64,000 bases of DNA, taken from contig CAKOIY010000001.1 of the NCBI GenBank assembly GCA_934087515.1, forward strand, positions 3,308-67,307, given 5' to 3'. The position numbers were made by a program, and so were the translations under genes. The notes beneath the pieces are model-generated. The model searched no databases, was not told where the DNA came from, and was given only the letters and a program-made list of their open reading frames with translations. Positions 1 to 64,000 of the stretch are shown here, piece by piece; the first letter of the stretch is position 1; each line of letters starts with the position of its first letter. Source of the DNA: an uncultured Bacilli bacterium. GTDB taxonomy: Bacteria; Bacillota_I; Bacilli_A; RF39; UBA660.

Positions 1-388
1 GATTAATTTGAAGGTTGTGGGGCCTTTAAGGATTGAAAAGGATTTGCTTGGTTTGGGTATTAGTAAGTCTGTTATTTCTAAGTATATTGGTAATTATTCT
101 AAGGAGATGCAAGTTTCTAAGATTAATAGGTTTATTGCTAAGGAGATTAAGTTAAATAGTAATAAATCGTCTTATGTTCTTAAAAATAAGATATTAATTA
201 GTTTGGTTAATAAGGGATTTTATAAAGATGATGTTGTTATGTGTTTAGATAATGTTGTTATTGATGATTCTTTGATGTATGAAAAGGAATACAAGAAGAT
301 TTATGATAAACTTTCTAAAAAATATAGTGGTAAGGAACTAGAGTATAAAGTTAAACAAAAGATGTATCAGAAGGGTTTTATGGTTTAA
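1..388 (+). CDS. 5'-truncated ORF; C-terminal part of a RecX-like or other helical regulatory protein (uncertain)
   Basis: The ORF runs off the window start. The C-terminus (KQKMYQKGF...) loosely resembles RecX C-terminal helical repeats. This rests on a motif impression only. Confidence 0.3.
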   Translation, partial: INLKVVGPLRIEKDLLGLGISKSVISKYIGNYSKEMQVSKINRFIAKEIKLNSNKSSYVLKNKILISLVNKGFYKDDVVMCLDNVVIDDSLMYEKEYKKIYDKLSKKYSGKELEYKVKQKMYQKGFMV

Positions 389-543
389 ATTATTTATTTT
401 TTTTGTATTTTTGTTATTTTTTATATTGTTTTTCTTAGATTTTATAGACAAAGTTATATTTTTATGTTATCATTAGTAACGTTAAGCGAAGCAATCCGCT
501 GGGTTATTACTTATGATTGTGGGTAAGAAAAGGAGGAATAGAG

Positions 544-897
544 ATGAATTTAGTTGACAAAGTTGCAGCTAAACAACTAAAAAGTGATATTCCTGAATTT
601 AGAGTTGGGGATACTGTTAGAGTAGATGTTAAGATCATTGAAGGTAAAAAAGAACGTATTCAAGCTTTTGAAGGAATAGTCACAGCGCGTAAAAATGGTG
701 GTGTTAGTGAAACATTTACTGTTAGAAAGGTTTCTTATGGAGTTGGAGTAAACAGAGTTTTCCCTGTTCATTCTCCAAAAATAGCAAAAATTACTGTAGT
801 TAAAAAAGGTAAAGTAAGACGTGCTAAGTTAAATTTCTTAAAGGAACGTGTTGGCGTATACAGAATTAAAGAAAGAGGAAATAAGGCATCTAAATAG
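544..897 (+). CDS. rplS: 50S ribosomal protein L19
   Basis: The translation [46 protein letters not shown]... is the canonical L19 sequence. An RBS AAAGGAGGA lies 6 nt upstream of ATG at 544. The track's start at 517 is probably overextended. Confidence 0.9.
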
Positions 898-914
898 CCT
901 TATTTTTGTTAATT

Positions 915-1424
915 ATGAAAAAGGAAACGATTAGGGAGCTAATAATATATGGTAGTGTTATTTTAGCAATAATTTTGATTAGAACTTTTGTAATTACTCC
1001 GGTTAGAGTAAATGGTACTAGTATGTATTCTACTTTGAAAGATGGGGAAATAATGATTCTTAATAAGCTTGATTATAAGTTTAATGATATTGAAAGATTT
1101 GATATTGTAGTAGTTAAGACTGATAGTAATAAGATTATAAAAAGAGTAATTGGTCTTCCTGGTGAATCTATAAGATATGTTGATAATACTCTTTATATAA
1201 ATGATAAGAAAATTGATGAGACTTATTTAAAAGATAAGACTGATGATTTTGATCTTCAAGAACTTGGATATGATAGGATTCCTGATGATTGTTATTTTGT
1301 TCTTGGTGATAATAGGGATAATTCTAGTGATAGTAGGGTTATTGGTCCTGTTAAGAAGAGTCAAATTGAGGGTAGTGCTAGTCTTGTATTATTTCCTTTT
1401 AAAGAAGCAGGAGTTAAAAAATAA
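915..1424 (+). CDS. lepB: Signal peptidase I (bacterial P-type)
   Basis: It has an N-terminal TM segment, the catalytic Ser in the GTSM motif, a later catalytic Lys, and the GDNRDNSSDSR box typical of SPase I. Its position after rplS matches clostridial gene order. Confidence 0.85.
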   Translation: MKKETIRELIIYGSVILAIILIRTFVITPVRVNGTSMYSTLKDGEIMILNKLDYKFNDIERFDIVVVKTDSNKIIKRVIGLPGESIRYVDNTLYINDKKIDETYLKDKTDDFDLQELGYDRIPDDCYFVLGDNRDNSSDSRVIGPVKKSQIEGSASLVLFPFKEAGVKK

Positions 1425-1455
1425 GATAGTGTTTGGTTCACTATCTTTTATTGTG
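1425..1455. terminator. Bidirectional rho-independent terminator between lepB and the convergent small ORF
   Basis: An 8-bp perfect stem (agatagtg ... cactatct) with a tttggtt loop is followed by a T-run. Confidence 0.6.
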
Positions 1456-1458
1456 TTT

Positions 1459-1716
1459 TTATATGAAATTTTTATATTTATTATATAATTCTAATATTAA
1501 ATAATAATTATCATTACTTATTTTGTCTTTTAACATTTTTATGTATGGTAAGGGTGTTTCTAATAATTCATTATAATAAGTTTTTATGTGGTTATAAATA
1601 ATATCTACTTCTTTATTAGTGGCATCATAACCATTTTTTTCTATGTAATTATAGATATCTTCTTTACTCATGTTTTTAATATAATTTTTAATTAAGTTTT
1701 TTTGCATTTTTATCAC
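1459..1716 (-). CDS. Small hypothetical protein (85 aa)
   Basis: This is a clean ORF sitting convergent to lepB. I recognise no family for it. Confidence 0.35.
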   Translation of the reverse strand: MIKMQKNLIKNYIKNMSKEDIYNYIEKNGYDATNKEVDIIYNHIKTYYNELLETPLPYIKMLKDKISNDNYYLILELYNKYKNFI

Positions 1717-1746
1717 CTATAAAATTATATGTAATATTTTTTTAAA

Positions 1747-3825
1747 ATGAAACAAAATAATAATATGAAAAGAAATAAAAATATTAGAAATAAAACTGTT
1801 TATTTGAGGCATGAATCTGGGAGGATGGCTATTATACTTACAATAGTTATTAGTTTTTTTATTGTTATTTTTTTTAGAATATTTTATCTTAATGTTTTTA
1901 TGGCTAATTTTTATAATATGAAGCTTTCTAATTCTAGGGATATTTATGTTTATGGGGAGAGTACTGCAAGAGGAAGAATTCTTGATAGGAATGGTAAGGT
2001 TTTGGTAGGAAATAAGGCTGTTAAGAGTATTTATTATAAGAAGCCTAAAGGTGTTACTAGTAGTGATGAGGTTTTACTTGCTTATAGGATTTGTGATGTA
2101 CTTGGTCTTAATTATAATTTACTTAATGATAGGAATCTTAAGGAGTTTTATATTTTACTTAATGAGGATAAGGTTAATTCTCTTATTACTTTTTCTGAGT
2201 ATGAAGATTTAGAAAATAGGAAACTTTCTTTGGATGATATATATGAACTTAAGATAAAAAGAATTAGTAAGTCTATGCTTAAGTCTATGAGTAAGCGTGA
2301 TAGAAAAGCTGCTTATATTTATTATTTGATGAATAAGGGGTATTTTTATGATGAAAAGGTTATTAAACTTAAGAATGTTTCTGATAGGGAATATGCTTAT
2401 TTTTCTGAGAATAGTAAGGTTTTGAAGGGTTTTAACACTAAGCTTGAATGGGAAAGGGTTTATCCTTATGGTGATACTTTGGGTGTTATTCTTGGGAGTG
2501 TTTCTAGTAAGGATTCTGGTATTCCTAAGGAGGAAAAGGATTATTATTTGGAACATGGTTATTTGCTTACTGATAGGGTTGGGGTTTCTGGACTTGAAAA
2601 GGAGTATGAGGAGATACTTAAGGGTGAGAAGTCTATGTATAAGGTTTCTGGTGATGATTTAGTTCTTGTTAAAAAAGGGAAAAGTGGTAATGATATTGTG
2701 TTATCTATAGATATTGATTTACAAAGAAAGATAGATAAGATGCTTGCTTCTTTGATTGTTAAGGCTAAGAGTGAGGCTAATACACAGTTTTTTAATAGGA
2801 GTTATGTTGTTATTCAAGATCCTTATACTGGGGAGATACTTTCGATGTCTGGGAAAAAACTTGTTTTAAAAAATGGTAGTTATAAGACATATGATAATAG
2901 TGAAGGAGCGTTTTTATCTACTGTTACTCCTGGTTCTGTTGTTAAGGGTGCTAGTATTATGGTTGGATATAATACTGGTGTTTTGAAGATTGGTGATTAT
3001 ATGGTTGATTCTTGTATTGGTCTTTATAATTTGCCGGAGAAGTGTTCTTGGAAGACGCTTGGTTATATTAATGATATAGATGCTCTTGCTTATTCTTCGA
3101 ATGTTTATCAGTATAAGATTGCTATGAAAGTTGGAGGTTTTAATTATTCTTATGGTAAGAAGCTTAAAATTAATGAGAAGGCTTTTGATACGTATAGGAA
3201 TATGTTTTATAGGTTTGGTTTAGGGGTTAAGACTGGTATTGATTATCCTAAGGAGGAAGATGGTTATAAGAGTAATAATAGAGCAGGAGATCTTTTAATT
3301 AATTATGCAATTGGACAATATGATACTTATACTACGTTACAACTTTCTCAGTATATTTCTACGATTGCTAATGGTGGCACTAGGTATAAAACAAGATTTT
3401 TAAAGTCTGTTCTTGATAGTGAAGGTAATGTTTTATATAATGTTAATCCTGTTGCTTTAAATACTTTAGGTGTTAAGAAAAAATATATTAAACGTGTTAG
3501 AAAGGGATTTCGTGCTGTTACTAGTTATGGTACTGGTTCTGGTTATATGGATTTTGCTCCTTCGCCTTCAGGTAAGACTGGTACTAGTGAATCTTTTATT
3601 GATTTAGATAATGATGGTGTAATTGATGCTGAGAGTATTACTAATAATTTTGTAGGGTATGCTCCTTCTTCTAAACCTGTTATGTCTATAGCGGCTTCTT
3701 TTCCTGATATTCAGAATCCTAATTCTGGTAAATATAAGAGCAATGTTAATCAAGAAGTTGTTTCTAAGGCTACTAAAATTTTCTTTGAATTATATAAAAA
3801 TGATAATAAAAGTAAGAAAAGATGA
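1747..3825 (+). CDS. Class B penicillin-binding protein (PBP2-like transpeptidase)
   Basis: It has an N-terminal membrane anchor and transpeptidase motifs S-V-V-K (SxxK), SSN (SxN) and KTGT in the correct order and spacing. Confidence 0.85.
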   Translation: MKQNNNMKRNKNIRNKTVYLRHESGRMAIILTIVISFFIVIFFRIFYLNVFMANFYNMKLSNSRDIYVYGESTARGRILDRNGKVLVGNKAVKSIYYKKPKGVTSSDEVLLAYRICDVLGLNYNLLNDRNLKEFYILLNEDKVNSLITFSEYEDLENRKLSLDDIYELKIKRISKSMLKSMSKRDRKAAYIYYLMNKGYFYDEKVIKLKNVSDREYAYFSENSKVLKGFNTKLEWERVYPYGDTLGVILGSVSSKDSGIPKEEKDYYLEHGYLLTDRVGVSGLEKEYEEILKGEKSMYKVSGDDLVLVKKGKSGNDIVLSIDIDLQRKIDKMLASLIVKAKSEANTQFFNRSYVVIQDPYTGEILSMSGKKLVLKNGSYKTYDNSEGAFLSTVTPGSVVKGASIMVGYNTGVLKIGDYMVDSCIGLYNLPEKCSWKTLGYINDIDALAYSSNVYQYKIAMKVGGFNYSYGKKLKINEKAFDTYRNMFYRFGLGVKTGIDYPKEEDGYKSNNRAGDLLINYAIGQYDTYTTLQLSQYISTIANGGTRYKTRFLKSVLDSEGNVLYNVNPVALNTLGVKKKYIKRVRKGFRAVTSYGTGSGYMDFAPSPSGKTGTSESFIDLDNDGVIDAESITNNFVGYAPSSKPVMSIAASFPDIQNPNSGKYKSNVNQEVVSKATKIFFELYKNDNKSKKR

Positions 3826-3898
3826 AGAAATATTAAAAAAACTTTTGCTTTTTGTTAAAAATTTGATATAATACTTATGGAAATGAGGAGGGATATAA

Positions 3899-4063
3899 AT
3901 GGCAAAGATAGGAAATAGACAATTTAAAACACTTACATGTACAGTTTGTAAAGCGTATAGCTATCGTACTGATAAGAACGTAAAAAATACTCCAGAACGT
4001 TTAGAACTAAATAAATACTGCCCTAGATGTAAAAAGCATACAACTTTTAAAGAAGAAAAATAG
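3899..4063 (+). CDS. rpmG: 50S ribosomal protein L33
   Basis: This 54-aa ORF is absent from the track. Its translation is [54 protein letters not shown]. It carries the CxxC...CxxC zinc ribbon of L33, an RBS GAGGAGGG, and an upstream TGnTATAAT-type -10 element. Confidence 0.85.
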
Positions 4064-4079
4064 TAAGTAGGTGAATTTT

Positions 4080-4637
4080 ATGATAAATGTTAATGATTTT
4101 AAGAATGGAATGACAATTAAGGTAGAAGGTAATATTTATACTATAATTGAATTTCAACATGTTAAGCCAGGAAAGGGTGCTGCTTTTGTTAGAACTAAGC
4201 TTAAGAATTTAAGAACTGGCTCTACAATTGAATATACTTTTAATTCAGGTGTTAAGTGTGAAACTGCTAGAATTGAGAGAAAACCTATGCAATTTCTTTA
4301 TGAAAGTGGAGATTTGTATACTTTTATGAATATGCAAGATTATTCACAAGTTGAGCTTTCTAAAGATGTAATTGGAGATAATGTTAAGTACTTAAAGGAA
4401 AATCAAGATTTGGATATAACTTTTTATGAAGGTGAGGTTCTAGGAATTTCACTTCCAGATAAGATTGAACTTAAAGTAACTCAAACTGAACCTGGTGTTA
4501 AGGGTAATACTACTTCAAGTGCTCAAAAGGATGCGACGCTTGAAACAGGTTATCAAATTAGAGTACCATTATTTATTAATGAAGGTGAGTCTGTAATAGT
4601 TTCTACAAAAGATGGTAAATATGTTTCAAGAGCTTAG
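4080..4637 (+). CDS. efp: Elongation factor P
   Basis: The translation MINVNDFKNGMTIKVEGNIYTIIEFQHVKPGKGAAFVRTKLKNLRTG... is the canonical EF-P N-terminus and includes the modified-Lys loop KPGKGAAF. Confidence 0.9.
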   Translation: MINVNDFKNGMTIKVEGNIYTIIEFQHVKPGKGAAFVRTKLKNLRTGSTIEYTFNSGVKCETARIERKPMQFLYESGDLYTFMNMQDYSQVELSKDVIGDNVKYLKENQDLDITFYEGEVLGISLPDKIELKVTQTEPGVKGNTTSSAQKDATLETGYQIRVPLFINEGESVIVSTKDGKYVSRA

Positions 4638-4683
4638 CTCTTTTTTATTCCCTTTTTATTTAAATTTTTAGGAGGAAAAGAAT

Positions 4684-5007
4684 ATGGCTGAAAAAGATAT
4701 GAATATGAGTCAAAAAAAAGTATTTAATAGGGGTGTTAGTGCAGGATACTTTAATATTGATGTAGAAGATGTGTCAGTTATGAATGTAGAAGTTAGAAAT
4801 GTTTATGATTTAGGTTTGGAACATGGAAAAGAAAGGCTTAAAACAAAACAAATAAAAGGGGAACTTGATGATGCTTATAATGCTCAAAGAGAAGGGTATT
4901 TAGAAGTATTAAGAGCATGGGAAAATGATGGAGAAATAGTGTTTAAAGAGGGTGTTAAGACTTTGGATACTACTTCTTTAGGACATGGAGTAAGAGTACA
5001 TAGATAA
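4684..5007 (+). CDS. Small hypothetical protein (107 aa)
   Basis: It has a strong RBS AGGAGGAAAAGAAT-ATG. It occupies the position held by yqhV after efp in Bacillus. I recognise no family for it. Confidence 0.45.
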   Translation: MAEKDMNMSQKKVFNRGVSAGYFNIDVEDVSVMNVEVRNVYDLGLEHGKERLKTKQIKGELDDAYNAQREGYLEVLRAWENDGEIVFKEGVKTLDTTSLGHGVRVHR

Positions 5008-5138
5008 AGGTGTGCCTCATTTCTTAGGAAATGGGGTTTTGTTTTGAAAAAAAGTTTTATAATAATAAGAAAATGTTTGGAAACTTTTTTATTTAGTGAT
5101 ATTATTATATTAGTTTATTATAGAGGAGGGTTTATTTT

Positions 5139-7193
5139 ATGAAGAATAATCGTGCTTTTACTTTAGTTGAAATGTTAGCTGTTGTGGTTATACTTGCTAT
5201 TTTAGTGGGGCTTATTGTTCCTAGTGTTTCTGGTTATATTGCAGAGGGAAAGAAAGAATATAATATATCTTTGAAGAAACAGTTGTTACTTGCTGGAAAA
5301 AATTACTATTCTAGTAATAAAGAGAAGTTACCTACTAGGGTGAGTGTTGATGTTAGCAATTTTGTTACTGCTAAGGAGCTTTCTACTTCTAAATATTTGT
5401 CTAAGGATTTAGTGGATTCTAATAAGAATAGTTGTATGGATGATAGTTATGTTGTTGCAAGGAATGATGGTACTGGTGTTAAATATTATTCTTGTTTGAC
5501 TTGTGGTAGTAAGAGTTATTATTCTGGTGATGAGGAAAAGTATTGTAAGAAAATAGAACGTCCAAATATGAATGGAATTTCTTGTAGTATTGATTCTAAT
5601 ACTGTTAAGAATACTGGTTATTCTGTTACTGCTGATGTAAAATATACTGGTAATATTGAAGAACTTTATACTGTTGATGGACATAAAGTTAGACATACTC
5701 AAGTGCTGAGTACAGATAGTTCTAGTACTAAGGTTAAAACTATAAATATTAGTAATTATGGTGATAATTATGTTTATGTTGGTGCTAGTAATGGTAAGTT
5801 GTTGTGTGGTACTATAACTATTCCAAAACCTAGTGATTATGGTGTTATAAGTAAAGATATGTATTTGGTTGATAAGAGTGAATGTGATTCTGTTCGTGAA
5901 AATGGTATTAGTAAGGCTGATTTGAAGAGTGGAAAATATGAAAAATATACTGGGGATAATTGGACTAATAAGTGTATTTATGTTGATCTTAAATATAAGT
6001 CTCTTAGTTTTAAGGAAAAATCTGTTAAATATAAACGAGATAATGCTAATGAAGATAAGTCTGTAACGATAAAAGATAAGCTTAAATATTTTGTAATAGA
6101 TGCTATTAATGATAATGAAAAGGAACATTCTTGGGTTGTGAAGGGAACTTTAAATGATCCTCCATATAATGAGTCTAAAACTGATTTTAATACTAAGATA
6201 GATATTACTTCTCCTAAGGTTATTGTTAAAAATTCTAGTAATGGTGTTTGGACTAATAAGAAAATTACTGTTGATATTACTGCAGAAGATGAGCTTTCAG
6301 GAATTAGGAAAATAGAGTATTCTATTGATAATGGTACGACTTGGACATCTCTTTCTGTTTCTGGTGATGATAAGAAGAAAACTGCTAAAGTTGTATTTGA
6401 TAATACTGAAAACAAAAAATTTAATATGTTAGTTAAGGCTGTTGATAATACTGGTAATATTGGTAATGCATTTACTCCTATAAAATTGGATGTTACTCCT
6501 CCTAGTGTTACTATTTCTAGTTCTAATACTAATTGGACTAAGAATAATGTAACTGTTTCTAGTACTGCTTCTGATAGTCATAGTGGTATTGAAAGTATAG
6601 AATATTCAAAGGATGGTAAGACTTGGTCAACACTTGTTAATGCTACATCTGGTTCTAAGACTTATAGTAGTACTGTGAATGAATATATGTATGTTAGAGC
6701 TAAGGATAAGGCTGGTAATTATAGTAGTAGTAAGAATACTCTTGTTAGAATAGATAAATTACCTCCTAATTCTCCTTATATAAGTACTATTAGTTTTGAA
6801 AAATCTGTTATTAGTGGTAGACATAATTGTTCGGGAGTTGGTGGTACTCAAAGTAATGTCTCTTGTAATGTATGTATATTGTTTACTAAATATAAAGCAT
6901 ATGGTTTTTCTGCTCCTAGAACATATTCTGATGTTGGTGGTAGTGGTGTAGATTATCAACAAAATACTTGGAACCATAATGGTAATGCTAGGACATACAC
7001 TAGTTGGGGTAGTTCAGCTGGTTGGAGTTGGAGAGCTAATAATAATCATTATATGAATTATGTATGGATTGATTTTGGTTCAAGAGTTGTAGATAAGGTT
7101 GGTAATGTTGGGTATCATACAATAGTACATTATAGGATTTATGATACTGATAAGAGATCTGCTTATGATGCTTGCGTTGATGCTTATATATAA
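5139..7193 (+). CDS. Giant modular type IV pilin-like protein (684 aa), paralogue 1
   Basis: The N-terminus MKNNRA|FTLVEMLAVVVILAILVGL has a class-III (prepilin) signal with Glu at +5. A conserved ~130-aa head with a C...CLTC...C pattern is shared with the ORFs at 45827 and 48050. It also has two tandem ~90-aa Ig-like repeats (TPPSVTISS..W.N.VTV..TA.D..SGI..IEYS.DG.TW) and a Cys/Trp/Tyr-rich C-terminus. An RBS AGAGGAGGG lies upstream. Confidence 0.75.
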   Translation: MKNNRAFTLVEMLAVVVILAILVGLIVPSVSGYIAEGKKEYNISLKKQLLLAGKNYYSSNKEKLPTRVSVDVSNFVTAKELSTSKYLSKDLVDSNKNSCMDDSYVVARNDGTGVKYYSCLTCGSKSYYSGDEEKYCKKIERPNMNGISCSIDSNTVKNTGYSVTADVKYTGNIEELYTVDGHKVRHTQVLSTDSSSTKVKTINISNYGDNYVYVGASNGKLLCGTITIPKPSDYGVISKDMYLVDKSECDSVRENGISKADLKSGKYEKYTGDNWTNKCIYVDLKYKSLSFKEKSVKYKRDNANEDKSVTIKDKLKYFVIDAINDNEKEHSWVVKGTLNDPPYNESKTDFNTKIDITSPKVIVKNSSNGVWTNKKITVDITAEDELSGIRKIEYSIDNGTTWTSLSVSGDDKKKTAKVVFDNTENKKFNMLVKAVDNTGNIGNAFTPIKLDVTPPSVTISSSNTNWTKNNVTVSSTASDSHSGIESIEYSKDGKTWSTLVNATSGSKTYSSTVNEYMYVRAKDKAGNYSSSKNTLVRIDKLPPNSPYISTISFEKSVISGRHNCSGVGGTQSNVSCNVCILFTKYKAYGFSAPRTYSDVGGSGVDYQQNTWNHNGNARTYTSWGSSAGWSWRANNNHYMNYVWIDFGSRVVDKVGNVGYHTIVHYRIYDTDKRSAYDACVDAYI

Positions 7194-7201
7194 AATAAAT
7201 T

Positions 7202-7228
7202 GGTTACTTTATGTAACCTTTTTTTTGG
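7202..7228 (+). terminator. Rho-independent terminator after pilin paralogue 1
   Basis: The stem ggttac/gtaacc with loop tttat is followed by a T8 run. Confidence 0.6.
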
Positions 7229-7285
7229 TTTGTTTTTTGTATAATTTTTATTTTTGTACATATATTTTATCAGGAGGAGAGCATT

Positions 7286-7795
7286 ATGGTTAATAAACAA
7301 GGGTTATGGTTTTTAACTTTATTTAGTTTAATATTGGTACTTAGTATTTATTATATAACCATGCCAAATGAAATATTTAAGAGTGAAGAGGTTGTAGCAA
7401 ATGATAATGATACAAAAGATGATAAAGATACTTCAGAGGTTAATAGTCAGAATACAAGTTATATAGAGACTTTAAAGGTTGAGCTGGATTCGGAAAGAGC
7501 AGAGATTTTGAATACTTTAGAAGAAATTTTAAATGATAATTCTAAGAGTAGTTCTGAAAAGAATAAAGCTTATGAACAGATGAAAGAGATTAATAATTTA
7601 AAAGCTAGTGAGGAACAACTAGTTAAGACTATTAAAGAGGAGTATAAACTTGATGCTTATGTAAAACAAGAGGATTCTAAGATTGAAGTTGTAATTGATA
7701 GTAAGGAACATGATGTTAAATTAGCAAATAAGATAATGCGTACTATTCAGAGTGATTTTAATGAACCAATGAGTATATCTGTTAAATTTTCTTAA
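7286..7795 (+). CDS. spoIIIAH: Stage III sporulation protein AH-like (SpoIIIAH/YscJ-FliF family)
   Basis: The N-terminus MVNKQGLWFLTLFSLILVLSIYYITMPNE closely parallels B. subtilis SpoIIIAH (..TVWLLTMLSLVVVLSVYYIMSPE..). It has an acidic linker and a C-terminal domain ending ..SISVKFS, analogous to ..VAVTFEPSK. Confidence 0.6.
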   Translation: MVNKQGLWFLTLFSLILVLSIYYITMPNEIFKSEEVVANDNDTKDDKDTSEVNSQNTSYIETLKVELDSERAEILNTLEEILNDNSKSSSEKNKAYEQMKEINNLKASEEQLVKTIKEEYKLDAYVKQEDSKIEVVIDSKEHDVKLANKIMRTIQSDFNEPMSISVKFS

Positions 7796-7885
7796 AATAG
7801 GTGTTTTTCTTTCACAATAGTTTTATATGTGTCATAAGATAATATGAAATATAAAACCACCCAAGACCTAGAAAGTGAGGGAAAA

Positions 7886-8095
7886 ATGAGAGAAAAGTCT
7901 ATACTTACTAAGAGAGAAAAGGAAGTTTTTCTATTACTTGTTGAGAATAAGACTACTAAAGATATTGCTTTAGAACTTGGTATAAGTGAAAAAACTGTTA
8001 GAAATCATGTTTCTAATGTTATGCAGAAACTTGGTGTTAAGGGTAGGGCTTCGGCAGTAGTAGAGCTTCTTAAGTTAAATGAAATTACTCTTTAG
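7886..8095 (+). CDS. gerE: GerE-like LuxR-family HTH transcription regulator
   Basis: The translation MREKSILTKREKEVFLLLVENKTTKDIALELGISEKTVRNHVSNVMQKLGVKGRASAVVELLKLNEITL is near-collinear with B. subtilis GerE over its full 74-aa length. An RBS AAGTGAGGG lies upstream. The track's start at 7844 is probably overextended. Confidence 0.75.
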   Translation: MREKSILTKREKEVFLLLVENKTTKDIALELGISEKTVRNHVSNVMQKLGVKGRASAVVELLKLNEITL

Positions 8096-8144
8096 ACATG
8101 TATAAAGTTACATGTCTTTTCATATTGTTTAATAGAGGGATATT

Positions 8145-9059
8145 ATGTTGAGAAGGAAAGCAATTAATAGAATATTTTTTTCTACTATAATATTTTTTAT
8201 AGTTTTTACTCTTTATAGTATGAAATTTGTTGATAAGGTTGTTACTAGTGATAATAGTAAAGATAAGGTTAATGAGGAGATTATTTATACTTTAAATAGT
8301 GATAATTATATATCTAAGACTAGTGTTTATGTGAGTAAGGTTTTGTCCTTGGAGGATAGGGTTAGGGAGAAGTTAGAGATTATGGTTAAGGATAATGATA
8401 AAAATGTTCTTTTGCCTAGTTATTTTAAACCTATTTTACCTCAAAATACTAGAGTTTTGGATGTTGTGGTAGAAGATTGTTTAATAAAGGTATATTTTTC
8501 TAAAGAGCTTAATAATATTAATAAGGAACAGTCTGAGAGAATGATTGAGGCTATAGTGTATACTGTTACAGATGAAAATATTTTAGGTATTGAGATATAT
8601 GTTAATGGGCAGATGTTAAAGTATGTTCCTAATACTAGGAAGGTTCTTCCTACTATACTTACAAAAGATATTGGAATAAATAAGTCTTATGATATTAATG
8701 CTAGTAATGATATATCTAAGGTTGTTATGATGTATTATACAAATGATAATGATAATTATTATGAAGTTCCTGTTACTAAGTATGTTAATGATGATAGGGA
8801 GAAATTAGAGATTATTTTTGATGAGTTTGGTAAGATGAGTTATGATAAGAGTTTGATTAGTATGGTGGAAGGAATTAATGTTCTTGATTATAGTATTTTG
8901 GATGATAGAATAGTTATTGATGTTAATAAGGAACTTAATAAGGAGGAACAGAACTTAGTTTTTAAGTCTATTTTTAGTAATTATGGTGCTAAAAGTATTG
9001 ATCTTTTGGTAAATGGTGAAAAAAAAGTTAAAAAAACAAGAAATGCACTTGAAAATTAA
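8145..9059 (+). CDS. GerM-like (GerMN-domain) sporulation/germination lipoprotein
   Basis: It has an N-terminal signal anchor and a two-lobed organisation. Its size and composition fit GerMN-domain proteins. This is a motif impression only. Confidence 0.4.
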   Translation: MLRRKAINRIFFSTIIFFIVFTLYSMKFVDKVVTSDNSKDKVNEEIIYTLNSDNYISKTSVYVSKVLSLEDRVREKLEIMVKDNDKNVLLPSYFKPILPQNTRVLDVVVEDCLIKVYFSKELNNINKEQSERMIEAIVYTVTDENILGIEIYVNGQMLKYVPNTRKVLPTILTKDIGINKSYDINASNDISKVVMMYYTNDNDNYYEVPVTKYVNDDREKLEIIFDEFGKMSYDKSLISMVEGINVLDYSILDDRIVIDVNKELNKEEQNLVFKSIFSNYGAKSIDLLVNGEKKVKKTRNALEN

Positions 9060-9107
9060 ACTTTTATATTGTATAATTAAGAAGCATTGGTTAATTAATG
9101 TTTATGC

Positions 9108-9184
9108 GTCCTGGTAGCTCAGCAGGATAGAGCAATGGCCTTCTAAGCCATCGGTCAGGGGTTCGAATCCCTTCCAGGACGCCA
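9108..9184 (+). tRNA. tRNA-Arg (anticodon TCT)
   Basis: Cloverleaf parsed by hand. The acceptor stem is GTCCTGG/CCAGGAC, the D-arm GCTC..GAGC, the anticodon stem ATGGC/GCCAT with loop CTTCTAA, and the T-loop TTCGAAT. The 3' CCA is encoded. Confidence 0.85.
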
Positions 9185-9188
9185 TAAT

Positions 9189-9265
9189 CGGGAAGTGGCT
9201 CAACTTGGTAGAGCACTTGGTTTGGGACCAAGGGGTTGCAGGTTCAAATCCTGTCTTCCCGACCA
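9189..9265 (+). tRNA. tRNA-Pro (anticodon TGG)
   Basis: The acceptor stem is CGGGAAG/CTTCCCG, the anticodon stem CTTGG/CCAAG with loop TTTGGGA, and the T-loop TTCAAAT. CCA is encoded. It sits 4 nt after tRNA-Arg. Confidence 0.85.
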
Positions 9266-9324
9266 TTATGTTATTACAGCTCTTGTTTATCAAGAGTTTT
9301 TATTTTATTTAAAAAGGTGATTAT

Positions 9325-9567
9325 GTGGAAAATGGGAAGTGTTTTACTAAACAAGATGTATGTAGTCATGAATTTATAGAACTTTGTGAGGAAACTTCTA
9401 AAACATATGATGGGTATTATTTAGATGTTAAGAAGTATAAGTATGGAGAGATGTATAAGCTTTATATTTGTAAGAAATGTAGTAAGATAGTATGCGTTGA
9501 TTTTAATATTAATGATAGGAGTCCTGTTGTAGAGTTTGAGAGGAAGAATAAAGTTAGGAAAAGATAA
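9325..9567 (+). CDS. Small hypothetical Cys-rich protein (80 aa; two CxxC pairs, possible zinc ribbon)
   Basis: The ORF has a GTG start after AAAAAGGTGA. It contains the motifs CSHEFIELCEE and CKKCSKIVC. Confidence 0.3.
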   Translation: MENGKCFTKQDVCSHEFIELCEETSKTYDGYYLDVKKYKYGEMYKLYICKKCSKIVCVDFNINDRSPVVEFERKNKVRKR

Positions 9568-9652
9568 AGTGTAAAGTTTTGGATAAGTTTTATGTTTTGT
9601 CTTTTTTATTGGTTTATTTTTTAGTAAAATATAATTTTATGAGAGGTGTTTT

Positions 9653-10354
9653 ATGAATAAATTAAATCATGTTGCAATTATTGTTGATGGAAATGGAAGA
9701 TGGGCTAAGGAAAGGGGTAAGTCTAGAAGTGAAGGTCATTTGGAGGGTTCTAAGGTTTTGGAAAAGCTTATTTTTCATGTTTCTGATAATACTGAGATAA
9801 AGTATCTTAGTTTATATGTTTTTTCTACTGAGAATTTTAAGAGAGATAAGTCTGAGGTTGATTATTTGATGAGTTTGTTTATTAAGTGGTTTAAGAAAAG
9901 TAAAAGACTTTACAAAGATAAAAATATTAAGATTTTGTTTTCAGGGAGGAAGGAACCTTTAAGTGATAAGGTTTATAACTCGATGAAGGAACTTGAAAGA
10001 GATACTAGGGATAATAATGGTTTGGTGGTTAATTTTTGTCTTAATTATGGTGGTAGGGCTGAAATAGTTGATGCTACTAAGATGATTGTTAATGATGTTA
10101 GTTGTGGTAATATTAGTGTCTCTGATATAGATGAGGATTTGTTTAGTAAATATTTATATAATGAGCTTCCTGATGTTGATTATTTAATTAGGACTAGTGG
10201 TGAGCAAAGGATAAGTAATTTTTTGTTATGGGAGATTTCTTATGCTGAGTTTTGCTTTGTTGATAGTTATTTTCCTGATTTTGATATTTATGAGTTTGAT
10301 AGGGTTATTGAGGAGTATTATTCTAGAAATAGAAGATTTGGTGGTGTAAAGTAG
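9653..10354 (+). CDS. uppS: Undecaprenyl-diphosphate synthase (isoprenyl transferase)
   Basis: The translation MNKLNHVAIIVDGNGRWAKERGKSRSEGH... is the canonical UppS N-terminus (the DGNGRWA motif). Confidence 0.9.
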   Translation: MNKLNHVAIIVDGNGRWAKERGKSRSEGHLEGSKVLEKLIFHVSDNTEIKYLSLYVFSTENFKRDKSEVDYLMSLFIKWFKKSKRLYKDKNIKILFSGRKEPLSDKVYNSMKELERDTRDNNGLVVNFCLNYGGRAEIVDATKMIVNDVSCGNISVSDIDEDLFSKYLYNELPDVDYLIRTSGEQRISNFLLWEISYAEFCFVDSYFPDFDIYEFDRVIEEYYSRNRRFGGVK

Positions 10355-10426
10355 TAGTAAAAAGTAATTTTTCTTGTTTTTCTTCTTTTAAAAATATTTT
10401 ATTTATGGTATCATTTAGATAAGGTA

Positions 10427-10455
10427 TTGCAATTATATCGTTTTTGTGGTATAAT
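10427..10455 (+). promoter_or_regulatory. Sigma-A-type promoter (TTGCAA-17 nt-TGgTATAAT) for the downstream repeat-protein gene
   Basis: The -35 element TTGCAA (10427-10432), a 17-nt spacer and an extended -10 TGGTATAAT (10447-10455) are read directly. The element overlaps the track's proposed start codon at 10444. Confidence 0.55.
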
Positions 10456-10482
10456 ATGCGCGAATTAAGTGAGGTGTTTGAT

Positions 10483-12087
10483 GTGGGCGAAGAATTGAAG
10501 AAGATTATAGATGATCCAAATCTTTCGAATGAAGAAATTGCTAAGCGTGTTAGGGAGACTTTAAATAAAAATTCTGAACAAGTGGTAGAGGATAAAAGTA
10601 AAGAGGAACCTATTTCTGAACTTGAAAAAGCATTAAGTCCTGAGGAACTTAATTATTTAATTAGTGTTCTTGATGTTAGACAAGGAGATGTTCAAACTAA
10701 TAATATAATTAAAAAACTTCAAGATAAAGGTGTTAATTTTACTATGGATGAGTTAGTTTCACTACTTGATAAGAAAAAAGAAGAACGTATGAGCAATAAA
10801 GAAGAATTTTTTAATGAACTTGAAAAAAGAATAAGTAAGGAAGATATGGAATATCTTTTGTCTGTTGATTTAGATAATCCTGGTTCAAAAATTAGTTATA
10901 TTGCTGCTAGGGCTGGAGTTACTAATTATGAAGTTATTGAGCTTGCTAAGTATAGAAAAACACAAATGAAGGAGTATGAGAGACTTTCTATATATGATAA
11001 GGCCTTAAATGAACAAGATTTAAAGTATCTTATGGAAGCTAAGGATGTTAATCAAGCTGATTATGAGATAAATAATATACTTGTTAGACTTAGAAAACAA
11101 GGTATTGATGCTAATTTAAAAGATTTAGCTAGTTTTATAGAGTATAAGAAGGGTGGTATTGATTTTTCTAAATTTGATTCAAATAAAGAACAAAATGAAA
11201 AAGAAAATACTAATGAAAAGGATGTAAAAAAGGATAAGCCTGTATCAAAAGAAGATTTATATAAAGAATATCTTGAGATTGACAAGAGAATCAATGAGAT
11301 TGAAAGTATAATGAGAGAGGCTCTTGAAACTAAGAAGAAGGTTTCTGATGAGCTTGTTGCTGAAAGGAATAGACTTCTTGATAGAAAAAGAGAATTAGTG
11401 CCTCAAATTAAAGATATGCTTAATATAAATGATAAGAAAAAGAAACCTAGAGATTTAAGTGATTACGTTGAAGAACAAAAGCAAGAGAAAGAAAAGCAAG
11501 AAGAACAAAAGGCTGATGATAATGAAATAGTTAGTGAAAGAGATGGTTCTTTCTTATCTAAGGCTAAAGGTTTTATTGATAAAGTAAAGAATTTATCTAC
11601 TAAAGGAAAGATAATTGGTCTTGCAGGACTTGCTGCGGCTGGAGTAATTACTGCTGGTGTATATATGGCTATGAAACATGGCGATGTTCAAACACTTAAT
11701 GATGCTCTTCATCAAGCAGGTATGCATATTCAAGATGCTGCCAATCAACTTAATCCTGATCCAAGTGGAATTGATCCTAGTACTATAGGGCAACATATAG
11801 ATACTACTTTTGTTTCAAGTGGGGATGCTGCTAATTATGCACATGCGTTAAAACCAATTGAGGAGTATTTTCAATATGATATTCAAAATTTAGTTGATTC
11901 ACATAATAATATTATTCCTGCTCATGGTATGTCATATGATGAATTGATAGAACTTATAAAAAATGGTAATGACATTGCTTCTGTGCAAGTTGGTGGTGAT
12001 GCTGCACATATTGATGGGCATCTTAATATTAATGATATTCTTAATGCATATGATGCAACAGTTAAGTCTGGAGGAGCGGTTAGATGA
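10483..12087 (+). CDS. Novel helical-repeat protein A with a C-terminal TM segment (about 535 aa)
   Basis: It contains three ~50-aa repeats of the type L..EDL.YLM.AKDV.QADYEINNIL.RLRKQG.(D/N)ANL.DLA.FIE.KKG, also present in the ORF at 12397. A charged coiled-coil region follows, then one TM helix (IIGLAGLAAAGVITAGVYMAM) and a His/Asp-rich C-terminal domain. The start is placed at GTG 10483 after RBS GAGGTG, because the promoter overlaps the ATGs at 10444 and 10456. Confidence 0.45.
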   Translation: MGEELKKIIDDPNLSNEEIAKRVRETLNKNSEQVVEDKSKEEPISELEKALSPEELNYLISVLDVRQGDVQTNNIIKKLQDKGVNFTMDELVSLLDKKKEERMSNKEEFFNELEKRISKEDMEYLLSVDLDNPGSKISYIAARAGVTNYEVIELAKYRKTQMKEYERLSIYDKALNEQDLKYLMEAKDVNQADYEINNILVRLRKQGIDANLKDLASFIEYKKGGIDFSKFDSNKEQNEKENTNEKDVKKDKPVSKEDLYKEYLEIDKRINEIESIMREALETKKKVSDELVAERNRLLDRKRELVPQIKDMLNINDKKKKPRDLSDYVEEQKQEKEKQEEQKADDNEIVSERDGSFLSKAKGFIDKVKNLSTKGKIIGLAGLAAAGVITAGVYMAMKHGDVQTLNDALHQAGMHIQDAANQLNPDPSGIDPSTIGQHIDTTFVSSGDAANYAHALKPIEEYFQYDIQNLVDSHNNIIPAHGMSYDELIELIKNGNDIASVQVGGDAAHIDGHLNINDILNAYDATVKSGGAVR

Positions 12088-12317
12088 AAGATAAGATAAT
12101 TACTTTAGGAAATGGTAAAGAGTTTTTAATAGTTGATGTTTGTAGATATAATGGTATTGACTATTGCTTGGTGTGTGAAGTAGTTAATAATGATACTACT
12201 GATTCGTTTGGAGTTATTAGAATTGATGAAATTGATGGTAAGCGAAAAATAACTGTTATTGAAGATGAAAATATTATTAAGAATGTATTTGCTATAGTTG
12301 AAAAGAATTTTAGTTAG
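12084..12317 (+). CDS. DUF1292-like small protein (YrzB-like), copy 1
   Basis: The 77-aa ORF has the pattern KIITLGNGKEFLIVDVCRYNGIDYCLVCEVVNND...IRIDEIDG...TVIED. Its start overlaps the stop of the upstream gene (ATGA). Confidence 0.45.
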   Translation: MKDKIITLGNGKEFLIVDVCRYNGIDYCLVCEVVNNDTTDSFGVIRIDEIDGKRKITVIEDENIIKNVFAIVEKNFS

Positions 12318-12396
12318 ATTTTGTTGTGAAATTTATTTATTTATGTTATAATACACGAAAAAGAGGGGTTCCCTTTGTGAGAGGAGATAATAATTT

Positions 12397-13710
12397 ATGA
12401 ACGAAAATGAAAATTTAGAAGCAAGACTTGCTGATCTTGAAAGACAAGTAGCGGAAATTAAAAATATGATTAGTGCTCAAAGTAATAAAAATTTTGATGT
12501 TTCTGTGTATGAAAATGTTTTAAGTGATAGTGATATGGCTTATTTAATGAATGCTAAGGATGTTAGGCAAGCTGATTATGAGATAAATAATATACTTGCT
12601 AGACTTAGAAAGCAAGGTGTTAATGCTAATTTAAATGATTTAGCTAATTTTATTGAATCTAAGAAGGGGACTAGTACTAAGAATGATGATTCTAATGTTA
12701 GTGAAAAGATAAAGGAACTTGCTAGTAAGTTAACTGATTATGATATGAAATATTTATTAAGTATAGAGAATCCTAATCAAACAAACTTTTTATTTAGTAG
12801 TTTAAATGCTAGATATGGAGCAAGTATTGATGATTTGATTGCTGCTGCTAAATATAAGAATGCACATATGAATGATGTTAAGCTTGAAAGTGGTGTAGTT
12901 GCTGAAGAAGAAACTCCTGTTGAGAGTGATAATTTATTAGAAGAACTTGATAGATTAGATAAGAAGTATGAAGAAGCTCTTGATAAAGGTGATGATGTTT
13001 CTGAAATTAATGGTAAAAGAAATGCTGTGCTTGATGCAATTGATAAATCAAAAGTTAATGAATCTGGTAATGTTAGTAGTGTAGTTTCTGATAATGAATA
13101 TCCAAAACTTGAATCTGCTGATATGAATAAGATTTCTCAAATACTTATGAATGCTAAAATTGGTAATAATATATTAAATCAAATGGCTGAAAAGTATGGT
13201 GTTAATAAAGATGTTTTCTATAAAATGTTTAACTTAAATATGCTTGAAAGGAATTTTGGTTTAAAAGTTGAAAAACCTAATAAGATGCCAGAAAAAATTG
13301 AAAGTGTTGATAGTAAGTATAAGGTTGTTCCTGAACCTTCGATGAATGATGAGGTTAAAGGTGTTTATCCTTTGACTGTTGAAGAATTTAAGGAAAATGG
13401 TGGTTTGGAGCCTGATAGTAGAGGTAGAAGATTTGTTAAGAAGATAGCAAATAGTAGGATTATTAGATTTTTGGTTGACAAGGCTAAGGAAATGCATATG
13501 AAAATGAAGATGAAAAAACAAGATGAAATAAGTTATGAGAGTGATTCTTCTGCTATTTCAGAGAAAAATTATGAAAAAATTCCTTCTAAAAAGGAAAAAA
13601 TGGAGGCATATCAAAAAGAAGTAGAAAAGATGAAGGCTAATGAAAATGAGATAGATGAAAATGTAGCTTTTAATGATGAGCCAGAAATAACTAAATTTAA
13701 TGCTAGATAA
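12397..13710 (+). CDS. Novel helical-repeat protein B (437 aa), paralogue of 10483..12087
   Basis: It shares the DMAYLMNAKDVRQADYEINNILARLRKQGVNANLNDLANFIESKKG repeat with protein A. The rest is acidic coiled-coil. An RBS GAGAGGAG and an upstream TTATAAT -10 element are present. Confidence 0.5.
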   Translation: MNENENLEARLADLERQVAEIKNMISAQSNKNFDVSVYENVLSDSDMAYLMNAKDVRQADYEINNILARLRKQGVNANLNDLANFIESKKGTSTKNDDSNVSEKIKELASKLTDYDMKYLLSIENPNQTNFLFSSLNARYGASIDDLIAAAKYKNAHMNDVKLESGVVAEEETPVESDNLLEELDRLDKKYEEALDKGDDVSEINGKRNAVLDAIDKSKVNESGNVSSVVSDNEYPKLESADMNKISQILMNAKIGNNILNQMAEKYGVNKDVFYKMFNLNMLERNFGLKVEKPNKMPEKIESVDSKYKVVPEPSMNDEVKGVYPLTVEEFKENGGLEPDSRGRRFVKKIANSRIIRFLVDKAKEMHMKMKMKKQDEISYESDSSAISEKNYEKIPSKKEKMEAYQKEVEKMKANENEIDENVAFNDEPEITKFNAR

Positions 13711-13725
13711 GAAAGGGGAAAAAAT

Positions 13726-13977
13726 ATGACTTTTAAAAGATATGATGTTATTACTTTTGAAGAAAATGATAAGGTAGTGGTACTTGCTGCACTTGTGCAT
13801 GAAGGAAATGAATATGTTTATGTTAATGAGATATTACCTGATGAATCTGATGTAACTGATGTATATAAGGTAATGGTTGTGCATTATGAAGATGGGACAC
13901 TTGAAAAGGTAATTGATCCTGAACTTCTTCATGTATTGTTACCTAAGTTTCAAGAGTTATTAGAACAAGCTGATTAA
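13726..13977 (+). CDS. DUF1292-like small protein, copy 2
   Basis: The translation YDVITFEENDKVVVLAALVHEGNEYVYVNEILPDESD..VYKVMVVHYEDGTLEKV follows the DUF1292 pattern. Confidence 0.5.
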   Translation: MTFKRYDVITFEENDKVVVLAALVHEGNEYVYVNEILPDESDVTDVYKVMVVHYEDGTLEKVIDPELLHVLLPKFQELLEQAD

Positions 13978-13978
13978 A

Positions 13979-14012
13979 GTTAAACTTATTCTGAGTTATG
14001 AATAAGTTTCTT
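13979..14012 (+). terminator. Rho-independent terminator
   Basis: A perfect 10-bp stem aaacttattc/gaataagttt has an 8-nt loop and is followed by a T-rich run. Confidence 0.6.
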
Positions 14013-14032
14013 TTGTATGGGTGGTGAATATA

Positions 14033-14935
14033 ATGAGCAATGAAGTTAAAAAATTAAGTGAAAAAGCTAGTGATGAAGATAAAGTTAGAATTGAAAAACT
14101 AATGGAATTACCTCTTAATGATAGTGAACGTGATGCTTCTATTAAGTTAATTGTTTTGGATTCTTTTGCTAAGTTAATGTATGATGATGAATTAAATATA
14201 GTTTTTGATGAGTCTGATAAGGCAAAGGATGCAAGAGATGCTATTGCTAATAGATTAGGTGTTGATTCTGATGAATTACAGATGATTGCTGATTATAAGA
14301 AGAAGAATAATGTTAAATGTACTTTGAATAGAAATGATGTTATAAAGAAGAATTCTGATCTTAATGAATTTATTGATAAGATGAGTGTTGCAGAGATGAA
14401 TTCTATACTTAATATGAAGGCATCTGGTAATTATGATGATAATATTTTGAATAATATTTCTAGTAGAATTGGTGCTTCTGCTTCTAAACTTGAAGAAATT
14501 GCTGTTGAAAAGAATAAAGGTCTTATGAGTGGTAAGAATAATGATAAATCTATGGAAAATGGTGAGTCTAAATCTTTAGATGAAAATAATAATAATAATA
14601 ATGACAAAGATAAAGATAAAGAAAAGGAAGTTACTTCTAGTTCTAGTGGGTCTAATGGCACTAATCTTGAAGAAAAAGATGATTCTTCAAAGACTAAGGT
14701 TTCTGCTGATTTAACTCCTGAAAAGAAGAAAAAACCTAATAGAATTACTACAGCAGGTGCTAAACTTATTGCTTCGATTAAAAATAATAAAGGTAAAGCT
14801 ATGCTTGGTATATTAGGTCTTGGTGCTGTTGCAGTTCTTGCTATTACTAATCCTGTTATGTTTTGGACTTTACTTGCTGCGGCTGGTATTGGTAAGATAT
14901 ATAAAGATTTTCAAGCTGGAGCAAAAGGTAGATAA
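14033..14935 (+). CDS. Hypothetical protein with Asn/Asp/Lys low-complexity region and C-terminal membrane hairpin
   Basis: The ORF has an RBS GGTGGTGA and ATG at 14033. An N-terminal helical region is followed by the low-complexity stretch ENNNNNNDKDKDKEKE. The C-terminus LGILGLGAVAVLAI..LLAAAGIG is hydrophobic. Confidence 0.45.
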   Translation: MSNEVKKLSEKASDEDKVRIEKLMELPLNDSERDASIKLIVLDSFAKLMYDDELNIVFDESDKAKDARDAIANRLGVDSDELQMIADYKKKNNVKCTLNRNDVIKKNSDLNEFIDKMSVAEMNSILNMKASGNYDDNILNNISSRIGASASKLEEIAVEKNKGLMSGKNNDKSMENGESKSLDENNNNNNDKDKDKEKEVTSSSSGSNGTNLEEKDDSSKTKVSADLTPEKKKKPNRITTAGAKLIASIKNNKGKAMLGILGLGAVAVLAITNPVMFWTLLAAAGIGKIYKDFQAGAKGR

Positions 14936-14997
14936 AAATTATAAATACGGTTTAATTACTGTATTTTTTTTGTTATACTTATATATAGGTGATAGAG

Positions 14998-15981
14998 ATG
15001 GGAATATTTGATAGAATTAGAAATAGTTTTAAGAAAGAAGTAAAAGAAGATAATAAAGAAGTTAAGTTATATGATAAGGGTCTTACTAAGACTAGGGATA
15101 ATTTTGTTTCTAAACTTGTTAATATAACTAATAAATATAATAAAGTTAATGAAGAGTTTTTTATGGAACTTGAGGAAATATTAATTATGGCAGATCTTGG
15201 AGTTAATACAGTTATGAAATTTATGGATAGACTTAGAGATAGGGTGCGTCATGAACATATTGAGGATCCTTCTTTGCTTAGGGAAATTATTGTAGATGAG
15301 TTATTTATTATTTATGTAAATAACGAGGTTATTGTAAATAAGATTAATTATGCTAAGGAAGGTCCTACTGTTATTTTGTTTGTAGGTGTTAATGGTGTTG
15401 GTAAGACTACTTCTATTGCAAAGATTGCTACTAAGGAAATAAGTAAAGGCAAGAAAGTGTTAATGGTTGGTGCTGATACTTTTAGAGCTGGTGCTGTTAA
15501 GCAACTTAAGGAATGGGCTGATAGAACTGGTGCTTCTTTTGTTGGTGATGAATCTATGAAGGATCCAGCTTCTGTTGTATATGATGGGCTTAAGAAAGCT
15601 AAAGAAGAAGACTTTGATGTTGTGTTAATAGATACGGCTGGTCGTCTTCAAAATAAGGTTAATTTGATGAAGGAACTTGAAAAGATTAATAAGATAATAA
15701 CTAATTTTATTCCAGATGCTCCACATGAGACTTTGCTTGTTATTGATGCTACAACTGGTCAAAATGGTATTAGTCAGGCTAAGACTTTTAAAGAGGTTAC
15801 TAATATTACTGGAATAGTTCTTACTAAACTTGATGGTACTGCTAAGGGAGGTATAGTTCTTGCTATAAAAGATGAGGTAGATATTCCTGTTAAGTATGTA
15901 GGACTTGGGGAAAAGGCTGAAGATCTTAGTGTATTTGATATTGAAAACTATATATATGGTTTGTTTAAGGATATGATATGA
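14998..15981 (+). CDS. ftsY: Signal recognition particle receptor FtsY
   Basis: It has the NG domain with GVNGVGKTTSIAKIA (G1), DTAGR and TKLDGTAKGG. It is a short form lacking the acidic A-domain, as in Bacillus. Confidence 0.9.
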   Translation: MGIFDRIRNSFKKEVKEDNKEVKLYDKGLTKTRDNFVSKLVNITNKYNKVNEEFFMELEEILIMADLGVNTVMKFMDRLRDRVRHEHIEDPSLLREIIVDELFIIYVNNEVIVNKINYAKEGPTVILFVGVNGVGKTTSIAKIATKEISKGKKVLMVGADTFRAGAVKQLKEWADRTGASFVGDESMKDPASVVYDGLKKAKEEDFDVVLIDTAGRLQNKVNLMKELEKINKIITNFIPDAPHETLLVIDATTGQNGISQAKTFKEVTNITGIVLTKLDGTAKGGIVLAIKDEVDIPVKYVGLGEKAEDLSVFDIENYIYGLFKDMI

Positions 15982-16265
15982 TGAATGATACTGTTTATTT
16001 GACTATTTTATTTGATTATTATGAGTCTCTTTTAAGTGATAGAGATAGAAGTTGTTTTAGGGATTATTATTTTTCTAATTTGTCTTTATCTGAGATTGCT
16101 CTTGCTAGTAGTGTTTCTAGAAATGCTATTCATAAGAGACTTAAGAAGATATGTGATGAACTTTACTTATATGAGAGCAAACTTGGTTTGTATGAAAAGG
16201 AAAAGAGAATTATGGATCTTATTCATGATGAGGTTTTAAAGGAAAAGATTAAGGAGATTCTTTAG
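15978..16265 (+). CDS. ylxM: YlxM/UPF0122 family putative DNA-binding protein
   Basis: This is a sigma-70 region-4-like small protein (LSLSEIALASSVSRNAIHKRLKK). It lies immediately downstream of ftsY with an overlapping start, as in the Bacillus ftsY-ylxM arrangement. Confidence 0.65.
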   Translation: MMNDTVYLTILFDYYESLLSDRDRSCFRDYYFSNLSLSEIALASSVSRNAIHKRLKKICDELYLYESKLGLYEKEKRIMDLIHDEVLKEKIKEIL

Positions 16266-16343
16266 GTTTTAATAGCCTGTTTTTTTTTTACTTTCTATTT
16301 TTTTTTACTTTACTTTTTTTTTATTTTCTTTGTTTAAAATTGT

Positions 16344-16378
16344 TGACTTATGTAGTTTGTTTTTATATACTTAGGGTG
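16344..16378 (+). promoter_or_regulatory. Sigma-A-like promoter (TTGACT-17-TATACT) for the S8 protease gene
   Basis: The elements are read directly from the sequence. They sit in a poly-T-rich 140-nt intergenic region. Confidence 0.45.
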
Positions 16379-16404
16379 TAAAATAGAAAGGAGAATATAT
16401 TATT

Positions 16405-19008
16405 GTGAAAAGAAAGATTATAATAATGGTTTTGGCTATTAGTTTATTTGTTCCTATTTCTTATGTAAGTGCTAGTGATAATACTTATAGTTTTGATGAA
16501 GTTAGTACGAATGAACTTTTGGATGATAAGGATTATAAGAGTGATGAACTTATTGTAGTTTTTAATGATAATTTATCTAATAAAGCCATTAATAATGTTG
16601 TTAGAAATGAGAATGCTATTGTTAAGAATATTAAGAGGCTTGATGATGATTCTGTGAGTGTTAGGGTTAAGATTTCTGATGATATGGAAACTGCTATTGA
16701 TAGTTTTAAGGATAATCCTAGAGTTGCTTTTGTACAACCTAATTATAAGTATAAAGTAAATTCTGATGCTAGTGTTTATAACAATCCTAATTATCAATAT
16801 CATATTGATCTTATTAAGACTAAAGAGGCTTGGAGTTTAGTTGAGTCTAAGGGTAATACTACTAAGGTTTCTGTTATTGATACTGGTGTTGATGTTAAAC
16901 ATGAGGATTTACAAAAAAATTTGGTTTCTAATAGTAGTTATACTCAAACTGTTGGTGGAATTAAGAAACAAGTTGTGTATGATTCTGATCATCATGGTAC
17001 ACATGTTACTGGAATAATTGGTGCAACTTATGGTAATGGTATTGGTGTTTCTGGTGTTGCTTCAGGTAATAATAATAATTTAGCTAAGATTATGGTGGTT
17101 GGAACAAGTTTTGACGGGGAAAGTATGTATACTTCAGATATTATTGATGCTATTAATTATTCTAAAGATAATGGCGCTAAAGTTATTAATATGAGTTTGG
17201 GTGGTACTGGTAGAGATAGGGCAATGGAAGCTGCTATTCGTGATGCTTATGATAATGGCATTGTGCTTGTTGCAGCATCTGGTAATGACGAATCTAATGA
17301 GTTTAGTTCACCAAGTGATTTTAAAGAGGTAATAAGTGTTAATGCTTCTAATAAGTATAATAAGCCTGTTTATTGGTCTGATTATGGTATTAGTAAAGAT
17401 ATTAGTGCACCTGGTTATAATATACTTAGTACTACTCCTGGAAATACTTATGAATTACTTAGTGGTACTTCTATGGCATCACCAATTGTTGCCGGGGTAG
17501 TTGCTTTAATGCTTGATGCTAATCCTAGTTTGACTCCTGCTGAGGTGTATAATATACTTTGTGCTAGTACTGGTCAAAGTGATTTTGATGAAATGCTTGG
17601 TTATGGTATTGTAAATGCTAAGGAAGCTGTTTCTGCTGCTATAGATGCTAGTTCTTCAGTTGATGTAGATTCTGTATCTATAAAAGATTATGATGCTTCT
17701 TATAGTGCTGATTATGATGCTGTTGTTTATGAAAATGATGATATTTCTTTAGAGGCTTTGGTTAGGCCTGCGACTTCTTTAAAGAAAGTTGAATGGTCTA
17801 GTAGTGATGATTCTATTGCTAAAGTTGATTCTGTTACTGGTAGGGTTACTGGTGTTAAGTCAGGATTTGTTACAATAACTGCTAGTGTTTCTGGTAAGAG
17901 TGATAGTGTTTTAGTTAAGGTTAAGGAGTCTTTATCTCAAACTGGTATATCTATTGTATCTAAAGAAGATTATTCTAGTATTGTAAAAGGTTCTTCTTAT
18001 GAACTTAAGGCTAATATTTTACCTAGTAATGCTACTAATAAAGAAGTTTATTGGTCTTCTAGTGATAGAACTGTTGCAGATATAAATGAACTTGGTATTC
18101 TTACTGGTAAATCTTCTGGAAAGGCTACTATTACAGTTAAAACTTATGATGGAAAGTATTATGATAGTTTTGACGTAATTGTTACTAGTCCTGCTAGTGT
18201 TAAACTTACTAAGTATGCTTCTAAGTTACTTGTTGGTAATAAGTATACTTATAAGGGTTATGTTTTAGATATAGATGGTAAGAAAACTAATGATAAGATT
18301 ATATGGTCTAGTACTAGTGCTAGTATTGCTAAGATAGATAGTAATGGAACTGTTACTGCACTTAAGCCTGGTACTACTTATATAGTTGGTACTGTTAAGG
18401 GTACTGATCAAGGAAATCGTCTTGTTAAGGTAGCATATAGATTGTTTGTTGGTAAGACTAATTATGCTTTAGGAGATTATAATCTTAAAGTTAGAAAGGT
18501 TACTTATAATAGTGTTACTTTGAATTGGAATAAGATTAATGTTGCTAGTAAATATATAGTTGAAAGAGCTATGAGTTCTAATGGTTCTTATGCAAAGATT
18601 GGTGAGGTTACGGGTACTTCTTATAAGGATTCTAATGTTGTTTTAGGTAAAAGATATTATTATAGAATAAAGGCTGTTTATAGTAGTACTAAGTCATTTA
18701 GTTATTCTTATAGTGTTAATGCTTTAGTTTCTCTTGATAAACCAGTTATTTCTGTTACTAATTATAAGTCTAGATATTTAAAGATTTCTATTAATAAAGT
18801 TCCTAGTGCTAGAGGTTATACTATATATAGAGCTAGTTCTGTTAATGGTTCTTATAAGGTAGTTACTTCTACTACTAAGAATTATTATATTAATGGTAAG
18901 CTTGTTAAGAATAAGAGATATTATTATAAAGTTAGGGCTTATAAGGTTGTTAATGGTAAGAAAGTATATAGTCCTTATTCAAGTATTAAGAGTAGGGTAG
19001 TTAGGTAG
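16405..19008 (+). CDS. Secreted subtilisin-like serine protease (S8) with C-terminal Big_2 and fibronectin-III-like domains
   Basis: It has a signal peptide and the catalytic triad context VIDTGVD (Asp), HGTHVTG (His) and GTSMASPIVAG (Ser). Three SKxxxxATVDxxGxVTAxKxGTATIT-type Ig-like repeats follow, then W/Y-rich FN3-like repeats. Confidence 0.85.
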   Translation: MKRKIIIMVLAISLFVPISYVSASDNTYSFDEVSTNELLDDKDYKSDELIVVFNDNLSNKAINNVVRNENAIVKNIKRLDDDSVSVRVKISDDMETAIDSFKDNPRVAFVQPNYKYKVNSDASVYNNPNYQYHIDLIKTKEAWSLVESKGNTTKVSVIDTGVDVKHEDLQKNLVSNSSYTQTVGGIKKQVVYDSDHHGTHVTGIIGATYGNGIGVSGVASGNNNNLAKIMVVGTSFDGESMYTSDIIDAINYSKDNGAKVINMSLGGTGRDRAMEAAIRDAYDNGIVLVAASGNDESNEFSSPSDFKEVISVNASNKYNKPVYWSDYGISKDISAPGYNILSTTPGNTYELLSGTSMASPIVAGVVALMLDANPSLTPAEVYNILCASTGQSDFDEMLGYGIVNAKEAVSAAIDASSSVDVDSVSIKDYDASYSADYDAVVYENDDISLEALVRPATSLKKVEWSSSDDSIAKVDSVTGRVTGVKSGFVTITASVSGKSDSVLVKVKESLSQTGISIVSKEDYSSIVKGSSYELKANILPSNATNKEVYWSSSDRTVADINELGILTGKSSGKATITVKTYDGKYYDSFDVIVTSPASVKLTKYASKLLVGNKYTYKGYVLDIDGKKTNDKIIWSSTSASIAKIDSNGTVTALKPGTTYIVGTVKGTDQGNRLVKVAYRLFVGKTNYALGDYNLKVRKVTYNSVTLNWNKINVASKYIVERAMSSNGSYAKIGEVTGTSYKDSNVVLGKRYYYRIKAVYSSTKSFSYSYSVNALVSLDKPVISVTNYKSRYLKISINKVPSARGYTIYRASSVNGSYKVVTSTTKNYYINGKLVKNKRYYYKVRAYKVVNGKKVYSPYSSIKSRVVR

Positions 19009-19018
19009 GAGGTAGAGT

Positions 19019-20707
19019 ATGAAAAAGAAAATTATATCGTTAGTTTTAGTATGTGCATTACTTATTACTATTTTACCTAGTGGTGTTAGTGCTCTTAGTA
19101 AGGTTAATCCTTCAGAGAAGAAGGAGGTTTCTTTAAAGAAAGTTAATGATAAGTCTTTAATTGTTAAAACTCCGACTGCTAAGCAAATTAGAAAGGCTGG
19201 TAGTGAACTTGATTTTTATAAACAAAGTTTTATTGAACAAGTTGAGGAGACTTATTCTCGATATGATTATGTAACTTATATTGATTCTGTTAGGAAGGCT
19301 TTTGAGAAGGCACATCAAGAGGCTATTGATACACTTAATAATCTTAGTTCTTTAGATGATTTGTTTTATGATTATGAGGAAGGTACTGTTTCTTTAGATG
19401 TTAATTTACCTTATGCTACTATGACTACTATTGGTGGTTGGGATTATGATTATGTTACTACTGATAATTATTATTTGACTTTGAAAAAACGTGGTCTTAA
19501 GGCTATAAATGATGCTTTTGATTGTTTTTATGAAGGGGATTTTAGTACTTATTATAATACTATAATTAATTCTTATCGTAGTGAGTATTTAGGATATGTA
19601 AGTAGTGCTAATGATTATTATTCACTTGCTAAAGGTTTTGCTAATATTGGTTTAGTTGGAGATTATAATAATTTTACATATGTTGATATTTCTTTTGATT
19701 TAGATAATTATAATGGTGAAGATGCTGAATCTATGTCTGGTTCTTGTCAATATGATGCTTATGGTTATTTTCCTGATTTTGAATATGTAGAGTTTTTAAA
19801 TAGTGTTGGTATTGCGTCTATTCCTTCTTATTCTCTTGGTCGTGTTATTTATTCTTTAGGAGAAGTTCAAGATACTAAAAATGCTTTTAGTGCATATATT
19901 AATAATTATGTATATGAACAACTTAAAGCTAGTGGTTATAAGGTTACTGATGAGATTATAGATATGGCTGATAAGACTCTTGATGATATTAATAATGGTT
20001 ATAATCCTGATACTATGTATACTAAGTATATTGATTTGATTGAAAAATTTGAAGATATGACTGGTGTTACTTATCAAAAACTTAGTTCTACTACTACATT
20101 TAAACTTGCTGCTGGTATTGATAAGTTATCTAAGAAGTATTTGGATAAAAAAGTTTATTCTAATGCTGGTTATAATACTAATTATAATCTATTAGATAAT
20201 GCTAGTAGTGCTATTAATGTTGTGTATGAGGTAGAAATACCTAGAAATTTCTTGGTTAAGCTTGAAAAACTTCTTAAGAAGACTCCAACTAGAGTTGTTG
20301 AACTTAGTAATGCCAAGAAGTCATATGCTAATAAGTTAAATACTTTTAAGAATAATAAAAAGTATAATCAAAAGAAAGTTGTTCCTATTGTTAATGAGGG
20401 AATTAGTAAAATAAATAAGGCTACTTCAGTTGATAGTGTTAAGAGTATATATAATACTTATTATAAGAAGGCTTTACTTACTATAAATAAATATAAGATA
20501 ACTACTTCAAAGACTGGTAAGGGTGTTATTACCAAGAGTAAAACTGTTAATTATGGTTCTAATGTTGTTATTACTATGACTCCTAGTAAGGGTTATAAAC
20601 TTAGTAAGGTTTATGTAGATGGTAAACGTGTTAGTGTTAAGAGTAAGTATACATTTAAGAATGTTACTTTGAATCATTCTATAAAGGCAGTTTTTGTTAA
20701 GAAGTAG
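19019..20707 (+). CDS. Secreted hypothetical protein with a C-terminal Listeria-Bacteroides (Flg_new/InlB B-repeat-like) domain
   Basis: A signal peptide is present. The C-terminal motif is GKGVITKSKTVNYGSNVVITMTPSKGYKLSKVYVDGKRVSV. Confidence 0.55.
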   Translation: MKKKIISLVLVCALLITILPSGVSALSKVNPSEKKEVSLKKVNDKSLIVKTPTAKQIRKAGSELDFYKQSFIEQVEETYSRYDYVTYIDSVRKAFEKAHQEAIDTLNNLSSLDDLFYDYEEGTVSLDVNLPYATMTTIGGWDYDYVTTDNYYLTLKKRGLKAINDAFDCFYEGDFSTYYNTIINSYRSEYLGYVSSANDYYSLAKGFANIGLVGDYNNFTYVDISFDLDNYNGEDAESMSGSCQYDAYGYFPDFEYVEFLNSVGIASIPSYSLGRVIYSLGEVQDTKNAFSAYINNYVYEQLKASGYKVTDEIIDMADKTLDDINNGYNPDTMYTKYIDLIEKFEDMTGVTYQKLSSTTTFKLAAGIDKLSKKYLDKKVYSNAGYNTNYNLLDNASSAINVVYEVEIPRNFLVKLEKLLKKTPTRVVELSNAKKSYANKLNTFKNNKKYNQKKVVPIVNEGISKINKATSVDSVKSIYNTYYKKALLTINKYKITTSKTGKGVITKSKTVNYGSNVVITMTPSKGYKLSKVYVDGKRVSVKSKYTFKNVTLNHSIKAVFVKK

Positions 20708-20788
20708 TACTAGTTATTAGAAAAACATTCTATAGGGTGTTTTTCTTTTTTTGTCTAAACATAAAAAAAATACTTAAACCAAGTATTT

Positions 20789-22273
20789 TTATATTACTAT
20801 AGCTATTAGATTGTTTGATCCTTTGTTTACTACTTTGGACATTGTTGTTTGAAATTTATATCTTACGTTTTCTGGCATCATTGATATTTTTGATTGGATT
20901 CCTTCTTGGACTATTTTGTCTAAGCTTCTTCCAAATATTTCGCTTGACCAGATACTGTTTGGATCACTATTGCTATCTTTCATTAGGTGTTCTATTAGTT
21001 CTTTGCTTTGGGCTTCGCTACCGATTATTGGTTCAAAGCTTGATTCTACATCTACTCTTATCATATGTATTGATGGTGCTGTTGCTTTTAGTTTTATTCC
21101 ATATCTTGATCCTTGTTTTGTTATTTCTGGTTTGTCTAATTTCATATCTTTTATAGTGGGATTTGCAACTCCGTATCCAGTTGTTTTTACCATTTTTAGA
21201 GCTTGTTCTAGTTCTTTATATTCTGTTTTTGTTTCTTTGTATTCTTGGAATATTTTCAAAAGATTTGTTTTGTTTGTTATGTCTATGTCAATCATTTCGT
21301 TTAATACTTTTTCGAATAGTTCTTGAGGTGCTTCTAATGTTATGGTTATGATTCCTGTTTTAGGATCTACTAAGGACATATAGGCATTTTTTATGTACTG
21401 GCAATTGTTGAAATGACTTATTATTCCATCAACATCACGTAATTTATCTACTTCAATTACACTTTCTTTTATTTTATCTATGTAAGCTTTTTTGACATAA
21501 TGATTTGGTTTTAGGATTCCAATCCATTCTGGTATATCGATGTTTACTTCTAATATAGGAAATTCATATAGAGCTTCTCTTAATATATTATTTATTTCTA
21601 TTTCATTCATATTTAGTACATCTATTGGTAGGACAGGTACTTTGTATTTTACTTTTAGTTCTTCTGTTAGTTTTTCTGTTTCTTTTGCTGTTGGTTTAGT
21701 TGTATTTAGTATTATTATATATGGTTTGTTTATTGAACTTAGTTCTAGTGCTATTTTTTCTTCTGCTTCAATATAGTCTTTTCTTGAGAATTCTCCGATA
21801 GTTCCATCTGTTGTAATCATTATTCCTATTGTTGAGTGGTCTCTTATTACTTTTTCTGTTCCTATTTCTGCGGCTTCAACGAATGGTATTTCATCTTTGT
21901 ACCAGGGGGTTTTTACCATTCTAGGGCCGTTTTCGTCTTCGTAGCCTTTGGCTTCATCAATTATGTATCCTACGCAGTCTACTAGTCTCATGTTACAAGT
22001 CATGTCATCTATTTTTATTTGGGCAACATTGTTGGGAACAAATTTGGGTTCTATAGTCATAATAGTTTTTCCTCCACTTGATTGTGGTATTTCATCTAGA
22101 GCTCTTTTTCTTTCGTATTCGTCTTCTATGTTGGGAACTATAAGTTCTTCTACTACTTTTTTGATAAAGGTTGATTTTCCAGTTCTTACTGCTCCAACTA
22201 CTCCTAGGTAAATGTCTCCGCCGGTACGATAGGCTATGTTTTTGATTATTTCTTGTTTATCCACATGCATCAC
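20789..22273 (-). CDS. spoIVA: Stage IV sporulation protein A (spore coat morphogenetic ATPase)
   Basis: The N-terminus ..IAYRTGGDIYLGVVGAVRTGKSTFIKK..PNIEDEYERKRALDELPQSSGGKTIMTIEPKFVPN..RLVDCVGY is near-identical in pattern to B. subtilis SpoIVA. The length is about 494 aa. Confidence 0.85.
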   Translation of the reverse strand: MMHVDKQEIIKNIAYRTGGDIYLGVVGAVRTGKSTFIKKVVEELIVPNIEDEYERKRALDEIPQSSGGKTIMTIEPKFVPNNVAQIKIDDMTCNMRLVDCVGYIIDEAKGYEDENGPRMVKTPWYKDEIPFVEAAEIGTEKVIRDHSTIGIMITTDGTIGEFSRKDYIEAEEKIALELSSINKPYIIILNTTKPTAKETEKLTEELKVKYKVPVLPIDVLNMNEIEINNILREALYEFPILEVNIDIPEWIGILKPNHYVKKAYIDKIKESVIEVDKLRDVDGIISHFNNCQYIKNAYMSLVDPKTGIITITLEAPQELFEKVLNEMIDIDITNKTNLLKIFQEYKETKTEYKELEQALKMVKTTGYGVANPTIKDMKLDKPEITKQGSRYGIKLKATAPSIHMIRVDVESSFEPIIGSEAQSKELIEHLMKDSNSDPNSIWSSEIFGRSLDKIVQEGIQSKISMMPENVRYKFQTTMSKVVNKGSNNLIAIVI

Positions 22274-22439
22274 TCTCTTTCATTAAATAATATGATATTC
22301 TTTATATATTATTAAAATATCTTTAAAAAAATTATTTTTTTTGTTTGTATTTGTGGGTAATTTGATGTTTTTTGAAACTTATTATTGTCAAGTTTAAATT
22401 CTTATTGTATAATTTATTTATGATATAAGAGGGATGATT

Positions 22440-23675
22440 ATGAGAAAGATATACACAAGTATTGATATTGGTACTGAAGAAGTAAAAGCAGTTACCATGG
22501 AAGAATACAATGGAAAATTCAATGTTTTAGCAACTGCTCATGTTCCTGCGAAAGGAGTTAAGAAAGGCTTAATAACTGATGCTCAGGCTATTACTGGTTC
22601 TGTTAAGAAGGCTATTAAGAGTTTAGAGAGTAAACTTGGTACAAAAGTTGAACAGGTTATTGCAGTTGTTCCTTCTAATAATAGGGAAATTGATATTGCT
22701 ATGGGAGAGGTTGATATTAATACTAGTGATGCTTTTGTTGATGGTGAGACTATCTTTAATTGCCTTCAAAAATCATTGAAAAAGCACGTATCTATGAATA
22801 GTGAAGTAGTGAGTGTTATGCCTATTGAGTATAAAATCAATGGGGAAAAGAAAGTGAAAAATCCTTTGGGTCTTGAGGGAAGTAAACTTGCTGTTAAATC
22901 TGTTGTTGTTTCTGTTCCTAAGAAGAATGTTTATTCTGTTGTAGGAATACTTGAGAATATTGGGGTGGAAGTTGTTGATATTGTTATTTCTTCGATTGCT
23001 GATTATTATGCTACTAAGGATAAGGAGCTTGATAAAGCTGTTGTTGCTATGATAAATTTTGGCAAGGAGAAGAGCGTTTTATCAGTATTTAATAAAGGTA
23101 TTCTTGTTAAGGAACTTATTGCTTCGATTGGGGGAGATGATATTGACGAGGTTATTCGCTTTAATTTTAAGACAGATGAGAAGAAAACAAAGGAAATAAA
23201 AGAAGAGTATGGGGTTGCAAGTAGAAAGTATGCTGAAAGTGATGAAGAGTACAAAATTGTGAATAGACTTAATCAAAACATTGTGGTTAATCAGTATATG
23301 CTTGCTGAAATGATTGAATATAAACTTATTGAGTCGTTAAAAAATCTTAAAAATGATATAAATAACTTAACAAATAGGGAAATAAGTTATATAATGGTTA
23401 CAGGAGCTATAACATCAATGTTAGGGTTTGATGCTCTTTTACAAGATACTTATGGTAGAAAAGGACAAATACTTAATGTTAATGTCATTGGAATTCGTGA
23501 TAGTAGATTTACTACAAGTTATGGTGCTATAAAATATTTTGTTGATAAACTTAATTTAAGGGAAAAAGATTATACAATGTTTGTAGATGAAAAGGTCGAA
23601 GAAATGCTAAGAGCAAGGAAGAAAATGGGGACAGGCAGTGCACTAGGAAAAATATTTGGAAAAATATTTGATTAA
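22440..23675 (+). CDS. ftsA: Cell division protein FtsA
   Basis: It has the actin-like fold signature (IYTSIDIGTEEVKAV..). It sits immediately upstream of ftsZ, and its C-terminal amphipathic tail is GKIFGKIFD. An RBS AAGAGGG lies upstream, and a TGTATAAT extended -10 is at 22405-22413. Confidence 0.85.
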   Translation: MRKIYTSIDIGTEEVKAVTMEEYNGKFNVLATAHVPAKGVKKGLITDAQAITGSVKKAIKSLESKLGTKVEQVIAVVPSNNREIDIAMGEVDINTSDAFVDGETIFNCLQKSLKKHVSMNSEVVSVMPIEYKINGEKKVKNPLGLEGSKLAVKSVVVSVPKKNVYSVVGILENIGVEVVDIVISSIADYYATKDKELDKAVVAMINFGKEKSVLSVFNKGILVKELIASIGGDDIDEVIRFNFKTDEKKTKEIKEEYGVASRKYAESDEEYKIVNRLNQNIVVNQYMLAEMIEYKLIESLKNLKNDINNLTNREISYIMVTGAITSMLGFDALLQDTYGRKGQILNVNVIGIRDSRFTTSYGAIKYFVDKLNLREKDYTMFVDEKVEEMLRARKKMGTGSALGKIFGKIFD

Positions 23676-23687
23676 GGAGATGAAGTT

Positions 23688-24764
23688 ATGTTTGATTTAG
23701 CTATGACGGACCAACTTGCTAAGATAAAAGTAATAGGAGTTGGTGGTGGCGGCGGTAATGCCATTAATAGAATGATTGATGCTGGAGTTAGAGGTGTTGA
23801 CTTTATTGCGGTTAATACTGATGCTCAAGTTTTGAACGCTTCGAAAGCAGAAAAGAAGATTCAACTTGGTACTCTTGGTGCTGGTGGTAGACCTGAAATT
23901 GGAAAAGAGGCTGCTATTAAGGCTAAAAAGGAACTTGAAGAAAGTTTGAAAGGTGCAGATATGGTATTTATCACTTGTGGTATGGGTGGTGGAACTGGTA
24001 CTGGTGCTGCACCGGTAATTGCAGAGATTGCTCAGAGTTTAGGTGCTCTTACAGTGGCTATTGTTACTAGACCTTTCTCTTTTGAAGGTAAGAGAAGAAT
24101 GGATAATGCTCTTGCTGGAATTGAAGAACTTAAGGAACATGTTGATACTTTAATTGTGATACCTAATGATAGGTTAAGGGAAATTATTGATAAATCTACT
24201 TCTATGCTTGATGCGTTTAAGGAAGTTGATAATGTTCTTTTACGTGGTGTACAATCTATATCTGATTTGATTGCTGTTGTTGGGTTGGTAAACCTAGACT
24301 TTGCTGATGTTAGGGCGGTTATGGAAAAATCAGGTAATGCTATTATTGGTATTGGTATTGGTATGGGAGAAGATAGGGCAATTGAAGCGGCTAAGCAAGC
24401 AGTTTCATCTCCGCTTCTTGAAACTTCGATTCATGGTGCTACTGATGCAATTATTAATATTACTGGTGGTTCTAATTTAACATTGTTTGAAGCTGAACAA
24501 GCAGCAGAGGTTGTAAGAGCTGCAGCTAATACAGATATAAATACTATATTTGGTTCAGTTATTAATGAAAATCTTACTGATGAGGTTATTGTTACAGTAA
24601 TTGCTACTGGTTTTGATAAGAAAAATAAGAATAAGAAACCTCTTTATAATCAACTTAATAGTAGAAGTGATGGTTATATCGATGATGATGAGGATGATGA
24701 TGCAAATGCTGGGTTTGATCCTCAAGAAATTGAAATACCAACTTTTATGCATCGTAATTTTTAG
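23688..24764 (+). CDS. ftsZ: Cell division protein FtsZ
   Basis: It has the tubulin signature GGGTGTG, plus [13 protein letters not shown] and the T7 loop NLDFADV. Confidence 0.95.
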
Positions 24765-24780
24765 TGTAAATATATATGTA

Positions 24781-24810
24781 AAAGCAAACGGGTTGTTTGC
24801 TTTTTTTTCT
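24781..24810 (+). terminator. Rho-independent terminator after ftsZ
   Basis: The stem aagcaaac/gtttgctt with loop gggtt is followed by a T8 run. Confidence 0.65.
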
Positions 24811-24840
24811 TTTGTGTGATATAATTTTTTCGGTGAGAAC

Positions 24841-25335
24841 ATGAAGCAAGATAATAAAGAATATGTTGAAATAGTTGAAAAATTACTTGAAAATAGAAAG
24901 TTTAATAAGTTAAAAGAGGAAACTCATCATCATAATAGTAATAGATTCAATCATAGTTTAGATGTTTCTTTTAAGACTTATAAAGTGTGCAAGAAGTTAG
25001 GACTTGATTATGAGAGTGCAACTAGAGCGGCTTTGTTACATGATTTCTTTTTTGATAATGAGTTTAGTAACAAGAGAGAAAGAATGCTTAAACATCCAAG
25101 TAAGGCTGTTGAAAATGCTAGTAAGATAACTAAATTGTCTAAGAAAGAAGCTAATATTATTGAATCTCATATGTATCCTGTTGGAGGTAAGGTTCCTAGG
25201 TGTTTAGAGAGTGTTGTTGTTGATGCTGTTGATGATTATGTTTCTTTTAAGGAAAAATTTGGTGGAGATTTTAAAAATTTAAAAGCAGCGTTTAATTTTT
25301 TATTTATTTTAGTGATAAATGTTTTCTTTAGATAA
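24841..25335 (+). CDS. HD-domain phosphohydrolase-like protein
   Basis: It has the H..HS (RFNHSLDV) and HD (LLHDFFFD) motifs in the expected order. Confidence 0.55.
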   Translation: MKQDNKEYVEIVEKLLENRKFNKLKEETHHHNSNRFNHSLDVSFKTYKVCKKLGLDYESATRAALLHDFFFDNEFSNKRERMLKHPSKAVENASKITKLSKKEANIIESHMYPVGGKVPRCLESVVVDAVDDYVSFKEKFGGDFKNLKAAFNFLFILVINVFFR

Positions 25336-25345
25336 CATTTATTTT

Positions 25346-25422
25346 GTCCTCGTAGCTCAGCTGGATAGAGCAATTGCCTCCTAAGCAATAGGTCGAAGGT
25401 TCAAATCCTTTCGAGGACGCCA
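25346..25422 (+). tRNA. tRNA-Arg (anticodon CCT)
   Basis: The acceptor stem is GTCCTCG/CGAGGAC, the D-arm GCTC..GAGC, the anticodon stem ATTGC/GCAAT with loop CTCCTAA, and the T-loop TTCAAAT. CCA is encoded. Confidence 0.85.
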
Positions 25423-25508
25423 TATTGTATGTTAACTCTTTTTGAAGAGTTTTTTTGTTTTTTGTTTTTTGTGTGCTATAATAAATAAAAAAATATGGAG
25501 GAATTTAT

Positions 25509-26390
25509 ATGGAAAAGTCTAAAGTTTATTTTACTAAGGAAATATCTCCTTGTAGTTTGATTAAAATGTATGATGTATTGGAAAAGAATCTTAGTGGTAA
25601 TGTTGCTGTTAAGATTTCTACTGGTGAAAAGGGCAATAATAATTATTTGAATCCTAATTTGATAAAGGATTTGGTATCTTATGTTTCTGGTACTATTACG
25701 GAGTGTAATACGGCTTATGCTGGTCATAGGAATAGTACTTCTGTTCATATGGAGACTATTAGGGAACATGGTTTTTTAGATATTGCTAAGGTTGATATTA
25801 TGGATAGTGATGGTGATTTTGCTATTCCTGTTAGTAATGGTTTTCATTTGGATAAGAATTATGTTGGTAATCATTTGAAGAATTATGATTCTATGTTGAT
25901 GTTATCTCATTTTAAGGGTCATCCTATGGGAGGGTTTGGTGGTGCTCTTAAGAATATGTCTATTGGGGTTGCTTCTTCTTCTGGAAAGGCTTATATTCAT
26001 ACTGCTGGTAAGAGTAGGGATGTTGATACTTTATGGGAAAATATTTGTAGTCAGGATTCCTTTTTGGAATCAATGGCAGATGCTGATAGTAGTGTTGTTA
26101 ATTATATGAAGGGTAATATTGTTTATATTAATGTGATTAATAATTTGTCTGTTGATTGTGATTGTGTGGCTAGTCCAGAGGATATTTGTATGCATGATAT
26201 TGGTGTTTTGTCTTCGACTGATCCAGTTGCTCTTGATAGGGCTTGTGTTGACTTGATATATAATTCTAGTGATTTTGGAAAGGTTCATATGATAGAACGC
26301 ATTGAAAGACAAAATGGTACGTATATTTTAGAGGCTGCTAGTAAATTAGGAATTGGTAGTCAGAATTATGATTTTATAAATATGGACTAG
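25509..26390 (+). CDS. DUF362-domain protein (putative Fe-S-associated, COG2006)
   Basis: The N-terminus SKVYFTKEISP...NVAVKISTGEKGNNNYLNP and the SHFKGHPMGGFGGALKNMSIGVAS region match the characteristic DUF362 layout. It has a C-terminal CDC motif. Confidence 0.6.
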   Translation: MEKSKVYFTKEISPCSLIKMYDVLEKNLSGNVAVKISTGEKGNNNYLNPNLIKDLVSYVSGTITECNTAYAGHRNSTSVHMETIREHGFLDIAKVDIMDSDGDFAIPVSNGFHLDKNYVGNHLKNYDSMLMLSHFKGHPMGGFGGALKNMSIGVASSSGKAYIHTAGKSRDVDTLWENICSQDSFLESMADADSSVVNYMKGNIVYINVINNLSVDCDCVASPEDICMHDIGVLSSTDPVALDRACVDLIYNSSDFGKVHMIERIERQNGTYILEAASKLGIGSQNYDFINMD

Positions 26391-26445
26391 TTTATTTACT
26401 ATAATAGTGGTTTGTGTTATTATATTTATAATAGTGAGGTGTATT

Positions 26446-27201
26446 ATGGAAAAAGGTAATCTTAATAGTTTGGATGATTTTATAACTACTATTGTTATGA
26501 ATTTTGAACTTACTGCTCCGGTTAAAAGAGTTTTGTCTAGACTTAGTGAAATAAGGAAAAAGGGTAATGAGTATTTAGTTAGTTTTAGTGATAATGGGCT
26601 TAGTTGGAAGACTAGAAATGGTAGGTTTAGTGAGACTATTGTTGTTGATGCTTATAGTAAGAAAATAAGAATTGAAGAATCAGGAGTTAAGGATGTTTCT
26701 GAAGATCAAGATTTTAAAGATTATGTAAAAGCTACAAAGAATTATTTTACGAAGCAAATTTATTCTGTTTTTGATGATAAATCTACTAATTATTCTTATA
26801 ACAGAGAGTATGTTATTGCTAGAGGTAAAAATAATACGAGAATTTTGGCTTCTATTTCTAAAGGTTATAATTTTTTTAATGGTGAGAGATTTTTGGGACG
26901 AAGTTTAAATATTGATACTAAGGATGTTTTAAAAGATGATGATAATAATACTATTGATGAGAGTTCTTCTAGTATTAGTGATAATATATATGTTCTTGCT
27001 ACAGGTGATAGACTTGAGAAAAAGACTATTAATGGTGATACTGAATGTTATTTTTTTAGTAAAAATAGTGCTTCTGGGGATTCTTTTAAGAAAATAATTA
27101 ATTTAGATGAATTTGATGAACTTATGTCTTTAGATGATGATCCTTATGTTGTTGCTAATAATGATATTGTTTATGATGTTAGAAAAACTAATTATAGTTA
27201 A
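26446..27201 (+). CDS. Hypothetical protein
   Basis: The ORF has an RBS GTGAGGTG and ATG at 26446. I recognise no family for it. Confidence 0.4.
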   Translation: MEKGNLNSLDDFITTIVMNFELTAPVKRVLSRLSEIRKKGNEYLVSFSDNGLSWKTRNGRFSETIVVDAYSKKIRIEESGVKDVSEDQDFKDYVKATKNYFTKQIYSVFDDKSTNYSYNREYVIARGKNNTRILASISKGYNFFNGERFLGRSLNIDTKDVLKDDDNNTIDESSSSISDNIYVLATGDRLEKKTINGDTECYFFSKNSASGDSFKKIINLDEFDELMSLDDDPYVVANNDIVYDVRKTNYS

Positions 27202-27276
27202 CTGTAAACTTTGGTTAAATTTTTCTGAAAATTAGATTATATTTGTTAAAGATGTTATAATGTTTATGGAGGGGTT

Positions 27277-27891
27277 ATGAATAAGAAAAAGTATTTTATA
27301 CTTATATTTTTGATAATACTTTTTATGTTTGTATGTTATTTAGCTAATGTTAATGATTTTGGTTTTGATAATATGATAAATGGTGTTATTAGAAATGTAA
27401 CTGATGGTAAGACTAGTTTTTATAAGATTTTAACTTTTTTTGGAAGTGGAATATTTTTATCTTTATGTTGTGTATTATTACTTATATTTGTTAAAGATAA
27501 TAGTAAGAGAATTATGATTGTTGCTAATTTGGTTATTGTATCGCTTTTTAGTAATTTTGTTCTTAAACCAATATTTCATAGAGATAGACCTATAGATATG
27601 ATTGTTTCTGAGAATGGTTATTCTTTTCCTAGTAGTCATGCTTTTATTGCAACAGCTTTTTATGGTCTTTTGATATATTTTGTTTATAAGAGTAATTTGT
27701 CTTGTAGGATTAAGATTTTATTTATTAGTTGTTTATCGCTTGTTATATTTGGTATAGGTGTTAGTAGAGTGTACTTAGGAGTACATTATCCTACGGATGT
27801 TATTGGTGGTTTTGTAGGAGGAGTTATTTATTTGATATGTATGCTAAAGTTATTTTATTTAGTAAAAGGAGTAGATTATGAGAAAAAATAA
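27277..27891 (+). CDS. PAP2-family lipid phosphatase (undecaprenyl-diphosphatase/PgpB-like)
   Basis: It has multiple TM segments with the PAP2 motifs KPIFHRDRP, PSSH and SRVYLGVHYPTDV. Confidence 0.75.
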   Translation: MNKKKYFILIFLIILFMFVCYLANVNDFGFDNMINGVIRNVTDGKTSFYKILTFFGSGIFLSLCCVLLLIFVKDNSKRIMIVANLVIVSLFSNFVLKPIFHRDRPIDMIVSENGYSFPSSHAFIATAFYGLLIYFVYKSNLSCRIKILFISCLSLVIFGIGVSRVYLGVHYPTDVIGGFVGGVIYLICMLKLFYLVKGVDYEKK

Positions 27892-29755
27892 GGATAAGAA
27901 GAAAATTAATGGTTATAAGATTGTTGGTATTTTACTTTTAATATCATCACTTATATTGTTTGGAATAGTGCTTTATATTAATATTTTGCCTATGAAATAT
28001 TTATTAGCGTTGGGAGGAATTTTATTATTTGTTAATTTAGTTCTTGATTTCTTTTTGTTTAGAAAAAGGGTTAAGAAAAAGCCTAAAAGGGTTTGTACTG
28101 TGTTTGCTTTGCTTTTTTCTATTATATTTTTAATTGGTTCATTTTTTATTTTTAAGACTTTTGGTGTTCTTGATGATATGAGTCAGGATTATAAGACTTA
28201 TACTTATCATGTTTTGGTTAAGAGTGATAGTAATGCAGAGAAGATAGAAGATATTGCTAGTAAAAATCTTGGTTATTATAATGATAATAGTAGTGCTACT
28301 AAGAAGGCTCTTGAAAAGCTTGATACTGTTGTTAAGACTAAGAGTGATAGTTATGGTAATTTAGATGGTTTAGGAAAGGCTTTAATTAATGATGAGACTG
28401 ATGCTATTTTACTTGAGAATTCACAAAAGATTAAGTTAGAGAATGCTGGTGGAGGTAGTACTTTAAATAATAGTGATAGTAGTGTGCTTAGTAATTTTGG
28501 AGATAAGACTAAGGTTATTTATACTTTTAAGGTTAGGGTAAAGGTTGATTCTAAGGGAATTGATGTTACTAAAGATGTGTTTAATGTTTATATAAGTGGT
28601 ATGGATGAGTATGGTAAGGTATCTGAAATATCTAGAAGTGATGTTAATATGATTCTTACTATTAATCCTAAGACTAAGCAAATACTTATGACTAATGTTC
28701 CTAGAGATTATTATGTTCAATTACATGATACTACTGGTTATAAGGATAAGCTTACTCATGCTGGTACTTATGGTGTTGATACTTCTATTAAGACTTTAGA
28801 AGATCTTTTAGGAATTAAACTTGACTATTATTTTAAAGTTAATTTTAGTAGTTTAGAAAATATTGTTAATGCTTTGGATGGTGTTGATGTTTATTCTGAG
28901 TATGATTTTCAAAGTTGGAATGGTTATAATTTTACTAAGGGTTATAATCATGTTGAGGGAAAAGCTGCTTTGGCTTTTGCTAGAGAAAGACATACTTTTA
29001 CTGATGGTGATAATCAAAGAGGTAAGAATCAACAAGCTTTAATTGAAGCTATATTTAGGAAATGTACTAGTTCTAGTATAATAACTAAGTATAATAGTTT
29101 ACTTGATTCTTTACAAGATAGTATGATTACTGATATGCCTATGAAGTCAATGACTAGTTTGGCTAAGATGCAACTTAGGGATAATGCTAGTTGGACCATT
29201 ACTTCTAATAGTTTAACTGGTACTGGTAGTTATGATTATACTTATACTTATAATTTCCAAGAGTTATATGTTATGGTTCCAAATGAGGATTCTGTTACAG
29301 AAGCTAAAGAAAAGATTAATAAAGTTGCTAGTGGTGAAAAACTTGAATCTTCTTATGGAAAGGATGCTAGTGATGTTCATTCTGTTTCTAAATCACAAGT
29401 TTCTAAGGCTAGTTCTAGTAATTATTCTTATAGTAGTTCTTCTAAGAAAAAGAATACTTCTAGTAGTGTAAAGAAGAAAAGTAATACTTCGAAGAAAAGT
29501 AGTTCTAGTAGTAAATCTAGTAATTCTAATAAGAAAAGTAGTTCTACAACTACTAATAAACCTGTTACTGATAATAAAAAGAATAATACAGATACTAAGC
29601 CTAGTACTGGTAGTAATTCTAGTGGAGGATCTGGAAGTGGTAGTCATGAATCAGGTTCTGGTGATAATGCCGGAAATAATGCTGGTGGTAATACTGGTGG
29701 AGGTTCTGGTGAATCAGGGAATACTACAGAAAGTAATAATGTGTCTAAAGAATAA
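27878..29755 (+). CDS. LytR-CpsA-Psr (LCP) family cell-wall polymer ligase with a ~180-aa Ser/Lys/Asn-rich C-terminal tail
   Basis: It has an N-terminal TM segment and an LCP core (NILLIGTD-type region ...NMILTINPKTKQILMTNVPRDYYV...GDNQRGKNQQALIEAIFRK). The tail is low-complexity. Confidence 0.8.
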   Translation: MRKNKDKKKINGYKIVGILLLISSLILFGIVLYINILPMKYLLALGGILLFVNLVLDFFLFRKRVKKKPKRVCTVFALLFSIIFLIGSFFIFKTFGVLDDMSQDYKTYTYHVLVKSDSNAEKIEDIASKNLGYYNDNSSATKKALEKLDTVVKTKSDSYGNLDGLGKALINDETDAILLENSQKIKLENAGGGSTLNNSDSSVLSNFGDKTKVIYTFKVRVKVDSKGIDVTKDVFNVYISGMDEYGKVSEISRSDVNMILTINPKTKQILMTNVPRDYYVQLHDTTGYKDKLTHAGTYGVDTSIKTLEDLLGIKLDYYFKVNFSSLENIVNALDGVDVYSEYDFQSWNGYNFTKGYNHVEGKAALAFARERHTFTDGDNQRGKNQQALIEAIFRKCTSSSIITKYNSLLDSLQDSMITDMPMKSMTSLAKMQLRDNASWTITSNSLTGTGSYDYTYTYNFQELYVMVPNEDSVTEAKEKINKVASGEKLESSYGKDASDVHSVSKSQVSKASSSNYSYSSSSKKKNTSSSVKKKSNTSKKSSSSSKSSNSNKKSSSTTTNKPVTDNKKNNTDTKPSTGSNSSGGSGSGSHESGSGDNAGNNAGGNTGGGSGESGNTTESNNVSKE

Positions 29756-30001
29756 GTTTTGGCTTATTCTTTTTTTTGTAAAGTTATTGTAAAGTTCTAT
29801 ATAAAGTATTTACATATTTATTTGTCTACTCTATACTTAATATAGAATAATAAAGGGGAAAGCCTAGGTGGAGTTATCTATTTTGAAAACTTTGGTTTTC
29901 TTTTTTTTTGTAAAATTGTTTTTTTGTTTGGTTATTTCTTGAAATACTTGGTTATTTATTATATAATTTTATTAGTATTAAGATAGAAAAGAGGAGATAG
30001 T

Positions 30002-31225
30002 GTGATTAATGTTAAGAGTGAGATAAAACCACTTAAGAAGGTATTACTTCATAGGCCAGGTAGGGAGCTTCTTAATTTGACTCCGGATACTTTGGAAAAG
30101 TTATTGTTTGATGATATTCCTTATCTTACAGTGGCTCAAGAGGAACATGACCAATTTGCTAGAATTCTTAAGGATAATGGTGTTGAGGTTGTGTATTTGG
30201 AGGATTTAATGACTGAGACTTTGGATTTAAATCCTGATGTTAGAGATAGTTTTATTAAACAGTTTATATATGAGGCTGGAGTTAGAACTCCTAAATATCG
30301 TAGTTTAGTTTATGAGTTTTTGACTTCTATTGAATCTAATAGGAAACTTGTTCTTAAGACTATGGAGGGTATTAATATTAAGGAGATTGTTCTTGAAAAA
30401 GCTAAAAGGGGAAAATCTCTTGTTGATATGATTGAACCTGATTCTCAGTTTATAGTGGATCCTATGCCAAATTTATATTTTACTAGAGATAATTTTGCTT
30501 CGATTGGTAATGGTATTACTTTAAATAGAATGTATTCTGAAACTAGAAATCGTGAAACTATATATGCTGAGTATATATTTAATTATCATCCAGATTATAA
30601 GGATGTTCCTAAGTATTTTGATAGATATAATGAGTATAATATTGAAGGTGGGGATGTTCTTAATTTAAGTGATAAGGTGTTAGGTATTGGTATTTCTCAA
30701 AGGACTAGTGCTAATGCTATTGAGATACTTGCTAGGAATATTTTTAATGATCCTGATACTAGTATTGAGACTATTTTAGCTTTTAATATTCCGGAAAGTC
30801 GTGCTTTTATGCATTTAGATACTGTATTTACACAAATAGATTATGATAAATTTACTTATCATCCTGGTATTATGTCTTCACTTAAGGTTTTTGAAATTAA
30901 GAAAGGTGAAAAGGAAGATGAGATTAATGTTAAGTCTAGAAGTGGTTCTTTAGAAAAGATACTTGAAGATTATTTAGGTAGAGATATTATTTTAATACCA
31001 TGTGCTGGTGGTGATATGGTTTCTGCAGAGAGGGAACAATGGAATGATGGTTCTAATACTTTAGCTATTGCTCCAGGAGTGGTTGTTGTTTATGATAGAA
31101 ATAGTGTTACTAATGAAGTTCTTAGAAGATTTGGTATTAAGGTAATTGAAATGAGAAGTGCAGAATTATCACGTGGTAGAGGTGGTCCACGTTGTATGAG
31201 TATGCCACTTATAAGGGAGGATTAA
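30002..31225 (+). CDS. arcA: Arginine deiminase
   Basis: The N-terminus [27 protein letters not shown] matches arginine deiminase, and the C-terminal catalytic Cys lies in ..[10 protein letters not shown]. The ORF has a GTG start with RBS AAAGAGGAG. Confidence 0.9.
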
Positions 31226-31226
31226 T

Positions 31227-32213
31227 ATGGATTTAAAAGGTAGAGATTTTTTGAAGGTACTTGATTATTCTTCAGAAGAACTTAAATATTTAATTGGACT
31301 TGCTATTAGTTTCAAGGAAAAGAAGAAAAATGGTGAGTTACATAAGTATTTAAAAGGAAAGAATGTTGCTCTTATTTTTGAAAAAGATTCAACTAGAACT
31401 AGATGTGCTTTTGAGGTTGCTGCTAGTGATTTAGGAATGAGTAGTACTTATTTAGGTCCGACTGGTTCGCAAATGGGAAAGAAAGAAACTATTGAGGATA
31501 CTGCGAGGGTATTATCTAGAATGTATGATGGTATTGAGTATCGTGGTTTTGGTCAAGATATTGTTGAGAATCTTGCTAAGTATAGTGATGTTCCTGTTTG
31601 GAATGGTCTTACTAATGAGTTTCATCCTACACAAGTGTTAGCAGATTTTATGACTATGTATGAACACTTTGGACATTTAGAAGGACTTAGTTTAGTATAT
31701 TTTGGAGATGCTAGGTATAATATGGGGAATTCTCTTATGATTATGAGTGCTAAGATGGGTGTTAATTTTACTTGTTGTGCTCCAAAGAGTTTGTGGCCTA
31801 GTGAAGATTTGATTAAACAAGCTAGAGTAATTGCAGATGAAAATGGTTCTGCTATATTTTTAACTGATGATCCTAAAGAAGGTGCAACTGGTAAGGATGT
31901 TGTGTATACTGATGTATGGGTTTCTATGGGTGAAGATGATAAGGTTTGGAAGGATAGAATTAAGATGTTAAAACCTTTTAGAGTAACTACTGAACTTATG
32001 GATTTTACTAATGAAAATTCAATATTTATGCATTGTTTACCTTCTTTTCATAATAATAAGACTAGAATTGGTAAAGAAATTGAGGATAAGTATGGTGTTT
32101 CTGAAATGGAAGTTACTGATGAAGTGTTTGAATCTTCTAAATCTAAGGTTTTTGATGAGGCTGAGAATAGGATGCATACAATAAAAGCGGTTATGTATGC
32201 GACTTTAAAATGA
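31227..32213 (+). CDS. arcB: Ornithine carbamoyltransferase (catabolic)
   Basis: It has the motifs STRTRCAFE and HCLP, and sits in operon context between arcA and arcC. Confidence 0.9.
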
Positions 32214-33142
32214 ATAGGAAAGTAGTAATTGCTCTGGGAGGAAATGCTCTTGGTAAGACTAATGATGAACAGATTAATTTAGTTAAAAATACTTCTTGTA
32301 AGATAGTTGATATTATTGAAAAAGGGTATGATGTTATTGTTACTCATGGAAATGGACCTCAGGTTGGAATGATATCTTCTAGTTTAGAAGATGTTTCTAT
32401 GCCTTTTCCAGAATGTGGAGCGATGAGTACTGGTTATATTGGTTATCATCTTAGTCAAGCAATTGATAATGAGTTAAGAAAAAGAAAAGTTTCTAAGACT
32501 TGTGTTTCCGTTGTTACGCAAGTTGTAGTTGATAAAGATGATTCTGCTTTTGATAATCCTACTAAACCTATTGGTGGTTTTTATTCTAAAGAAGATGCGT
32601 TTTTGCTTAGTAAGAGTAAAGGTTATGTGATGAAGGAGGATGCTGGGCGTGGTTATAGACGAGTTGTTGCTTCTCCTTATCCTAAGAAAATAGTTGAACT
32701 TGATGTTATTAATGAACTTGTTTGCAATAATGTTGTTATTGCTTGTGGTGGAGGAGGCATTCCTGTTATATCTAATAATGGGATTCTTTCTGGAATAGAT
32801 GCAGTTATTGATAAGGATTTAACTAGTGCATTACTTGCTAAGAGTATTAATGCGGATGTGTTACTTATTTTAACAGCGATAGATAAGGTTTGTATAAACT
32901 TTAATAAGCCTAATCAAAAGGAACTTGATGATATTTCTTTGGATGAAGCGTATTCTTATATTGAAACTGGTGAGTTTGCTGATGGTAGTATGCTTCCTAA
33001 AGTAAAGGCTTGTTTAGAGTTTGTTAAAAATACAAATAAAAAAGCTATCATTACTTCTCTTGAAAAGGCAGTCGATGGACTTGATGGCAAATCAGGAACA
33101 TTAATTTGTTCTAGTAAGGAGGAAAAAGGAAATGGCAGATAA
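32210..33142 (+). CDS. arcC: Carbamate kinase
   Basis: The N-terminus [11 protein letters not shown] matches carbamate kinase, with carbamate kinase-type motifs throughout. Confidence 0.9.
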
Positions 33143-34589
33143 GAAAAAAACTGCTAGAAAAAAGAATTTTAAATTTGGAATTTCAGCATTTTCCATTATT
33201 TTGATTCTTACTGTTTTACTTGGTGTTTTGACACATTTTTTACCAACTGCTCAGTTTGTTGGCGATACTATTGTTGATGGGAGTGGGGTTGTAAAGGCTA
33301 AACTTGCTAATGTTTTACTTGCTCCGATTAAAGGGTTTGCGAATTGTATAGATGTTGGAATATTTATATTTGTTTTAGGGGGATTTTTAAATATTGTTTC
33401 TAAAACTGGTGCTTTGGAAACTGGTGTAAAAGTTTTGGTTGATAAACTTAAGGGTAGAGAGTTAATACTTATTCCAATTCTTATGTTTATTTTCTCTATT
33501 GGAGGTACAACATATGGAATGCTTGAGGAAACTGTTGGATTTTATGCATTACTTGCTGCGACTATGGTGGCTGCTGGTATGGATACGATAGTTGCTTCTG
33601 CTGTGGTGCTTCTTGGTGCTGGATGTGGTGTTTTAGGTTCTACTATAAATCCGTTTGCTAATGGTGCTGCTATTGCGGCTCTTCCTGAGGGTGTGGCAGT
33701 TAATCAAGGTGTAATTATTATGATTGGTATTGCACTTTGGCTTGTTACTTTAGCGATATCAATATTCTTTGTTATGATTTATGCTGCTAAAGTTAAGAAG
33801 AATAAGGGTTCTACTTTTTTATCTCTTCAAGAACAAAAGTACATGGAAAAGAAATATGGTAAGGATGTTAAGAAAAAGGATGAGGTTGTAAAACTTACTG
33901 GTAGACAAAAAGTAACTTTGGTGTTATTTGGTTTTACTTTCTTGATTATGATAATTGGATTTATTCCATTTACTGCAGATATTAAATGGTTATCATTTTC
34001 ATCATTTTTAACTGGTGAGGTTCTTGGCAATTGGTATTTCTTTGATGCTGCTGTATTGTTTTTTATAATGGCTATTGTTATTGGAATAATTAATAAGCAA
34101 GGTGAAAAAGGAATTGTTGATAATTTTGTTGAAGGTGTTGCTGATATAATTAGTGTTGTGCTTATTATAGCGGTTGCACGTGGTGTTAAGTATTTAATGG
34201 GTGTTACTTATTTAGATAATTATATTATTTTTAATGCTGCTGAGGCTCTTAAAAATATGCCTGTTTTACTTTTTACACCACTTAATTATTTGCTTCATAT
34301 AGTTTTATCAGTACTTGTTCCATCATCTTCTGGTCTTGCAGCACTTTCATCTCCAATTATGGGTTCTATTGCTAATCAAATTGGTTATAGTGTTGAAGGT
34401 ACTATTATGACTATGGTGGCTGCTAATGGACTTGTTAATTTAATAACTCCAACTTGTGGTGCTATTATGGGAGGACTTGCTATAGCGGGTGTTGAATATT
34501 CTACGTGGTTTAAGTGGTCAATTAAGTTAATACTTATGCTTGGTTTAGCTTCATTGATTGTATTGATGCTTGCTATGGTAATTTTTTAA
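33132..34589 (+). CDS. YfcC/DcuC-family membrane transporter, probably the arginine/ornithine exchanger of the ADI operon
   Basis: This ~485-aa polytopic membrane protein lies directly downstream of arcC with an overlapping start. It is of YfcC type, not an APC-type ArcD. Confidence 0.65.
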   Translation: MADKKKTARKKNFKFGISAFSIILILTVLLGVLTHFLPTAQFVGDTIVDGSGVVKAKLANVLLAPIKGFANCIDVGIFIFVLGGFLNIVSKTGALETGVKVLVDKLKGRELILIPILMFIFSIGGTTYGMLEETVGFYALLAATMVAAGMDTIVASAVVLLGAGCGVLGSTINPFANGAAIAALPEGVAVNQGVIIMIGIALWLVTLAISIFFVMIYAAKVKKNKGSTFLSLQEQKYMEKKYGKDVKKKDEVVKLTGRQKVTLVLFGFTFLIMIIGFIPFTADIKWLSFSSFLTGEVLGNWYFFDAAVLFFIMAIVIGIINKQGEKGIVDNFVEGVADIISVVLIIAVARGVKYLMGVTYLDNYIIFNAAEALKNMPVLLFTPLNYLLHIVLSVLVPSSSGLAALSSPIMGSIANQIGYSVEGTIMTMVAANGLVNLITPTCGAIMGGLAIAGVEYSTWFKWSIKLILMLGLASLIVLMLAMVIF

Positions 34590-34602
34590 AGAATAGATTA
34601 AA

Positions 34603-34628
34603 CTATCAGATTTTCTGGTAGTTTTTTG
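34603..34628 (+). terminator. Rho-independent terminator after the ADI operon
   Basis: A 7-bp stem ctatcag/ctggtag (one G-U pair) with a 5-nt loop is followed by a T6 run. Confidence 0.6.
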
Positions 34629-34726
34629 TCTTATATGAGAGTTCTTGATTTGTTGTGAAAATGATTTATTAACTATTGACGAACATATGTTTGTTTGATA
34701 TAATTGATGTTGTTAATATTACTAAA

Positions 34727-34868
34727 TCAGAAGATGTAGAAAATGAAATAGGGTAGTTATTAAATGAATATAATTTTAAAACTAATATTACTTTAGAAGA
34801 TATAGTGGATTTTTATTTTAGGTTTAGAAGAATTTATTTGTTTGGTGGTGTGGATGATTATTTAGGAT
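34727..34868 (+). pseudogene. Decayed internal fragment of a Fic-family gene (about 85% nt identity to 37034-37180 of the intact fic downstream)
   Basis: Direct alignment by eye: cagaagatgtagaaaatgaaata...actttagaagatatagtggattttt... in both places. The fragment carries an in-frame stop, and the Fic motif HPFGDGNGR is degraded to YLFGGVDDY. Confidence 0.6.
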
Positions 34869-34962
34869 AGAAAATGGTATACTTTCAAAATTCATATATA
34901 AATAGTGGAAGGTTTTGATATAATATATTTATTGATGTAATTAAATCAGGAGGTAAAAAATT

Positions 34963-35979
34963 ATGCAAACATTACAAATAAGAAATTCAACAGCAGAATT
35001 TTTGATATTTACAGGACAAAATAAAGAAAAGACAATAGAAGTGATTGTTGATGAAGAATCAGTTTGGCTTAGTCAAAAATTGATGGCCGAACTTTTCGGA
35101 ACAACAAGAAATAATATAACAATACATCTTTCTAATATTTTTGAAAAAGAATTAAGTGAGAATTCAGTATGTAAAGAATTTTTACATACTGCTAGAGATG
35201 GAAAAAATTATAAAACAAAATATTATAATTTAGATGTTATTATTGCTGTTGGATTTAAAGTTAATAGCAAAAGAGCAATAGAGTTTAGATTGTGGGCAAT
35301 CAATATTTTAAAACAATATTCTATAAAGGGGTATGTATTAGATAAAGAAAGACTTAAAAATGGAACTTTTTTAAATGAAAATTATTTTGATGAATTATTA
35401 CAAGAAATAAGAGAAATAAGAATTAGTGAAAGGAATTTTTATCAAAAGATTACCGATATTTACACAACAAGTTTAGATTATAATGTAGCTTCACCAATAA
35501 CAAAAGATTTTTTTAAAACAGTCCAAAATAAAATGCATTATGCTGTTCATGGGAATACGGCTGTGGAAATTATAGTGAATCGTGCAAATCATAAAAAAAC
35601 ACATATGGGATTAACAAATTGGAAAAATTCACCTAATGGTAAAATAATTGCATCTGATGTTATAGTTGCTAAAAATTATCTAACTAAAGAGGAATTAAAA
35701 TCTTTAGAAAGAATTGTTACAATGTATTTAGATTATGCAGAGGATCAAGCTGAAAGACATATTCCTATGACAATGGAAGACTGGAAAAGTAAGTTAGATG
35801 TATTTTTACAATTTAATGAAAGAGATGTACTTGATAATCCTGGTAGAGTATCCCATAAGGTAGCAGAAAGTTTTGCAATTTCTGAATTTGAAAAGTATAG
35901 AATTAACCAAGATAGATTATTTGAATCTGATTTTGATAAGTTTATGATTGAAATGGAAAATGATGATATCAAGTGCTAA
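34963..35979 (+). CDS. RhuM-family protein (Fic/DOC-associated putative DNA-binding virulence protein)
   Basis: The N-terminal region is ...WLSQKLMAELFGTTRNNITIHLSNIFEKELSENSVCKEFLHTARDGKNYKTKYYNLDVIIAVGFKVNSKRAIEFRLWAINILKQY. This is the RhuM signature. Confidence 0.75.
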   Translation: MQTLQIRNSTAEFLIFTGQNKEKTIEVIVDEESVWLSQKLMAELFGTTRNNITIHLSNIFEKELSENSVCKEFLHTARDGKNYKTKYYNLDVIIAVGFKVNSKRAIEFRLWAINILKQYSIKGYVLDKERLKNGTFLNENYFDELLQEIREIRISERNFYQKITDIYTTSLDYNVASPITKDFFKTVQNKMHYAVHGNTAVEIIVNRANHKKTHMGLTNWKNSPNGKIIASDVIVAKNYLTKEELKSLERIVTMYLDYAEDQAERHIPMTMEDWKSKLDVFLQFNERDVLDNPGRVSHKVAESFAISEFEKYRINQDRLFESDFDKFMIEMENDDIKC

Positions 35980-36121
35980 ATGGATATCATTCTCAGATTA
36001 TTGGATTTTGAAGTAAATGAAATAATTTCAAATACTGTTAGATTATAGATATTTTTATGTACTTTTTCCTTATACAAAGTTTATATTTTTGAATAGTATA
36101 AATTAGATAGGAGGATTTATA

Positions 36122-36463
36122 ATGTTTGAAAATATGAGTAATAGTCCATTTATGATGCCTAATCAAGAGGGGTTTATTGATATTGATAATAATCAAGGAA
36201 ATATTGATATTGATTTAAATCAAAGTCAAACTAGTAATATTAATAATGGCCCTATGATGGGTATGACTTCTCAACCTATAATTGAACCTATGAGAGAAAG
36301 AGTTGTTAATAGAACAATTGAACATGTTGTACCACATGTGTGTCCTGTTAGAACAAGAATAGTAAATCATCATGTGTTTAAACATACTTATAGTCCAAGT
36401 TATAGTTGTTGTGAAGAAAATGTTTGTGAAAATGTACAATGTGGTTCTTGTTGTAATTATTAG
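36122..36463 (+). CDS. CotD-like small His/Cys-rich spore coat protein
   Basis: The motif IEHVVPHVCPVRTRIVNHHVFKHTYSPSYSCCEEN...CCNY resembles B. subtilis CotD (VHPTHCCEHHTF..HIHP..NHQHFQHVHYFPHTF...CCDY), including the terminal CC-x-Y. Confidence 0.45.
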   Translation: MFENMSNSPFMMPNQEGFIDIDNNQGNIDIDLNQSQTSNINNGPMMGMTSQPIIEPMRERVVNRTIEHVVPHVCPVRTRIVNHHVFKHTYSPSYSCCEENVCENVQCGSCCNY

Positions 36464-36612
36464 TAATTGTTTTGATTGAATGACTTTGGTCATTCTTTTT
36501 TTGACTATATTAATTTTTGTATTTTGAATTAGTATAAATTTGTTGGTTTATTAATTGATAATTTTTGTGATATGTGTTATTTTATTTTTAGAGTAATATT
36601 TATATATAAGTA

Positions 36613-37380
36613 ATGTTGGAGTTGATGTTTGTGAATGTTAATCAAATTAAAGATGAGTTAATTAAACAAAAAAGTTCTAAGTTTAAGGGAAATATATATT
36701 ATTATTCTCAAATTAATTTTTCTTATAATTCAAATAAAATTGAGGGTAGTAGATTAACTAGTGAACAAACTGAAGCAATATTTGATACATCTTCATTTAT
36801 TTCTAAGGGTGATACTTTGATTGAACTGGATGATGTGATTGAATCTAGAAATCATTTTAAATTGTTTGATTATATACTTGATAATGTGGATGAATTACTA
36901 ACTAAAGATATGATAGTTGAAATGAATAAGATTTTAAAGAGAAATACTAGTGATGAGGAAAATCCTAGATATAATGTTGGTGGATTCAAAATTGTTCCAA
37001 ATATGATTGGAGCAGTTAATGTTGTTAACACTACTAGACCAGAAGATGTAGAAAATGAAATAATAGAGTTATTAGATGAATATAATTCTAAAACAGATAT
37101 TACTTTAGAAGATATAGTGGATTTTCATTATAGATTTGAAAGAATACATCCGTTTGGAGATGGAAATGGTCGTGTTGGACGAATTATAATGTTTAAAGAG
37201 TGTCTTAGAAATAATATTATGCCATTTATTGTACTTGATGATGATAAAATTTATTATTTAAGAGGTTTAAAAGAGTATAAAAATGATAAAATGTTTTTAA
37301 TTGATACTATTAGACATGAACAAGATATATATAAGGGTGTTTGTGAAATGTTGCTTTCTTTTGAAATTAAAGATTTTTAA
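36613..37380 (+). CDS. Fic-family protein (AMPylase/Doc-like)
   Basis: It has the canonical Fic motif HPFGDGNGRVGR. Confidence 0.8.
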   Translation: MLELMFVNVNQIKDELIKQKSSKFKGNIYYYSQINFSYNSNKIEGSRLTSEQTEAIFDTSSFISKGDTLIELDDVIESRNHFKLFDYILDNVDELLTKDMIVEMNKILKRNTSDEENPRYNVGGFKIVPNMIGAVNVVNTTRPEDVENEIIELLDEYNSKTDITLEDIVDFHYRFERIHPFGDGNGRVGRIIMFKECLRNNIMPFIVLDDDKIYYLRGLKEYKNDKMFLIDTIRHEQDIYKGVCEMLLSFEIKDF

Positions 37381-37469
37381 ATAGAGTTTTATGACTGAAT
37401 GATAGTGTTTTTGAGTATAAGAAGTTATTTTTTATGTGATGAAATTGATAATTTTATAAATAATAAAAT

Positions 37470-38003
37470 ATGGTATGGAGGATTATTATGGATGTTTTCT
37501 TTATTTTTGGGGAGATTTTTTCTCTTTTAGCTGCAGTTTGTTTGTGTTATTCTACTTTTAGTACTAGTAAGAAAAATATGGTGTTTTGGCAATTAATTGA
37601 TTCTGTTTTGGGTGCTGTTTCTAATATTTTTTTATTTAGTTTTTCTGGTGTTGTTACTAATATACTTGCTGCGGTTAGAAATTTGTTTGAGGTTAAGGGT
37701 AAGAATAATAATGTTATTGTAATTGTTTTTTGTTTTTTGAATATGGTTTTGGGGTTATTATTTAATAATAGGGGTTTTGTTGGTGTTTTACCAATTCTTG
37801 CTACTATTGAATATACTATTGCTATATATGTGTGTAAGAGTTCTCAAAGTTTGAGAATTGGTTTGTTAATTAATACTGTTTTTTGGGGTGTTTATGATTT
37901 GCTTATAATGTCTTATCCTCTTTTTGTTGCAGATGTTATTATATTTGTTTTTGCTATTATTAATGTTGTTAGGCTTAGAAATAGTGATTTGGTTAAGGAA
38001 TAG
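37470..38003 (+). CDS. Small polytopic membrane protein (YgjV-like)
   Basis: It has five to six predicted TM helices. The family assignment is weak. Confidence 0.35.
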   Translation: MVWRIIMDVFFIFGEIFSLLAAVCLCYSTFSTSKKNMVFWQLIDSVLGAVSNIFLFSFSGVVTNILAAVRNLFEVKGKNNNVIVIVFCFLNMVLGLLFNNRGFVGVLPILATIEYTIAIYVCKSSQSLRIGLLINTVFWGVYDLLIMSYPLFVADVIIFVFAIINVVRLRNSDLVKE

Positions 38004-38061
38004 TTGTTTTATTTTATACTAATTAATGATATAATTATATTTATGAATGAGAGGTAATAAT

Positions 38062-38913
38062 ATGATAAAAGGAAAACCATTTGTTAAGTGGGCTGGTGGT
38101 AAGAGACAAATTATTGATAAACTTAAGAGGTATGTTCCGGATGAGTTTGATACTTATTATGAACCTTTTATTGGGGGAGGGGCACTTCTTTTTGAACTTT
38201 CTCCTAGAAGGGCTGTTATTAATGATTCTAATGATGAACTTATGAATGTTTATAGTGTTTTGTGTGATGAGGAAAAGTTTAAGAAGATGTGTAGTGTTTT
38301 GAATCATTATGAGAAGGAACATTGTGAGGAATTTTATTATGATATAAGAAATAAAGATAGAAATAAGAATGCTTATAAGAGGTTATCTGATTATACTAGG
38401 GCAGCACGTACTATTTATTTAAATAAGGCTTGTTTTAATGGTTTATATAGGGTTAATAGTAAGAATGAGTTTAATGTTCCATTTGGTAAGAAGGAAAGGG
38501 TTAATACTTATGATGGTGGTAATTTAATAACTGTTAGTAATTATTTGACTATGAATGATGTTGAGATTCTTAGTGTTGATTTTGAGGAATCTGTTAAGGA
38601 TGCTAAGAAGGGTGATTTTATTTATTTTGATCCTCCGTATGATTCAGAGACTTCGACTTTTAATAGTTATACTGAGGATGGATTTGGTAAGGATGAACAG
38701 ATAAGGCTTGCTAAGGTGTTTAAGGAGTTGGATTCTAGAGGTTGTTATGTTATGCTTTCTAATCATAATACTTCTTTAATTAATGATTTGTATAAGAATT
38801 TTAATATTCATGTTATTGAGGCTAAGAGAAATATTAATTCTAATGGTAAGAAAAGGGGTAAGGTTAAGGAAGTTATTATTACTAATTTTGTTAATAGTGA
38901 TAAGTTTGAATAA
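38062..38913 (+). CDS. dam: Dam-family N6-adenine DNA methyltransferase (orphan; no restriction gene adjacent)
   Basis: It has the motifs FVKWAGGKRQII, ..FIGGGALLF.. and DPPY. An RBS GAGAGG lies 6 nt before ATG at 38062. Confidence 0.8.
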   Translation: MIKGKPFVKWAGGKRQIIDKLKRYVPDEFDTYYEPFIGGGALLFELSPRRAVINDSNDELMNVYSVLCDEEKFKKMCSVLNHYEKEHCEEFYYDIRNKDRNKNAYKRLSDYTRAARTIYLNKACFNGLYRVNSKNEFNVPFGKKERVNTYDGGNLITVSNYLTMNDVEILSVDFEESVKDAKKGDFIYFDPPYDSETSTFNSYTEDGFGKDEQIRLAKVFKELDSRGCYVMLSNHNTSLINDLYKNFNIHVIEAKRNINSNGKKRGKVKEVIITNFVNSDKFE

Positions 38914-38941
38914 AAAAAATCAAGGATTTTGTCCTTGGTTT

Positions 38942-40216
38942 TTATATTTGTTCTAATTGTTTTTTATGTCTTAATCTATTTGATATTATTATAGTACATC
39001 CGATTATGAACATATATACTATTCCTGCTAGAATAATTAGTTTGAAGTCTGGATATATTTTTTGATTTAGATATACTGGTGTTGTTTTTACTAATTTATC
39101 TTTGTAATAGATACTTAGTGTTCCAATATTTTCCATATATTTGTTTTTATAGGTTATTTCATCTATTCCATCATAAACTAGTTTTATGTCATTTTTATTG
39201 TAATCATTTTTTAAATAATATTTTATATCTTCGTTTGCTGTTATGGCTATTTTGTCTTCGTTTAAATATTTGGTATCTAGTTCTTTAATTATTTCGCCTT
39301 TTTTTAGTACTGTTTGGTATCCATAGTTATTGAAGTAGTATTCGTATATTTTTTTTGCATCTTTTATGTGTCCGTTTAATGTGTTTGTTTTTGATGTTAT
39401 AAATATTAAAGTAGTGTTATTTTTGTTTGCTATGGTTGCTAGAGCATAACCTGCATCTGTTTCGTAACCTGTTTTTCCTCCAAGGATATATGGAGCTTTT
39501 ATGTAAGCATTTCTTTCATATAGTTTAATTGTATGTTCTATTTTTGTTCCATCTTCAAGTGTGTAGTACATAGTTGTAGCAATTTTTTTCCAGGTATCAT
39601 TTTTAAGTCCTGCTTTAAATAGAAGTACTAAATCACTCATGGTAGAGTAATTGTTTTTATCGTCCATTCCTATAGGATTAGCAAAACTGGTGTTTTTCAT
39701 TCCTAATTGTTTTGCTTTTTGATTCATCATTTTAACAAATGTTTCTTCGTTTCCTCCGACTAATCTTGCTAGTATATTAGCACAATCTGCACCACTTTCC
39801 ATCATAAGTCCATGTAATATATCATTATAGGAATATTGTTTTTCGTGGTTTAGTGAGGATGCTGAAGCGTCCATTGCTATTAAATCTTGGTAATCGCTTT
39901 TTTGAAATGATACTTTTTCGTTTAAATCATTAATATTTTCAATAGCGATTAATGCAGTCATCATTTTAGTAAGTGATGCTATACTTACTTTTTGATCTTT
40001 GTTTTTTTGAAATAGTATTTCATCATCTTTTAGATTATATAATATAGCATTATTTGAGTATATACTTAAATCGTTTTTTTGTTTTTTGTTTGTAGTTGTT
40101 TGTATTTTAGTTTTATGTGTTATTTGTTTGGCTTCTACATTTATATTTATATTTGTAATAGTAATTAGTAATAGAATTGTTATTACTATATATTTTATTT
40201 TTTTCATTATCAACAC
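38942..40216 (-). CDS. D-alanyl-D-alanine carboxypeptidase (S11, DacB/PBP5-like)
   Basis: It has a signal peptide, the SIASLTKMMTA (SxxK) motif and a C-terminal membrane anchor. Confidence 0.75.
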   Translation of the reverse strand: MLIMKKIKYIVITILLLITITNININVEAKQITHKTKIQTTTNKKQKNDLSIYSNNAILYNLKDDEILFQKNKDQKVSIASLTKMMTALIAIENINDLNEKVSFQKSDYQDLIAMDASASSLNHEKQYSYNDILHGLMMESGADCANILARLVGGNEETFVKMMNQKAKQLGMKNTSFANPIGMDDKNNYSTMSDLVLLFKAGLKNDTWKKIATTMYYTLEDGTKIEHTIKLYERNAYIKAPYILGGKTGYETDAGYALATIANKNNTTLIFITSKTNTLNGHIKDAKKIYEYYFNNYGYQTVLKKGEIIKELDTKYLNEDKIAITANEDIKYYLKNDYNKNDIKLVYDGIDEITYKNKYMENIGTLSIYYKDKLVKTTPVYLNQKIYPDFKLIILAGIVYMFIIGCTIIISNRLRHKKQLEQI

Positions 40217-40331
40217 CCTTTACTTCTATATTTACTAGATTAGTATATCAAAAATTTTAAAATTTTGCTACTTTTCTTGTTATATTGTTGAAATTTGTTG
40301 TATAATTGTCATATAAAGATAGGGTGGTTAC

Positions 40332-41273
40332 ATGATAGATAGTTTAGATAAAAAGTTTTTTGATAAGCTTAGAAATAAATATAATTATGATGATAAGACT
40401 ATGAATGCTTTGGCTAAGATTGTTCCTTGTATTGTTGATTATTATGGGGAGGAACATGAGTTTTTGATTTTGGAAGCGGTTTTAAATACTAAGATTATTG
40501 CTTGTAATTCTAAACAAACTATTTCTAAGGTAATTGCTGATTCTGGACTTACGGAGTTTGTGGGTGGTTCTTCTTTATATGATATTGATTTGAAAAAGCA
40601 GGAGAGTGTTTATGTTCCTAGTGTTAAGGTTATTTATAATGAGGAAATTAATTCTTATGTGATAGATAAAATTGATAGGATTATTGTTACTAGTCATACG
40701 TTTAATTATGATTCTCCAAAGGGACTTGAGGTTCTTACTCATGCGTTATGTCATTTAGTTAAGAGTTATAAAGATGAGTTTAAGATTGATGAGAATATGT
40801 TGTCTATAAGAAGTGGGATTGCTTATGAGAAGAGAAAGATTATGTATGGTGATGAGATTAGTTTAGATTTTGTTTCTAATTTTGGTAATGGGTTGGAAGA
40901 GGGATTTACTATTCTTGATACAGAACTTATTGTTTCTATGGTTCTTCATGATTCTTATAAGTGTTATGATTATGATTCTATTTATATGATTGCTTATATT
41001 TTGAAGGAGAAGTATGGATTTATTGGTGAAATTAATAATTATGAGATATGTGGTGATGTAGATTCTTTTAAGAGGGTTTATAAGAAGAGTTCTATTGAAA
41101 GACTTGCTGATATTTGTGATGATTGTGTTTCAATAGAAAATGATATGCATTTATCTTATACGAGGGAGGATAAGGATTCTATAGCAAGTATTTTAAAGAA
41201 TAAGTTAGAGAAGGATGCATATACAGAACTTGTTAGTATATATGAGGAATCACGTGAAGTTGTTAAGAATTAA
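40332..41273 (+). CDS. Hypothetical protein (313 aa)
   Basis: This is a clean ORF. I recognise no family for it. Confidence 0.4.
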   Translation: MIDSLDKKFFDKLRNKYNYDDKTMNALAKIVPCIVDYYGEEHEFLILEAVLNTKIIACNSKQTISKVIADSGLTEFVGGSSLYDIDLKKQESVYVPSVKVIYNEEINSYVIDKIDRIIVTSHTFNYDSPKGLEVLTHALCHLVKSYKDEFKIDENMLSIRSGIAYEKRKIMYGDEISLDFVSNFGNGLEEGFTILDTELIVSMVLHDSYKCYDYDSIYMIAYILKEKYGFIGEINNYEICGDVDSFKRVYKKSSIERLADICDDCVSIENDMHLSYTREDKDSIASILKNKLEKDAYTELVSIYEESREVVKN

Positions 41274-41282
41274 AAAAAGGAT

Positions 41283-42905
41283 TCATTTGATGTGAATCCT
41301 TTTTAGTATGTGGTTTATTTGTTCTTCTCCGAATACTTGGGTTAGTCCTTTGTTTTTGTACATTAGTACTAGATATGTTATCATTCCTATGATACCAATT
41401 ATACCTATTTTTGTTATTAATAATAGTTTGTTTGTTCCTATTGTGATTAACATATTTAATAGTATAACTATTATTGTCATTATTATTAATGGTATTATTG
41501 TTTTTGACATGTTTTTTAATATTTCTTTGTATTTGAATTTTAGTTTTTTCTTTAAGTAGATTAGTATTATTGTCATTGATGTTAATCCTCCGATTATGGT
41601 TGCAATTGATGTTCCGTAATATGGTGTTATGTTTAGTTTGTTTAGTAATAATATCATTGGTATGTCTAATAGGGCATTTAGGAGTAGTCCTACTATAGTA
41701 CTAATTATTACTAATTTAAATTTTTTAAATCCTTGAAGGGCTGTATTCATTACTGATAATGTACTTATAACTATACAAACTATTGCGGAAATGGCAAGTA
41801 TTTTTCCTCCGTATGGGCTTGTTCCATAGAATAGGGTATAGACATCTTTTGATAGAATCATTATTCCTATTACTAGAGGGAGTGCTACTAGAAGCATAGT
41901 ACTTATTGCTTGGTTAAATATTTTGTTTGATGATTGGTAGTCTTTTTTTGTATAGCTTTCTATTATATGAGGTATTAGGCTTGTTATAAGTCCCATAGAG
42001 ATTGCTGATATTATCATACATATTTTTGGAGCCCAGGTACATACTATACTTGATATTAGTTCACATTTATCAGCACTGAAACCTATTATATATAATCCTT
42101 TTATTATTAGTTTTTGATCTATTATTGTATATAGGTCATTTGTTATGGATATTATTATTAATGGTATACAGTAAAAAATTATTTTTTTACCTAATTCTTT
42201 GTTTGTTATGTTGTCTTTTTTATTTTCATCTGTTTCGAATAGTTGTTTGTTTTTATTGATTTTTATTTTTAAATATATATAGGCTCCTAGAGCTCCAAAG
42301 AAGGCTCCTAGAAGTGCTACTGATACTCCGATAGGGATGCTTGTGTTAAAGATATTTATTGATAGATATGATCCTATTAGAATTATTGCTATTCGTATTA
42401 CTTGTTCCCATACTTGACTTATTGAGCCTGGTGCTATGAATTTATGTCCTTGTAGATAACCTCTTAGGACACTTATGTAAGGTGTTATTATTAATGATAT
42501 TGATATTGCTTTTATAACTAGGCTTATGTCTTTTATTTTATTGGCTCCTTCGATACCATTTACTAGGAACATTGCTATTGAGTCAGAGAAGATAAATAAT
42601 GTTAGAAATGAGATAAATGAGAATGTTAGAATTATTTTTTTACCTACTTTAAATGTTCGTTCTTTGGCATCTAGTTTTCCTAATGTTACATATTCGCTTA
42701 TTAACATACTTATTGCTATTGGTATACCTGCGGTTGATATGTTTAGAAATAGGTTATATATGTTGTAAGCATATGAATATAGTACTCCGCCTGTTTCTCC
42801 AATTATTTTATAGAAGGGTATTACGTATAATACTCCTAGTATTTTTGTTATTATAATAGCAATGGATGCTATTAGTGTACCTTTTAAGAATGAATCTTTT
42901 TTCAT
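41283..42905 (-). CDS. MOP-superfamily flippase, SpoVB/MurJ-like polysaccharide biosynthesis protein
   Basis: The N-terminus FLKGTLIASIAIIITKILGVLYVIPFYKIIGETGGVLYSYAYN parallels B. subtilis SpoVB, and the protein has about 14 TM segments. Confidence 0.65.
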   Translation of the reverse strand: MKKDSFLKGTLIASIAIIITKILGVLYVIPFYKIIGETGGVLYSYAYNIYNLFLNISTAGIPIAISMLISEYVTLGKLDAKERTFKVGKKIILTFSFISFLTLFIFSDSIAMFLVNGIEGANKIKDISLVIKAISISLIITPYISVLRGYLQGHKFIAPGSISQVWEQVIRIAIILIGSYLSINIFNTSIPIGVSVALLGAFFGALGAYIYLKIKINKNKQLFETDENKKDNITNKELGKKIIFYCIPLIIISITNDLYTIIDQKLIIKGLYIIGFSADKCELISSIVCTWAPKICMIISAISMGLITSLIPHIIESYTKKDYQSSNKIFNQAISTMLLVALPLVIGIMILSKDVYTLFYGTSPYGGKILAISAIVCIVISTLSVMNTALQGFKKFKLVIISTIVGLLLNALLDIPMILLLNKLNITPYYGTSIATIIGGLTSMTIILIYLKKKLKFKYKEILKNMSKTIIPLIIMTIIVILLNMLITIGTNKLLLITKIGIIGIIGMITYLVLMYKNKGLTQVFGEEQINHILKRIHIK

Positions 42906-43038
42906 ATTTAATCACCTTTTAAGATTATATCATGTTAATTGTTAATTTCCAATATTTATTGATTTATTTAGTATGATTGGTTTTGGTTTTTTTGTATTAA
43001 TTTGTTATTGTTTCATATACTAGTAGTGGTGATTTGTT

Positions 43039-43569
43039 TTGAAAAGGATTAAATTTATTGGAGTTATTGTTATTTTTTTATTAACTATTTTATATCATTT
43101 TTTATATCATTGGTTACCTAATCCGGTATTTTCGGTGTTTTTTCCAGTTAATGAGAGTATTTGGGAACATATGAAACTTCTTTATAGTGGTATTTTTACT
43201 TGGGGAGTTATTGAATATTTTATATTAAGGAAAAAGGGGATTAGTTATAGGAACTTTTTTTCTACTTTATTTCTTGAGATGGTAACTAGTATTATGATTT
43301 ATTTAATTATGTATCTTCCTCTTTATAATGTTTTTGGAGAAAATATGGTTATTTCTATTGGTCTTTTGATTGTTGTTATTATTCTTGAGGAGATATTTAG
43401 TTATTATTTATTTAGTTATTCTAAGGAAAATAGAATTTTGAATAGGGTAAGTATTTTATTTATTGTTTTGGGGTTTGTTGTATTTTTATGTTTTACGTAT
43501 GATCCTCCTAGAAATTATATTTTTTATGATATTGTTAGTAATAAGTATGGGATAGATATTTATAAGTAA
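43039..43569 (+). CDS. Hypothetical polytopic membrane protein
   Basis: The ORF has a TTG start in the track and four to five TM helices. I recognise no family for it. Confidence 0.3.
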   Translation: MKRIKFIGVIVIFLLTILYHFLYHWLPNPVFSVFFPVNESIWEHMKLLYSGIFTWGVIEYFILRKKGISYRNFFSTLFLEMVTSIMIYLIMYLPLYNVFGENMVISIGLLIVVIILEEIFSYYLFSYSKENRILNRVSILFIVLGFVVFLCFTYDPPRNYIFYDIVSNKYGIDIYK

Positions 43570-43629
43570 AGCTTGTGTTAGGGCTTTATTTTTTTTTTGT
43601 TTTGCTTTATAATTATTTTGGTGATTAAA

Positions 43630-44937
43630 ATGTTTGAAACTTTAAGTGATAGATTAGAAAAAGTAGTAAAGAATATTAAGGGACATGGTAAGATTACTGA
43701 AGATAATATTGATCCTATGCTTAGAGAGGTTCGTCTTGCTTTACTTGAAGCGGATGTTAATTATCAGGTTGTTAGGGAGTTTACTAGTAAAGTTAAGGAA
43801 AAAGCTTTGGGAGAAGAGGTTAAGAAGAGTTTATCTCCTGGGGAGATGTTTGTTGGTATTATTCGTGATGAACTTGAAGCTTTGTTAGGAGGAGAGGCTG
43901 CACCTTTAAATTTAAGTGGTAATCCGGCTACTCTTATGCTTGTGGGACTTCAAGGTTCTGGTAAAACGACTTCGATTGGGAAACTTGCTAATTTTCTTAG
44001 GAAAAAGCATAGTAAGAAACCACTTTTAGTAGCATGTGATGTTTATAGACCTGCTGCTATTGATCAGCTAAAACAAATTGGTAAGGAACTTAATATTGAG
44101 GTTTATGAAGAAGGAAAGGGAGATCCTGTTAAGATAAGTCTTAATGCTATTAGTTATGCTAAGGAAAACGGGTATGATTATGTTTTAATAGATACTGCTG
44201 GGCGTTTACATATTGATGATGCTCTTATGGAGGAACTTAAGAATATTAAGGAAGAGGTTCATCCTATGGAAACTTTACTTGTTATTGATTCTATGATGGG
44301 GCAAGATGCTATTAATGTTATTAAAGGATTTAATGAAAATTTAGAACTTACTGGTGTTATTCTTACTAAGCTTGATGGTGATACTAGAGGAGGGGTTGCT
44401 CTTTCTGTTAGACATCTTACTAATGTTCCTATTAAGTTTGTGGGTGTTTCAGAAAAACTTGATGGTTTGGATGCTTTTTATCCTGATAGAATGGCTTCAC
44501 GTATTATTGGAATGGGTGATATTTTATCTATTGTTGATAAGGCTAATGAGGTTATTGATGAGAAGGAAGCGGAGAATTCTTTGAAGAGAATGAAGTCTGG
44601 TAAGTATGATTTGGAAGATTTTTTAAAACAAATGAAACAGATTAAGAAACTTGGTTCTCTTGAGTCTATTTTGAAACTTTTACCGGGTGCTAAGAAGATG
44701 GGTCTTAATAATATAAATATTGATCCTAAGGATATGGCACATATTGAGGCTATTGTTCTTTCTATGACTTTGGAGGAAAGAAGAAATCCTTCGATAATAA
44801 AGGCTAGTAGAAAGCAAAGAATTGCAAAGGGTAGTGGACGTTCTGTTCAAGAGGTTAATCGTTTGCTTACACAGTTTGAGCAAAGTAAAAAGATGATGAA
44901 ACAAGTAGCAAGTGGCAATTTTAAGTTACCTTTTTAA
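43630..44937 (+). CDS. ffh: Signal recognition particle protein Ffh
   Basis: The translation MFETLSDRLEKVVKNIKG... matches Ffh, with the NG domain motifs GLQGSGKTTS and DTAGR and a Met-rich M-domain. Confidence 0.9.
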   Translation: MFETLSDRLEKVVKNIKGHGKITEDNIDPMLREVRLALLEADVNYQVVREFTSKVKEKALGEEVKKSLSPGEMFVGIIRDELEALLGGEAAPLNLSGNPATLMLVGLQGSGKTTSIGKLANFLRKKHSKKPLLVACDVYRPAAIDQLKQIGKELNIEVYEEGKGDPVKISLNAISYAKENGYDYVLIDTAGRLHIDDALMEELKNIKEEVHPMETLLVIDSMMGQDAINVIKGFNENLELTGVILTKLDGDTRGGVALSVRHLTNVPIKFVGVSEKLDGLDAFYPDRMASRIIGMGDILSIVDKANEVIDEKEAENSLKRMKSGKYDLEDFLKQMKQIKKLGSLESILKLLPGAKKMGLNNINIDPKDMAHIEAIVLSMTLEERRNPSIIKASRKQRIAKGSGRSVQEVNRLLTQFEQSKKMMKQVASGNFKLPF

Positions 44938-45018
44938 AGAAACATGAAAAAAAAGTTGAAATTTGTTAATTGTTTGTGATATAATACAAATCAGTAAAGG
45001 CAAGAAAGGAGGGTTAAA

Positions 45019-45216
45019 ATGACCGAAGTAACAGTAAAAGGTAATTTAGATGGAGCATTAAAGAAATTTAAACAAAAATGTGCTCGTGATGGTGTCCTTT
45101 CTGAAGCCAAAAAAAGAAAGTTTTATGATAAACCAGGAGTAAAGAGAAGAGAGGAAAAGAAACAAAACATCATTAATTCAAGAAAGAGAAATAAAAGAAC
45201 AAATAGAAGTAATTAA
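45019..45216 (+). CDS. rpsU: 30S ribosomal protein S21
   Basis: The translation ..LKKFKQKCARDGVLSEAKKRKFYDKPGVKRRE.. is the S21 signature. A strong upstream promoter is TTGAAA-17-TGnTATAAT. Confidence 0.85.
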   Translation: MTEVTVKGNLDGALKKFKQKCARDGVLSEAKKRKFYDKPGVKRREEKKQNIINSRKRNKRTNRSN

Positions 45217-45252
45217 GTAGCTTAAAGGCTGCTTTTTTTGGAGGTAGATATT

Positions 45253-45693
45253 ATGTTAGAAAAGTTTAAAAAAGAAATGATAACTGCAATGAAGGAAAGA
45301 GATAAGGTTAAACTTAATACTTTAAGAGCAGTTAAAGGTGCTATGCAACTAGAAGTTATTAATAATAAGAAAGAAGAATCTGATGAACTTTTACTTGATG
45401 TTATTAATAAACAAATAAAGATGAGAAATGATTCTATTGAGGAATTTGAAAAAGCAGGTAGGGATGATTTGGTTAATTCTTATAAGAGTGAGATTGATAT
45501 TTTAGAGGAGTATATGCCTAAGAAATTAAGTGAAGATGAAATTAATGAAATATTGGACTTAGGTATTAGTGAGAGTGGTGCTAGTAGTGTTCGTGATTTA
45601 GGATCTGTTATGAGAATAGTTACTCCTAAGGTTAAGAATAGATGTGATATGAAAGTTGTTACTGGAATGTTAAGAGATAAATTAAGTAAATAA
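45253..45693 (+). CDS. yqeY: GatB/YqeY-domain protein
   Basis: The translation MLEKFKKEMITAMKERDKVKLNTLR... matches YqeY. The gene follows rpsU, as in Bacillus. An RBS GGAGGT lies upstream. Confidence 0.7.
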   Translation: MLEKFKKEMITAMKERDKVKLNTLRAVKGAMQLEVINNKKEESDELLLDVINKQIKMRNDSIEEFEKAGRDDLVNSYKSEIDILEEYMPKKLSEDEINEILDLGISESGASSVRDLGSVMRIVTPKVKNRCDMKVVTGMLRDKLSK

Positions 45694-45826
45694 TTTATCT
45701 TTTTTGTTCTGATTATTTTTATATTTTTTATTTTTTTAAGATAAGGTGTACATTTTGTGATTTTCTGTTGCTTTTTTTCCTATTTAAGGTTAAAATTAAT
45801 TTATAAAATATAGAGGAGTAAATAGT

Positions 45827-47956
45827 ATGGAAAAGAGGTTTAAGAGGGCATTTACTTTGGTTGAAATGTTAGTAGTTGTAGGAATTATTGCGGCTTTAAT
45901 GGTAACGGTTATTCCTATGGTTTCTAAGTATATAAAGGATGGAAAGAATGATTATAATGAGAAGCTTAAGTCTCAATTATTACTTTCTGGTAAGGATTAT
46001 TATAGTAATAATAAGGATAAGCTTCCTGTTAAAGTTGGTTTAAAGTATAAAAGTAAGGATTATGATGTTGTTTCTTTACCAGAGATGCAAAGTCAGAATT
46101 ATGTAAGTAATGATTTTGTTGATGCATATGGAAATAGTTGTAAGGAAAGTTTTGTTTATGTAAGGCAGAAGAATGATGCTAAAGAATATGATTATCATGC
46201 TTGTTTGAGATGTACTGATAAGAATGGTAAAATTATTAATTATAGTAATGATTTTGTTTGTAAAGGTAATAATTGGGGAGATGAGGTTGGTCCTGTTTGT
46301 TCTAATGATGCTAGTTATAATATTGGTGTTAGAAAGAAAAATGGTCATGTGTTTAATCCTAGTTCGGTTCTTTTAAGAGGTGTTAGAGATAGTTATGCTA
46401 CTAGTGGTGATAATAAAGGTAAGATAGTTGGGGCTTATGTTGAAGGAAAAGTTAAAGGTTTTCAAGTTTTTTTTCCTAGTAGTTATAGTTTTGATAATAT
46501 AATGGGTGTTAACTTTATAGAAAAGATTAATAAAGAATATTCAGAAAAAAATAGAAATGATGAGTATATTATAACTTTAACTGATGGTGTTCATACTTCT
46601 AGTAGTTGTGCTAAGTTTGTGATAGATAAAGAAAAACCTAGTTGTGTTTTTGATTTAAAGCAAAGTAAGGGTAATAAAACTTTGACTCTTAGTTCTAAGG
46701 ATAATTATAGTGATTCTATTAATATTAGTAAGCTTATTTCTTTGAAGGATAATGAAACTAGTGTAGAGGATAAAGGTATTAGAGTTTCTACTGTTTCTAA
46801 GAGTGTTTTAGGACTTAAAGATAGTATGTATTATGGTTATACTATGGATGAGGCTGGTAATAGTAATACTTGTTCTAAGAAAGTAAAAATAAAGATGTTT
46901 GATGGGGAAAAACCTTATTGTACTATTACTAATGATGTTGATAATAAATGGTATAGTTCTAAAGGTACATATAGAAGTAAGACTTTAAAGGCTGAGTGTT
47001 ATGTTGCAGGAGGTGCTAATAAAGCAAAAGTTGATTTGAAGAAAATTGGTGTAAGTAATGCAGTTGGTTCTGTTAGTGCTAAGAAAACTGATAATGATAA
47101 TCCTGATAATAAAGTTACTTTTGATATAGTGTTTACGCCTGCTAATAATAAGGCTGGTAATACAGTTGTTAGTTTGAATGAAGGTTTTGTTACAGATGAT
47201 GCCGGAACTACTAATGATAGTGTTAAGTCTTCAAATATTAAAGTTGATTCTATATCTCCTAGTATTAGTTATGCTCCTCAAACTTCTAAAGAAAGTGGAG
47301 GTTGGTATAAGGCTCCATTTAAACTTAAGTTAAGTTGTTTAGATAGTAATAGTGGTGTTTCTAGTTTTAAAGTTAATAATTCTAACTTTAGTTCTGGTAG
47401 TATAATTACTAGAAATAGTGCTGCTAATCCAGTTACTTATGCTTCTGTTTGTGTAGATAAAGCTGGTAATAGTGCTAGTGGTTCTAATAGTTATAAGGTT
47501 AAGGTTTATTCTGAAAATTCTATTTGTGGTATTAAGTCTTATGTAAAATGTAGACATAAAGATTGTGGGTGTGAAACTTATAAATATTGTACTAATGGAT
47601 GTAAAGTTTATAAGAAATGTAGTGCATATACTAATTGGTCATGTAAGAAAAAGACAAAGACTACTGGTTGTGTTGCTTATGGTATAGGTAAGAAATGTCC
47701 TTCTTGTTCACCTTATACAAAAACTACTAGTAAAAGAACTTGTGGTAAGTGTACTAATAAAATTTGTAAAAAAGTTGCTGGTGCTATTGTAACTATTAAA
47801 TATACTAGAAGTTATACTGATTGTACTCGTAGTTCTTATACATATAATTGTGGTTGCAAAACATATTATTATAAACAATGTGGTTGTAAGCAATATGTTT
47901 ATTGTGCTACTAAGAGATGTGGTGTTAAGTCATATGAGTCATGTTGGCATTATTAA
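45827..47956 (+). CDS. Giant modular type IV pilin-like protein (709 aa), paralogue 2, with an extremely Cys/Lys/Thr/Tyr-rich C-terminus
   Basis: The N-terminus MEKRFKRA|FTLVEMLVVVGIIAAL is a class-III signal. The conserved head includes YDYHACLRC. Repeat units begin [DE]K.P..C. The last ~150 aa contain 27 Cys. An RBS AGAGGAG lies upstream. Confidence 0.75.
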   Translation: MEKRFKRAFTLVEMLVVVGIIAALMVTVIPMVSKYIKDGKNDYNEKLKSQLLLSGKDYYSNNKDKLPVKVGLKYKSKDYDVVSLPEMQSQNYVSNDFVDAYGNSCKESFVYVRQKNDAKEYDYHACLRCTDKNGKIINYSNDFVCKGNNWGDEVGPVCSNDASYNIGVRKKNGHVFNPSSVLLRGVRDSYATSGDNKGKIVGAYVEGKVKGFQVFFPSSYSFDNIMGVNFIEKINKEYSEKNRNDEYIITLTDGVHTSSSCAKFVIDKEKPSCVFDLKQSKGNKTLTLSSKDNYSDSINISKLISLKDNETSVEDKGIRVSTVSKSVLGLKDSMYYGYTMDEAGNSNTCSKKVKIKMFDGEKPYCTITNDVDNKWYSSKGTYRSKTLKAECYVAGGANKAKVDLKKIGVSNAVGSVSAKKTDNDNPDNKVTFDIVFTPANNKAGNTVVSLNEGFVTDDAGTTNDSVKSSNIKVDSISPSISYAPQTSKESGGWYKAPFKLKLSCLDSNSGVSSFKVNNSNFSSGSIITRNSAANPVTYASVCVDKAGNSASGSNSYKVKVYSENSICGIKSYVKCRHKDCGCETYKYCTNGCKVYKKCSAYTNWSCKKKTKTTGCVAYGIGKKCPSCSPYTKTTSKRTCGKCTNKICKKVAGAIVTIKYTRSYTDCTRSSYTYNCGCKTYYYKQCGCKQYVYCATKRCGVKSYESCWHY

Positions 47957-47984
47957 AGATCGATTTTCGATCTTTTTTTTTTTG
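47957..47984 (+). terminator. Rho-independent terminator (agatcga-ttt-tcgatct + T11)
   Basis: The palindrome is read directly. The identical hairpin recurs at 49732-49755. Confidence 0.7.
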
Positions 47985-48049
47985 ATTGATAAAATTTTAT
48001 TTTTGTTTTATAATATTTTATAGTGATAATAGTGTTGGGAGGTATGAGT

Positions 48050-49732
48050 ATGTTTAATAGAAAAGGTTTTACTTTAGTAGAAGTTTTGGCTGTTGTTATT
48101 ATACTTTCTGTTTTATCTATTATGGTTATACCTAATGTTAGTGAATATGTTGCACAGGGTAAGGATGAATATAATAAAAGTCTTAAGAAAACACTTATTT
48201 TGGCGGGAAAGAATTTTTATTCTGATAACAGGATGAGAATTCCTAAACCAGTTGGTGTTGTTACTGATTTTGTTACCGCTAATGAACTTGCAAGTAAGAA
48301 TTATCTTACTGGTAGTTTTGTTGATTCTGATAAAAATGATTGTAAGAGTAAGAGTTATGTAGTGGCGGTTAATGAAATTTCTGATGTTAAGTATCATGCT
48401 TGTTTAACTTGTGGGGATAAGAATTATAGTTCTGATGATGAGTATTGTGATGTAATGGTTCGTGATATTGATTCTTCTAATCCATCTAATCCTAGTGATA
48501 GTGGTAAGAGTAAGGTTACTTGTAGTGTTAGTGCTAAAGATACTGATGATGGTGCTAGTGTTACTATTGATGCGAATAGTAGTAAAGAAAAAATTAATAA
48601 GATTATTTACTATAATACTGATACTAAGAAGTCTACAAGTTTATTAACTGATTCTGAATATAGTACTTCTATTAAAAAAACGATAACTATTAGTGATTTT
48701 GGAAAATTTAAGATTTATGTATCTAGTAGTGATGGTGTTAGAACTGATTGTGATGGTTCGGTTATTGATAATAGTTTTTCTGCTAATTTTAAAGTTGATA
48801 TGTATTTAGTTAATAAGTCAGAATATGATTCTCATAAAAATACTGAATATACTAAGACTGAGCTTAATAAACTTGAAAAATATGATGGTACTACTTGGAA
48901 AAATGCTTATGTATATGCTAAGCTTACTTATAAGAAGAGTAGATTTTCTAGTGTTGAGTTTGATGGTAATAATTTAAATAATAAATTTATTTGGCTTGAT
49001 GCAGAGGGTGCTAAAGATTATAAGATTACTGCTGTTGATAAGAAAAATGGTACTCAAACAGTTTCTTTAAGCACTAAGCTTGATAGAACTCCACCTACAG
49101 TTGCTTTTTCTAGAACTCCTGGTGATGGTTGGACTAATCAAGCTGTTACAGTTACTTCTACTCCTAGTGATGTTTCTTCTGGTATTGAAGGATTGTACTA
49201 TAGTACAAATAATGAAGATTGGAGTAAAGTTTCTTATAGTGGTTCTTTTGTTAAAGTATGGGAGAGAACTAATACTTCTAAAACTATGTATGTAAAGGCT
49301 AAGGATAATGTTGGGCTTTATTCTGATGTTAAAAGTTCAAATATTTTGATTGATGTGGTGCCTCCTGTTATGTATAAGCATTGTTTATATAAGGTTGCAA
49401 GTAAGAAATGGTATTTTAGGTATTATTTTAGTGATTCTGGTGGATCTGGGTATAGTGGTTATAAATGGGGTTATTGTTACAGAATTTGTCCTAAGTGTCC
49501 TAGTAGTTATATGTGTTCTTATAGATCTGCTGATAGTAAAGCTGCTAGTTCTAATACTTGGTATCATGGTAGTTATAAGGAAACTTCTTATCAAATTGCT
49601 CCGACTAGAGGTGCTAGGACTATTGGTTCTACTACTAGGTTATATTTTAAAGATAATGCTGGTAATGTTGCTACTGGAAGTTATACTGATACTTGGTATT
49701 ATGGTGGGGGTAGTAGTCCAGGTAGTTGTTAA
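48050..49732 (+). CDS. Giant modular type IV pilin-like protein (about 560 aa), paralogue 3
   Basis: The N-terminus MFNRKG|FTLVEVLAVVIILSVL is a class-III signal. The conserved head includes YHACLTCGDKNYSSDDEYC, and there is an Ig-like repeat TPPTVAFSRTPGDGWTNQAVTVTSTPSDVSSGIEGLYYS. An RBS GGGAGG sits 8 nt before ATG at 48050. The track's start at 48023 is probably overextended. Confidence 0.75.
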   Translation: MFNRKGFTLVEVLAVVIILSVLSIMVIPNVSEYVAQGKDEYNKSLKKTLILAGKNFYSDNRMRIPKPVGVVTDFVTANELASKNYLTGSFVDSDKNDCKSKSYVVAVNEISDVKYHACLTCGDKNYSSDDEYCDVMVRDIDSSNPSNPSDSGKSKVTCSVSAKDTDDGASVTIDANSSKEKINKIIYYNTDTKKSTSLLTDSEYSTSIKKTITISDFGKFKIYVSSSDGVRTDCDGSVIDNSFSANFKVDMYLVNKSEYDSHKNTEYTKTELNKLEKYDGTTWKNAYVYAKLTYKKSRFSSVEFDGNNLNNKFIWLDAEGAKDYKITAVDKKNGTQTVSLSTKLDRTPPTVAFSRTPGDGWTNQAVTVTSTPSDVSSGIEGLYYSTNNEDWSKVSYSGSFVKVWERTNTSKTMYVKAKDNVGLYSDVKSSNILIDVVPPVMYKHCLYKVASKKWYFRYYFSDSGGSGYSGYKWGYCYRICPKCPSSYMCSYRSADSKAASSNTWYHGSYKETSYQIAPTRGARTIGSTTRLYFKDNAGNVATGSYTDTWYYGGGSSPGSC

Positions 49733-49755
49733 GATCGATTTTCGATCTTTTCTTT
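49732..49755 (+). terminator. Rho-independent terminator, same hairpin sequence as 47957-47984
   Basis: The hairpin agatcga-ttt-tcgatct is followed by a T-rich run. Confidence 0.65.
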
Positions 49756-49828
49756 TACACTTTTTTGACAAACAAATGTTTTGTTTTTGTCTCTATGACA
49801 TAATATTACAATAAAAACTATTTACAAA

Positions 49829-49885
49829 GTGGTTTTGTGATAATATAATTGTGGTAGACAGTGGTATATAGTGGTTGAAAGTGGT
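49829..49885 (+). promoter_or_regulatory. Array of direct GTGGT repeats with exact 10-bp spacing immediately upstream of mraZ (candidate MraZ operator)
   Basis: GTGGT occurs at 49829, 49851, 49861, 49871 and 49881. Most sit in an (A/T)AAGTGGT context. Confidence 0.55.
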
Positions 49886-49891
49886 GATGTT

Positions 49892-50323
49892 ATGTTAATG
49901 GGTGAGTACCATCATAATATTGATGAGAAGGGTCGTATTATAATACCTTCTAGATTACGTGATGAACTTGGTGATAATGTAATAGTTACTCGTGGTCTTG
50001 ATGATTGTTTGTTTTTATATTCTATGGATGAATGGTCTTTACTTGTTTCTAAACTTAAATCACTTCCTTTTACTAAGAGAGATGCTAGGAATTTTTCTAG
50101 AATGTTTCTTTCGGGTGCTACTGGTTGTTTATTTGATAAACAAGGTCGTGTTAAGATATCTTCTCCGCTTATTAATTATGCTAGTCTTAATCATGAGTGT
50201 GTTATTATTGGTGTTAATGATAGAATTGAGATATGGGCTAAGGAAAAGTGGGATAAGTTTATTTGTGATAGTACTAATGAATTTTCAGATTTAGCAGATC
50301 ATTTGTTTGATATTGGGGGATAA
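49892..50323 (+). CDS. mraZ: Transcriptional regulator MraZ
   Basis: The translation MLMGEYHHNIDEKGRIIIPSRLRDELG... matches the MraZ consensus start MFMGEY.H.ID.KGR and the duplicated SpoVT/AbrB fold. The track's start at 49871 is probably overextended. Confidence 0.9.
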   Translation: MLMGEYHHNIDEKGRIIIPSRLRDELGDNVIVTRGLDDCLFLYSMDEWSLLVSKLKSLPFTKRDARNFSRMFLSGATGCLFDKQGRVKISSPLINYASLNHECVIIGVNDRIEIWAKEKWDKFICDSTNEFSDLADHLFDIGG

Positions 50324-50324
50324 T

Positions 50325-51251
50325 ATGGAGAAACATAAGAGTGTGCTTCTTGATGAGGCGATTAATTATTTGAATATTAAATCTGATGGTGTTTATGTTG
50401 ATGCGACTTTGGGTTTTGCTGGTCATTCTAGTGAAATTTTAAGAAGAGCTTCTAAAGGATATTTATATGCTTTTGATAAAGATGTGTCTGCTATTTCATA
50501 TAGTAAGGAGAAATTATCTAAGATAGGGGATAATTTTAAGATATTTAATACAGGTTTTATGAATATGAAATTGTATCTTGAGGAGGAGGTTTCTTCTGTT
50601 GATGGAGTTTTGTTTGATATTGGAGTTTCTTCTGCTGAGATAGATGATGGTTCTAGGGGATTTAGTTATATGCATGATGGTCCTCTTGATATGAGAATGA
50701 ATAGAGATAGTTCTTTATCTGCTTATGATGTTGTTAATAATTATTCTATTGAGGATTTGGTTAGAATTTTTAGAGAATATGGGGAAGAAAAACATGCTTA
50801 TAAGATTGCTAAGTGTATAGATGAGGCTCGTAGTGTTAAGAATATTGAAACTACTTTTGAGCTTGTTGATATAATTGATAAGTGTTATCCATATAAAGAA
50901 AAGCGTAATGGACATCCTGCTAAGAAGGTTTTTCAAGCTATTAGAATAGAGGTTAATAATGAACTTGAAGAACTTGTGGTGGGACTTAAGTCTAGTTTAG
51001 ATCTTTTAGATGTTGGGGGAAGGGTTGTTGTTATTACTTTTCATTCGTTAGAGGATCGAATTGTTAAGAATTTATTTAAGAAAATGAGTGATATTTCTCC
51101 AGTTGTTAAGGGAATGCCTAATGTTTCTTTGGAGATGTTGCCTGATTTTAAACTTGTTACTAATAAACCTATTATACCTAGTGATTATGAGATGAGTAGT
51201 AATCCTAGGAGTAAGTCTGCTAAACTTAGAGTTATAGAGAGAGTTAAATAA
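50325..51251 (+). CDS. rsmH: 16S rRNA (cytosine1402-N4)-methyltransferase
   Basis: The translation MEKHKSVLLDEAINYL..YVDATLGFAGHS.. matches RsmH/MraW. It lies next to mraZ in the dcw cluster context. Confidence 0.9.
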   Translation: MEKHKSVLLDEAINYLNIKSDGVYVDATLGFAGHSSEILRRASKGYLYAFDKDVSAISYSKEKLSKIGDNFKIFNTGFMNMKLYLEEEVSSVDGVLFDIGVSSAEIDDGSRGFSYMHDGPLDMRMNRDSSLSAYDVVNNYSIEDLVRIFREYGEEKHAYKIAKCIDEARSVKNIETTFELVDIIDKCYPYKEKRNGHPAKKVFQAIRIEVNNELEELVVGLKSSLDLLDVGGRVVVITFHSLEDRIVKNLFKKMSDISPVVKGMPNVSLEMLPDFKLVTNKPIIPSDYEMSSNPRSKSAKLRVIERVK

Positions 51252-51269
51252 TGTGTTAGGAGGGATATT

Positions 51270-51566
51270 TTGAAGAAGAAAAAGAAAAAGTCTGTAAAGT
51301 TTACTAAGTATGAAAAAGTGCTTTTTGTTATTACTGCGATTATTTGTTTGTCATATCCCTTTATGAGTGTTTTTGCAAAGAGTACTTTGAGTGAGATGAA
51401 TTATAAGCTTGAAAATAGTAAGGATGAGATTGCTAAGCAGAGTAAAAATAATGAGAGTCTTCAAATGAAGATTAATGAACTGGCTTCACTTGAAAATCTG
51501 GAATCTGTTGCAAAAAAGATGGGATTAAGTTATACTAATAGTAGTATTAAAACAATAGATAAGTAG
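51270..51566 (+). CDS. ftsL: Cell division protein FtsL-like
   Basis: This small bitopic protein (TM segment plus coiled coil) sits between rsmH and the PBP gene. It has a TTG start after AGGAGGGA. Confidence 0.55.
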   Translation: MKKKKKKSVKFTKYEKVLFVITAIICLSYPFMSVFAKSTLSEMNYKLENSKDEIAKQSKNNESLQMKINELASLENLESVAKKMGLSYTNSSIKTIDK

Positions 51567-51575
51567 GGTGATTGT

Positions 51576-53681
51576 ATGAAAAAGAGTAAGATTAGTAATA
51601 AGTTAATTAATTTATTTATTGTAATTGCTCTTTTTTGTTTTTTATATCTTGTTTATAGGGTTGCTTATTTAGGACTTTCTAAGGAAGTTGATGGTGTTAA
51701 TTTAAAAGAATTTGCTGATAGTCGTAGTGTTGTTTCTAAGAAGATATATGCTAAGAGGGGTAATATTTATGATTCTAATGGTGAGTCTCTTGCTATTAAT
51801 GTTTCTTCTTATACTTTGATTGCTTATTTAGATGAGTCTAGGAGTAAAGGTGAGGATACTTTGTATCATGTTAAGGATAAGAAAGGGACTGCTAAGAAGC
51901 TTGCTACTGTTCTTAAGATGAAAGAATCTGAGATTTATGATATTTTGAATCAAGATGATATGTATCAAGTAGAGTTTGGAGAGGCTGGAAAGGGTCTTAC
52001 TGAGCTTGAAAAGGAAAAGATTGAGAAACTTAATATTCCGGGAATTGATTTTGTTGCTGATGAGAAAAGGTATTATCCTAATGGTGATTTTGCTTCTTAT
52101 ACTTTGGGGTATGCTAAGAATGATGATGATGGAAAGATTAATGGGGAGTTTGGGATGGAACAGCTTCTTAATGATGTTTTATCTGGTACTGATGGGTATA
52201 CTACTTATCAAAAGGATCTTAATGGTTATAAGATTCCTGGAACTAAGGAAGTTACTGTTAATGCTATAAATGGTAATGATGTTTATTTAACTATTGATTC
52301 TAATGTACAGTTTTTCTTGGAACAAGCTGCTAATAAGGCTGAGGAAAAGTATGATTTTGATTGGCTTACTTTGGTGGTAGCGGATGCTAAAACTGGTAAG
52401 ATACTTGGTAGTACACAAAGGCCTTCTTTTGATCCTAATAAAAAGAATATTAAAAACTGGATTGATATTACTGTAGGAGAGGCTTATGAACCTGGATCTA
52501 TTATGAAGACTTATACTTATATGGCTGCAATGGAAGCTGGTACTTATCGTGGTGATAGTAAGTTTAAGTCAGGTAGATATAAAGCTGAAGATGGTACGGT
52601 TATAAGTGATTGGAATTCTACTGGATTTGGTAATATTACTTATGATCAAGGGTATCAGGCTTCTAGTAATGTTGGTATTATAAATATAATAAATAATTTT
52701 ATTAATAAGAAGATTTTAGAGGATTATTTTGCTAAACTTGGTTTTGGTGAAAAGACTGGTATTACTTTGTCTAGTGAGGTTTCTGGTAAGATTAATTTTA
52801 AGTATCAAACTGAGGTTTATAATGCAGGTTTTGGACAAGGTATAACTACGACTCCTATGCAACATATTCAGGCTCTTACTTCTATTGCTAATGATGGTAT
52901 TATGCTTAAGCCTTATATTATTGATAAGGTTGTTGATGAGAATGGTAAAGTTGTATACAAAGGTGAGAGGACTGAGGCTGGTAGGGTGGCTTCTAAGAAA
53001 ACTGCTCTTAAGATGAGAGAACTTATGTATAAGACTGTCAATTCTAATTGGTATGCTGCGACTGGTTCTGAGTATAGAGTTAAGAATTCTAGTGTTATTG
53101 GTAAGACTGGTACAGCACAGCTTGTTAATTCTAGAACTGGTAATTATTATAATGATGATTATAATGTTATTAAATCTTTTGTAGGTATGTGGCCTAAGAA
53201 TGATCCTAAGGTTGTAATTTATGCTTCTGTTAAGAGATCTGGTACTAGTAAGGCTATTTCTAAACCTGTTACGGAAATAGTTAAGAATATGAATAAGTAT
53301 TTGAATATTTTTGATGATGATAGGAAGGAAAAAACTGTTAAGAATCATGTTATTGATAATTATTTGAATACTGAACTTAGTACTGTTAAGAGTGAGGCTA
53401 AGTATATTAAGAAACTTATTATTGGAAATGGTTCTAAGGTTGTTAATCAGTATCCTAGTAAGGGTACGGTTATTGATTCTAATGAGTCTTTGATATTACT
53501 TACTAATAGTAGTAGTTATAAGATGCCTAATTTAAAAGGGTATAGTAAACTTGAGGCTAATGAAGTATGTAATATGTTAGGACTTAAGTGTACTTTTAAG
53601 GGCTATGGTTATGTTAATAATCAGTCTATTAGTAATAAAGTTGTTAAGGAAAATGATAAGGTTTCGTTTGTGTTAAAGTAG
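51576..53681 (+). CDS. Class B penicillin-binding protein (FtsI/PBP2B/SpoVD-like) with C-terminal PASTA domain
   Basis: It has an N-terminal TM segment and the transpeptidase motifs SIMKT (SxxK), SSN and KTGTA. The C-terminal ~60 aa are PASTA-like. It occupies the dcw cluster position. Confidence 0.85.
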   Translation: MKKSKISNKLINLFIVIALFCFLYLVYRVAYLGLSKEVDGVNLKEFADSRSVVSKKIYAKRGNIYDSNGESLAINVSSYTLIAYLDESRSKGEDTLYHVKDKKGTAKKLATVLKMKESEIYDILNQDDMYQVEFGEAGKGLTELEKEKIEKLNIPGIDFVADEKRYYPNGDFASYTLGYAKNDDDGKINGEFGMEQLLNDVLSGTDGYTTYQKDLNGYKIPGTKEVTVNAINGNDVYLTIDSNVQFFLEQAANKAEEKYDFDWLTLVVADAKTGKILGSTQRPSFDPNKKNIKNWIDITVGEAYEPGSIMKTYTYMAAMEAGTYRGDSKFKSGRYKAEDGTVISDWNSTGFGNITYDQGYQASSNVGIINIINNFINKKILEDYFAKLGFGEKTGITLSSEVSGKINFKYQTEVYNAGFGQGITTTPMQHIQALTSIANDGIMLKPYIIDKVVDENGKVVYKGERTEAGRVASKKTALKMRELMYKTVNSNWYAATGSEYRVKNSSVIGKTGTAQLVNSRTGNYYNDDYNVIKSFVGMWPKNDPKVVIYASVKRSGTSKAISKPVTEIVKNMNKYLNIFDDDRKEKTVKNHVIDNYLNTELSTVKSEAKYIKKLIIGNGSKVVNQYPSKGTVIDSNESLILLTNSSSYKMPNLKGYSKLEANEVCNMLGLKCTFKGYGYVNNQSISNKVVKENDKVSFVLK

Positions 53682-53754
53682 AGGATTTTTTCCTCTTTTT
53701 ATTATGAGGGATTATGTTTTAAAATTTGTTGTTTTATACTAAAAAAAGAAGCTT

Positions 53755-54201
53755 TTATTTTGCTTCTTTTATGAATCCAGCTGATTCTATTTTTGATTTT
53801 ATTCTAGCTTTAGTTTGTTCTCCTTCTATTTTGATTAGGCTTTCTTCTCCTTTATCGAAAAATAAGACTGTTGGAGTTCCATTTATACTAAATAGTTCAT
53901 CATAAATTTCTTGTTCTTTTTCTGATAGATTGCTTATGTTTAGACTATAGGCTTCTATATTATTTTCACTTAATACACTTATGAAGTTTGGAGTAAATGC
54001 TTTGCAGTGTTCACAGTCTGTTTGTTTTATGTAAAGAATGAAGTTATCTTTGTTTTTGATTTTTGATGTTACTTCGTTTAATGTTATGTCGTGGATGTAT
54101 TTTTCTTTGTCTTGTGAGAATACTAAAGCAATTATTATTAAGGCTATTATTAGTAATATAAATAGGAATAGCCATTTATGTTTTTTTATCATTTTTAACA
54201 C
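53755..54201 (-). CDS. Membrane-anchored thioredoxin-fold thiol-disulfide oxidoreductase
   Basis: It has an N-terminal TM helix and a CEHC (CxxC) active site in thioredoxin-like context. Confidence 0.6.
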   Translation of the reverse strand: MLKMIKKHKWLFLFILLIIALIIIALVFSQDKEKYIHDITLNEVTSKIKNKDNFILYIKQTDCEHCKAFTPNFISVLSENNIEAYSLNISNLSEKEQEIYDELFSINGTPTVLFFDKGEESLIKIEGEQTKARIKSKIESAGFIKEAK

Positions 54202-54311
54202 CTCTTTTTTAATGATAGCATATTTGTTTTTTAAAATAAATATTTTAGGGTAAATTTGTTTACAATTTTGTATATTTATAGTAAAATATGGTGTATTTGA
54301 GGAGGTATATT

Positions 54312-54857
54312 ATGAAAGATACTAAGTTTTATAGGGTTGAGACTTTGGGTATGGTGTTTGATGAGAATATGGAGTTATGTGTTCCTAATGTTATTGGTAA
54401 GAAAAGTAATTTTTTTGAGGGTAAGGATTTTAAATATGATAGTATGCCAATGTTTGCGTATTTATCTGATGATGTGTTAAGGGATGTTGTTACGGATGAT
54501 ATTGTTAAGTTTGAATCTAATTTTATACTTCCAGATGGGGTATCTGTTTCTAAGAGTATAAAGGATGATAGTTTGGATGATATTGTTGCTATTTCAATTA
54601 AGCCTGTTACTGTTGATGCTATGTTTGGTTGGGTTTTTGAACTTGATAGGGAAGATGTTAAGAGATATATTACAGAGGTTGATAAGTTAAAGAAAATTAG
54701 TATTAGGAGATATGGTGTTAGAAATAAAGTTAAATCTATAAGAGAGGATGAATATCTTAAGGGGTTAATGCTTGATAATATTAATAGTTTTAAGAATAAT
54801 TGTTTTCTTATAAAAAGGGAAATGAATTCTGATTTTAAGTTTGTTAAGAGAAAATAA
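54312..54857 (+). CDS. Hypothetical protein
   Basis: This is a clean ORF. I recognise no family for it. Confidence 0.35.
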   Translation: MKDTKFYRVETLGMVFDENMELCVPNVIGKKSNFFEGKDFKYDSMPMFAYLSDDVLRDVVTDDIVKFESNFILPDGVSVSKSIKDDSLDDIVAISIKPVTVDAMFGWVFELDREDVKRYITEVDKLKKISIRRYGVRNKVKSIREDEYLKGLMLDNINSFKNNCFLIKREMNSDFKFVKRK

Positions 54858-54882
54858 GTGCTAGAAAAAACAAGGCACTTTT

Positions 54883-56583
54883 TTAGTTGCCTTGTATGTT
54901 ATTATCGTTATATATATTTTTTAATAGGTCGTCGGTGTAGTTTTCTTTGTTTTGGGTATTGTTATCTATTCTTAAGGAATTAAAGACATTGTCATCGAAT
55001 AGATTTCCGTCATTATTGTTTGTAAATATGTTTTGCTGTGGTTCTTGGTTGTTGTTTATTTGTGGTTTATTTATTTGGTTTGAGTTTTCTAGTTGTTCAA
55101 TGTTTTGATTTATGTTTTCGTTAGGAATATTTATTATGTTTTGATTTGTTTGATTATTTTGGTTTTCTGGTGTTTCTTGTTGTATGTTATTTTGATATGT
55201 GTTGTTTATTTGTTCTTGTGGATTGTTATTTAATATTTCTTGGTTTACATTGTTATTCTGATTGTTTTCTGTTATTGTTTGGTTGTTGTTTATTATTTCT
55301 GGATTTGTATATATCATGTTGTTATTCATTAGTGGATTGTTTTCATCTGATGTGTCTATTCCTATGGTTTTATCTACAAAATCTTCGGAGATGTCATCGT
55401 AGTCGTCGTAATCTACTAATCTAAATACTTCTTTTAAATCTGTTATTCCTTCTAGGACTTTTATTAATCCATCTTGGAATAGGGTTTTTACATTTTTTTT
55501 GTATATTAAATGTTTTAGTTCTTCACGATCGATTCCTTTATTGATAGCTTCTCTTATTTCTTCATTTATCATTAATACTTCTTGAAGGGCAATTCTTCCT
55601 GTGTAACCGTTATGACAGTGTTCACAATTTCCGGCTTCATATATTGTGTCTATATTTATTCCTAGTGCTTTTTTGAATAGTATTTTTTCTGTTTCGTTAG
55701 CAGGTCTTTGAGTTCTACAACGTGGACATAGTTTTTTTGCTAGGGTTTGCGAGATTATTCCCTTTAGTGATGATGATAAGAGGTATCTTTCAACATCCAT
55801 ATCGATAAGTCTTTCGATGGTTGTTAGGGAATTGTTTGTATGTAGTGTTGATAGTACTAGATGTCCTGTTATAGATGCACGTATTGCTATTTTTGCTGTT
55901 TCACTATCACGAATTTCTCCGATTAGAATGATGTTAGGGTCTTGTCTTAGAATTGAACGAAGTACTGTAGCAAAGTCTAATCCAATTTCAGAGTTTACTT
56001 GTACTTGGTTAAGTCCTTCGATACTCATTTCTACGGGATCTTCTACTGTTATGATGTTTGTTTCTTCTTTGTTTAGTTTTTGAAGCATTGAATATACTGT
56101 TGTAGATTTACCAGATCCAGTTGCTCCGGTTATTAGGATGATACCGTTAGGACTGTTTAACATTTCCATAATTATTTTGTAGTTATCTCCGGTGAAACCT
56201 AGGTATTCTATTCCTTGTAAACTCATTGAATAGTCTAGGATTCTGATAACTATTTTTTCTCCAAAGCTTGTTGGTAAGGCAGATACACGAAGATCTAAAT
56301 CTTTTCCTTCGATAACACTTTTTATAGCACCATCTTGTGGTAGTCTTGATTCTGTGATATTCATTCCTGCAAGTAGTTTTACTCTAGTTGTAAGATTTCT
56401 TTTGTATTTGTTATCTATTATGGCATAATCACGAAGTTCTCCATCTATTCTTATTCTAATTTTTAGGTATTTTTCTGCTGGATCAAAATGAATATCACTA
56501 GCATTTCTTACTACTGAATCAATTATAATATCATTTACTATGTCTACTATGGGAGTGGTAGTAAAATCAAATTCTCGCATCAT
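54883..56583 (-). CDS. ComGA/PilB/GspE-family secretion ATPase with a ~175-aa Asn/Gln-rich C-terminal extension
   Basis: It has Walker A GATGSGKST, the Asp box/Walker B and the His box TLHTN. The tetracysteine motif is CPRC...CEHC. An N/Q low-complexity tail (NNQTITENNQNNNVNQEILNNNPQEQ...) follows. Confidence 0.8.
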   Translation of the reverse strand: MMREFDFTTTPIVDIVNDIIIDSVVRNASDIHFDPAEKYLKIRIRIDGELRDYAIIDNKYKRNLTTRVKLLAGMNITESRLPQDGAIKSVIEGKDLDLRVSALPTSFGEKIVIRILDYSMSLQGIEYLGFTGDNYKIIMEMLNSPNGIILITGATGSGKSTTVYSMLQKLNKEETNIITVEDPVEMSIEGLNQVQVNSEIGLDFATVLRSILRQDPNIILIGEIRDSETAKIAIRASITGHLVLSTLHTNNSLTTIERLIDMDVERYLLSSSLKGIISQTLAKKLCPRCRTQRPANETEKILFKKALGINIDTIYEAGNCEHCHNGYTGRIALQEVLMINEEIREAINKGIDREELKHLIYKKNVKTLFQDGLIKVLEGITDLKEVFRLVDYDDYDDISEDFVDKTIGIDTSDENNPLMNNNMIYTNPEIINNNQTITENNQNNNVNQEILNNNPQEQINNTYQNNIQQETPENQNNQTNQNIINIPNENINQNIEQLENSNQINKPQINNNQEPQQNIFTNNNDGNLFDDNVFNSLRIDNNTQNKENYTDDLLKNIYNDNNIQGN

Positions 56584-56704
56584 AAAAATCGTTCCCCTTT
56601 ATTCTAATTTGTAAAATTCATAGTTATTTTATTTTTACACTAGAATTTATTCTAAAAGTATTATATAATAAATTTGTAAAATAAGCAAGTAGAAGGTGAG
56701 TAAT

Positions 56705-58585
56705 ATGAGAAGGAAATTAAAAAATAATAAGGGTTTTGCTATGGCTGAGTTATTGGCTGTTTCTATGGTAATATTGCTTCTTTTTTCTATTCTTTTTTCT
56801 AATTATTTACCACTTGTTGCAGAATATGAGAATAGGCTTAGTTATAATGATGTAACTGCGGAGTATGCTGGTTATTATGTTAGAAAGATGTATTTGACTG
56901 ATGATAATAAATTGTCTAGTTCTACTAAAAATTTTATTAATGATGGTATTGGTAATAAGGCTTTTTATAAGGTTTATGATAAGAGTAGTAAAATTAATAA
57001 TGTTTGTTCTTGGTATTCTAATTTGCAAGCTGATGATAAAAAAGTTGCTGCTAGGAATTATTGTAATAATATTTTAGAGGAGTATGGTGTTGAAGAAATA
57101 ATTATTACTAATTATAGTATGACTAATGTTAAGAGTAAGTATACTGAATCTTCTGGAAAACTTTATAAGTATATAAAGTATTTACCTGAATATAAGAATA
57201 CTATTTATAAGGGTGATAATGATTTATATAGGATTATTTTAAAAACTAAAGATGGTTATGCTACTACTCCGATTGATACTGATTATTATACTCCTGGTAG
57301 TTGTTTTGTTGGTAGAAGTGTTTCTGGTGGCATTGAAATTACTAAATATAATATGTCTGGTAGTGATTGTGGCTCTAGTGTTACTATAAGAAAAGATAAG
57401 AAACTTACTATGAAGAATAGTGCTGGTAAGAGTATAACTGGTAAGGTTGTTTCTATTGGAAATAGTGCTTTTAAGGATCTTGAAGTTACTTCTATTAATT
57501 TAAATAGTATGGTAAAGAGTATTGGTGCTAGTGCATTTGAAGGTTCTAAACTTGAGAGTGATAGTATTAATTTGACTGGTGTTACTAGTATTGGAGATAG
57601 AGCTTTTAAAAATACTCAAATTAGTAGTATTGATATACCTTCTAGGGTTACAAAAGTTGGAAAAGAAGCATTTGCTAATAATAGTAAGCTTACTTCAATT
57701 AAGATTAATAATAGTGTTGTTAGTGAAGGGGAATTTATGAAATCTGGTGATAATAGTGTTATTAGTTATATTAATCTTGGAAGTGTTACTAAAATAAGTA
57801 AAAATATGTTTTATAACTTTAAGTTTTCTAGTGATAGTGCTATAGTAATGTCAAATGTTACTAATATTGATGAAAGTGCTTTTGCAAGTGATGCTATTCA
57901 AAAAATAAATAATATCTCTATTAGTAAAGTTACTAGTGTTGGTAATAAGGCTTTTTATAATTTAGATATTAAGAATTTGGTTTTAGGTAATATTAGTAGT
58001 ATAGGTGATAAGGCATTTGCTTTAAGTAGTGGTAGTAGTAATAGTAATAGTTTACCTAAAGTTGATTTGAGTTTTGTTACTGTTTTAGGAAATAATGCTT
58101 TTGAAAATAGAAAGATTGATGAATTAAATCTTAGTGGTTCTAGTATTGCTTCTATTTCTAACTATGCTTTTAAATCTTGTGATATTTCTAGTGTTACTTT
58201 TTCTGATAAGATTACTAGTGTTGGAGAAGGTAGTTTTGAAGGAAATAATTTTAATAAAATTGATTTACCTAGTTCTTTAACTAATATTGGGGTTAATGCT
58301 TTTAAGGAAAACTCTAATATTACTAGTTTTGATTTACCAGCTTCTTTAAATGTTATTGGAAATGGTGCTTTTGATAGTTGGAGTAAACTTGAAACTATTA
58401 ATAATAATTCTACTAAATTTAATGATTATGATAATTGGTGTATGGTTGTTGCTAGTGGTGATACTAGTTGTAAAGCTGAAAAGAGTGATACTGGTTATGC
58501 TATAGGTATTGGTGATAGAAGTATTAATGTAGTTAATAGTAATAGTAATAAAACTTCTGAGAATGGGGGTAATAGTAATGAATAA
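56705..58585 (+). CDS. Pseudopilin-like protein with BspA-type leucine-rich repeat domain
   Basis: The N-terminus MRRKLKNNKG|FAMAELLAVSMVILLL has a class-III signal with Glu at +5. It is followed by 12 or more ~22-25-aa repeats of the type (I/V)xSIGxxAFxxxxLxSIxxP. Confidence 0.7.
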   Translation: MRRKLKNNKGFAMAELLAVSMVILLLFSILFSNYLPLVAEYENRLSYNDVTAEYAGYYVRKMYLTDDNKLSSSTKNFINDGIGNKAFYKVYDKSSKINNVCSWYSNLQADDKKVAARNYCNNILEEYGVEEIIITNYSMTNVKSKYTESSGKLYKYIKYLPEYKNTIYKGDNDLYRIILKTKDGYATTPIDTDYYTPGSCFVGRSVSGGIEITKYNMSGSDCGSSVTIRKDKKLTMKNSAGKSITGKVVSIGNSAFKDLEVTSINLNSMVKSIGASAFEGSKLESDSINLTGVTSIGDRAFKNTQISSIDIPSRVTKVGKEAFANNSKLTSIKINNSVVSEGEFMKSGDNSVISYINLGSVTKISKNMFYNFKFSSDSAIVMSNVTNIDESAFASDAIQKINNISISKVTSVGNKAFYNLDIKNLVLGNISSIGDKAFALSSGSSNSNSLPKVDLSFVTVLGNNAFENRKIDELNLSGSSIASISNYAFKSCDISSVTFSDKITSVGEGSFEGNNFNKIDLPSSLTNIGVNAFKENSNITSFDLPASLNVIGNGAFDSWSKLETINNNSTKFNDYDNWCMVVASGDTSCKAEKSDTGYAIGIGDRSINVVNSNSNKTSENGGNSNE

Positions 58586-59252
58586 TAAGGGTATGACTAT
58601 TGTTGAACTTATTGTAACTTTTTCTCTTTTACTTGTTATTGTAGTTGGTATGTTTAATTTGATAACTGATGTTAAGCTTGAACTTGAGAATAAGCAAATA
58701 GGGAAGGATTTTACTGAGTATTCTTCTACTATAGGGAATAAGATACAATATGATTTTTTAAATAGTAAGATTGGTTCTATTGCTTTTAAGAATAGTGGTA
58801 ATGAATGGAGTTGTGTAAATAGATCCGGTCCCTGTGTAAGTGTTCCTAGTGGTGGTTATATGTTTGGTAACAAAAGTATAACTTTTGATGAGCTTAATAG
58901 TATGTGTAAGGATATTACTCCTTGTGTTGTTTATTCTTATAAGAATGGTAATAATGATGATTTTAGAGTTATTGGTCTTAATATAGAGCCTAGTAGCTCT
59001 GGTGCTTTAGCTAAATATGGTATATATTATAATGGTGTTTTTGAAGCTATTCCTGATCAAGATTATGTTGAGATTAAGAATGTTATTAATGTTAGTGATT
59101 CTGATGAAGAAGAAGATGTTGTTGCTAAGAAACCAGAGGCTAGATATGAGAATGATTTATTTGTTATTGATTTTCCTTTTTATTTAGTTGATAGTAATAA
59201 GAATTATGGTTTTAAAATTGTTTATTCTTTTGATACTAAAGAAAATAAATAA
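58578..59252 (+). CDS. Pseudopilin-like protein (about 225 aa)
   Basis: The N-terminus MNNKG|MTIVELIVTFSLLLVIVVGMF has a class-III signal. Its start overlaps the upstream gene's stop by 8 nt. Confidence 0.6.
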   Translation: MNNKGMTIVELIVTFSLLLVIVVGMFNLITDVKLELENKQIGKDFTEYSSTIGNKIQYDFLNSKIGSIAFKNSGNEWSCVNRSGPCVSVPSGGYMFGNKSITFDELNSMCKDITPCVVYSYKNGNNDDFRVIGLNIEPSSSGALAKYGIYYNGVFEAIPDQDYVEIKNVINVSDSDEEEDVVAKKPEARYENDLFVIDFPFYLVDSNKNYGFKIVYSFDTKENK

Positions 59253-60183
59253 TAATTATTAATATTAGTACACTTATTATTCCGTGTATAATTCTTGAAA
59301 TTAAGAAGGGTAAGTATTTTACCTTTTTTTTGTGCAAGATACTCATTATTTGAAAGTGAACTGAGAATCCTCCGAATGAGATTAGAAACATTGATAGTAA
59401 TACTTTTATGTTATAGTCTATGTTTGATATGGATAGGTATTTTAGACCACTTGTCATTTCTAAGATTCCTATTAAGGGTATTGTTATGATGTTTTTTGTT
59501 TTGAATAGTATGTTTATTATTATAAGAAAGAATGTTATTATTCCGAATATATTTATTAGGGTTTCTATGCTTGTTTTTATACTGGTTATTAAAGTTGTGA
59601 ATAGATTTGTGTTATTTATTTTGGTGTTTAGGTATTTTAGATTGTTTATTTTGGTATTTGGTATGCTTTTTGTTTGATTATAGTTTTTAAATATTATTCC
59701 TATTATAATATTTCCTAGTATATGTGATATTAGAAGCATTATTCCTATTTTTTGATTTTTTAGGAACATTATTCCGACTGTATTTACGATGAATAAAGGA
59801 TTTGAGAAGAATGAAAACATTAGTATTTTTTGAGCGTCTTTGGTGTCTATTTGTTTTTTATTTAGTAAGTCGTTTATATATTTTGCACTGCTGGGAAATC
59901 CTGTTATCATGCTCATAAAGAAGATGAAGGCTCCTTCTCCTTTGGTTTTAAATAATATATTCATTGGTTTTTTGAAGATATTTCCTAGGACTTTTGGTAT
60001 GTCTATTTCTACTAGGATTGATGATATTATGAACATGGGAAATAATGATGGCATGATGTTTTTTAGGAAAAGGTTGCTACTAAAGGTTATTGTTTGGTTA
60101 AGGGTGTTTGAGTTTAGAAATATATTTATTATGGCGATTAGTAGGGTGATAATAATTGTAAAGGAATATAATTTTTTTTTCAT
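59236..60183 (-). CDS. Polytopic membrane protein, YlbJ-like (nucleoside-recognition/Gate-domain sporulation membrane protein)
   Basis: It has many TM segments. It sits divergent to a ylbL-like gene, as in the Bacillus ylbJ..ylbL neighbourhood. The family call is weak. Confidence 0.4.
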   Translation of the reverse strand: MKKKLYSFTIIITLLIAIINIFLNSNTLNQTITFSSNLFLKNIMPSLFPMFIISSILVEIDIPKVLGNIFKKPMNILFKTKGEGAFIFFMSMITGFPSSAKYINDLLNKKQIDTKDAQKILMFSFFSNPLFIVNTVGIMFLKNQKIGIMLLISHILGNIIIGIIFKNYNQTKSIPNTKINNLKYLNTKINNTNLFTTLITSIKTSIETLINIFGIITFFLIIINILFKTKNIITIPLIGILEMTSGLKYLSISNIDYNIKVLLSMFLISFGGFSVHFQIMSILHKKKVKYLPFLISRIIHGIISVLILIIIIYFL

Positions 60184-60226
60184 ATTTCACCTAATTTCCT
60201 GTTATAATTATATTGGAGAGATGATT

Positions 60227-61252
60227 ATGAAGAACGATATGATTAGAAATTTTAAAGATAAAATAAGACAATTTTTTAAGAATCCTAAGGAGGTTGTTTC
60301 ATTTTTTTTGCCTATAGTTATTACTCTTTGTTTGCTTATTCCTGTTCCTTATTATATAAAACTTGGGGGAGGTACTATTAAGCTTAATGATAAGATTAAT
60401 ATAAAGGGGGAGGCTAGTAGTGATGGTTCTTTGGAGGCTTTGTATGTTAAGGAGTCTAAGGGGATAGTGTTTACTTATTTACTTTCTTATGTTGTTCCGT
60501 CTTTTGATAAGGAAAAGATTGAGGATGTTTATATTGATAATGAGGATGATGATTCTTATAATTATCGTGAAAAGCTTTATTTTACTACTTCTTTAGATGC
60601 TGCGACTAAGGTTGCTTTTGAGAAGGCTGGTAAAAAGGTTGATATTGCTTCTAGTAAGTTTTTAGTTATATATATTGATAAAGATTCTAAGAGTAATTTA
60701 AGGGTTGGGGATCAAATTTTAAAGATTAATGGTAATAGTGTTAAGAGTTATGAAGAAATTAATAAGTATGTTAGTAGTGATAAGGGTAAGAAAAGTGTTA
60801 GTATAACTGTTAAGAGAGATGGTAAGGTAATTACTACTGATAATTCTTTGATGATGATAGATGGTGAGCCTAAACTTGGAATTGTTGTTTCTAATGAGAT
60901 ATCTTATAAGAGTAATCCAGAGGTTGATTTTGATTTTAATGGAAAGCAAGCTGGTCCTTCGGGTGGTCTTATGATTGCTCTTACTATATATAATAAACTT
61001 GTTTCTTATGATATTACTGGTGGTAAGAGGGTTGTTGGAACTGGTACGATTGATTTAAAGGGTAATGTTGGAGAAATTGGTGGTGTTAAACATAAGTTAA
61101 TGGCTGCTAGTAATAGAAAGGCTGATATTGTTTTTGTTCCTAAGGATAATTATAAAGAGGCTAAGAAGATAAAAGATGATAAAGGCTATAATTTTAAACT
61201 TGTTGGGGTATCTACTTTTGATGAGGCGGTTGAGTACTTAGAAAATAATTAG
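60227..61252 (+). CDS. YlbL/SepM-family PDZ plus Lon-protease-C domain protein
   Basis: It has a TM anchor, a PDZ region (LRVGDQILKINGNSVKSYEEI), then a Lon-C-like region (GPSGGLMIALTIYNKL..GTGTIDLKGNVGEIGGVKHKLMAA). The track ORF 59840.. is overextended upstream into the divergent gene. Confidence 0.7.
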   Translation: MKNDMIRNFKDKIRQFFKNPKEVVSFFLPIVITLCLLIPVPYYIKLGGGTIKLNDKINIKGEASSDGSLEALYVKESKGIVFTYLLSYVVPSFDKEKIEDVYIDNEDDDSYNYREKLYFTTSLDAATKVAFEKAGKKVDIASSKFLVIYIDKDSKSNLRVGDQILKINGNSVKSYEEINKYVSSDKGKKSVSITVKRDGKVITTDNSLMMIDGEPKLGIVVSNEISYKSNPEVDFDFNGKQAGPSGGLMIALTIYNKLVSYDITGGKRVVGTGTIDLKGNVGEIGGVKHKLMAASNRKADIVFVPKDNYKEAKKIKDDKGYNFKLVGVSTFDEAVEYLENN

Positions 61253-61344
61253 ATTTTATAGTAAACTATCTTTGTAAAGAGGGTAGTTTACTTGTTTTTT
61301 TTTGTAAAAAAAGATATAATTGTATTGATTAGGAGGAATAGAAA

Positions 61345-62646
61345 ATGAAATATTTTTTTGCAGGAATAGAGGGATCTGGTATGGCTGCTCTTGCTTCAAT
61401 GCTTTTTGATTCTGGTAATGAGGTTATGGGCTGTGATGATGCTAAGGTTTATTCTTTTACATTAGAGGAATTAAATAAAAGAGGAATTAAGGTTTATAAG
61501 GATGCTGATAAACTTACTTCTGATATGATTTTTGTTTATACGTCTGCTATTCATAGTGATCATTATGCTTATAAGAGAGCTAAAGAGCTTGGATGTAAGA
61601 TGTATGAATATTATGAGATGATCGGAGAACTTACTAAGAAGTATGATACTATTTCTATATGTGGTACTCATGGTAAGACTACTACGACAGCAATGCTTGC
61701 TAATGTGTTTAAGAATACTATTGGTACTAATTATTTAATTGGTGATGGTACTGGTGTTATTGATAAGAGTTCTAATAGATTTATTGTTGAGTCTTGTGAG
61801 TTTGATAGACATTTTTTGAATTATTATCCTAAATATACTATTATTACTAATATTTTTTATGATCATGTTGATTGTTATAAGAATATTGAGGAAATTATTG
61901 AGACTTTTGAGAAGTTTGTTATGCAAACTGAGAAGAAGGTTATTGCGTGTGGAGATAATGAAAATGTAAGGAAACTTAAGAGTGATAAGATTGTTTATTA
62001 TGGTTTTGGTGATAATAATGATGTTCGTGGTGTTATAAAAGAGTTAAGAGAAGATGGTAGTAGTTTTGATGTTTATATTCATGATGAGTTTTATGGTAGT
62101 TTTAATATAAATATTTTTGGGGAACATATGATTGAGAATGCTCTTGCTTGTATTTATATGTGTTATCTTGAAGGTATTTCTCTTGATGATATTACTAAGT
62201 ATTTGAATGAGTTTCATGGTGCTAAGAGAAGATTTAGTGAAGAGAAAATAGGGGATGTTGTGTTGGTTGATGATTATGCTCATCATCCTAATGAGGTTGC
62301 TACAGTGCTTAAGACTGCTAGACAAAAGTATCCTGATAAGGAACTTGTTCCTGTTTTGATTCCTTATACTATTTCTAGGACTAAGGCTTTTTATAAGGAT
62401 TTTGCTAATGTTTTAAAAGAGGCTGATAAGGTTTATGTTACGGATATTGAACCTGCTAGGGAAAAGTTTTCTGATTTTCCTGGAGTTAGTTCTGATCTTA
62501 TAATTAAAGAAATTCCTGGTGCTGAGCATATTTCAAGTGAAGAGATTAGTAAACTTTATAAACATAAAAATGCTGTTATTCCTTTTATGGGATGTAAGGA
62601 TCCTACTTGGCTTATTGATGCTTATAAAGAGGGACTTAATAAATGA
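61345..62646 (+). CDS. murC: UDP-N-acetylmuramate--L-alanine ligase
   Basis: It has the N-terminal nucleotide-binding FFAGIEGSGMAALA and the Mur ligase motif GTHGKTTTT. Confidence 0.85.
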   Translation: MKYFFAGIEGSGMAALASMLFDSGNEVMGCDDAKVYSFTLEELNKRGIKVYKDADKLTSDMIFVYTSAIHSDHYAYKRAKELGCKMYEYYEMIGELTKKYDTISICGTHGKTTTTAMLANVFKNTIGTNYLIGDGTGVIDKSSNRFIVESCEFDRHFLNYYPKYTIITNIFYDHVDCYKNIEEIIETFEKFVMQTEKKVIACGDNENVRKLKSDKIVYYGFGDNNDVRGVIKELREDGSSFDVYIHDEFYGSFNINIFGEHMIENALACIYMCYLEGISLDDITKYLNEFHGAKRRFSEEKIGDVVLVDDYAHHPNEVATVLKTARQKYPDKELVPVLIPYTISRTKAFYKDFANVLKEADKVYVTDIEPAREKFSDFPGVSSDLIIKEIPGAEHISSEEISKLYKHKNAVIPFMGCKDPTWLIDAYKEGLNK

Positions 62647-63173
62647 ATATGATAAGGCTTGTTGTGGGACCACTTAAAACTAATTGTTATATTCTTTATG
62701 AGGATGGTAAGTGTTTGATAATTGATCCTGGTGATGAGGAGAATAATATAATTAAACAAATAGATAAACTTGGGGTTAAACCTGTTGGTATTTTACTTAC
62801 ACATAATCATTTTGATCATACGATGTATGCAGAGAGTTTAAGTAGTTTTTATAGAGTACCAATATTTGATCATAAGAATTTATTTGAGGGAAAGAAGAAA
62901 ATTGAACCTTTTAATTTTGAGGTTATTTATACTCCTGGGCATTCTAATACAAGTATAACTTTTTATTTTAAGGATTATGGTATTATGTTTGTTGGAGATT
63001 TTATCTTTTATGAAAATATTGGTAGGGTTGATTTACCAGGTGGTTCTTTTAGTGATATGATTGACTCTCTTAGAAAAATAAAGAAATATGATGATGATAT
63101 AGTTTTGTATCCTGGACATGGGGATGAGACTAGTATTGGTCATGAGAAAAAATATAATCATTACTTTGAGTAG
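62643..63173 (+). CDS. MBL-fold metallo-hydrolase
   Basis: It has HNHFDH (the HxHxDH motif) and a later PGH. Confidence 0.7.
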   Translation: MNMIRLVVGPLKTNCYILYEDGKCLIIDPGDEENNIIKQIDKLGVKPVGILLTHNHFDHTMYAESLSSFYRVPIFDHKNLFEGKKKIEPFNFEVIYTPGHSNTSITFYFKDYGIMFVGDFIFYENIGRVDLPGGSFSDMIDSLRKIKKYDDDIVLYPGHGDETSIGHEKKYNHYFE

Positions 63174-63275
63174 TGGTTTTTTTGAATAGTTTTATGCAAG
63201 TTGTATTGAATAGTTTTTTAAAATATAGTATAACAAATGTATATTATTATACATAAAATATTATGGGGGTTTTGT

Positions 63276-63566
63276 ATGTATAATAGTATTAAAGCTAGTG
63301 AGCTTAAGGGTATGATAGGAAGGGTTAATATAATAGATATTAGAAAGAATTTTTTATATAATTTAGGATCTATTCCTAGTAGTAAGAATATACCTAGTAG
63401 TTTTTTATTAATTGATCCTAGTAAATACTTAGATAAAGATAAAGAATATTATATATATTGTACACAAGGAATAGAAAGTTCATCTGTGTGTCAAAAACTT
63501 AGAAAAAAAGGTTATAATGTTATAAATGTTCTTGGAGGATATCATGATTATATAAGTAATTTGTAA
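63276..63566 (+). CDS. Rhodanese-domain protein
   Basis: This is a single rhodanese fold with its active-site Cys in YIYCTQGIES. An RBS GGGGGT precedes ATG at 63276. Confidence 0.55.
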   Translation: MYNSIKASELKGMIGRVNIIDIRKNFLYNLGSIPSSKNIPSSFLLIDPSKYLDKDKEYYIYCTQGIESSSVCQKLRKKGYNVINVLGGYHDYISNL

Positions 63567-63655
63567 AGGGTTTAAAAAACCCTTTTTTTTGTCTTGAAAA
63601 AATTATTAATTAATTATATAATTTTATTATAGGGTACTGAAAGTAGGTATAAGAT

Positions 63656-64000
63656 ATGAAAGAAAAGTTTAGTTTTTTAAAAGAAAAGAAAAATAGAAAA
63701 ATAGTAATTAATATAGTAGCAGTCATAGCATTATTATGTATAGCTGTGGGAATATCTTTTGCAGGAGGATATTGGAGTTATACTAGTAGTAATGATAATA
63801 CTTTAGAAAGTGGTAGTGTTTCTTTAACGTATTTAGAAAGTACTAGTGAAATTAATTTAACTAATGCTCTTCCTATGAGTGATAAAGATGGTAAATTATT
63901 AAGTAAGAAGGGTGCTAAGTTTGAATTTGCAGTTACTACAAATTCAGATTATTCACAAGTGATTAATTATGATATTAATATAGAACCATTAGTAGTAGAT
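63656..64000 (+). CDS. 3'-truncated TasA/camelysin (M73)-like secreted protein
   Basis: The N-terminal region ..AGGYWSYTSSNDNTLESGSVSLTYLESTSEINLTNALP parallels TasA (..GGGTWAAFNDIKSKDATFASGTLDLSAKENSASVNLSNLKP). The ORF runs off the window end. Confidence 0.45.
   Translation, partial: MKEKFSFLKEKKNRKIVINIVAVIALLCIAVGISFAGGYWSYTSSNDNTLESGSVSLTYLESTSEINLTNALPMSDKDGKLLSKKGAKFEFAVTTNSDYSQVINYDINIEPLVVD

Follow-up and report, generated by a model that had tools for sequence, protein, structure and literature searches.

A lone spoIIIAH gene behind a giant pilin gene in an RF39-like member of the Bacilli, a probable remnant of an ancestrally lost spoIIIA operon

We take the order of genes in Bacillus subtilis to be efp-yqhV-spoIIIA, with efp upstream of yqhV. 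The yqhV gene is located directly upstream of spoIIIA in that species (PMC517825). In the uncultured Bacilli bacterium considered here, efp is followed by a small ORF, a large prepilin-type gene and then a spoIIIAH-like gene. How did spoIIIAH come to stand in this place, and does the pilin gene next to it have a part in the answer? ORF and family scans of the window (the whole 64-kb stretch of DNA analysed) bore out the places that the initial annotation had given to the first four genes of the locus. Together with the two genes after them, they are as follows.

4080-4637, plus strand: efp, elongation factor P, 185 aa (TIGR00038, 259 bits; all three Pfam EF-P domains present)
4684-5007, plus strand: orf107, a family-less small ORF of 107 aa (ORF call; no Pfam or NCBIfam family)
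5139-7193, plus strand: modular type IV pilin-like protein, 684 aa (N_methyl and OmpL47-type barrel domains)
7286-7795, plus strand: spoIIIAH orthologue, 169 aa (Pfam, PDB profile, predicted fold)
7844-8095, plus strand: GerE-type LuxR-family HTH regulator, 83 aa, or 69 aa if started from 7886 (Pfam GerE, 73.6 bits)
8145-9059, plus strand: GerM-like protein with an N-terminal membrane anchor and two Germane (GerMN) domains (Pfam Germane, 59 bits, two stretches)

For efp, ORF calling places the start at GTG 4071, and metagenome gene calls give the 185-residue protein.

The gene at 7286-7795 is a genuine SpoIIIAH homologue, and the initial call of a SpoIIIAH-like protein held under profile search. 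Pfam PF12685 matches residues 8-159 over profile positions 4-183 of 191 (56.0 bits, cut-off 30.6), while an NCBIfam scan of the 169-residue protein gave no match. A profile built from 25 orthologues and compared with the PDB retrieves B. subtilis SpoIIIAH (3UZ0/3TUF) with an E-value of 2e-8, the whole soluble domain being covered. In the AlphaFold (AF2) model, with a pLDDT of 73, residues 4-25 form a transmembrane helix and residues 27-56 a disordered linker. Two helices (59-83, 89-120) come next, then two strands (124-129, 132-137), a further helix (144-155) and a last strand (163-168). The ring-building motif, preceded by two helices, is of the alpha-beta-beta-alpha-beta type, like that of YscJ/FliF. 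The best Foldseek match of the model is 3UZ0_A, with a TM-score of 0.91 and an rmsd of 1.4 Å, and the next are PrgK, EscJ and FliF.

As in B. subtilis SpoIIIAH, a membrane helix at the N-terminus leads through a linker to a C-terminal ring-building motif of the YscJ/FliF type. The alignment of the two proteins runs over their full length, and in the fold match they are 24% identical. The protein here is shorter, 169 rather than 218 residues, with a much shorter linker. Its gene is also positionally orthologous, on the same strand and downstream of efp, although here the two are 2.6 kb apart with inserted genes between them. In contrast to B. subtilis, there is no eight-gene operon and no spoIIIAA-AG upstream; spoIIIAH is thus not the last gene of a spoIIIAA-AH operon, which is a trait of the operon context and not of the protein family. 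The genes downstream also differ, being gerE and gerM here and, as we assume, accB and accC in B. subtilis. Acetyl-CoA carboxylase is mentioned as lying downstream (PMC7924749).

The initial annotation had reported that spoIIIAA-AG are missing, and a Pfam scan of every ORF of 100 aa or more across the 64-kb window indeed found none of them. The sole T2SSE ATPase in the window, a 566-residue protein of the GspE/PilB type (54883-56583, minus strand; 474 and 455 bits), was considered as a candidate SpoIIIAA and rejected, as it does not match the SpoIIIAA model.

The synteny of relatives, a check that had been proposed with the initial annotation, was read from the best 80 loci, from 80 species of RF39-like uncultured Bacilli, out of more than 585 species with a relative. 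In none of these 80 loci is yqhV or spoIIIAA-AG found upstream of spoIIIAH. The genes that occupy this position in the sampled contexts include those for FabG, methionine gamma-lyase, DUF5684, ThrRS, LysRS and DUF4143, as well as spoIIGA-sigE. In 10 of the 80 (L008, L013, L014, L020, L024, L026, L039, L054, L075 and L076), efp lies directly before spoIIIAH, at 57-93 bp, and these ten loci fall in both halves of the tree of SpoIIIAH and GerM, that is, in both major clades. Since spoIIIAA-AG are upstream in none of the 80 loci and efp abuts spoIIIAH in both clades, the body of the operon appears to have been deleted in an ancestor. On this comparative evidence, the loss of yqhV-spoIIIAA-AG appears ancestral to an order-level clade, and the efp-spoIIIAH adjacency appears to be the ancestral state within it. 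The spoIIIAA-AG genes are presumably absent from the rest of the genome as well.

We therefore consider it probable that spoIIIAH is the sole survivor of an efp-yqhV-spoIIIAA..AH block, the rest having been lost in place in an ancestor, and that orf107 and the pilin gene came in by a later and unrelated insertion. The earlier proposal that the channel genes were lost and a pilin gene inserted stands in outline but not as one event, for the loss and the insertion would be unrelated and separated by a long time. The notion that the pilin gene occupies the operon's slot as a replacement is contradicted by the 80 loci, none with spoIIIAA-AG upstream, and by the pilin gene being the later arrival.

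The boundaries of the insertion and the signals that flank its genes are as follows.

4628-4650, plus strand: efp terminator hairpin, AAGAGCTTAGCTCTT followed by a T-run (terminator scan)
4651-7232, plus strand: region within the ancestral efp-spoIIIAH spacer, about 2.6 kb, carrying orf107 and the pilin gene (junction alignment, synteny, tree; boundaries approximate, to about 10 bp)
5014-5037: strong terminator 3' of orf107 (terminator scan)
5077-5105, plus strand: sigma-70-like promoter candidate of the pilin gene, TTGGAA-17-TATTAT with TG upstream (consensus match only)
7202-7226, plus strand: intrinsic terminator of the pilin gene, GGTTACTTTATGTAACC then T8 (terminator scan, sequence reading)
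7239-7266, plus strand: candidate sigma-E-type promoter of spoIIIAH, GTATAAT-N13-CATATATT (motif)
8094-8117: terminator-like hairpin after the gerE-type gene (terminator scan)

In L008, L013 and L020, where spoIIIAH comes directly after efp, one half of the uninterrupted spacer aligns with the 3' end of efp and its terminator in the window, and the other half with the candidate promoter and the ribosome-binding site of spoIIIAH. The efp terminator is the left edge of the ancestral spacer, and orf107 and the pilin gene sit in what relatives have as an intergenic spacer of about 60 bp. The two genes thus appear to be a late insertion, unrelated to the loss of the operon. Weakly similar small ORFs are found in the orf107 slot of L010, L015 and L018, and orf107 has a dN/dS of 0.23 against L007. 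Among the best 80 of more than 585 species, the giant pilin gene, in turn, precedes spoIIIAH only in the window species and in two close relatives, L007 and L016. Locus L008 has no pilin gene, yet it is placed between L016 and the window species in the neighbor-joining tree, which calls for either an additional loss or two insertions.

The reading of orf107 as yqhV-like was rejected. YqhV is the small membrane protein encoded upstream of spoIIIA in Bacillus, whereas orf107 has no match to any Pfam or NCBIfam family and lacks the long hydrophobic stretch expected of a membrane protein, so that both family match and topology fail.

We propose the following course of events. In the ancestor of the RF39-like clade of gut Bacilli, yqhV and spoIIIAA-AG would have been deleted in place, so that only some 60 bp came to separate efp from spoIIIAH, itself beside gerE and gerM in what became a conserved triad. 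The spacer would have gained DNA much later, in the line leading to this species, probably orf107 first and the modular pilin gene second. The mother cell would produce SpoIIIAH, whose gene would have a sigma-E-type promoter of its own. The protein would be anchored through its N-terminal helix, and its ring-building-motif domain would pair with SpoIIQ of the forespore across the intermembrane space, with GerM helping. The outcome would be a minimal Q-AH(-GerM) complex, without the ATPase and membrane components of AA-AG, as in the spore-forming Erysipelotrichia. SpoIIQ is the presumed partner of SpoIIIAH here; a Pfam scan for it found no M23 protein in the 64-kb window.

Such reduction has precedents. 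In spore-forming Erysipelotrichia, SpoIIQ and SpoIIIAH are all that is left of the nine-gene complex, and GerM is kept as well (bioRxiv 10.1101/2022.02.25.481979). Among the nine SpoIIQ-SpoIIIA genes, seven have disappeared from [Clostridium] innocuum and Erysipelatoclostridium ramosum, which keep SpoIIIAH, SpoIIQ and GerM. These organisms belong to a related lineage within the GTDB Bacilli, whereas the host here is an uncultured small-genome RF39-like bacterium. The Planococcaceae, Lysinibacillus sphaericus and relatives, are proven spore-formers that have also undergone lineage-wide streamlining of SpoIIIA-SpoIIQ (bioRxiv 10.1101/2022.02.25.481979), but they keep SpoIIIAC, AE, AG, AH and Q and lack GerM, whereas here only AH is seen, with GerM adjacent. 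The orphan state of spoIIIAH is thus not new, having been published for the Erysipelotrichia (bioRxiv 10.1101/2022.02.25.481979), and the lone spoIIIAH here is a real but ordinary feature, its loss of partners already described for the wider lineage. In the literature on these reduced systems, we found no mention of the efp-spoIIIAH scar or of the spoIIIAH-gerE-gerM triad.

Further sporulation genes had been named in the initial annotation, with mixed outcome. SpoIVA is present at full length (TIGR02836 equivalog, 663 bits, cut-off 460), and the gerE-like gene is that of the triad. A cotD-like gene does exceed its cut-off (27.5 bits against 22), but the match is short, and the spoVB-like gene reaches 141 bits against 372 and is only a generic MurJ/Wzx-type flippase. 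The window also holds a YlbJ-like gene, below the curated cut-off.

It is improbable, in our judgment, that the lineage is asporogenous, with the triad decaying or repurposed for a vegetative envelope function. The clade has no cultured member, its genomes are reduced, the SpoVB-like and YlbJ-like proteins fall below curated cut-offs, the CotD-like match is short, and many Spo0A-positive Firmicutes are asporogenous (bioRxiv 10.1101/2022.02.25.481979). Decay, however, is at odds with the strong purifying selection on SpoIIIAH (dN/dS 0.05-0.13) and on the GerM-like gene (0.15), the pilin gene being less constrained (0.39). It also sits poorly with the retention of the triad in about 78 of the best 80 loci, with relatives in more than 585 species, with the SpoIVA match, and with the spoIIGA-like and sigE-like genes that adjoin spoIIIAH in L012 and L051. 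RF39 is predicted to sporulate, with spoIIQ and 'spoIIAH' present (Field et al., PMC10868615), and in an egg-surface transplant experiment, RF39 sequence variants and spore-formers were transferred together (PMC7028958). Repurposing, as distinct from decay, may have occurred, but this uncultured lineage probably sporulates.

It is very unlikely that this spoIIIAH is a paralogue encoding an extra ring protein, with an intact spoIIIAA-AH operon elsewhere. The window spans only 64 kb of the genome, and nothing else speaks for this reading. Against it, the position directly downstream of efp, seen in many relatives, is the ancestral position of the operon's last gene, and the N-terminal helix and ring-building motif align end to end with those of B. 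subtilis SpoIIIAH. The Erysipelotrichia, a sister lineage, are documented without AA-AG (bioRxiv 10.1101/2022.02.25.481979), and the genes that RF39 has over the Erysipelotrichales are listed with spoIIQ and spoIIIAH and without spoIIIAA-AG (Field et al., PMC10868615). The genus CAG-822, to which locus L055 belongs, is part of RF39 (PMC8035907).

There remains the pilin gene under the preferred reading of ancestral loss and later insertion. The N-terminus of its product, MKNNRA directly before FTLVEM, is that of a prepilin (N_methyl, 28.5 bits, cut-off 21.2). In a class III signal peptide, the leader is short and basic, positions -1, +1 and +5 are G or A, F and E, respectively, and the helix is hydrophobic; here it reads MKNNRA followed by FTLVEMLAVVVILAILVGLIV (TIGR02532, 22.2 bits, cut-off 16.3). 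After it come a pilin head, two OmpL47-type beta-barrel domains (54.6 bits, cut-off 40) and a Cys-rich C-terminal domain for which a domain scan found no known family. The 684-residue protein has two paralogues in the window: the product of 48023-49732, to which it is 37% identical across 470 aa, and, in its N-terminal region, the product of 45827-47956. With its own promoter-like site and terminator, the gene would be a self-contained unit, related to these two other giant pilin genes of the window. Streptococcus sanguinis PilB and PilC are modular type IV pilins of Gram-positive bacteria, and large domain-grafted pilins can act as adhesins. The putative pilin here likewise joins extra domains to a class III signal peptide and pilin head, but its modules are OmpL47-type barrels and the Cys-rich domain. 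The pilin evolves fast, like a surface adhesin, with 75 alleles in one 90% cluster besides its dN/dS of 0.39.

The pilin gene and spoIIIAH are probably transcribed separately, from their own promoter-like sites. Whichever gene comes first, about 35 of 79 loci have a CATA[CT]A.T-type motif at a distance of 26-35 nt from the spoIIIAH ATG, and 37 of 79 have it anywhere in the 100 nt upstream; more distant clades have another -10-like motif, TAATATAAT. Judging by the B. subtilis consensus, sigma-E may control spoIIIAH, but the motif is short and rich in AT, and the genome has only 29% GC.

Could a type IV pilus-like filament or machinery have replaced SpoIIIAA-AG as the partner of SpoIIIAH, and would that explain the pilin gene next to it? 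SpoIIIAA is PilB-like and SpoIIIAB GspF-like, and this lineage keeps a PilB-type ATPase and many pilins, although neither PilC nor PilD was seen in the 64-kb window. In addition, there are three separate settings in which the gene directly before spoIIIAH encodes a pilin: the giant pilin gene; a solitary gene for a 128-132-residue pilin in 10 CAG-822-like loci, still nearby after inversion in L029, L035 and L073; and a gene for a 172-residue pilin in L071. The enrichment is weak, with pilins in 3 of about 33 distinct upstream contexts against a background of 2.3% pilin-like ORFs (P about 0.04, post hoc). The coupling of a ring to a pilus, raised in the initial annotation, finds no real support and is extremely unlikely, because the pilin gene is terminated before spoIIIAH, the motif before spoIIIAH stays constant, and most relatives (63 of 76 loci) have no pilin gene there, the fast evolution of the pilin and the ancestral efp-spoIIIAH arrangement pointing the same way.

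The genes and signals from efp to gerM are arranged as follows.

4080-4637, + strand, efp, with three of three Pfam EF-P domains and a TIGR00038 match of 259 bits
4628-4642, + strand, terminator-like hairpin of efp
4684-5007, + strand, orf107, encoding 107 aa, without a family match
5014-5037, + strand, terminator-like hairpin of orf107, with a 10-bp stem
5077-5105, + strand, candidate sigma-70-like site of the pilin gene
5139-7193, + strand, giant pilin gene, encoding 684 aa with the prepilin signal MKNNRA|FTLVEM (N_methyl 28.5 bits, cut-off 21.2)
7202-7218, + strand, terminator-like hairpin of the pilin gene, followed by T8
7286-7795, + strand, spoIIIAH, encoding 169 aa (Pfam SpoIIIAH 56 bits, cut-off 30.6)
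7844-8095, + strand, gene for a GerE-type HTH protein
8094-8117, + strand, terminator-like hairpin of gerE
8145-9059, + strand, GerM-like gene, with two Germane domains

The order efp, 107-aa ORF, pilin gene and SpoIIIAH-like gene, as read in the initial annotation, is real: ten independent metagenome contigs of this species show an identical succession from efp to gerM. The description of the small gene after efp as yqhV-like did not hold, as orf107 has no match in Pfam or NCBIfam and no long hydrophobic stretch. Two beta-barrel domains of OmpL47 type (54.6 bits, cut-off 40) are also present in the giant pilin. The window has a GC content of 29%, and almost all of its genes lie on the + strand. 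Its GC skew is very strong and uniform over 1-64000 (+0.27 to +0.51 in 2-kb windows), with a sole dip, to 0.095, at 20-22 kb, the site of the minus-strand spoIVA.

The 169-aa protein is SpoIIIAH, as judged from the Pfam match, a profile search and the model fold. A profile built from 25 orthologues matches the B. subtilis SpoIIIAH structures 3UZ0 (E 2e-8) and 3TUF (3e-7) over the entire soluble domain. The ORF thus withstands the profile search that the initial annotation had named as a possible refutation. In the AlphaFold model (pLDDT 73), an N-terminal membrane helix, residues 4-25, is followed by a disordered linker, two long helices and an alpha-beta-beta-alpha-beta unit. The best Foldseek matches of the model are 3UZ0_A and 3UZ0_C, with a TM-score of 0.91-0.93 on the target and an rmsd of 1.2-1.4 Å; next come the ring-building motifs of PrgK, EscJ and FliF.

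The reported lack of spoIIIAA-AG in the window was borne out. None of the window's ORFs of 100 aa or more matched a SpoIIIA component in Pfam, nor did the relevant ones in NCBIfam. The window's only secretion-type ATPase, 566 aa at 54883-56583 on the - strand, was considered as a stand-in for SpoIIIAA and set aside, being a full GspE/PilB-type protein (474 and 455 bits) that does not match the SpoIIIAA model. At its C terminus it has about 175 additional residues. Neither PilC nor PilD turned up in the 64-kb window.

With one genome scanned per species, a relative of the window's SpoIIIAH turned up in more than 585 species, and the best 80 loci were retained for comparison. Their titles name uncultured Bacilli, Tenericutes or Mycoplasma MAGs, and "Firmicutes bacterium CAG:822" is among them; the genus CAG-822 belongs to the order RF39 by GTDB (PMC8035907). 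When the window proteins were mapped onto these 80 loci, the spoIIIAH-gerE-gerM triad (7286-9059 in the window) proved to be conserved in about 78. The gene 5' of spoIIIAH is highly variable, with about 33 distinct contexts, and no spoIIIA gene lies upstream of spoIIIAH in any context sampled. The sampled neighbors include FabG, methionine gamma-lyase, a DUF5684 zinc-ribbon protein, ThrRS, LysRS, a DUF4143 ATPase and a pair of spoIIGA-like and sigE-like genes. The first three of these, which stand between efp and spoIIIAH in four loci (L038, L063, L064 and L082) and encode 245, 410 and 217 aa, were candidates for diverged spoIIIA genes; their identities exclude this. In ten of the 80 loci (L008, L013, L014, L020, L024, L026, L039, L054, L075 and L076), efp lies directly 5' of spoIIIAH, with a gap of 57-93 bp. 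These ten occur in both major clades of a neighbor-joining tree of concatenated SpoIIIAH and GerM.

The B. subtilis order is efp-yqhV-spoIIIAA...AH, with efp upstream of yqhV. That yqhV is immediately 5' of spoIIIA in B. subtilis is documented (PMC517825). Set against that order, the efp-spoIIIAH adjacency of the relatives is most simply read as the scar of a clean deletion: yqhV-spoIIIAA-AG would have been removed in place in the ancestor of the entire clade, leaving efp adjoining spoIIIAH. In B. subtilis, gerE and gerM are also near each other, in the order gerE-ysmB-racE-gerM, and the triad may therefore represent two collapsed ancestral blocks that became joined. The spoIIGA-like and sigE-like pair lies directly upstream of spoIIIAH in two loci (L012, 8482-9952; L051, 8465-9941), where the best matches are to SigE at 317-324 bits (cut-off 339) and SpoIIGA at 90-145 bits (cut-off 210). 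In a third, L030, a pair called from ORF sizes only is one gene farther away (7582-9055).

For this part of the tree, an orphan spoIIIAH is already known from the literature on Erysipelotrichia and RF39. Galperin and colleagues, whose study includes the spore-formers [Clostridium] innocuum and Erysipelatoclostridium ramosum, found that SpoIIQ and SpoIIIAH are the sole members of the nine-gene complex left in spore-forming Erysipelotrichia, with GerM also retained (bioRxiv 10.1101/2022.02.25.481979), and a second study reports most of spoIIIA missing in Erysipelotrichia (PMC7924749). Field and colleagues predict RF39 to be spore-forming and list spoIIQ and "spoIIAH", evidently spoIIIAH; spoIIIAA-AG do not figure among the genes that they list for RF39 in addition to those of the Erysipelotrichales (PMC10868615). 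An egg-surface transplant experiment carried over RF39 sequence variants along with spore-formers (PMC7028958), which is weak, indirect support for sporulation. The clade-wide loss of the operon body thus resembles that already described for related lineages. From the synteny argument and this literature, the genome as a whole seems to lack spoIIIAA-AG and to have spoIIQ, and of the sporulation "feeding tube" the window lineage seems to have kept no more than the SpoIIQ-SpoIIIAH(-GerM) core. The known cases thereby gain a large gut lineage of uncultured bacteria with small genomes, and the finding supports the published view that some sporulation programs can do without SpoIIIAA-AG. Two by-products should be of use, namely a deletion scar pointing to removal of the operon body in place, and a conserved triad that offers a handy marker of sporulation potential in RF39-like MAGs.

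The other sporulation genes cited in the initial annotation stand in part. The GerE-type HTH gene and the first of the following features are borne out, the second is a short match, and the "spoVB-like" gene encodes just a generic flippase.

20789-22273, - strand, full-length spoIVA (TIGR02836 663 bits, cut-off 460)
36122-36463, short CotD-like match
59236-60183, - strand, YlbJ-like sporulation membrane protein (210 bits, under the cut-off of 305)

The junctions of the pilin gene suggest how it came to lie here. Intact efp-spoIIIAH spacers of three loci (L008, L013 and L020) were aligned with the window. The left half of the spacer matches 4596-4650, the efp 3' end and terminator, and the right half matches 7233-7291, where the promoter-like motif, the RBS and the start codon lie; between them lie about 2.6 kb, roughly 4651-7232. 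Among the best 80 loci, a giant pilin is found at this position only in the window species, L007 and L016. L007 has a SpoIIIAH that is 98% identical and a pilin that is 86% identical, and L016 has a 591-aa version, 37-41% identical, with the C-terminal domain in common. In L008, the closest other relative, efp directly adjoins spoIIIAH. Small ORFs with weak similarity to orf107 fill the corresponding slot in L010, L015 and L018, so that orf107 has probably been in the spacer for longer than the pilin gene. On this evidence the giant pilin gene is a recent arrival, inserted as a self-contained unit into the efp-spoIIIAH spacer that the deletion had left. To say that it occupies the operon slot is misleading, as the operon body would have been lost long before and clade-wide. 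The proposal that the channel genes were lost or relocated with a pilin gene inserted is right as to loss and insertion; as a single event it fails, since the loss appears ancient and the insertion recent.

The signals around the pilin gene bear on whether it acts with spoIIIAH. Terminator-like hairpins with T-runs lie 3' of four genes, efp, orf107, the giant pilin gene and gerE; the scanned 5.9-kb region has seven terminator-like sites against 1.1 expected. Upstream of spoIIIAH, the window has GTATAAT-N13-CATATATT at 7239-7266, which resembles the B. subtilis sigma-E consensus, though the motif is short and the DNA AT-rich. In about 35 of 79 loci a CATA[CT]A.T motif occurs 26-35 nt 5' of the spoIIIAH start codon, regardless of the upstream gene; 37 of 79 have it at some point within the 100 nt searched. 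We infer a promoter-like motif of sigma-E type. Given the hairpin after the pilin gene, the pilin's own candidate site and spoIIIAH's own motif, the two genes look like separate transcription units.

The initial annotation had also raised the idea that a SpoIIIAH ring is coupled to a pilus. Type IV pilus components would then have been recruited to the SpoIIIAH/GerM platform in RF39-like reduced sporulators without SpoIIIAA-AG, a pilin-type filament and a PilB-type ATPase taking the place of the ATPase and membrane components that the mother-cell-to-forespore channel has lost. Such recruitment strikes us as very improbable. Pilin genes do lie directly 5' of spoIIIAH in three independent arrangements among the roughly 33 upstream contexts. 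Besides the giant pilin, a solitary 128-132-aa prepilin gene is directly upstream in ten loci, including the CAG-822 locus L055; the nine in the tree cluster together, and the gene is conserved throughout this CAG-822-like family.

L025, L028, L034, L041, L044, L048, L053, L055, L085, ~9400-9950 in most, solitary prepilin

In L029, L035 and L073 an inversion has put the prepilin gene on the opposite strand, still no more than 2 kb away, and in L071 a 172-aa pilin takes the position next to spoIIIAH (9415-9933). Pilin-like ORFs make up 39 of the 1215 in the loci, or 2.3% with the adjacent ones removed; against this background, three arrangements in about 33 contexts exceed chance weakly (P ~0.04, a post hoc estimate). 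Against a functional link stand the terminator separating the giant pilin gene from spoIIIAH, the promoter-like motif of spoIIIAH's own and the 63 of 76 loci with no pilin, and we would give such a link scarcely any credence. The giant pilin is not part of the sporulation story.

Comparison of the window with L007, L008 and L016 gave dN/dS values of 0.05-0.13 for spoIIIAH, 0.15 for gerM, 0.23 for orf107 and 0.39 for the pilin gene. These ratios indicate strong constraint on spoIIIAH. For the pilin, one cluster at 90% identity comprises 75 distinct sequences, and the protein behaves like a variable surface protein; its separate importance is that of a rapidly evolving protein on the surface of a gut symbiont. 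Two other giant pilin genes, at 45827-47956 (709 aa) and 48023-49732 (569 aa), are its paralogues. A weak third N_methyl protein, of 229 aa, is encoded at 58563-59252.

Strain-level variation is seen just 3' of gerM and the tRNA genes (L001, 12067-17443; L003, 12431-13822; L090, 8430-9821). One metagenome variant has an integrase and a Mob_Pre mobilizable element, and others have an additional 463-aa ORF between orf80 and uppS. Downstream of uppS, 10444-12087 and 12397-13710 encode partly paralogous proteins of 547 and 437 aa with internal repeats and no Pfam family, both conserved in close relatives. After an 867-aa subtilase with three Big_2 domains (16405-19008) comes a 562-aa protein that has an InlB B-repeat-like domain (19019-20707); the two, adjoining spoIVA, are likely surface proteins.

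Follow-up and report, generated by a model that had tools for sequence, protein, structure and literature searches.

Do three very large proteins which begin like type IV prepilins, and which are encoded by solitary genes in an uncultured gut Bacilli bacterium, belong to a filament, and what might they do there? The proteins, called here P1, P2 and P3, are encoded in a 64-kb stretch of DNA (64,000 nucleotides, referred to below as the window), and were originally predicted to be modular pilins, i.e., pilin subunits onto which additional modules are grafted. Proteins of this kind are thought to explain how simple type IV filaments have come to serve many functions, and few of them have been studied.

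Genes and Expression Signals

The three open reading frames (ORFs) are real and lie at or near the positions first proposed for them, all on the forward strand: P1 at 5139..7193 (684 aa), P2 at 45827..47956 (709 aa) and P3 at 48050..49732. In the case of P3, the mechanically defined ORF starts at GTG 48023, and a GGGAGG ribosome-binding site is present 7 nt upstream of ATG 48050; taking this ATG as the start gives the 560-aa protein of the original prediction. Three elements precede P1 on the same strand, each identified by its match to a consensus: a terminator (5014-5037), a promoter-like site of the form TTGGAA-17-TATTAT with a TG (5077-5105), and the ribosome-binding site AGAGGAGG (about 5123-5131). 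A terminator-like hairpin follows the gene (7202..7218, forward strand). The terminator located 3' of P2 (47956..47981, forward strand) belongs to the repeat family D8, and that located 3' of P3 (49731-49756) is a 96% identical copy of it. All three genes are solitary, and each comes with a separate promoter-like site, ribosome-binding site and terminator. No riboswitch, responding to c-di-GMP or otherwise, was found upstream of these genes, the Rfam gathering and E-value thresholds yielding three tRNAs only. Since P1 sits between efp and spoIIIAH, a role in sporulation was also considered; nothing besides this position speaks for it, P1 has its own terminators, and the idea was rejected.

The N-terminal Pilin Module

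The N-termini read MKNNRA/FTLVEML in P1, MEKRFKRA/FTLVEML in P2 and MFNRKG/FTLVEVL in P3, where the slash marks the expected processing site (A/F in the prediction for P1). All three sequences score above the cut-offs of the Pfam N_methyl model (PF07963; 28.5, 22.3 and 27.0 bits for P1, P2 and P3, respectively, vs. a gathering score of 21.2) and of TIGR02532 (22.2, 18.6 and 24.4 vs. 16.3), which bears out the class III (prepilin) signal initially read in them. The mature proteins would carry F1, E5, P22 and Y27. Among the family members with a locatable class III motif, F1 is present in 95%, P22 in 68% and Y27 in 89%, and the Glu at position 5 is invariant in the P2 orthologues (E13) and in the alignment of the module (A5).

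In P1, the leader (MKNNRA) and the alpha1 helix occupy aa 1-59 (5139..5315, forward strand), the helix being modelled by AF2 at residues 9-59 (51 residues). The globular head which follows (5316..5558, forward strand) has AF2 strands at 73-77, 104-109 and 114-119 and includes four cysteines: C99, C119, C122 and C136. A head of about 130 aa with this C…CxxC…C pattern is common to P1, P2 and P3, as had been noticed at the outset: in BLASTP comparisons, the heads of P1 and P2 are 47% identical over 126 aa (E=2e-29) and those of P2 and P3 45% identical over 128 aa (E=2e-29). The alignment between P1 and P3 extends over 455 aa (37% identity, E=1e-69), which means that these two proteins also have the middle part in common. 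The four cysteines of the head are invariant in the orthologues (alignments A1, A3 and A5). The AF2 models give an N-terminal helix, a small beta head and Ig-like sandwiches, in keeping with the architecture for which the original prediction had looked to structure modelling. The helix and head are modelled with moderate confidence in P1 (pLDDT 54-86); the P2 model shows the same layout of helix and head with poor confidence (pLDDT 30-70).

When a profile of the mature module was compared with the PDB, the best match, which covers profile positions 1-90, was with PilE1 of Streptococcus sanguinis (8pfb; E=5e-9), and further matches were obtained with Myxococcus PilA, Geobacter PilA-N, GspG and Neisseria PilE, the structures being those of pilins solved inside filaments. 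These matches required the full mature N-terminus and a larger number of sequences in the profile; a head-only profile devoid of the first 22 residues matched no PDB sequence significantly.

The possibility that P1, P2 and P3 are ordinary surface proteins, either anchored by their signal (type II membrane proteins) or secreted by the Sec route, with N-termini resembling those of prepilins by chance, has to be weighed here. Hydrophobic N-termini are widespread, and the window does not contain any prepilin peptidase, but the invariance of a charged Glu inside the hydrophobic segment, the conservation of F1, P22 and Y27, scores above the cut-offs of both signal models and a profile match to solved pilins reaching position 90 make this explanation extremely improbable.

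Searches with the head profile yielded 1527 clusters at 50% identity, forming a large family which has no name. In the heads of P1, P2 and P3, neither Pfam nor NCBIfam annotates anything beyond the N-terminal motif, and the modules of the 63 family members scanned are almost wholly unannotated by Pfam beyond N_methyl. The median length is about 640 aa among the best 142 representatives. The family also includes members of 131-141 aa which end directly after the fourth Cys, showing that the head can stand alone as a pilin-sized protein; no pilin-sized gene with the four-Cys head is present in the window.

Stalk and C-terminal Modules

The AF2 models, with mean pLDDT values of 82.9 (P1) and 78.4 (P2), place five beta domains after the head in P1, and P2 is similar. 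The stalk of P1 begins with two beta-rich domains defined from the AF2 strands, D1 (aa 141-232; pLDDT 55-80) and D2 (aa 233-356; pLDDT about 90), which are encoded at 5559..6206 (forward strand) and constitute a region common to P3. They are followed by two tandem Ig-like domains of the OmpL47 type (aa 357-450 and 451-542; 6207..6764, forward strand). As sequence repeats, these lie at about aa 352-447 and 448-544 (nt ~6192-6479 and ~6480-6770), near the positions first given for them (6190-6430 and 6475-6730). The two repeats have 41% identity (E=5e-15) and score 54.6 bits (cut-off 40) with the NCBIfam model NF047446 (OmpL47-type beta-barrel domain), a model which denotes a domain and not a system. 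The motifs D-x-x-SG(I/V) and D-x-AGN of the P1 repeats are common to this domain and to the Ig-like Big_12, DUF7743 and HYR-like domains. The match of P3 with the OmpL47-type model is weak (aa 364-432, 20.6 bits, under the cut-off), and P2 has no match.

The C-terminal domain of P1 (aa 543-684; 6765..7190, forward strand) is rich in Cys, Tyr and Trp and ends with a helix. It is kept in the proteins P0004, P0006 and P0007, and D-GGSG and D-x-(A/V)GN motifs are present in both this domain and the Ig-like repeats. P2 ends with a Cys-rich tail (aa 567-709; 47525..47953, forward strand) containing 22 Cys, and not 27 as first counted in the last ~150 aa (the whole protein has 34). The tail includes five copies of a degenerate CG(C/V/I)x(T/S/Q)Y repeat, vs. 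a mean of 0.055 in shuffled sequences, and terminates in CWHY, which is nearly invariant in the orthologue alignment A2. The term Cys-knot used at first for this tail is not established: the repeats are degenerate and are modelled by AF2 as long beta-hairpins with mixed confidence (pLDDT 47-95), and a cystine knot was rejected for want of fold evidence.

The whole-chain fold matches listed are mostly generic Ig chains resembling the stalks of adhesins, and they do not single out the head. No enzyme fold was found. The combination of head, Ig-like and Cys-rich modules corresponds to no named family in Pfam or NCBIfam, in line with the first reading.

Divergence and Selection

Sixteen full-length orthologues of P2 were found. 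The orthologues present at syntenic loci are only 37-43% identical, vs. 67-97% in the case of the neighbouring genes. Compared with its close orthologues, P1 has a dN/dS of 0.34-0.35, which shows it to be a coding gene under selection. This value varies along the protein: it is 0.10-0.15 in the helix, 0.02-0.10 in the head, 0.46-0.67 in D1 and D2 (0.46-0.73 when Ig1 is included) and 0.20-0.41 in Ig2. The C-terminal domain has a value of 0.18-0.29, and the flanking genes give 0.00-0.20. The helix, head and C-terminus are constrained by purifying selection and the stalk is relaxed. A conserved module and tip, a relaxed stalk and a divergence faster than that of the neighbouring genes together form the pattern to be expected of adhesins facing a host or phages.

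An antigenic-variation repertoire had also been proposed. In this reading, widened here to phase variation, the three copies would serve as alternative or donor cassettes recombining or switching their expression. The existence of three diverged paralogues, their rapid divergence across strains and species, the raised dN/dS of the stalk and the fact that, at the P2/P3 locus of relatives, a different surface protein gene fills the second slot could all be taken in its favour, but the paralogous heads are only about 70% identical at the DNA level and long identical tracts are absent. No promoter-bracketing inverted repeats and no inverton-like repeats were found, the ribosome-binding site and the terminator are separate for each copy, the chromosomal position of each is conserved in relatives, and dN/dS exceeds 1 in no domain. 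This makes cassette-type variation very improbable, and it was rejected.

Filament Machinery in the Window

A gene located on the reverse strand (54883..56583) encodes an assembly ATPase of the PilB/GspE type (Pfam T2SSE, 409.5 bits) without the N1 domain and with an N/Q-rich tail. Its NCBIfam scores (GspE 473.7 bits, PilB 455 bits) both fall short of the equivalog cut-offs, owing to the missing N-terminus. In the best 120 orthologues listed, the core is 88-100% identical. Two further prepilin-like proteins are encoded on the forward strand: P4 (56696..58585; 629 aa), a fourth modular protein with the N-terminal sequence KG/FAMAE and BspA-type leucine-rich repeats (LRR_5, 179.7 bits), in which Pfam N_methyl was not detected, and P5 (58563..59252; 229 aa; KG/MTIVE), the gene of which overlaps the end of P4 and which scores 17.2 bits with N_methyl, under the gathering score of 21.2. 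The ATPase, P4 and P5, although they belong to the same window, were absent from the original prediction.

Neither a prepilin peptidase (Peptidase_A24) nor a PilC/GspF platform protein was found on reading the ORFs of the 64-kb window and about 200 kb of related loci, and a scan of the window and of 15 loci, each in six frames, did not find the peptidase active-site motif (GxGDxKL, scanned as G[GMAS]GD.K.). Since the window has neither protein, the processing of P1, P2 and P3 and their display on a filament are what we infer.

One might also ask whether the machine involved is a Com pilus or a pseudopilus similar to that of type II secretion, with P1, P2 and P3 as subunits serving DNA uptake or protein export and not adhesion. 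The three proteins have weak NCBIfam matches with the ComGC, ComGE, ComGD and GspG models, the ATPase is devoid of the N1 domain as ComGA is and scores 263.6 bits with the ComGA model, and the orthologue P0023 is named 'type II secretion system protein' at NCBI. However, the ComGC, ComGD, ComGE and ComGF scores amount to 13-31 bits vs. NCBIfam equivalog cut-offs of 49-80 and concern only the N-terminal ~35-60 residues; GspG gives 21-25.7 bits vs. 88.85, and the scores are under the TIGRFAM equivalog cut-offs for GspG, GspH and GspI. The ATPase, for its part, favours the GspE and PilB models over ComGA and is under the ComGA cut-off of 300. The minor pilins of the Com system, encoded in the comG operon, are small, and nothing resembling a comG operon was found around any of the three genes. 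Subunits of this kind are very unlikely.

Mode of Display and Function

The reading that we prefer, to which we attribute a probability of roughly 0.6, takes P1, P2 and P3 for modular type IV pilins which are present as tip or rare subunits of a filament and act as adhesins. The modular pilin reading first proposed finds support in the scores above the signal cut-offs, the profile match to filament-forming pilins in the PDB and the architecture of the AF2 models. The definition of Raynaud et al. (2021), a pilin motif plus at least one domain foreign to type IV pilus biology, applies to all three proteins. They would be made as prepilins with a short basic leader, and cleavage behind the Ala or Gly would be expected of a prepilin peptidase encoded outside the window, leaving an N-terminal Phe, possibly methylated, and a Glu in position 5 of a hydrophobic helix seated in the membrane. 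The helix and the Cys-containing head would then form the pilin module, through which the proteins may be taken up into the type IV filament machine, the ATPase encoded at 54883-56583 probably driving the assembly. Since 55-70 kDa of Ig-like stalk and a distinct C-terminal domain are mounted on the head, P1, P2 and P3 would most likely be rare or tip-located subunits and not the bulk of the filament. Their C-terminal domains would be held away from the thick cell wall, where they may act as adhesins.

Another way of accounting for the same architecture is surface display in which there is no true pilus and the class III signal serves only for processing and anchoring. The proteins would be held in the membrane or form a short stub resembling a pseudopilus, and the Ig stalk would span the wall. 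The three genes are solitary and distant from the ATPase, which was counted against the pilus reading, and they lie scattered among housekeeping genes in every genome sampled; no major pilin, PilC or PilD was found near them, and most of the head-family representatives listed are large. With about five Ig-like domains, the stalk could, judging from the span expected of it, cross a Gram-positive wall by itself, and a precedent exists in the sugar-binding proteins of the bindosome, which have a class III signal without having a classical role in filaments (PMC3047682). On the other hand, the conservation of P22 and Y27 and the strong purifying selection acting on the head fit the packing of subunits better than a simple anchor, the top PDB matches are filament-forming pilins, pilin-sized proteins occur in the head family, and the window encodes an assembly ATPase. 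We regard display without a pilus as possible, although on the unlikely side. Also on the unlikely side is the broader idea that the four-Cys head is the mark of a large system of uncultured gut Bacilli which has gone unrecognised. In this system the prepilin pathway would have become the general route for displaying dozens of different giant surface proteins with Ig stalks and Cys-rich, glycine-rich, peptidase-like or leucine-rich repeat ends; the machine would be minimal, with an orphan ATPase of the PilB type and no conventional long pilus. Such a system, if true, would be the equivalent in bacteria of the archaeal bindosome, replacing sortase/LPXTG as a main surface-building route in this lineage.

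The hosts of the head family are abundant uncultured gut Bacilli. Surveys of modular pilins rely on modules already present in databases, and the four-Cys-head family is mostly invisible to them. If display on a filament is confirmed, as the modular pilin reading supposes, sequence searches with the head would be a useful means of finding and cataloguing the surface adhesins of gut Bacilli, and the Cys-rich, CWHY-terminated tail of P2 would be a new extracellular module.

Comparison with Known Systems

The modular pilin design and its role in adhesion have been established with S. sanguinis PilB, which carries a vWA module, and over 1200 modular pilins, representing 264 architectures, have been described, many more being predicted with modules which have no signature in the databases (Raynaud et al., 2021; PMC8179133). 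PilB and the lectin-bearing PilC of this species resemble P1, P2 and P3 in several respects: the host is monoderm, the class III signal and the N-terminal pilin module are followed by a bulky C-terminal graft (PMC8179133; PMC9934059), the size is well over 50 kDa, and a role as adhesin is to be expected. The sequence relationship is limited, however, to the N-terminal helix. The heads of P1, P2 and P3 belong to a distinct four-Cys family, their modules are Ig-like sandwiches and Cys-rich ends instead of vWA and lectin (no vWA or concanavalin-like lectin module was found in them by Pfam at E<=1 or among the fold matches), and their genes are solitary, whereas the S. sanguinis modular pilins are encoded inside a pil locus.

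PilE1 (8pfb), the type IVa pilins and GspG share F1, E5, P22 and the aromatic positions of the helix with P1, P2 and P3, but these are proteins of 14-16 kDa without any added modules, and their heads have no detectable sequence similarity with the beta head described here. In the minor pilins of the CofB (ETEC) and TcpB type, the pilin module is likewise followed by beta-rich domains, namely beta-repeat and beta-sandwich domains on a linker, and a location at the filament tip has been proposed (PMC8179133); unlike P1, P2 and P3, they belong to diderm type IVb systems and are encoded in the pilus operon. The bindosome of Sulfolobus is similar in another way, since its proteins are large, have a prepilin-type signal and are encoded apart from the assembly genes, and its class III signal sugar-binding proteins are displayed at the cell surface (PMC3047682). 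These proteins are archaeal, solute-binding and Bas-dependent, and nothing comparable was seen with P1, P2 and P3. The three proteins would not alter how type IV filaments are understood at present; they are further examples of the modular pilin design already described and not a new kind of system.

Prepilin Genes and Their Shared Head

The three ORFs named in the original prediction are all present on the plus strand: P1 (5139-7193, 684 aa), P2 (45827-47956, 709 aa), and P3 (560 aa), which runs from an ATG at 48050, preceded by GGGAGG, to 49732. This ATG, giving the N-terminus MFNRKG↓FTLVEV, was taken instead of the mechanical ORF call at GTG 48023. The prepilin signal of each giant paralogue exceeds the gathering score of the Pfam family N_methyl (28.5, 22.3, and 27.0 bits in P1, P2, and P3, respectively, vs. 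21.2), and the TIGR02532 cut-off is also cleared by all three. The common head, a pilin module region of about 130 aa, was recovered by pairwise BLASTP in all the pairs (P1-P2, 47% identity, 126 aa; P2-P3, 45%, 128 aa; P1-P3, 37%, 455 aa), and its C…CxxC…C pattern is invariant among orthologues. Since the match between P1 and P3 spans 455 aa, these two proteins are also alike in the middle. The two Ig-like repeats claimed in P1 were likewise borne out: they are 41% identical to each other (E=5e-15) and pass the cut-off of an NCBIfam OmpL47-type domain (54.6 bits; cut-off 40).

Pilin Identity and Structure

P1-P3 all have F1, E5, P22, and Y27 (mature numbering), residues typical of the type IVa pilins that form filaments. 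A mature-module profile built from 26 family members and compared with solved structures matched PilE1 of S. sanguinis (8pfb; E=5e-9, positions 1-90 aligned); this protein and the further matches (Myxococcus PilA, Geobacter PilA-N, GspG, and Neisseria PilE) were all solved inside filaments. The expected pilin-like N-terminal helix (9-59) and small beta head (strands 73-77, 104-109, and 114-119) are both found in the AlphaFold2 model of P1 (mean pLDDT 82.9), where they are followed by beta domains at 148-228, 238-354, 360-450, 456-538, and 545-684. The P2 model (mean pLDDT 78.4) has a similar layout with a poorly modelled N-terminus, and its Cys-rich end forms long hairpins. The prepilin signature, the four conserved residues, the profile match to filament pilins and the Ig-like stalk all uphold the modular pilin reading.

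In the Cys-rich tail of P2 (residues 567-709), we counted 22 Cys, along with 25 Lys and 19 Tyr; the Cys count of the last 150 residues, for which 27 had been claimed, is likewise 22. The motif CG(C/V/I)x(T/S/Q)Y occurs five times there, vs. a shuffle mean of 0.055, and the terminal CWHY, which is nearly invariant among orthologues, is also present in roughly eight further representatives of the family. Nearby, at 53755-54201 (minus strand), is the gene of a thioredoxin-like protein that is anchored in the membrane and has a CEHC motif (Pfam Thioredoxin, 34.9 bits). It occupies the same position in two related loci (L004 and L011; 70% identity) and may be an extracytoplasmic thiol-disulfide oxidoreductase that acts on the Cys-rich pilin domains.

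Distribution of the Four-Cys Head

With full-length queries, word-indexed searches brought up few related proteins: about 8 with P1 and, counting full-length matches, about 16 with P2. The four-Cys head is unnamed yet widespread: an exhaustive search with a head-only profile, from which the first 22 residues were left out, matched 1527 cluster representatives when the cut-off was E<=1e-3, of which 452 reached E<=1e-10. These proteins are 122-1445 aa long, with the head spanning residues ~30-140 in almost every case. Among the best 142 of the 1527 representatives (median length ~640 aa), 133 carry the class III motif, 138 the four-Cys pattern and 36 a Cys-rich tail; several are 131-141 aa long and end just past the fourth Cys, and the head can therefore be an independent pilin-sized protein. 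Because the members bear quite different ends, the head acts as a general carrier. In a set of members (P0049, P0139, P0156, P0050, and P0057), Pfam detected a terminal ALK/LTK-type glycine-rich domain in some cases, and a papain-like peptidase-type region, or Big_2 plus a hydrolase-like region, was read by eye.

Divergence and Selection

In syntenic comparisons, neighboring genes are 67-97% identical, vs. 37% for the P1 orthologue, 42-43% for those of P2, and 38-39% for those of P3. Against two close variants, the dN/dS of whole P1 was 0.34-0.35, vs. 0.00-0.20 for the flanking genes. By region, it amounted to 0.02-0.15 in the helix and head, 0.46-0.73 in the stalk domains D1, D2, and Ig1, 0.20-0.41 in Ig2, and 0.18-0.29 in the C-terminal domain. 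These values indicate that the genes are functional, with the pilin module and the tip under constraint, while the stalk may vary freely.

As regards the proposed adhesin and antigenic-variation repertoire, head DNA identity among the paralogues is only ~70%, and neither long identical tracts among them nor inverted repeats flanking their promoters were found, so that a cassette or inversion mechanism is unsupported; a diverse adhesin repertoire is still plausible. No riboswitch was found upstream of P1-P3.

Genomic Context

The window has a G+C content of ~29%. The relatives, which are metagenome-assembled genomes, bear the label uncultured Bacilli (Hadza and rabbit gut) or, in some cases, Mycoplasma or Tenericutes. 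The genes of the window lie almost all on the plus strand, and the G-C skew is uniformly positive and extremely high (+0.27 to +0.51 per 2-kb block), apart from 20001-22000 (+0.095).

P1 is flanked by efp and spoIIIAH; a GerE-type regulator and GerM come next (4071-9059), and both the position of P1 and this gene order are kept in three related contigs (L001, L016, and L017). In Bacillus subtilis, the spoIIIAA-AH operon comes after efp; here, none of spoIIIAA-AG was found between efp and spoIIIAH or seen elsewhere in the window. The gap from efp to P1 contains an ORF of 107 aa (4684-5007) that gives no significant family match; it occurs in the close relatives L016 and L017 (dN/dS ~0.2) and is missing from the more distant syntenic L001.

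P2 and P3 are flanked by ffh-rpsU-yqeY and mraZ-rsmH-ftsL-pbp, a position kept in L004. In two other loci, the mraZ side is kept downstream and the second slot, which separates the P2 orthologue from mraZ, is taken instead by SpaA/dockerin-type surface proteins (one of 1302 aa in L006, 2453-6361; two genes in L007, 2625-6688). The P2/P3 locus looks like a hot spot of exchange among surface-protein genes. Each of the three genes has a strong ribosome-binding site and terminator-like hairpins on its flanks, and the giant pilin genes of other relatives are also solitary among housekeeping genes. Since the hairpins after P2 (47956-47981) and P3 (49731-49756) are 96% identical over 26 nt, P2 and P3 may have arisen through tandem duplication of a gene-plus-terminator unit.

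Elsewhere, 16405-20707 encodes a further pair of surface or secreted proteins. The first, a secreted S8 (subtilisin-like) protease of 867 aa, has apparent Big_2- and FN3-like repeats, read by eye; the second is a 562-aa signal-peptide protein. Three successive acidic and Lys-rich ORFs (547, 437, and 304 aa) occupy 10444-14935; the motif …N/RQADYEINNIL.RLRKQG..ANL.DLA.FIE.KKG… is common to the first two, and a hydrophobic stretch is present at the C-terminus of the first and third.

Filament Machinery and Comparison with Known Systems

An incomplete type IV filament locus occupies 54883-59252. It carries the gene of a PilB/GspE-type ATPase that has no N1 domain (54883-56583, minus strand; T2SSE, 409.5 bits) and, divergent from it, overlapping genes for two prepilin-like proteins, one of 629 aa with BspA-type LRRs and one of 229 aa. 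The C-terminal ~165 aa of the ATPase (55360-54883, minus strand) form a long Asn/Gln-rich low-complexity tail; among the 120 best matches listed, the core is 88-100% identical while total length ranges from 456 to 689 aa, and the tail therefore grows and shrinks.

Neither a prepilin peptidase nor a platform protein was found in the window, including next to the ATPase, or in the related loci fetched. The main alternative to a filament is that P1-P3 are displayed at the surface without a true pilus, like the archaeal bindosome (PMC3047682). The conservation of their sequences and the ATPase in the window suggest that P1-P3 would be processed and displayed on a filament.

Pfam detected N_methyl in 54 of the 63 head-family members scanned and almost nothing besides, and an InterPro-based survey would therefore overlook this family; the authors of the survey of modular pilins foresaw exactly such cases of modules without database signatures (Raynaud et al., 2021; PMC8179133). 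P1-P3 stand as new representatives of that known design, built on a four-Cys head with Ig-like stalks and unannotated ends.

Follow-up and report, generated by a model that had tools for sequence, protein, structure and literature searches.

The canonical context of DUF1292 (UPF0473; YrzB in B. subtilis) genes is the ruvX/yrrK–yrzB operon, also with mltG. In E. faecium, ruvX adjoins a DUF1292 gene (PMC13014144). The literature searched contains no functional study of DUF1292/UPF0473, and no structure of the family was found in the PDB, either by sequence or by fold. A second point of reference is provided by morphogenetic scaffolds, whose typical architecture comprises an anchor, a flexible acidic linker and a protein-binding head.

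We have analyzed a 64,000-nt stretch of DNA (the window) from an uncultured gut Bacilli bacterium, in which five genes, A, a, B, b and C, are set between uppS and ftsY; the placement of the block between uppS and ftsY–ylxM, proposed in an earlier note on this DNA, agrees with the Pfam matches of all three flanking genes. Independent gene calls yield products of 534, 77, 437, 83 and 300 aa, respectively, in two metagenome contigs carrying the same locus, and the five genes are real and syntenic in relatives. The features of the locus are as follows.

9653..10354, + strand: uppS, conserved left flank (Pfam Prenyltransf, 250 bits)
10427..10455, + strand: promoter-like site upstream of A, in the uppS–A intergenic region (TTGCAA, 17 nt, TG-TATAAT; 10 of 12 positions plus extended TG), a consensus match only
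10483..12087, + strand: gene A, 534 aa, acidic (pI 5.0) bitopic membrane protein, N-terminus with three helical units predicted to be cytoplasmic
10609..11157, + strand: repeat array of A, units 10609–10785, 10801–10971 and 10981–11157 (aa 43–101, 107–163 and 167–225), a hypervariable cassette
10985..11153 and 12500–12668, + strand: 169-nt direct repeat, 82% identity, in A unit 3 and B unit 1
11158..11604, + strand: charged linker of A (aa 226–374), predicted long, coiled-coil-like helices
11605..11673, + strand: predicted transmembrane helix of A (aa 375–397), Kyte-Doolittle mean >1.5, preceded by a K-rich segment
11674..12084, + strand: predicted ectodomain of A (aa 398–534, about 135 aa), at least two allelic forms
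12084..12317, + strand: gene a, 77 aa, DUF1292 family, start overlapping the A stop (ATGA)
12324..12352, + strand: promoter-like site upstream of B, intergenic (TTGTGA, 17 nt, TG-TATAAT; 10 of 12 positions with TG), a consensus match only
12397..13710, + strand: gene B, 437 aa, acidic, no hydrophobic segment, units 12496–12672, 12700–12870 and 13090–13251
13726..13977, + strand: gene b, 83 aa, divergent DUF1292-like, 15 nt past the B stop and in frame with B
14033..14935, + strand: gene C, 300 aa, tail-anchored, units 14135–14308 and 14351–14521, linker about 14522–14740, anchor about 14741–14932
14998–15981, + strand: ftsY, conserved right flank (gene call; Pfam SRP54, 255 bits)
15978–16265, + strand: ylxM, right flank after ftsY (gene call; UPF0122, 73 bits)

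The small ORFs following A and B had both been described as DUF1292-like, which holds directly for a; b falls short of the Pfam profile, yet is a homologue of a. Protein a matches PF06949 (DUF1292) with 26.2 bits (cut-off 24, E = 1.5e-5) over profile positions 3–72 of 75. Protein b has no Pfam match at E ≤ 1 and does not reach the DUF1292 gathering threshold (24 bits), as is the case for all 37 b-family members tested; DUF1292 is nevertheless the Pfam family matched by the most of these members (n = 37), always sub-threshold, with such matches in six of the 37 (best E = 0.0022). A b-family HMM run on the window's 488 six-frame ORFs retrieves a (E = 3.8e-6, HMM positions 7–74), phmmer with a as the query finds b-type proteins of other lineages (2e-6 to 2e-4), and hhalign of a against b yields 81% (P = 1.2e-5). 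Hence, despite an identity of 24%, b is demonstrably, by profile methods, a homologue of the DUF1292-passing protein a. None of the 100 homologue clusters of b carries a Pfam annotation. The AF2 model of b (pLDDT 82) has five strands and a C-terminal helix, and a structure search with it yielded no significant match. Both proteins are acidic and of the same size class (77–83 aa), but each follows a large helical protein in the uppS–ftsY interval and not the canonical ruvX/yrrK–yrzB(–mltG) genes, and no YqgF/RuvX match is found among the neighbours examined. The pairing is conserved across lineages, and the suggestion that it departs from the usual DUF1292 context is upheld.

A survey of relatives for co-occurrence of the pair, proposed as a check in the earlier note, shows that, of 37 assessable loci, 34 have a large unannotated gene followed, on the same strand and after 4–36 nt, by a b-type gene; 21 of the 34 large genes encode a C-terminal hydrophobic anchor, and nine, the repeat. 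Pairing is type-specific, A-type genes always being found with a-type ones, and B- or X-type genes with b-type ones, where X denotes the tail-anchored large protein of relatives. The ATGA overlap of the A stop and the a start, already reported, is real and is conserved in the lineages L005, L043 and L023; together with that of the window this makes four lineages, between which the A proteins are only 30–50% identical. Stop/start overlaps of this kind are classically taken as a mark of translational coupling between the subunits of a complex. Exceptions exist, as the b-type gene of L014/L015 has no large partner and is found beside a TPR-like 142-aa gene and a ParE/Phd pair. One might argue that the large genes are fast-drifting low-complexity ORFs, with which the small genes simply share an operon, as A, B, C and X are very poorly conserved, low-complexity sequence is abundant, and the large proteins contain no known domain. 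The intact reading frames, the head, linker and anchor kept down to about 25% identity, the units predicted with pLDDT 80–87, the conserved 4-nt A–a overlap and the type-specific pairing speak against this absence of functional coupling, which we regard as quite improbable.

The large proteins share a helical unit of about 55 aa, consisting of a short helix and three further ones, which is present in three copies in A, three in B and two in C. The repeat common to A and B had been recognized earlier, and this is supported by BLASTP of the repeat regions (E = 4e-22 and 2e-16) and by cross-trained HMMs: an HMM built from the A units only finds B units with E = 7.5e-25 and 7e-4, and one built from the B units only finds all three A units (5.8e-17, 3.3e-6 and 2e-3). 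The count of three given for the first protein was correct, while that for the second, once or twice, was too low, as B has three units. Likewise, the strict consensus of about 50 aa proposed in the earlier note fits A unit 3 and B unit 1 only, the other units representing a shorter subtype (..IAxRxGVxxxxLxxxAKYK..). C had been considered to repeat the overall design, with a helical region, a low-complexity stretch and a hairpin; this is correct but understated, as the C units match the unit profile over the full unit length (profile–profile probability 94%, P = 9e-8), and its anchor is homologous to that of the X proteins. In the AF2 model of A each unit has four helices with pLDDT about 80–87.

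As had been surmised from the sequence, the unit resembles no named domain: searches against Pfam, NCBIfam and PDB sequences yielded no match. An exhaustive search of 1.84e9 representative proteins produced 74 proteins at E ≤ 1e-3, of which about 25 match over the full unit length and all represent the same protein type in the same clade, and about 50 have multiple partial matches restricted to unit profile positions 25–48, e.g., P0180. The unit is a real domain, previously undescribed at the sequence level. Its core, h-IAxRxGV(S/T/D)xxxLxxxAxYK, has the helix, glycine turn, helix spacing of tri-helical HTH domains, but the units carry a net charge between –4 and 0, occur as arrays in acidic, membrane-anchored proteins and do not match PDB sequences. 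Among 15 units tested with HTH-type Pfam profiles, the best E-values were 0.07–0.2 (HTH_38, E = 0.2), each in one unit of the 15; an HTH DNA-binding domain was rejected, there being neither an HTH profile match nor a basic recognition surface. In its second half the unit is similar to the two-helix core of LysM and to the "IAxxYGV..xL" repeats, but the unit lacks the beta strands and the rest of LysM, and by the predicted topology the units are cytoplasmic. LysM (PF01476) was also rejected, its profile giving E = 0.13 in one of the 15 units and no full-length match. We read the unit as a protein-binding module with the HTH shape, and not as a DNA binder.

Two kinds of anchor are observed, a C-terminal hairpin in the X and C types and, in the A type, one transmembrane helix that leads into an ectodomain. 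Gene A starts with GTG, with the ribosome-binding site GAGGTG 6 nt upstream, and its product has 27 homologues among 5.8e9 proteins, none of them annotated. For A, the positive-inside rule predicts an N-in/C-out topology. The linker of A, modeled as helices 256–282, 289–312, 326–343 and 356–373, contains the conserved motifs LYKEY..EIE and ERNRL.DRKREL, and its ectodomain is conserved in the A-type proteins of L043 and L023. A structure search with A yielded no significant match, and hence no fold-based functional analogy. In C, a linker in the form of a D/N/K/S low-complexity stretch is followed by a basic juxtamembrane motif and a hydrophobic hairpin at aa 254–284 with an N-P turn, and this anchor is homologous to the X anchor (hhalign 98%, P = 1e-13). 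The C-terminal anchor module and the 55-aa unit are new, definable domains.

In the way they may work, C and X, with a helical head, acidic low-complexity linker, basic juxtamembrane helix and anchor, recall ZipA-like tethers, and A, with an HTH-shaped cytoplasmic head, a transmembrane helix and a small ectodomain, the bitopic RodZ/MapZ-like layout; neither ZipA, EzrA, RodZ, MapZ nor SepX/GlpR has a sequence or profile relation to the block proteins. Differently from ZipA, the orientation is reversed, the anchor being C-terminal, and the putative partner is the small protein only. Given a layout typical of such scaffolds, in which a flexible acidic linker joins the anchor to a protein-binding head, the large proteins could be morphogenetic membrane anchors of sporulation or cell division in a spore-forming Bacilli lineage, with a role like that of SpoVID/SipL, SpoIIIAH or divisome tethers, and the presence of spoIIIAH, a gerE-like gene and gerM upstream and of spoIVA, ftsA and ftsZ downstream points in the same direction. 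We consider this distinctly unlikely. Neighbourhood is weak evidence in a compact genome, and no protein matches a sporulation or divisome profile, the match of C to SepX/GlpR (NF050100) being at 11.7 bits and E = 0.17 with a cut-off of 150. The best promoter-like sites are of the sigma-A type, and not of the sigma-E, -K, -F or -G type; the total count of promoter-like sites in the region does not exceed shuffled expectation. Besides, mosaicism from strain to strain is unusual for core morphogenetic proteins.

The block had been described as a tandemly duplicated module, which is not supported in that form. It is not a recent tandem duplication, because A is bitopic and has an ectodomain, B lacks any membrane segment and C ends in a membrane hairpin, A and B having only the repeat region in common; because a and b are 24% identical; and because near-identical DNA of A and B is limited to one 169-nt unit. 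This identity is more in line with exchange of a unit than with duplication of the module; the same pair, A unit 3 and B unit 1, recurs in the alignment to L001, and further sharing of units between paralogues is seen at E = 6e-29. Lineages other than that of the window, L005, L043 and L023 at least, also have separate A–a and B–b pairs, with B-type orthologs represented by P0027, P0185 and P0204 as well as by L005 and L043 proteins, and the A–a/B–b paralogy is old. The most common arrangement in relatives is a single pair, uppS, tail-anchored X, b, ftsY. We take this single X–b pair to be ancestral and to have been expanded in the lineage of the window, and the block represents an expansion, specific to this lineage and fixed in the chromosome, of a conserved unit of two genes, in which a large, acidic, fast-evolving and mostly membrane-anchored helical protein is followed by a small, well-conserved DUF1292-type one.

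Rates of evolution differ within the block. Protein b is 92% identical to its ortholog in the sister species L005 and 59–87% in more distant lineages, and a is 73% identical to its L005 ortholog, compared to 53–75% for uppS and 74–92% for ftsY; A, B and C are only 12–48% identical between lineages, and X is barely alignable. By these identities, a and b are conserved similarly to their housekeeping neighbours, or above them, and A, B and C evolve fast, with the caveat that recombination of a whole block may account for part of the high identity of b to L005, the genes downstream being 92–98% identical as well. Still, the head, linker and anchor architecture and intact reading frames are kept across lineages down to about 25% identity. 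Between strains, the stretch 10564–11220 of A cannot be aligned to L018, the flanks being 97–98% identical, and the stretch 11767–12078 (ectodomain) cannot be aligned to L003; in P0013 the ectodomain is 31% identical and the repeats 97%, and the reverse is observed in P0015. The number of units varies from one to three, and so does their subtype. The large proteins are mosaics: their hypervariable cassettes vary from strain to strain, and paralogues exchange units.

Such hypervariability might itself be the function, the large proteins being targets, receptors, sensors or decoys for phages or other invaders, with the A ectodomain as a phage receptor or surface antigen, the repeat arrays as invader bait and the small protein as an effector or regulator. 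This agrees with the independent swapping of repeat cassette, linker and ectodomain within flanks of about 98% identity, with the variable unit number (1 to 3) and with the accessory genes that gather in the uppS–ftsY interval of relatives (Fic, PDDEXK_2, LRR_5, and ParE/Phd beside a b-type gene). On the other hand, PADLOC and PHROG yield no component match for the five proteins, the sole PADLOC similarity being that of A to a CARF model (14.8 bits, E = 0.005, 55 residues), no relatives are found in phage, plasmid and viral-contig collections, no enzymatic or effector domain is detectable, and the position in the core genome is fixed across several lineages, unlike that of typical defence islands. 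An arms-race locus of this kind seems unlikely.

In one relative, L011, an X-type tail-anchored protein and a b-type gene (47% identity) lie in the middle of a conjugative T4SS cluster with a VirB4-like ATPase (54 bits), TrbL_4/VirB6 (28.4), a T2SSE ATPase (91) and an M23 hydrolase (82). The pair could then be a mating-pair-formation or exclusion component, derived from a mobile element and fixed in the chromosome. However, this distant pair is one locus out of about 40, the position between housekeeping genes is syntenic in every lineage but L011, and none of 72,556 plasmids yields a match. The block in the window has no T4SS, relaxase, integrase or repeat boundaries, and its neighbours (uppS, ftsY, ylxM and an S8 peptidase) include no VirB4, VirB6, VirD4 or hydrolase genes. 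Capture of the host pair by an element is the likelier direction, and a conjugative origin is very improbable.

The best explanation overall, which we favour tentatively and short of regarding it as probable, is that the large proteins are membrane tethers and scaffolds and that each is made together with a DUF1292-type subunit of its own, to which it binds. Each large protein would be co-translated with its small partner and bind it at the cytoplasmic face of the membrane, the small protein being the conserved working subunit, and the large ones, interchangeable tethers and scaffolds, in which the repeat arrays would set valency and partner choice. The ectodomain of A would be exposed outside the cell and subject to diversifying pressure, and the predicted sigma-A-type promoters would imply vegetative expression. 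We consider a role in the cell envelope or in membrane assembly most likely. Among the observations that count against this explanation, B has no membrane segment, so that the notion of a tether does not apply to it directly, and it would have to act via C or A; the order B–b–C in the window differs from the common X–b order; and the b-type gene of L014/L015 lacks a large partner.

A broader and doubtful reading is that A, B, C and X together make up a new superfamily of cassette-shuffling membrane-anchored scaffolds with dedicated DUF1292-type ligands, encoded in a hypervariable locus with unit exchange and diversifying selection, e.g., by phages or conjugative elements. If true, it would provide the first functional handle for DUF1292, as a membrane-recruited subunit, and define in uncultured gut Bacilli a hypervariable locus whose alleles are exposed on the cell surface as well as in the cytoplasm. 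If, on the contrary, the pairing is an operon accident, the block consists of ordinary lineage-specific hypothetical genes. The unit and anchor domains would allow for annotation of a family currently lacking a name in any source searched, and the mosaic alleles at a fixed core-genome site would be a natural strain marker, which may report selection by phages or mobile elements in a human-gut lineage. As DUF1292/UPF0473 proteins are widespread in Firmicutes, the type-specific, apparently translationally coupled pairing offers a testable hypothesis of their function.

Five co-oriented genes lie between uppS and ftsY–ylxM, these flanks being identified with Pfam. The genes are denoted A, a, B, b, and C, with capitals for the large proteins and lower case for the small DUF1292-type ones:

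9653–10354, + strand: uppS (Pfam)
10427–10455, + strand: sigma-70-like site (10 of 12 positions plus extended TG) in a larger intergenic gap, a consensus match only
10483–12087, + strand: A, 534 aa, GTG start, GAGGTG ribosome-binding site
12084–12317, + strand: a, 77 aa, ATGA overlap with the A stop
12324–12352, + strand: sigma-70-like site (10 of 12 positions plus extended TG) in a larger intergenic gap, a consensus match only
12397–13710, + strand: B, 437 aa
13726–13977, + strand: b, 83 aa
14033–14935, + strand: C, 300 aa
14998–16265, + strand: ftsY–ylxM (Pfam)

The product sizes of A–C come from independent gene calls on metagenome contigs bearing the identical locus. The two sigma-70-like sites are the best in the region. 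No terminator-like sites were found in the A–C block, an Rfam scan of the whole window yielded three tRNAs only and no RNA element within the block, and Tandem Repeats Finder produced just short low-complexity arrays, with no notable tandem DNA repeat in the block. The GC content of the window is about 29%, the GC skew is strongly positive, and the + strand holds almost all long ORFs, a pattern of extreme leading-strand bias. The skew ranges from +0.27 to +0.51 in all 2-kb bins (1–64000) but one, and this single dip, at 20001–22000, falls where spoIVA is encoded on the minus strand.

Upstream of uppS, the tRNA-Arg(tct) and tRNA-Pro(tgg) genes (9108–9184 and 9189–9265; the third tRNA is at 25346–25419) immediately precede the gene of a conserved 80-aa protein (9325–9567) with CxxC-type cysteine pairs (C..H...C and CKKCSKIVC) and no Pfam match, which is syntenic between the tRNAs and uppS in three compared metagenome loci (L016, L018, and L005, the latter representing the sister species). 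A 63-aa minus-strand "ORF" at 9102–9293 is an artefact reading across the two tRNA genes. In other strains of this species, an additional unannotated gene, encoding 463–499 aa, is present between the Cys-rich protein gene and uppS (3682–5073 in L018, 16–1407 in L001, 593–2092 in L003), where the window has just 86 nt (9568–9652); assignment of the strain-variable 463-aa gene to the A family is unsupported (BLASTP E = 0.19 against A). In L005, the uppS call (9386–9877; likewise in L004 and L006–L008) spans only 163 aa, compared to 233 aa in the window, and some 300 nt upstream of it remain uncalled; possible causes are an assembly error, a frameshift, or the use of an alternative start.

The adjacency of large and small genes is conserved and type-specific. 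Some 40 loci containing a b-type gene were fetched and scored uniformly. In 34 of the 37 that were assessable, b follows, at a distance of 4–36 nt, a large unannotated gene of the same orientation, so that the co-occurrence of the pair in related genomes, which the earlier note had proposed to survey, is confirmed. In 21 loci this large gene encodes X, a tail-anchored protein of about 340–480 aa with a C-terminal hydrophobic anchor, the common gene order in relatives being uppS, X, b, ftsY, ylxM, while in nine loci, from the species of the window and three other lineages, it encodes a soluble, repeat-bearing B-type protein. A-type proteins, recognized by the juxtamembrane region and the ectodomain, are present in L005, L043, and L023, in every case followed by an a-type gene with the same 4-nt overlap. 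L005 retains the full A–a–B–b–C order, with an extra Fic gene before ftsY, L043 has A–a–B–b, and in L023 the expansion is of another kind and includes three small genes. Given this distribution of A–a and B- or X–b pairs across lineages, two paralogous module types exist, both of them old. Hence, a simple tandem duplication, as initially suggested, does not describe the locus: the common state in relatives is a single X–b pair, presumably ancestral, and the lineage of the window carries an expansion. Both the pairing and the context differ from the canonical DUF1292 operon.

The large and small genes are very probably translationally coupled. Our proposal, that the large proteins would bind their cognate DUF1292-type proteins and tether them at the membrane, draws mainly on the conserved stop/start overlap and on the type-specific pairing. 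The same two features, as well as the retained head–linker–anchor architecture, argue against the very unlikely reading that the adjacent large and small genes have no functional coupling.

Both small ORFs had been described as DUF1292-like. This holds for a, which passes the Pfam DUF1292 threshold (26.2 bits vs. 24), and only in part for b, which has no Pfam match at E ≤ 1, though it is homologous to a (24% identity, E = 0.002). Compared to the A and C families, the b family is far larger (100 clusters, 47–94% identity), and a is matched by its HMM along almost the full length (E = 3.8e-6); in the reverse direction, phmmer with a as the query retrieves b-type proteins from other lineages, with E-values between 2e-6 and 2e-4, and the hhalign value for the a/b comparison is 81%. 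Among relatives of b, DUF1292 is the top sub-threshold Pfam family in 6 out of 37, with the best E = 0.0022. We conclude that b belongs to a divergent branch of the DUF1292 superfamily missed by the current Pfam model; a is a member, and b a divergent member, of a known but uncharacterized family. The AlphaFold2 model of b (pLDDT 82) consists of five strands followed by a C-terminal helix. A Foldseek search of PDB and BFVD with this model had no hit below E = 0.03; the top-ranking ones, to tyrosine phosphatases, are meaningless partial beta-sheet overlaps, and a PDB sequence search found no entry of the DUF1292 family.

The large proteins share a four-helix unit of 54–59 aa, as established by dissection of A, B, and C:

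A: units at aa 43–101, 107–163, 167–225; transmembrane helix at aa 375–397
B: units at aa 34–92, 102–158, 232–285
C: units at aa 35–92, 107–163

A and B are alignable in their N-terminal halves (E = 4e-22 and 2e-16), and leave-one-protein-out HMMs strongly recover the relation between A and B units, with only a weak link to C units. The profile of A/B-type units matches that of C-family units over the whole unit (hhalign probability 94%, P = 9e-8). Two subtypes can be distinguished, a long one, ..NNIL.RLRKQG(V/I)(D/N)ANL.DLA.FIE.KKG, and a short one, ..IAxRxGVxxxxLxxxAKYKxxQ; the repeat noted earlier in A and B corresponds to the long subtype and is real, and the description has to be extended to the short subtype and to the units of C. 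In the AlphaFold2 model of A, based on a shallow alignment of nine sequences, the repeat region has pLDDT of about 80–87, each unit being formed by one short and three longer helices, and the rest of the protein is poorly predicted. The helix / G-V turn / helix core of the unit has the spacing of HTH domains, but the units range from neutral to acidic, with net charges between –4 and 0. Some family members (P0072 and P0073, homologous proteins of the C type; L005 11708–12250; P0021) bear further repeat types, a unit of about 50 aa, IE.YIEQLKK(E/D)YQLSDEELYDRLKKGMFS.., in 2–3 copies and a short (R/K)PGYDTIA.LYGV motif in 2–5 copies, and therefore the family draws on several interchangeable modules.

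The overall layouts of the large proteins differ. A, with the N-in orientation predicted by the positive-inside rule, begins with a short conserved head, continues with three units and long charged helices, and ends with the transmembrane helix and an ectodomain of about 135 aa. No hydrophobic segment is seen in B, and its hydrophobic-moment signal is not outstanding for an amphipathic membrane-binding helix. In C, the two units are followed by a D/N/K/S-rich linker, then by a basic juxtamembrane motif, and finally by a hydrophobic hairpin that has an N-P turn and is flanked on both sides by basic residues. So the unit is common to all three proteins and the overall design is not. X is barely alignable with A, B, or C (20–30% identity in low-complexity regions), but its 85 C-terminal residues are homologous to the C-family anchor (hhalign 98%, P = 1e-13), including a non-hydrophobic motif, pE..KKP..I..A..KL...I. 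The invariant juxtamembrane helix of A, KHGD..HQ.G.H..D, was rejected as a metal site, since the A-type proteins of L043 and L023 do not retain its histidines.

The helical unit is new. In Pfam and NCBIfam searches with the five proteins, single units, and X proteins, the only match above threshold was DUF1292 for a, in agreement with the earlier note, which did not recognize the repeat as a named domain; a SHOCT-like N-terminus in the X protein of L012 scored 16 bits with the cut-off of 27. Comparison of the unit profile with all PDB sequences yielded designed toroid repeats and chance matches only, and Foldseek with the full-length model of A, confident in the repeat region only, found nothing in PDB with E < 1. 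Out of 74 proteins retrieved by the profile at E ≤ 1e-3 from 1.84 billion representative proteins (HMMER), about 25 match the whole unit, and on inspection all are of one kind: besides A- and B-type proteins, they combine one or two units with an acidic low-complexity linker and with a C-terminal hydrophobic hairpin that ends in a K.YKDFQAGAKGR-like sequence. The others match only positions 25–48, several times per protein (IAxRYGI..DL-type repeats, e.g., P0180), and are not regarded as having the same domain. In word-indexed searches covering 5.8 billion proteins, A had 27 relatives and C had 23, all of them unnamed and devoid of Pfam domains, and a pattern-based scan of 185,579 species genomes matched only two, an "uncultured Bacilli bacterium" MAG from the Hadza gut and a MAG labeled Lachnospiraceae. 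These results make the unit a narrow, lineage-specific domain, one that is undescribed at the sequence level; the large proteins of the block and the unit match nothing described, and the partner family is unclassified.

A conserved small partner is found alongside fast-evolving, modular, and usually membrane-anchored large partners. Identity with L005 is 92% for b, 73% for a, 41–51% for A, 48–51% for C, and 12–33%, depending on normalization, for B; in distant lineages b retains 59–87%, compared to 53–69% for uppS, 74–88% for ftsY, and 44–64% for ylxM. A is mosaic within the species: among its alleles, P0013 has repeats 97% identical and an ectodomain 31% identical, P0015 has 26% and 99%, respectively, and P0016 has 98% identity in the repeats and 33–46% from the linker onwards. 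Across alleles, the number of units varies from one to three. At the DNA level, the flanks in L018 are 97–98% identical, yet 10564–11220, the repeat cassette, is unalignable, as is 11767–12078, the ectodomain, in L003. Units also move between paralogs: unit 3 of A and unit 1 of B in the window are 82% identical over 169 nt, and P0185 (B-type) and P0018 (A-type) from other strains have 223 aa of units and linker in common (E = 6e-29).

Protein identity with L005 along 7886–19008 jumps across the block, from 49–75% upstream (gerM 64%, uppS 75%, with the exception of a short gerE-like gene, 90%) to 92–98% downstream (ftsY 92%, ylxM 97%, S8 peptidase 98%), which points to a recombination breakpoint in or beside the block.

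In relatives, accessory genes for Fic, a PDDEXK_2 nuclease-like protein, LRR_5, and ParE/Phd toxin–antitoxin are observed in the X–b interval (14477–15286 in L005, 7518–8471 in L009, 6352–7440 in L016, 5019–5592 in L014), which suggests an integration or recombination hot spot. This gathering in the same interval, like the mosaicism, would fit an arms-race locus, a reading that we consider unlikely, as there is no defense or phage signature: PADLOC and PHROGs gave nothing meaningful for the five block proteins, b had no match by tblastn in phage or plasmid collections, and a viral-contig scan found nothing. A sporulation or division scaffold, compatible with the neighborhood (spoIIIAH, gerM, spoIVA, ftsA/Z), fits neither the sigma-A-like promoter candidates nor the strain-level variability, and is quite unlikely. 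In the distant L011 (1–14252), a pair of X-type and b-type genes (5828–7252; 47% identity for b) is located inside a conjugative type IV secretion cluster with a T2SSE ATPase, TrbL/VirB6, a VirB4-like ATPase, and an M23 hydrolase; being a single case, it leaves a conjugation-related module highly improbable.

The block is confined to a narrow uncultured lineage. It presents DUF1292-family genes in a new partnership, and such a well-defined conserved case suggests a direct test of the role of DUF1292 proteins.
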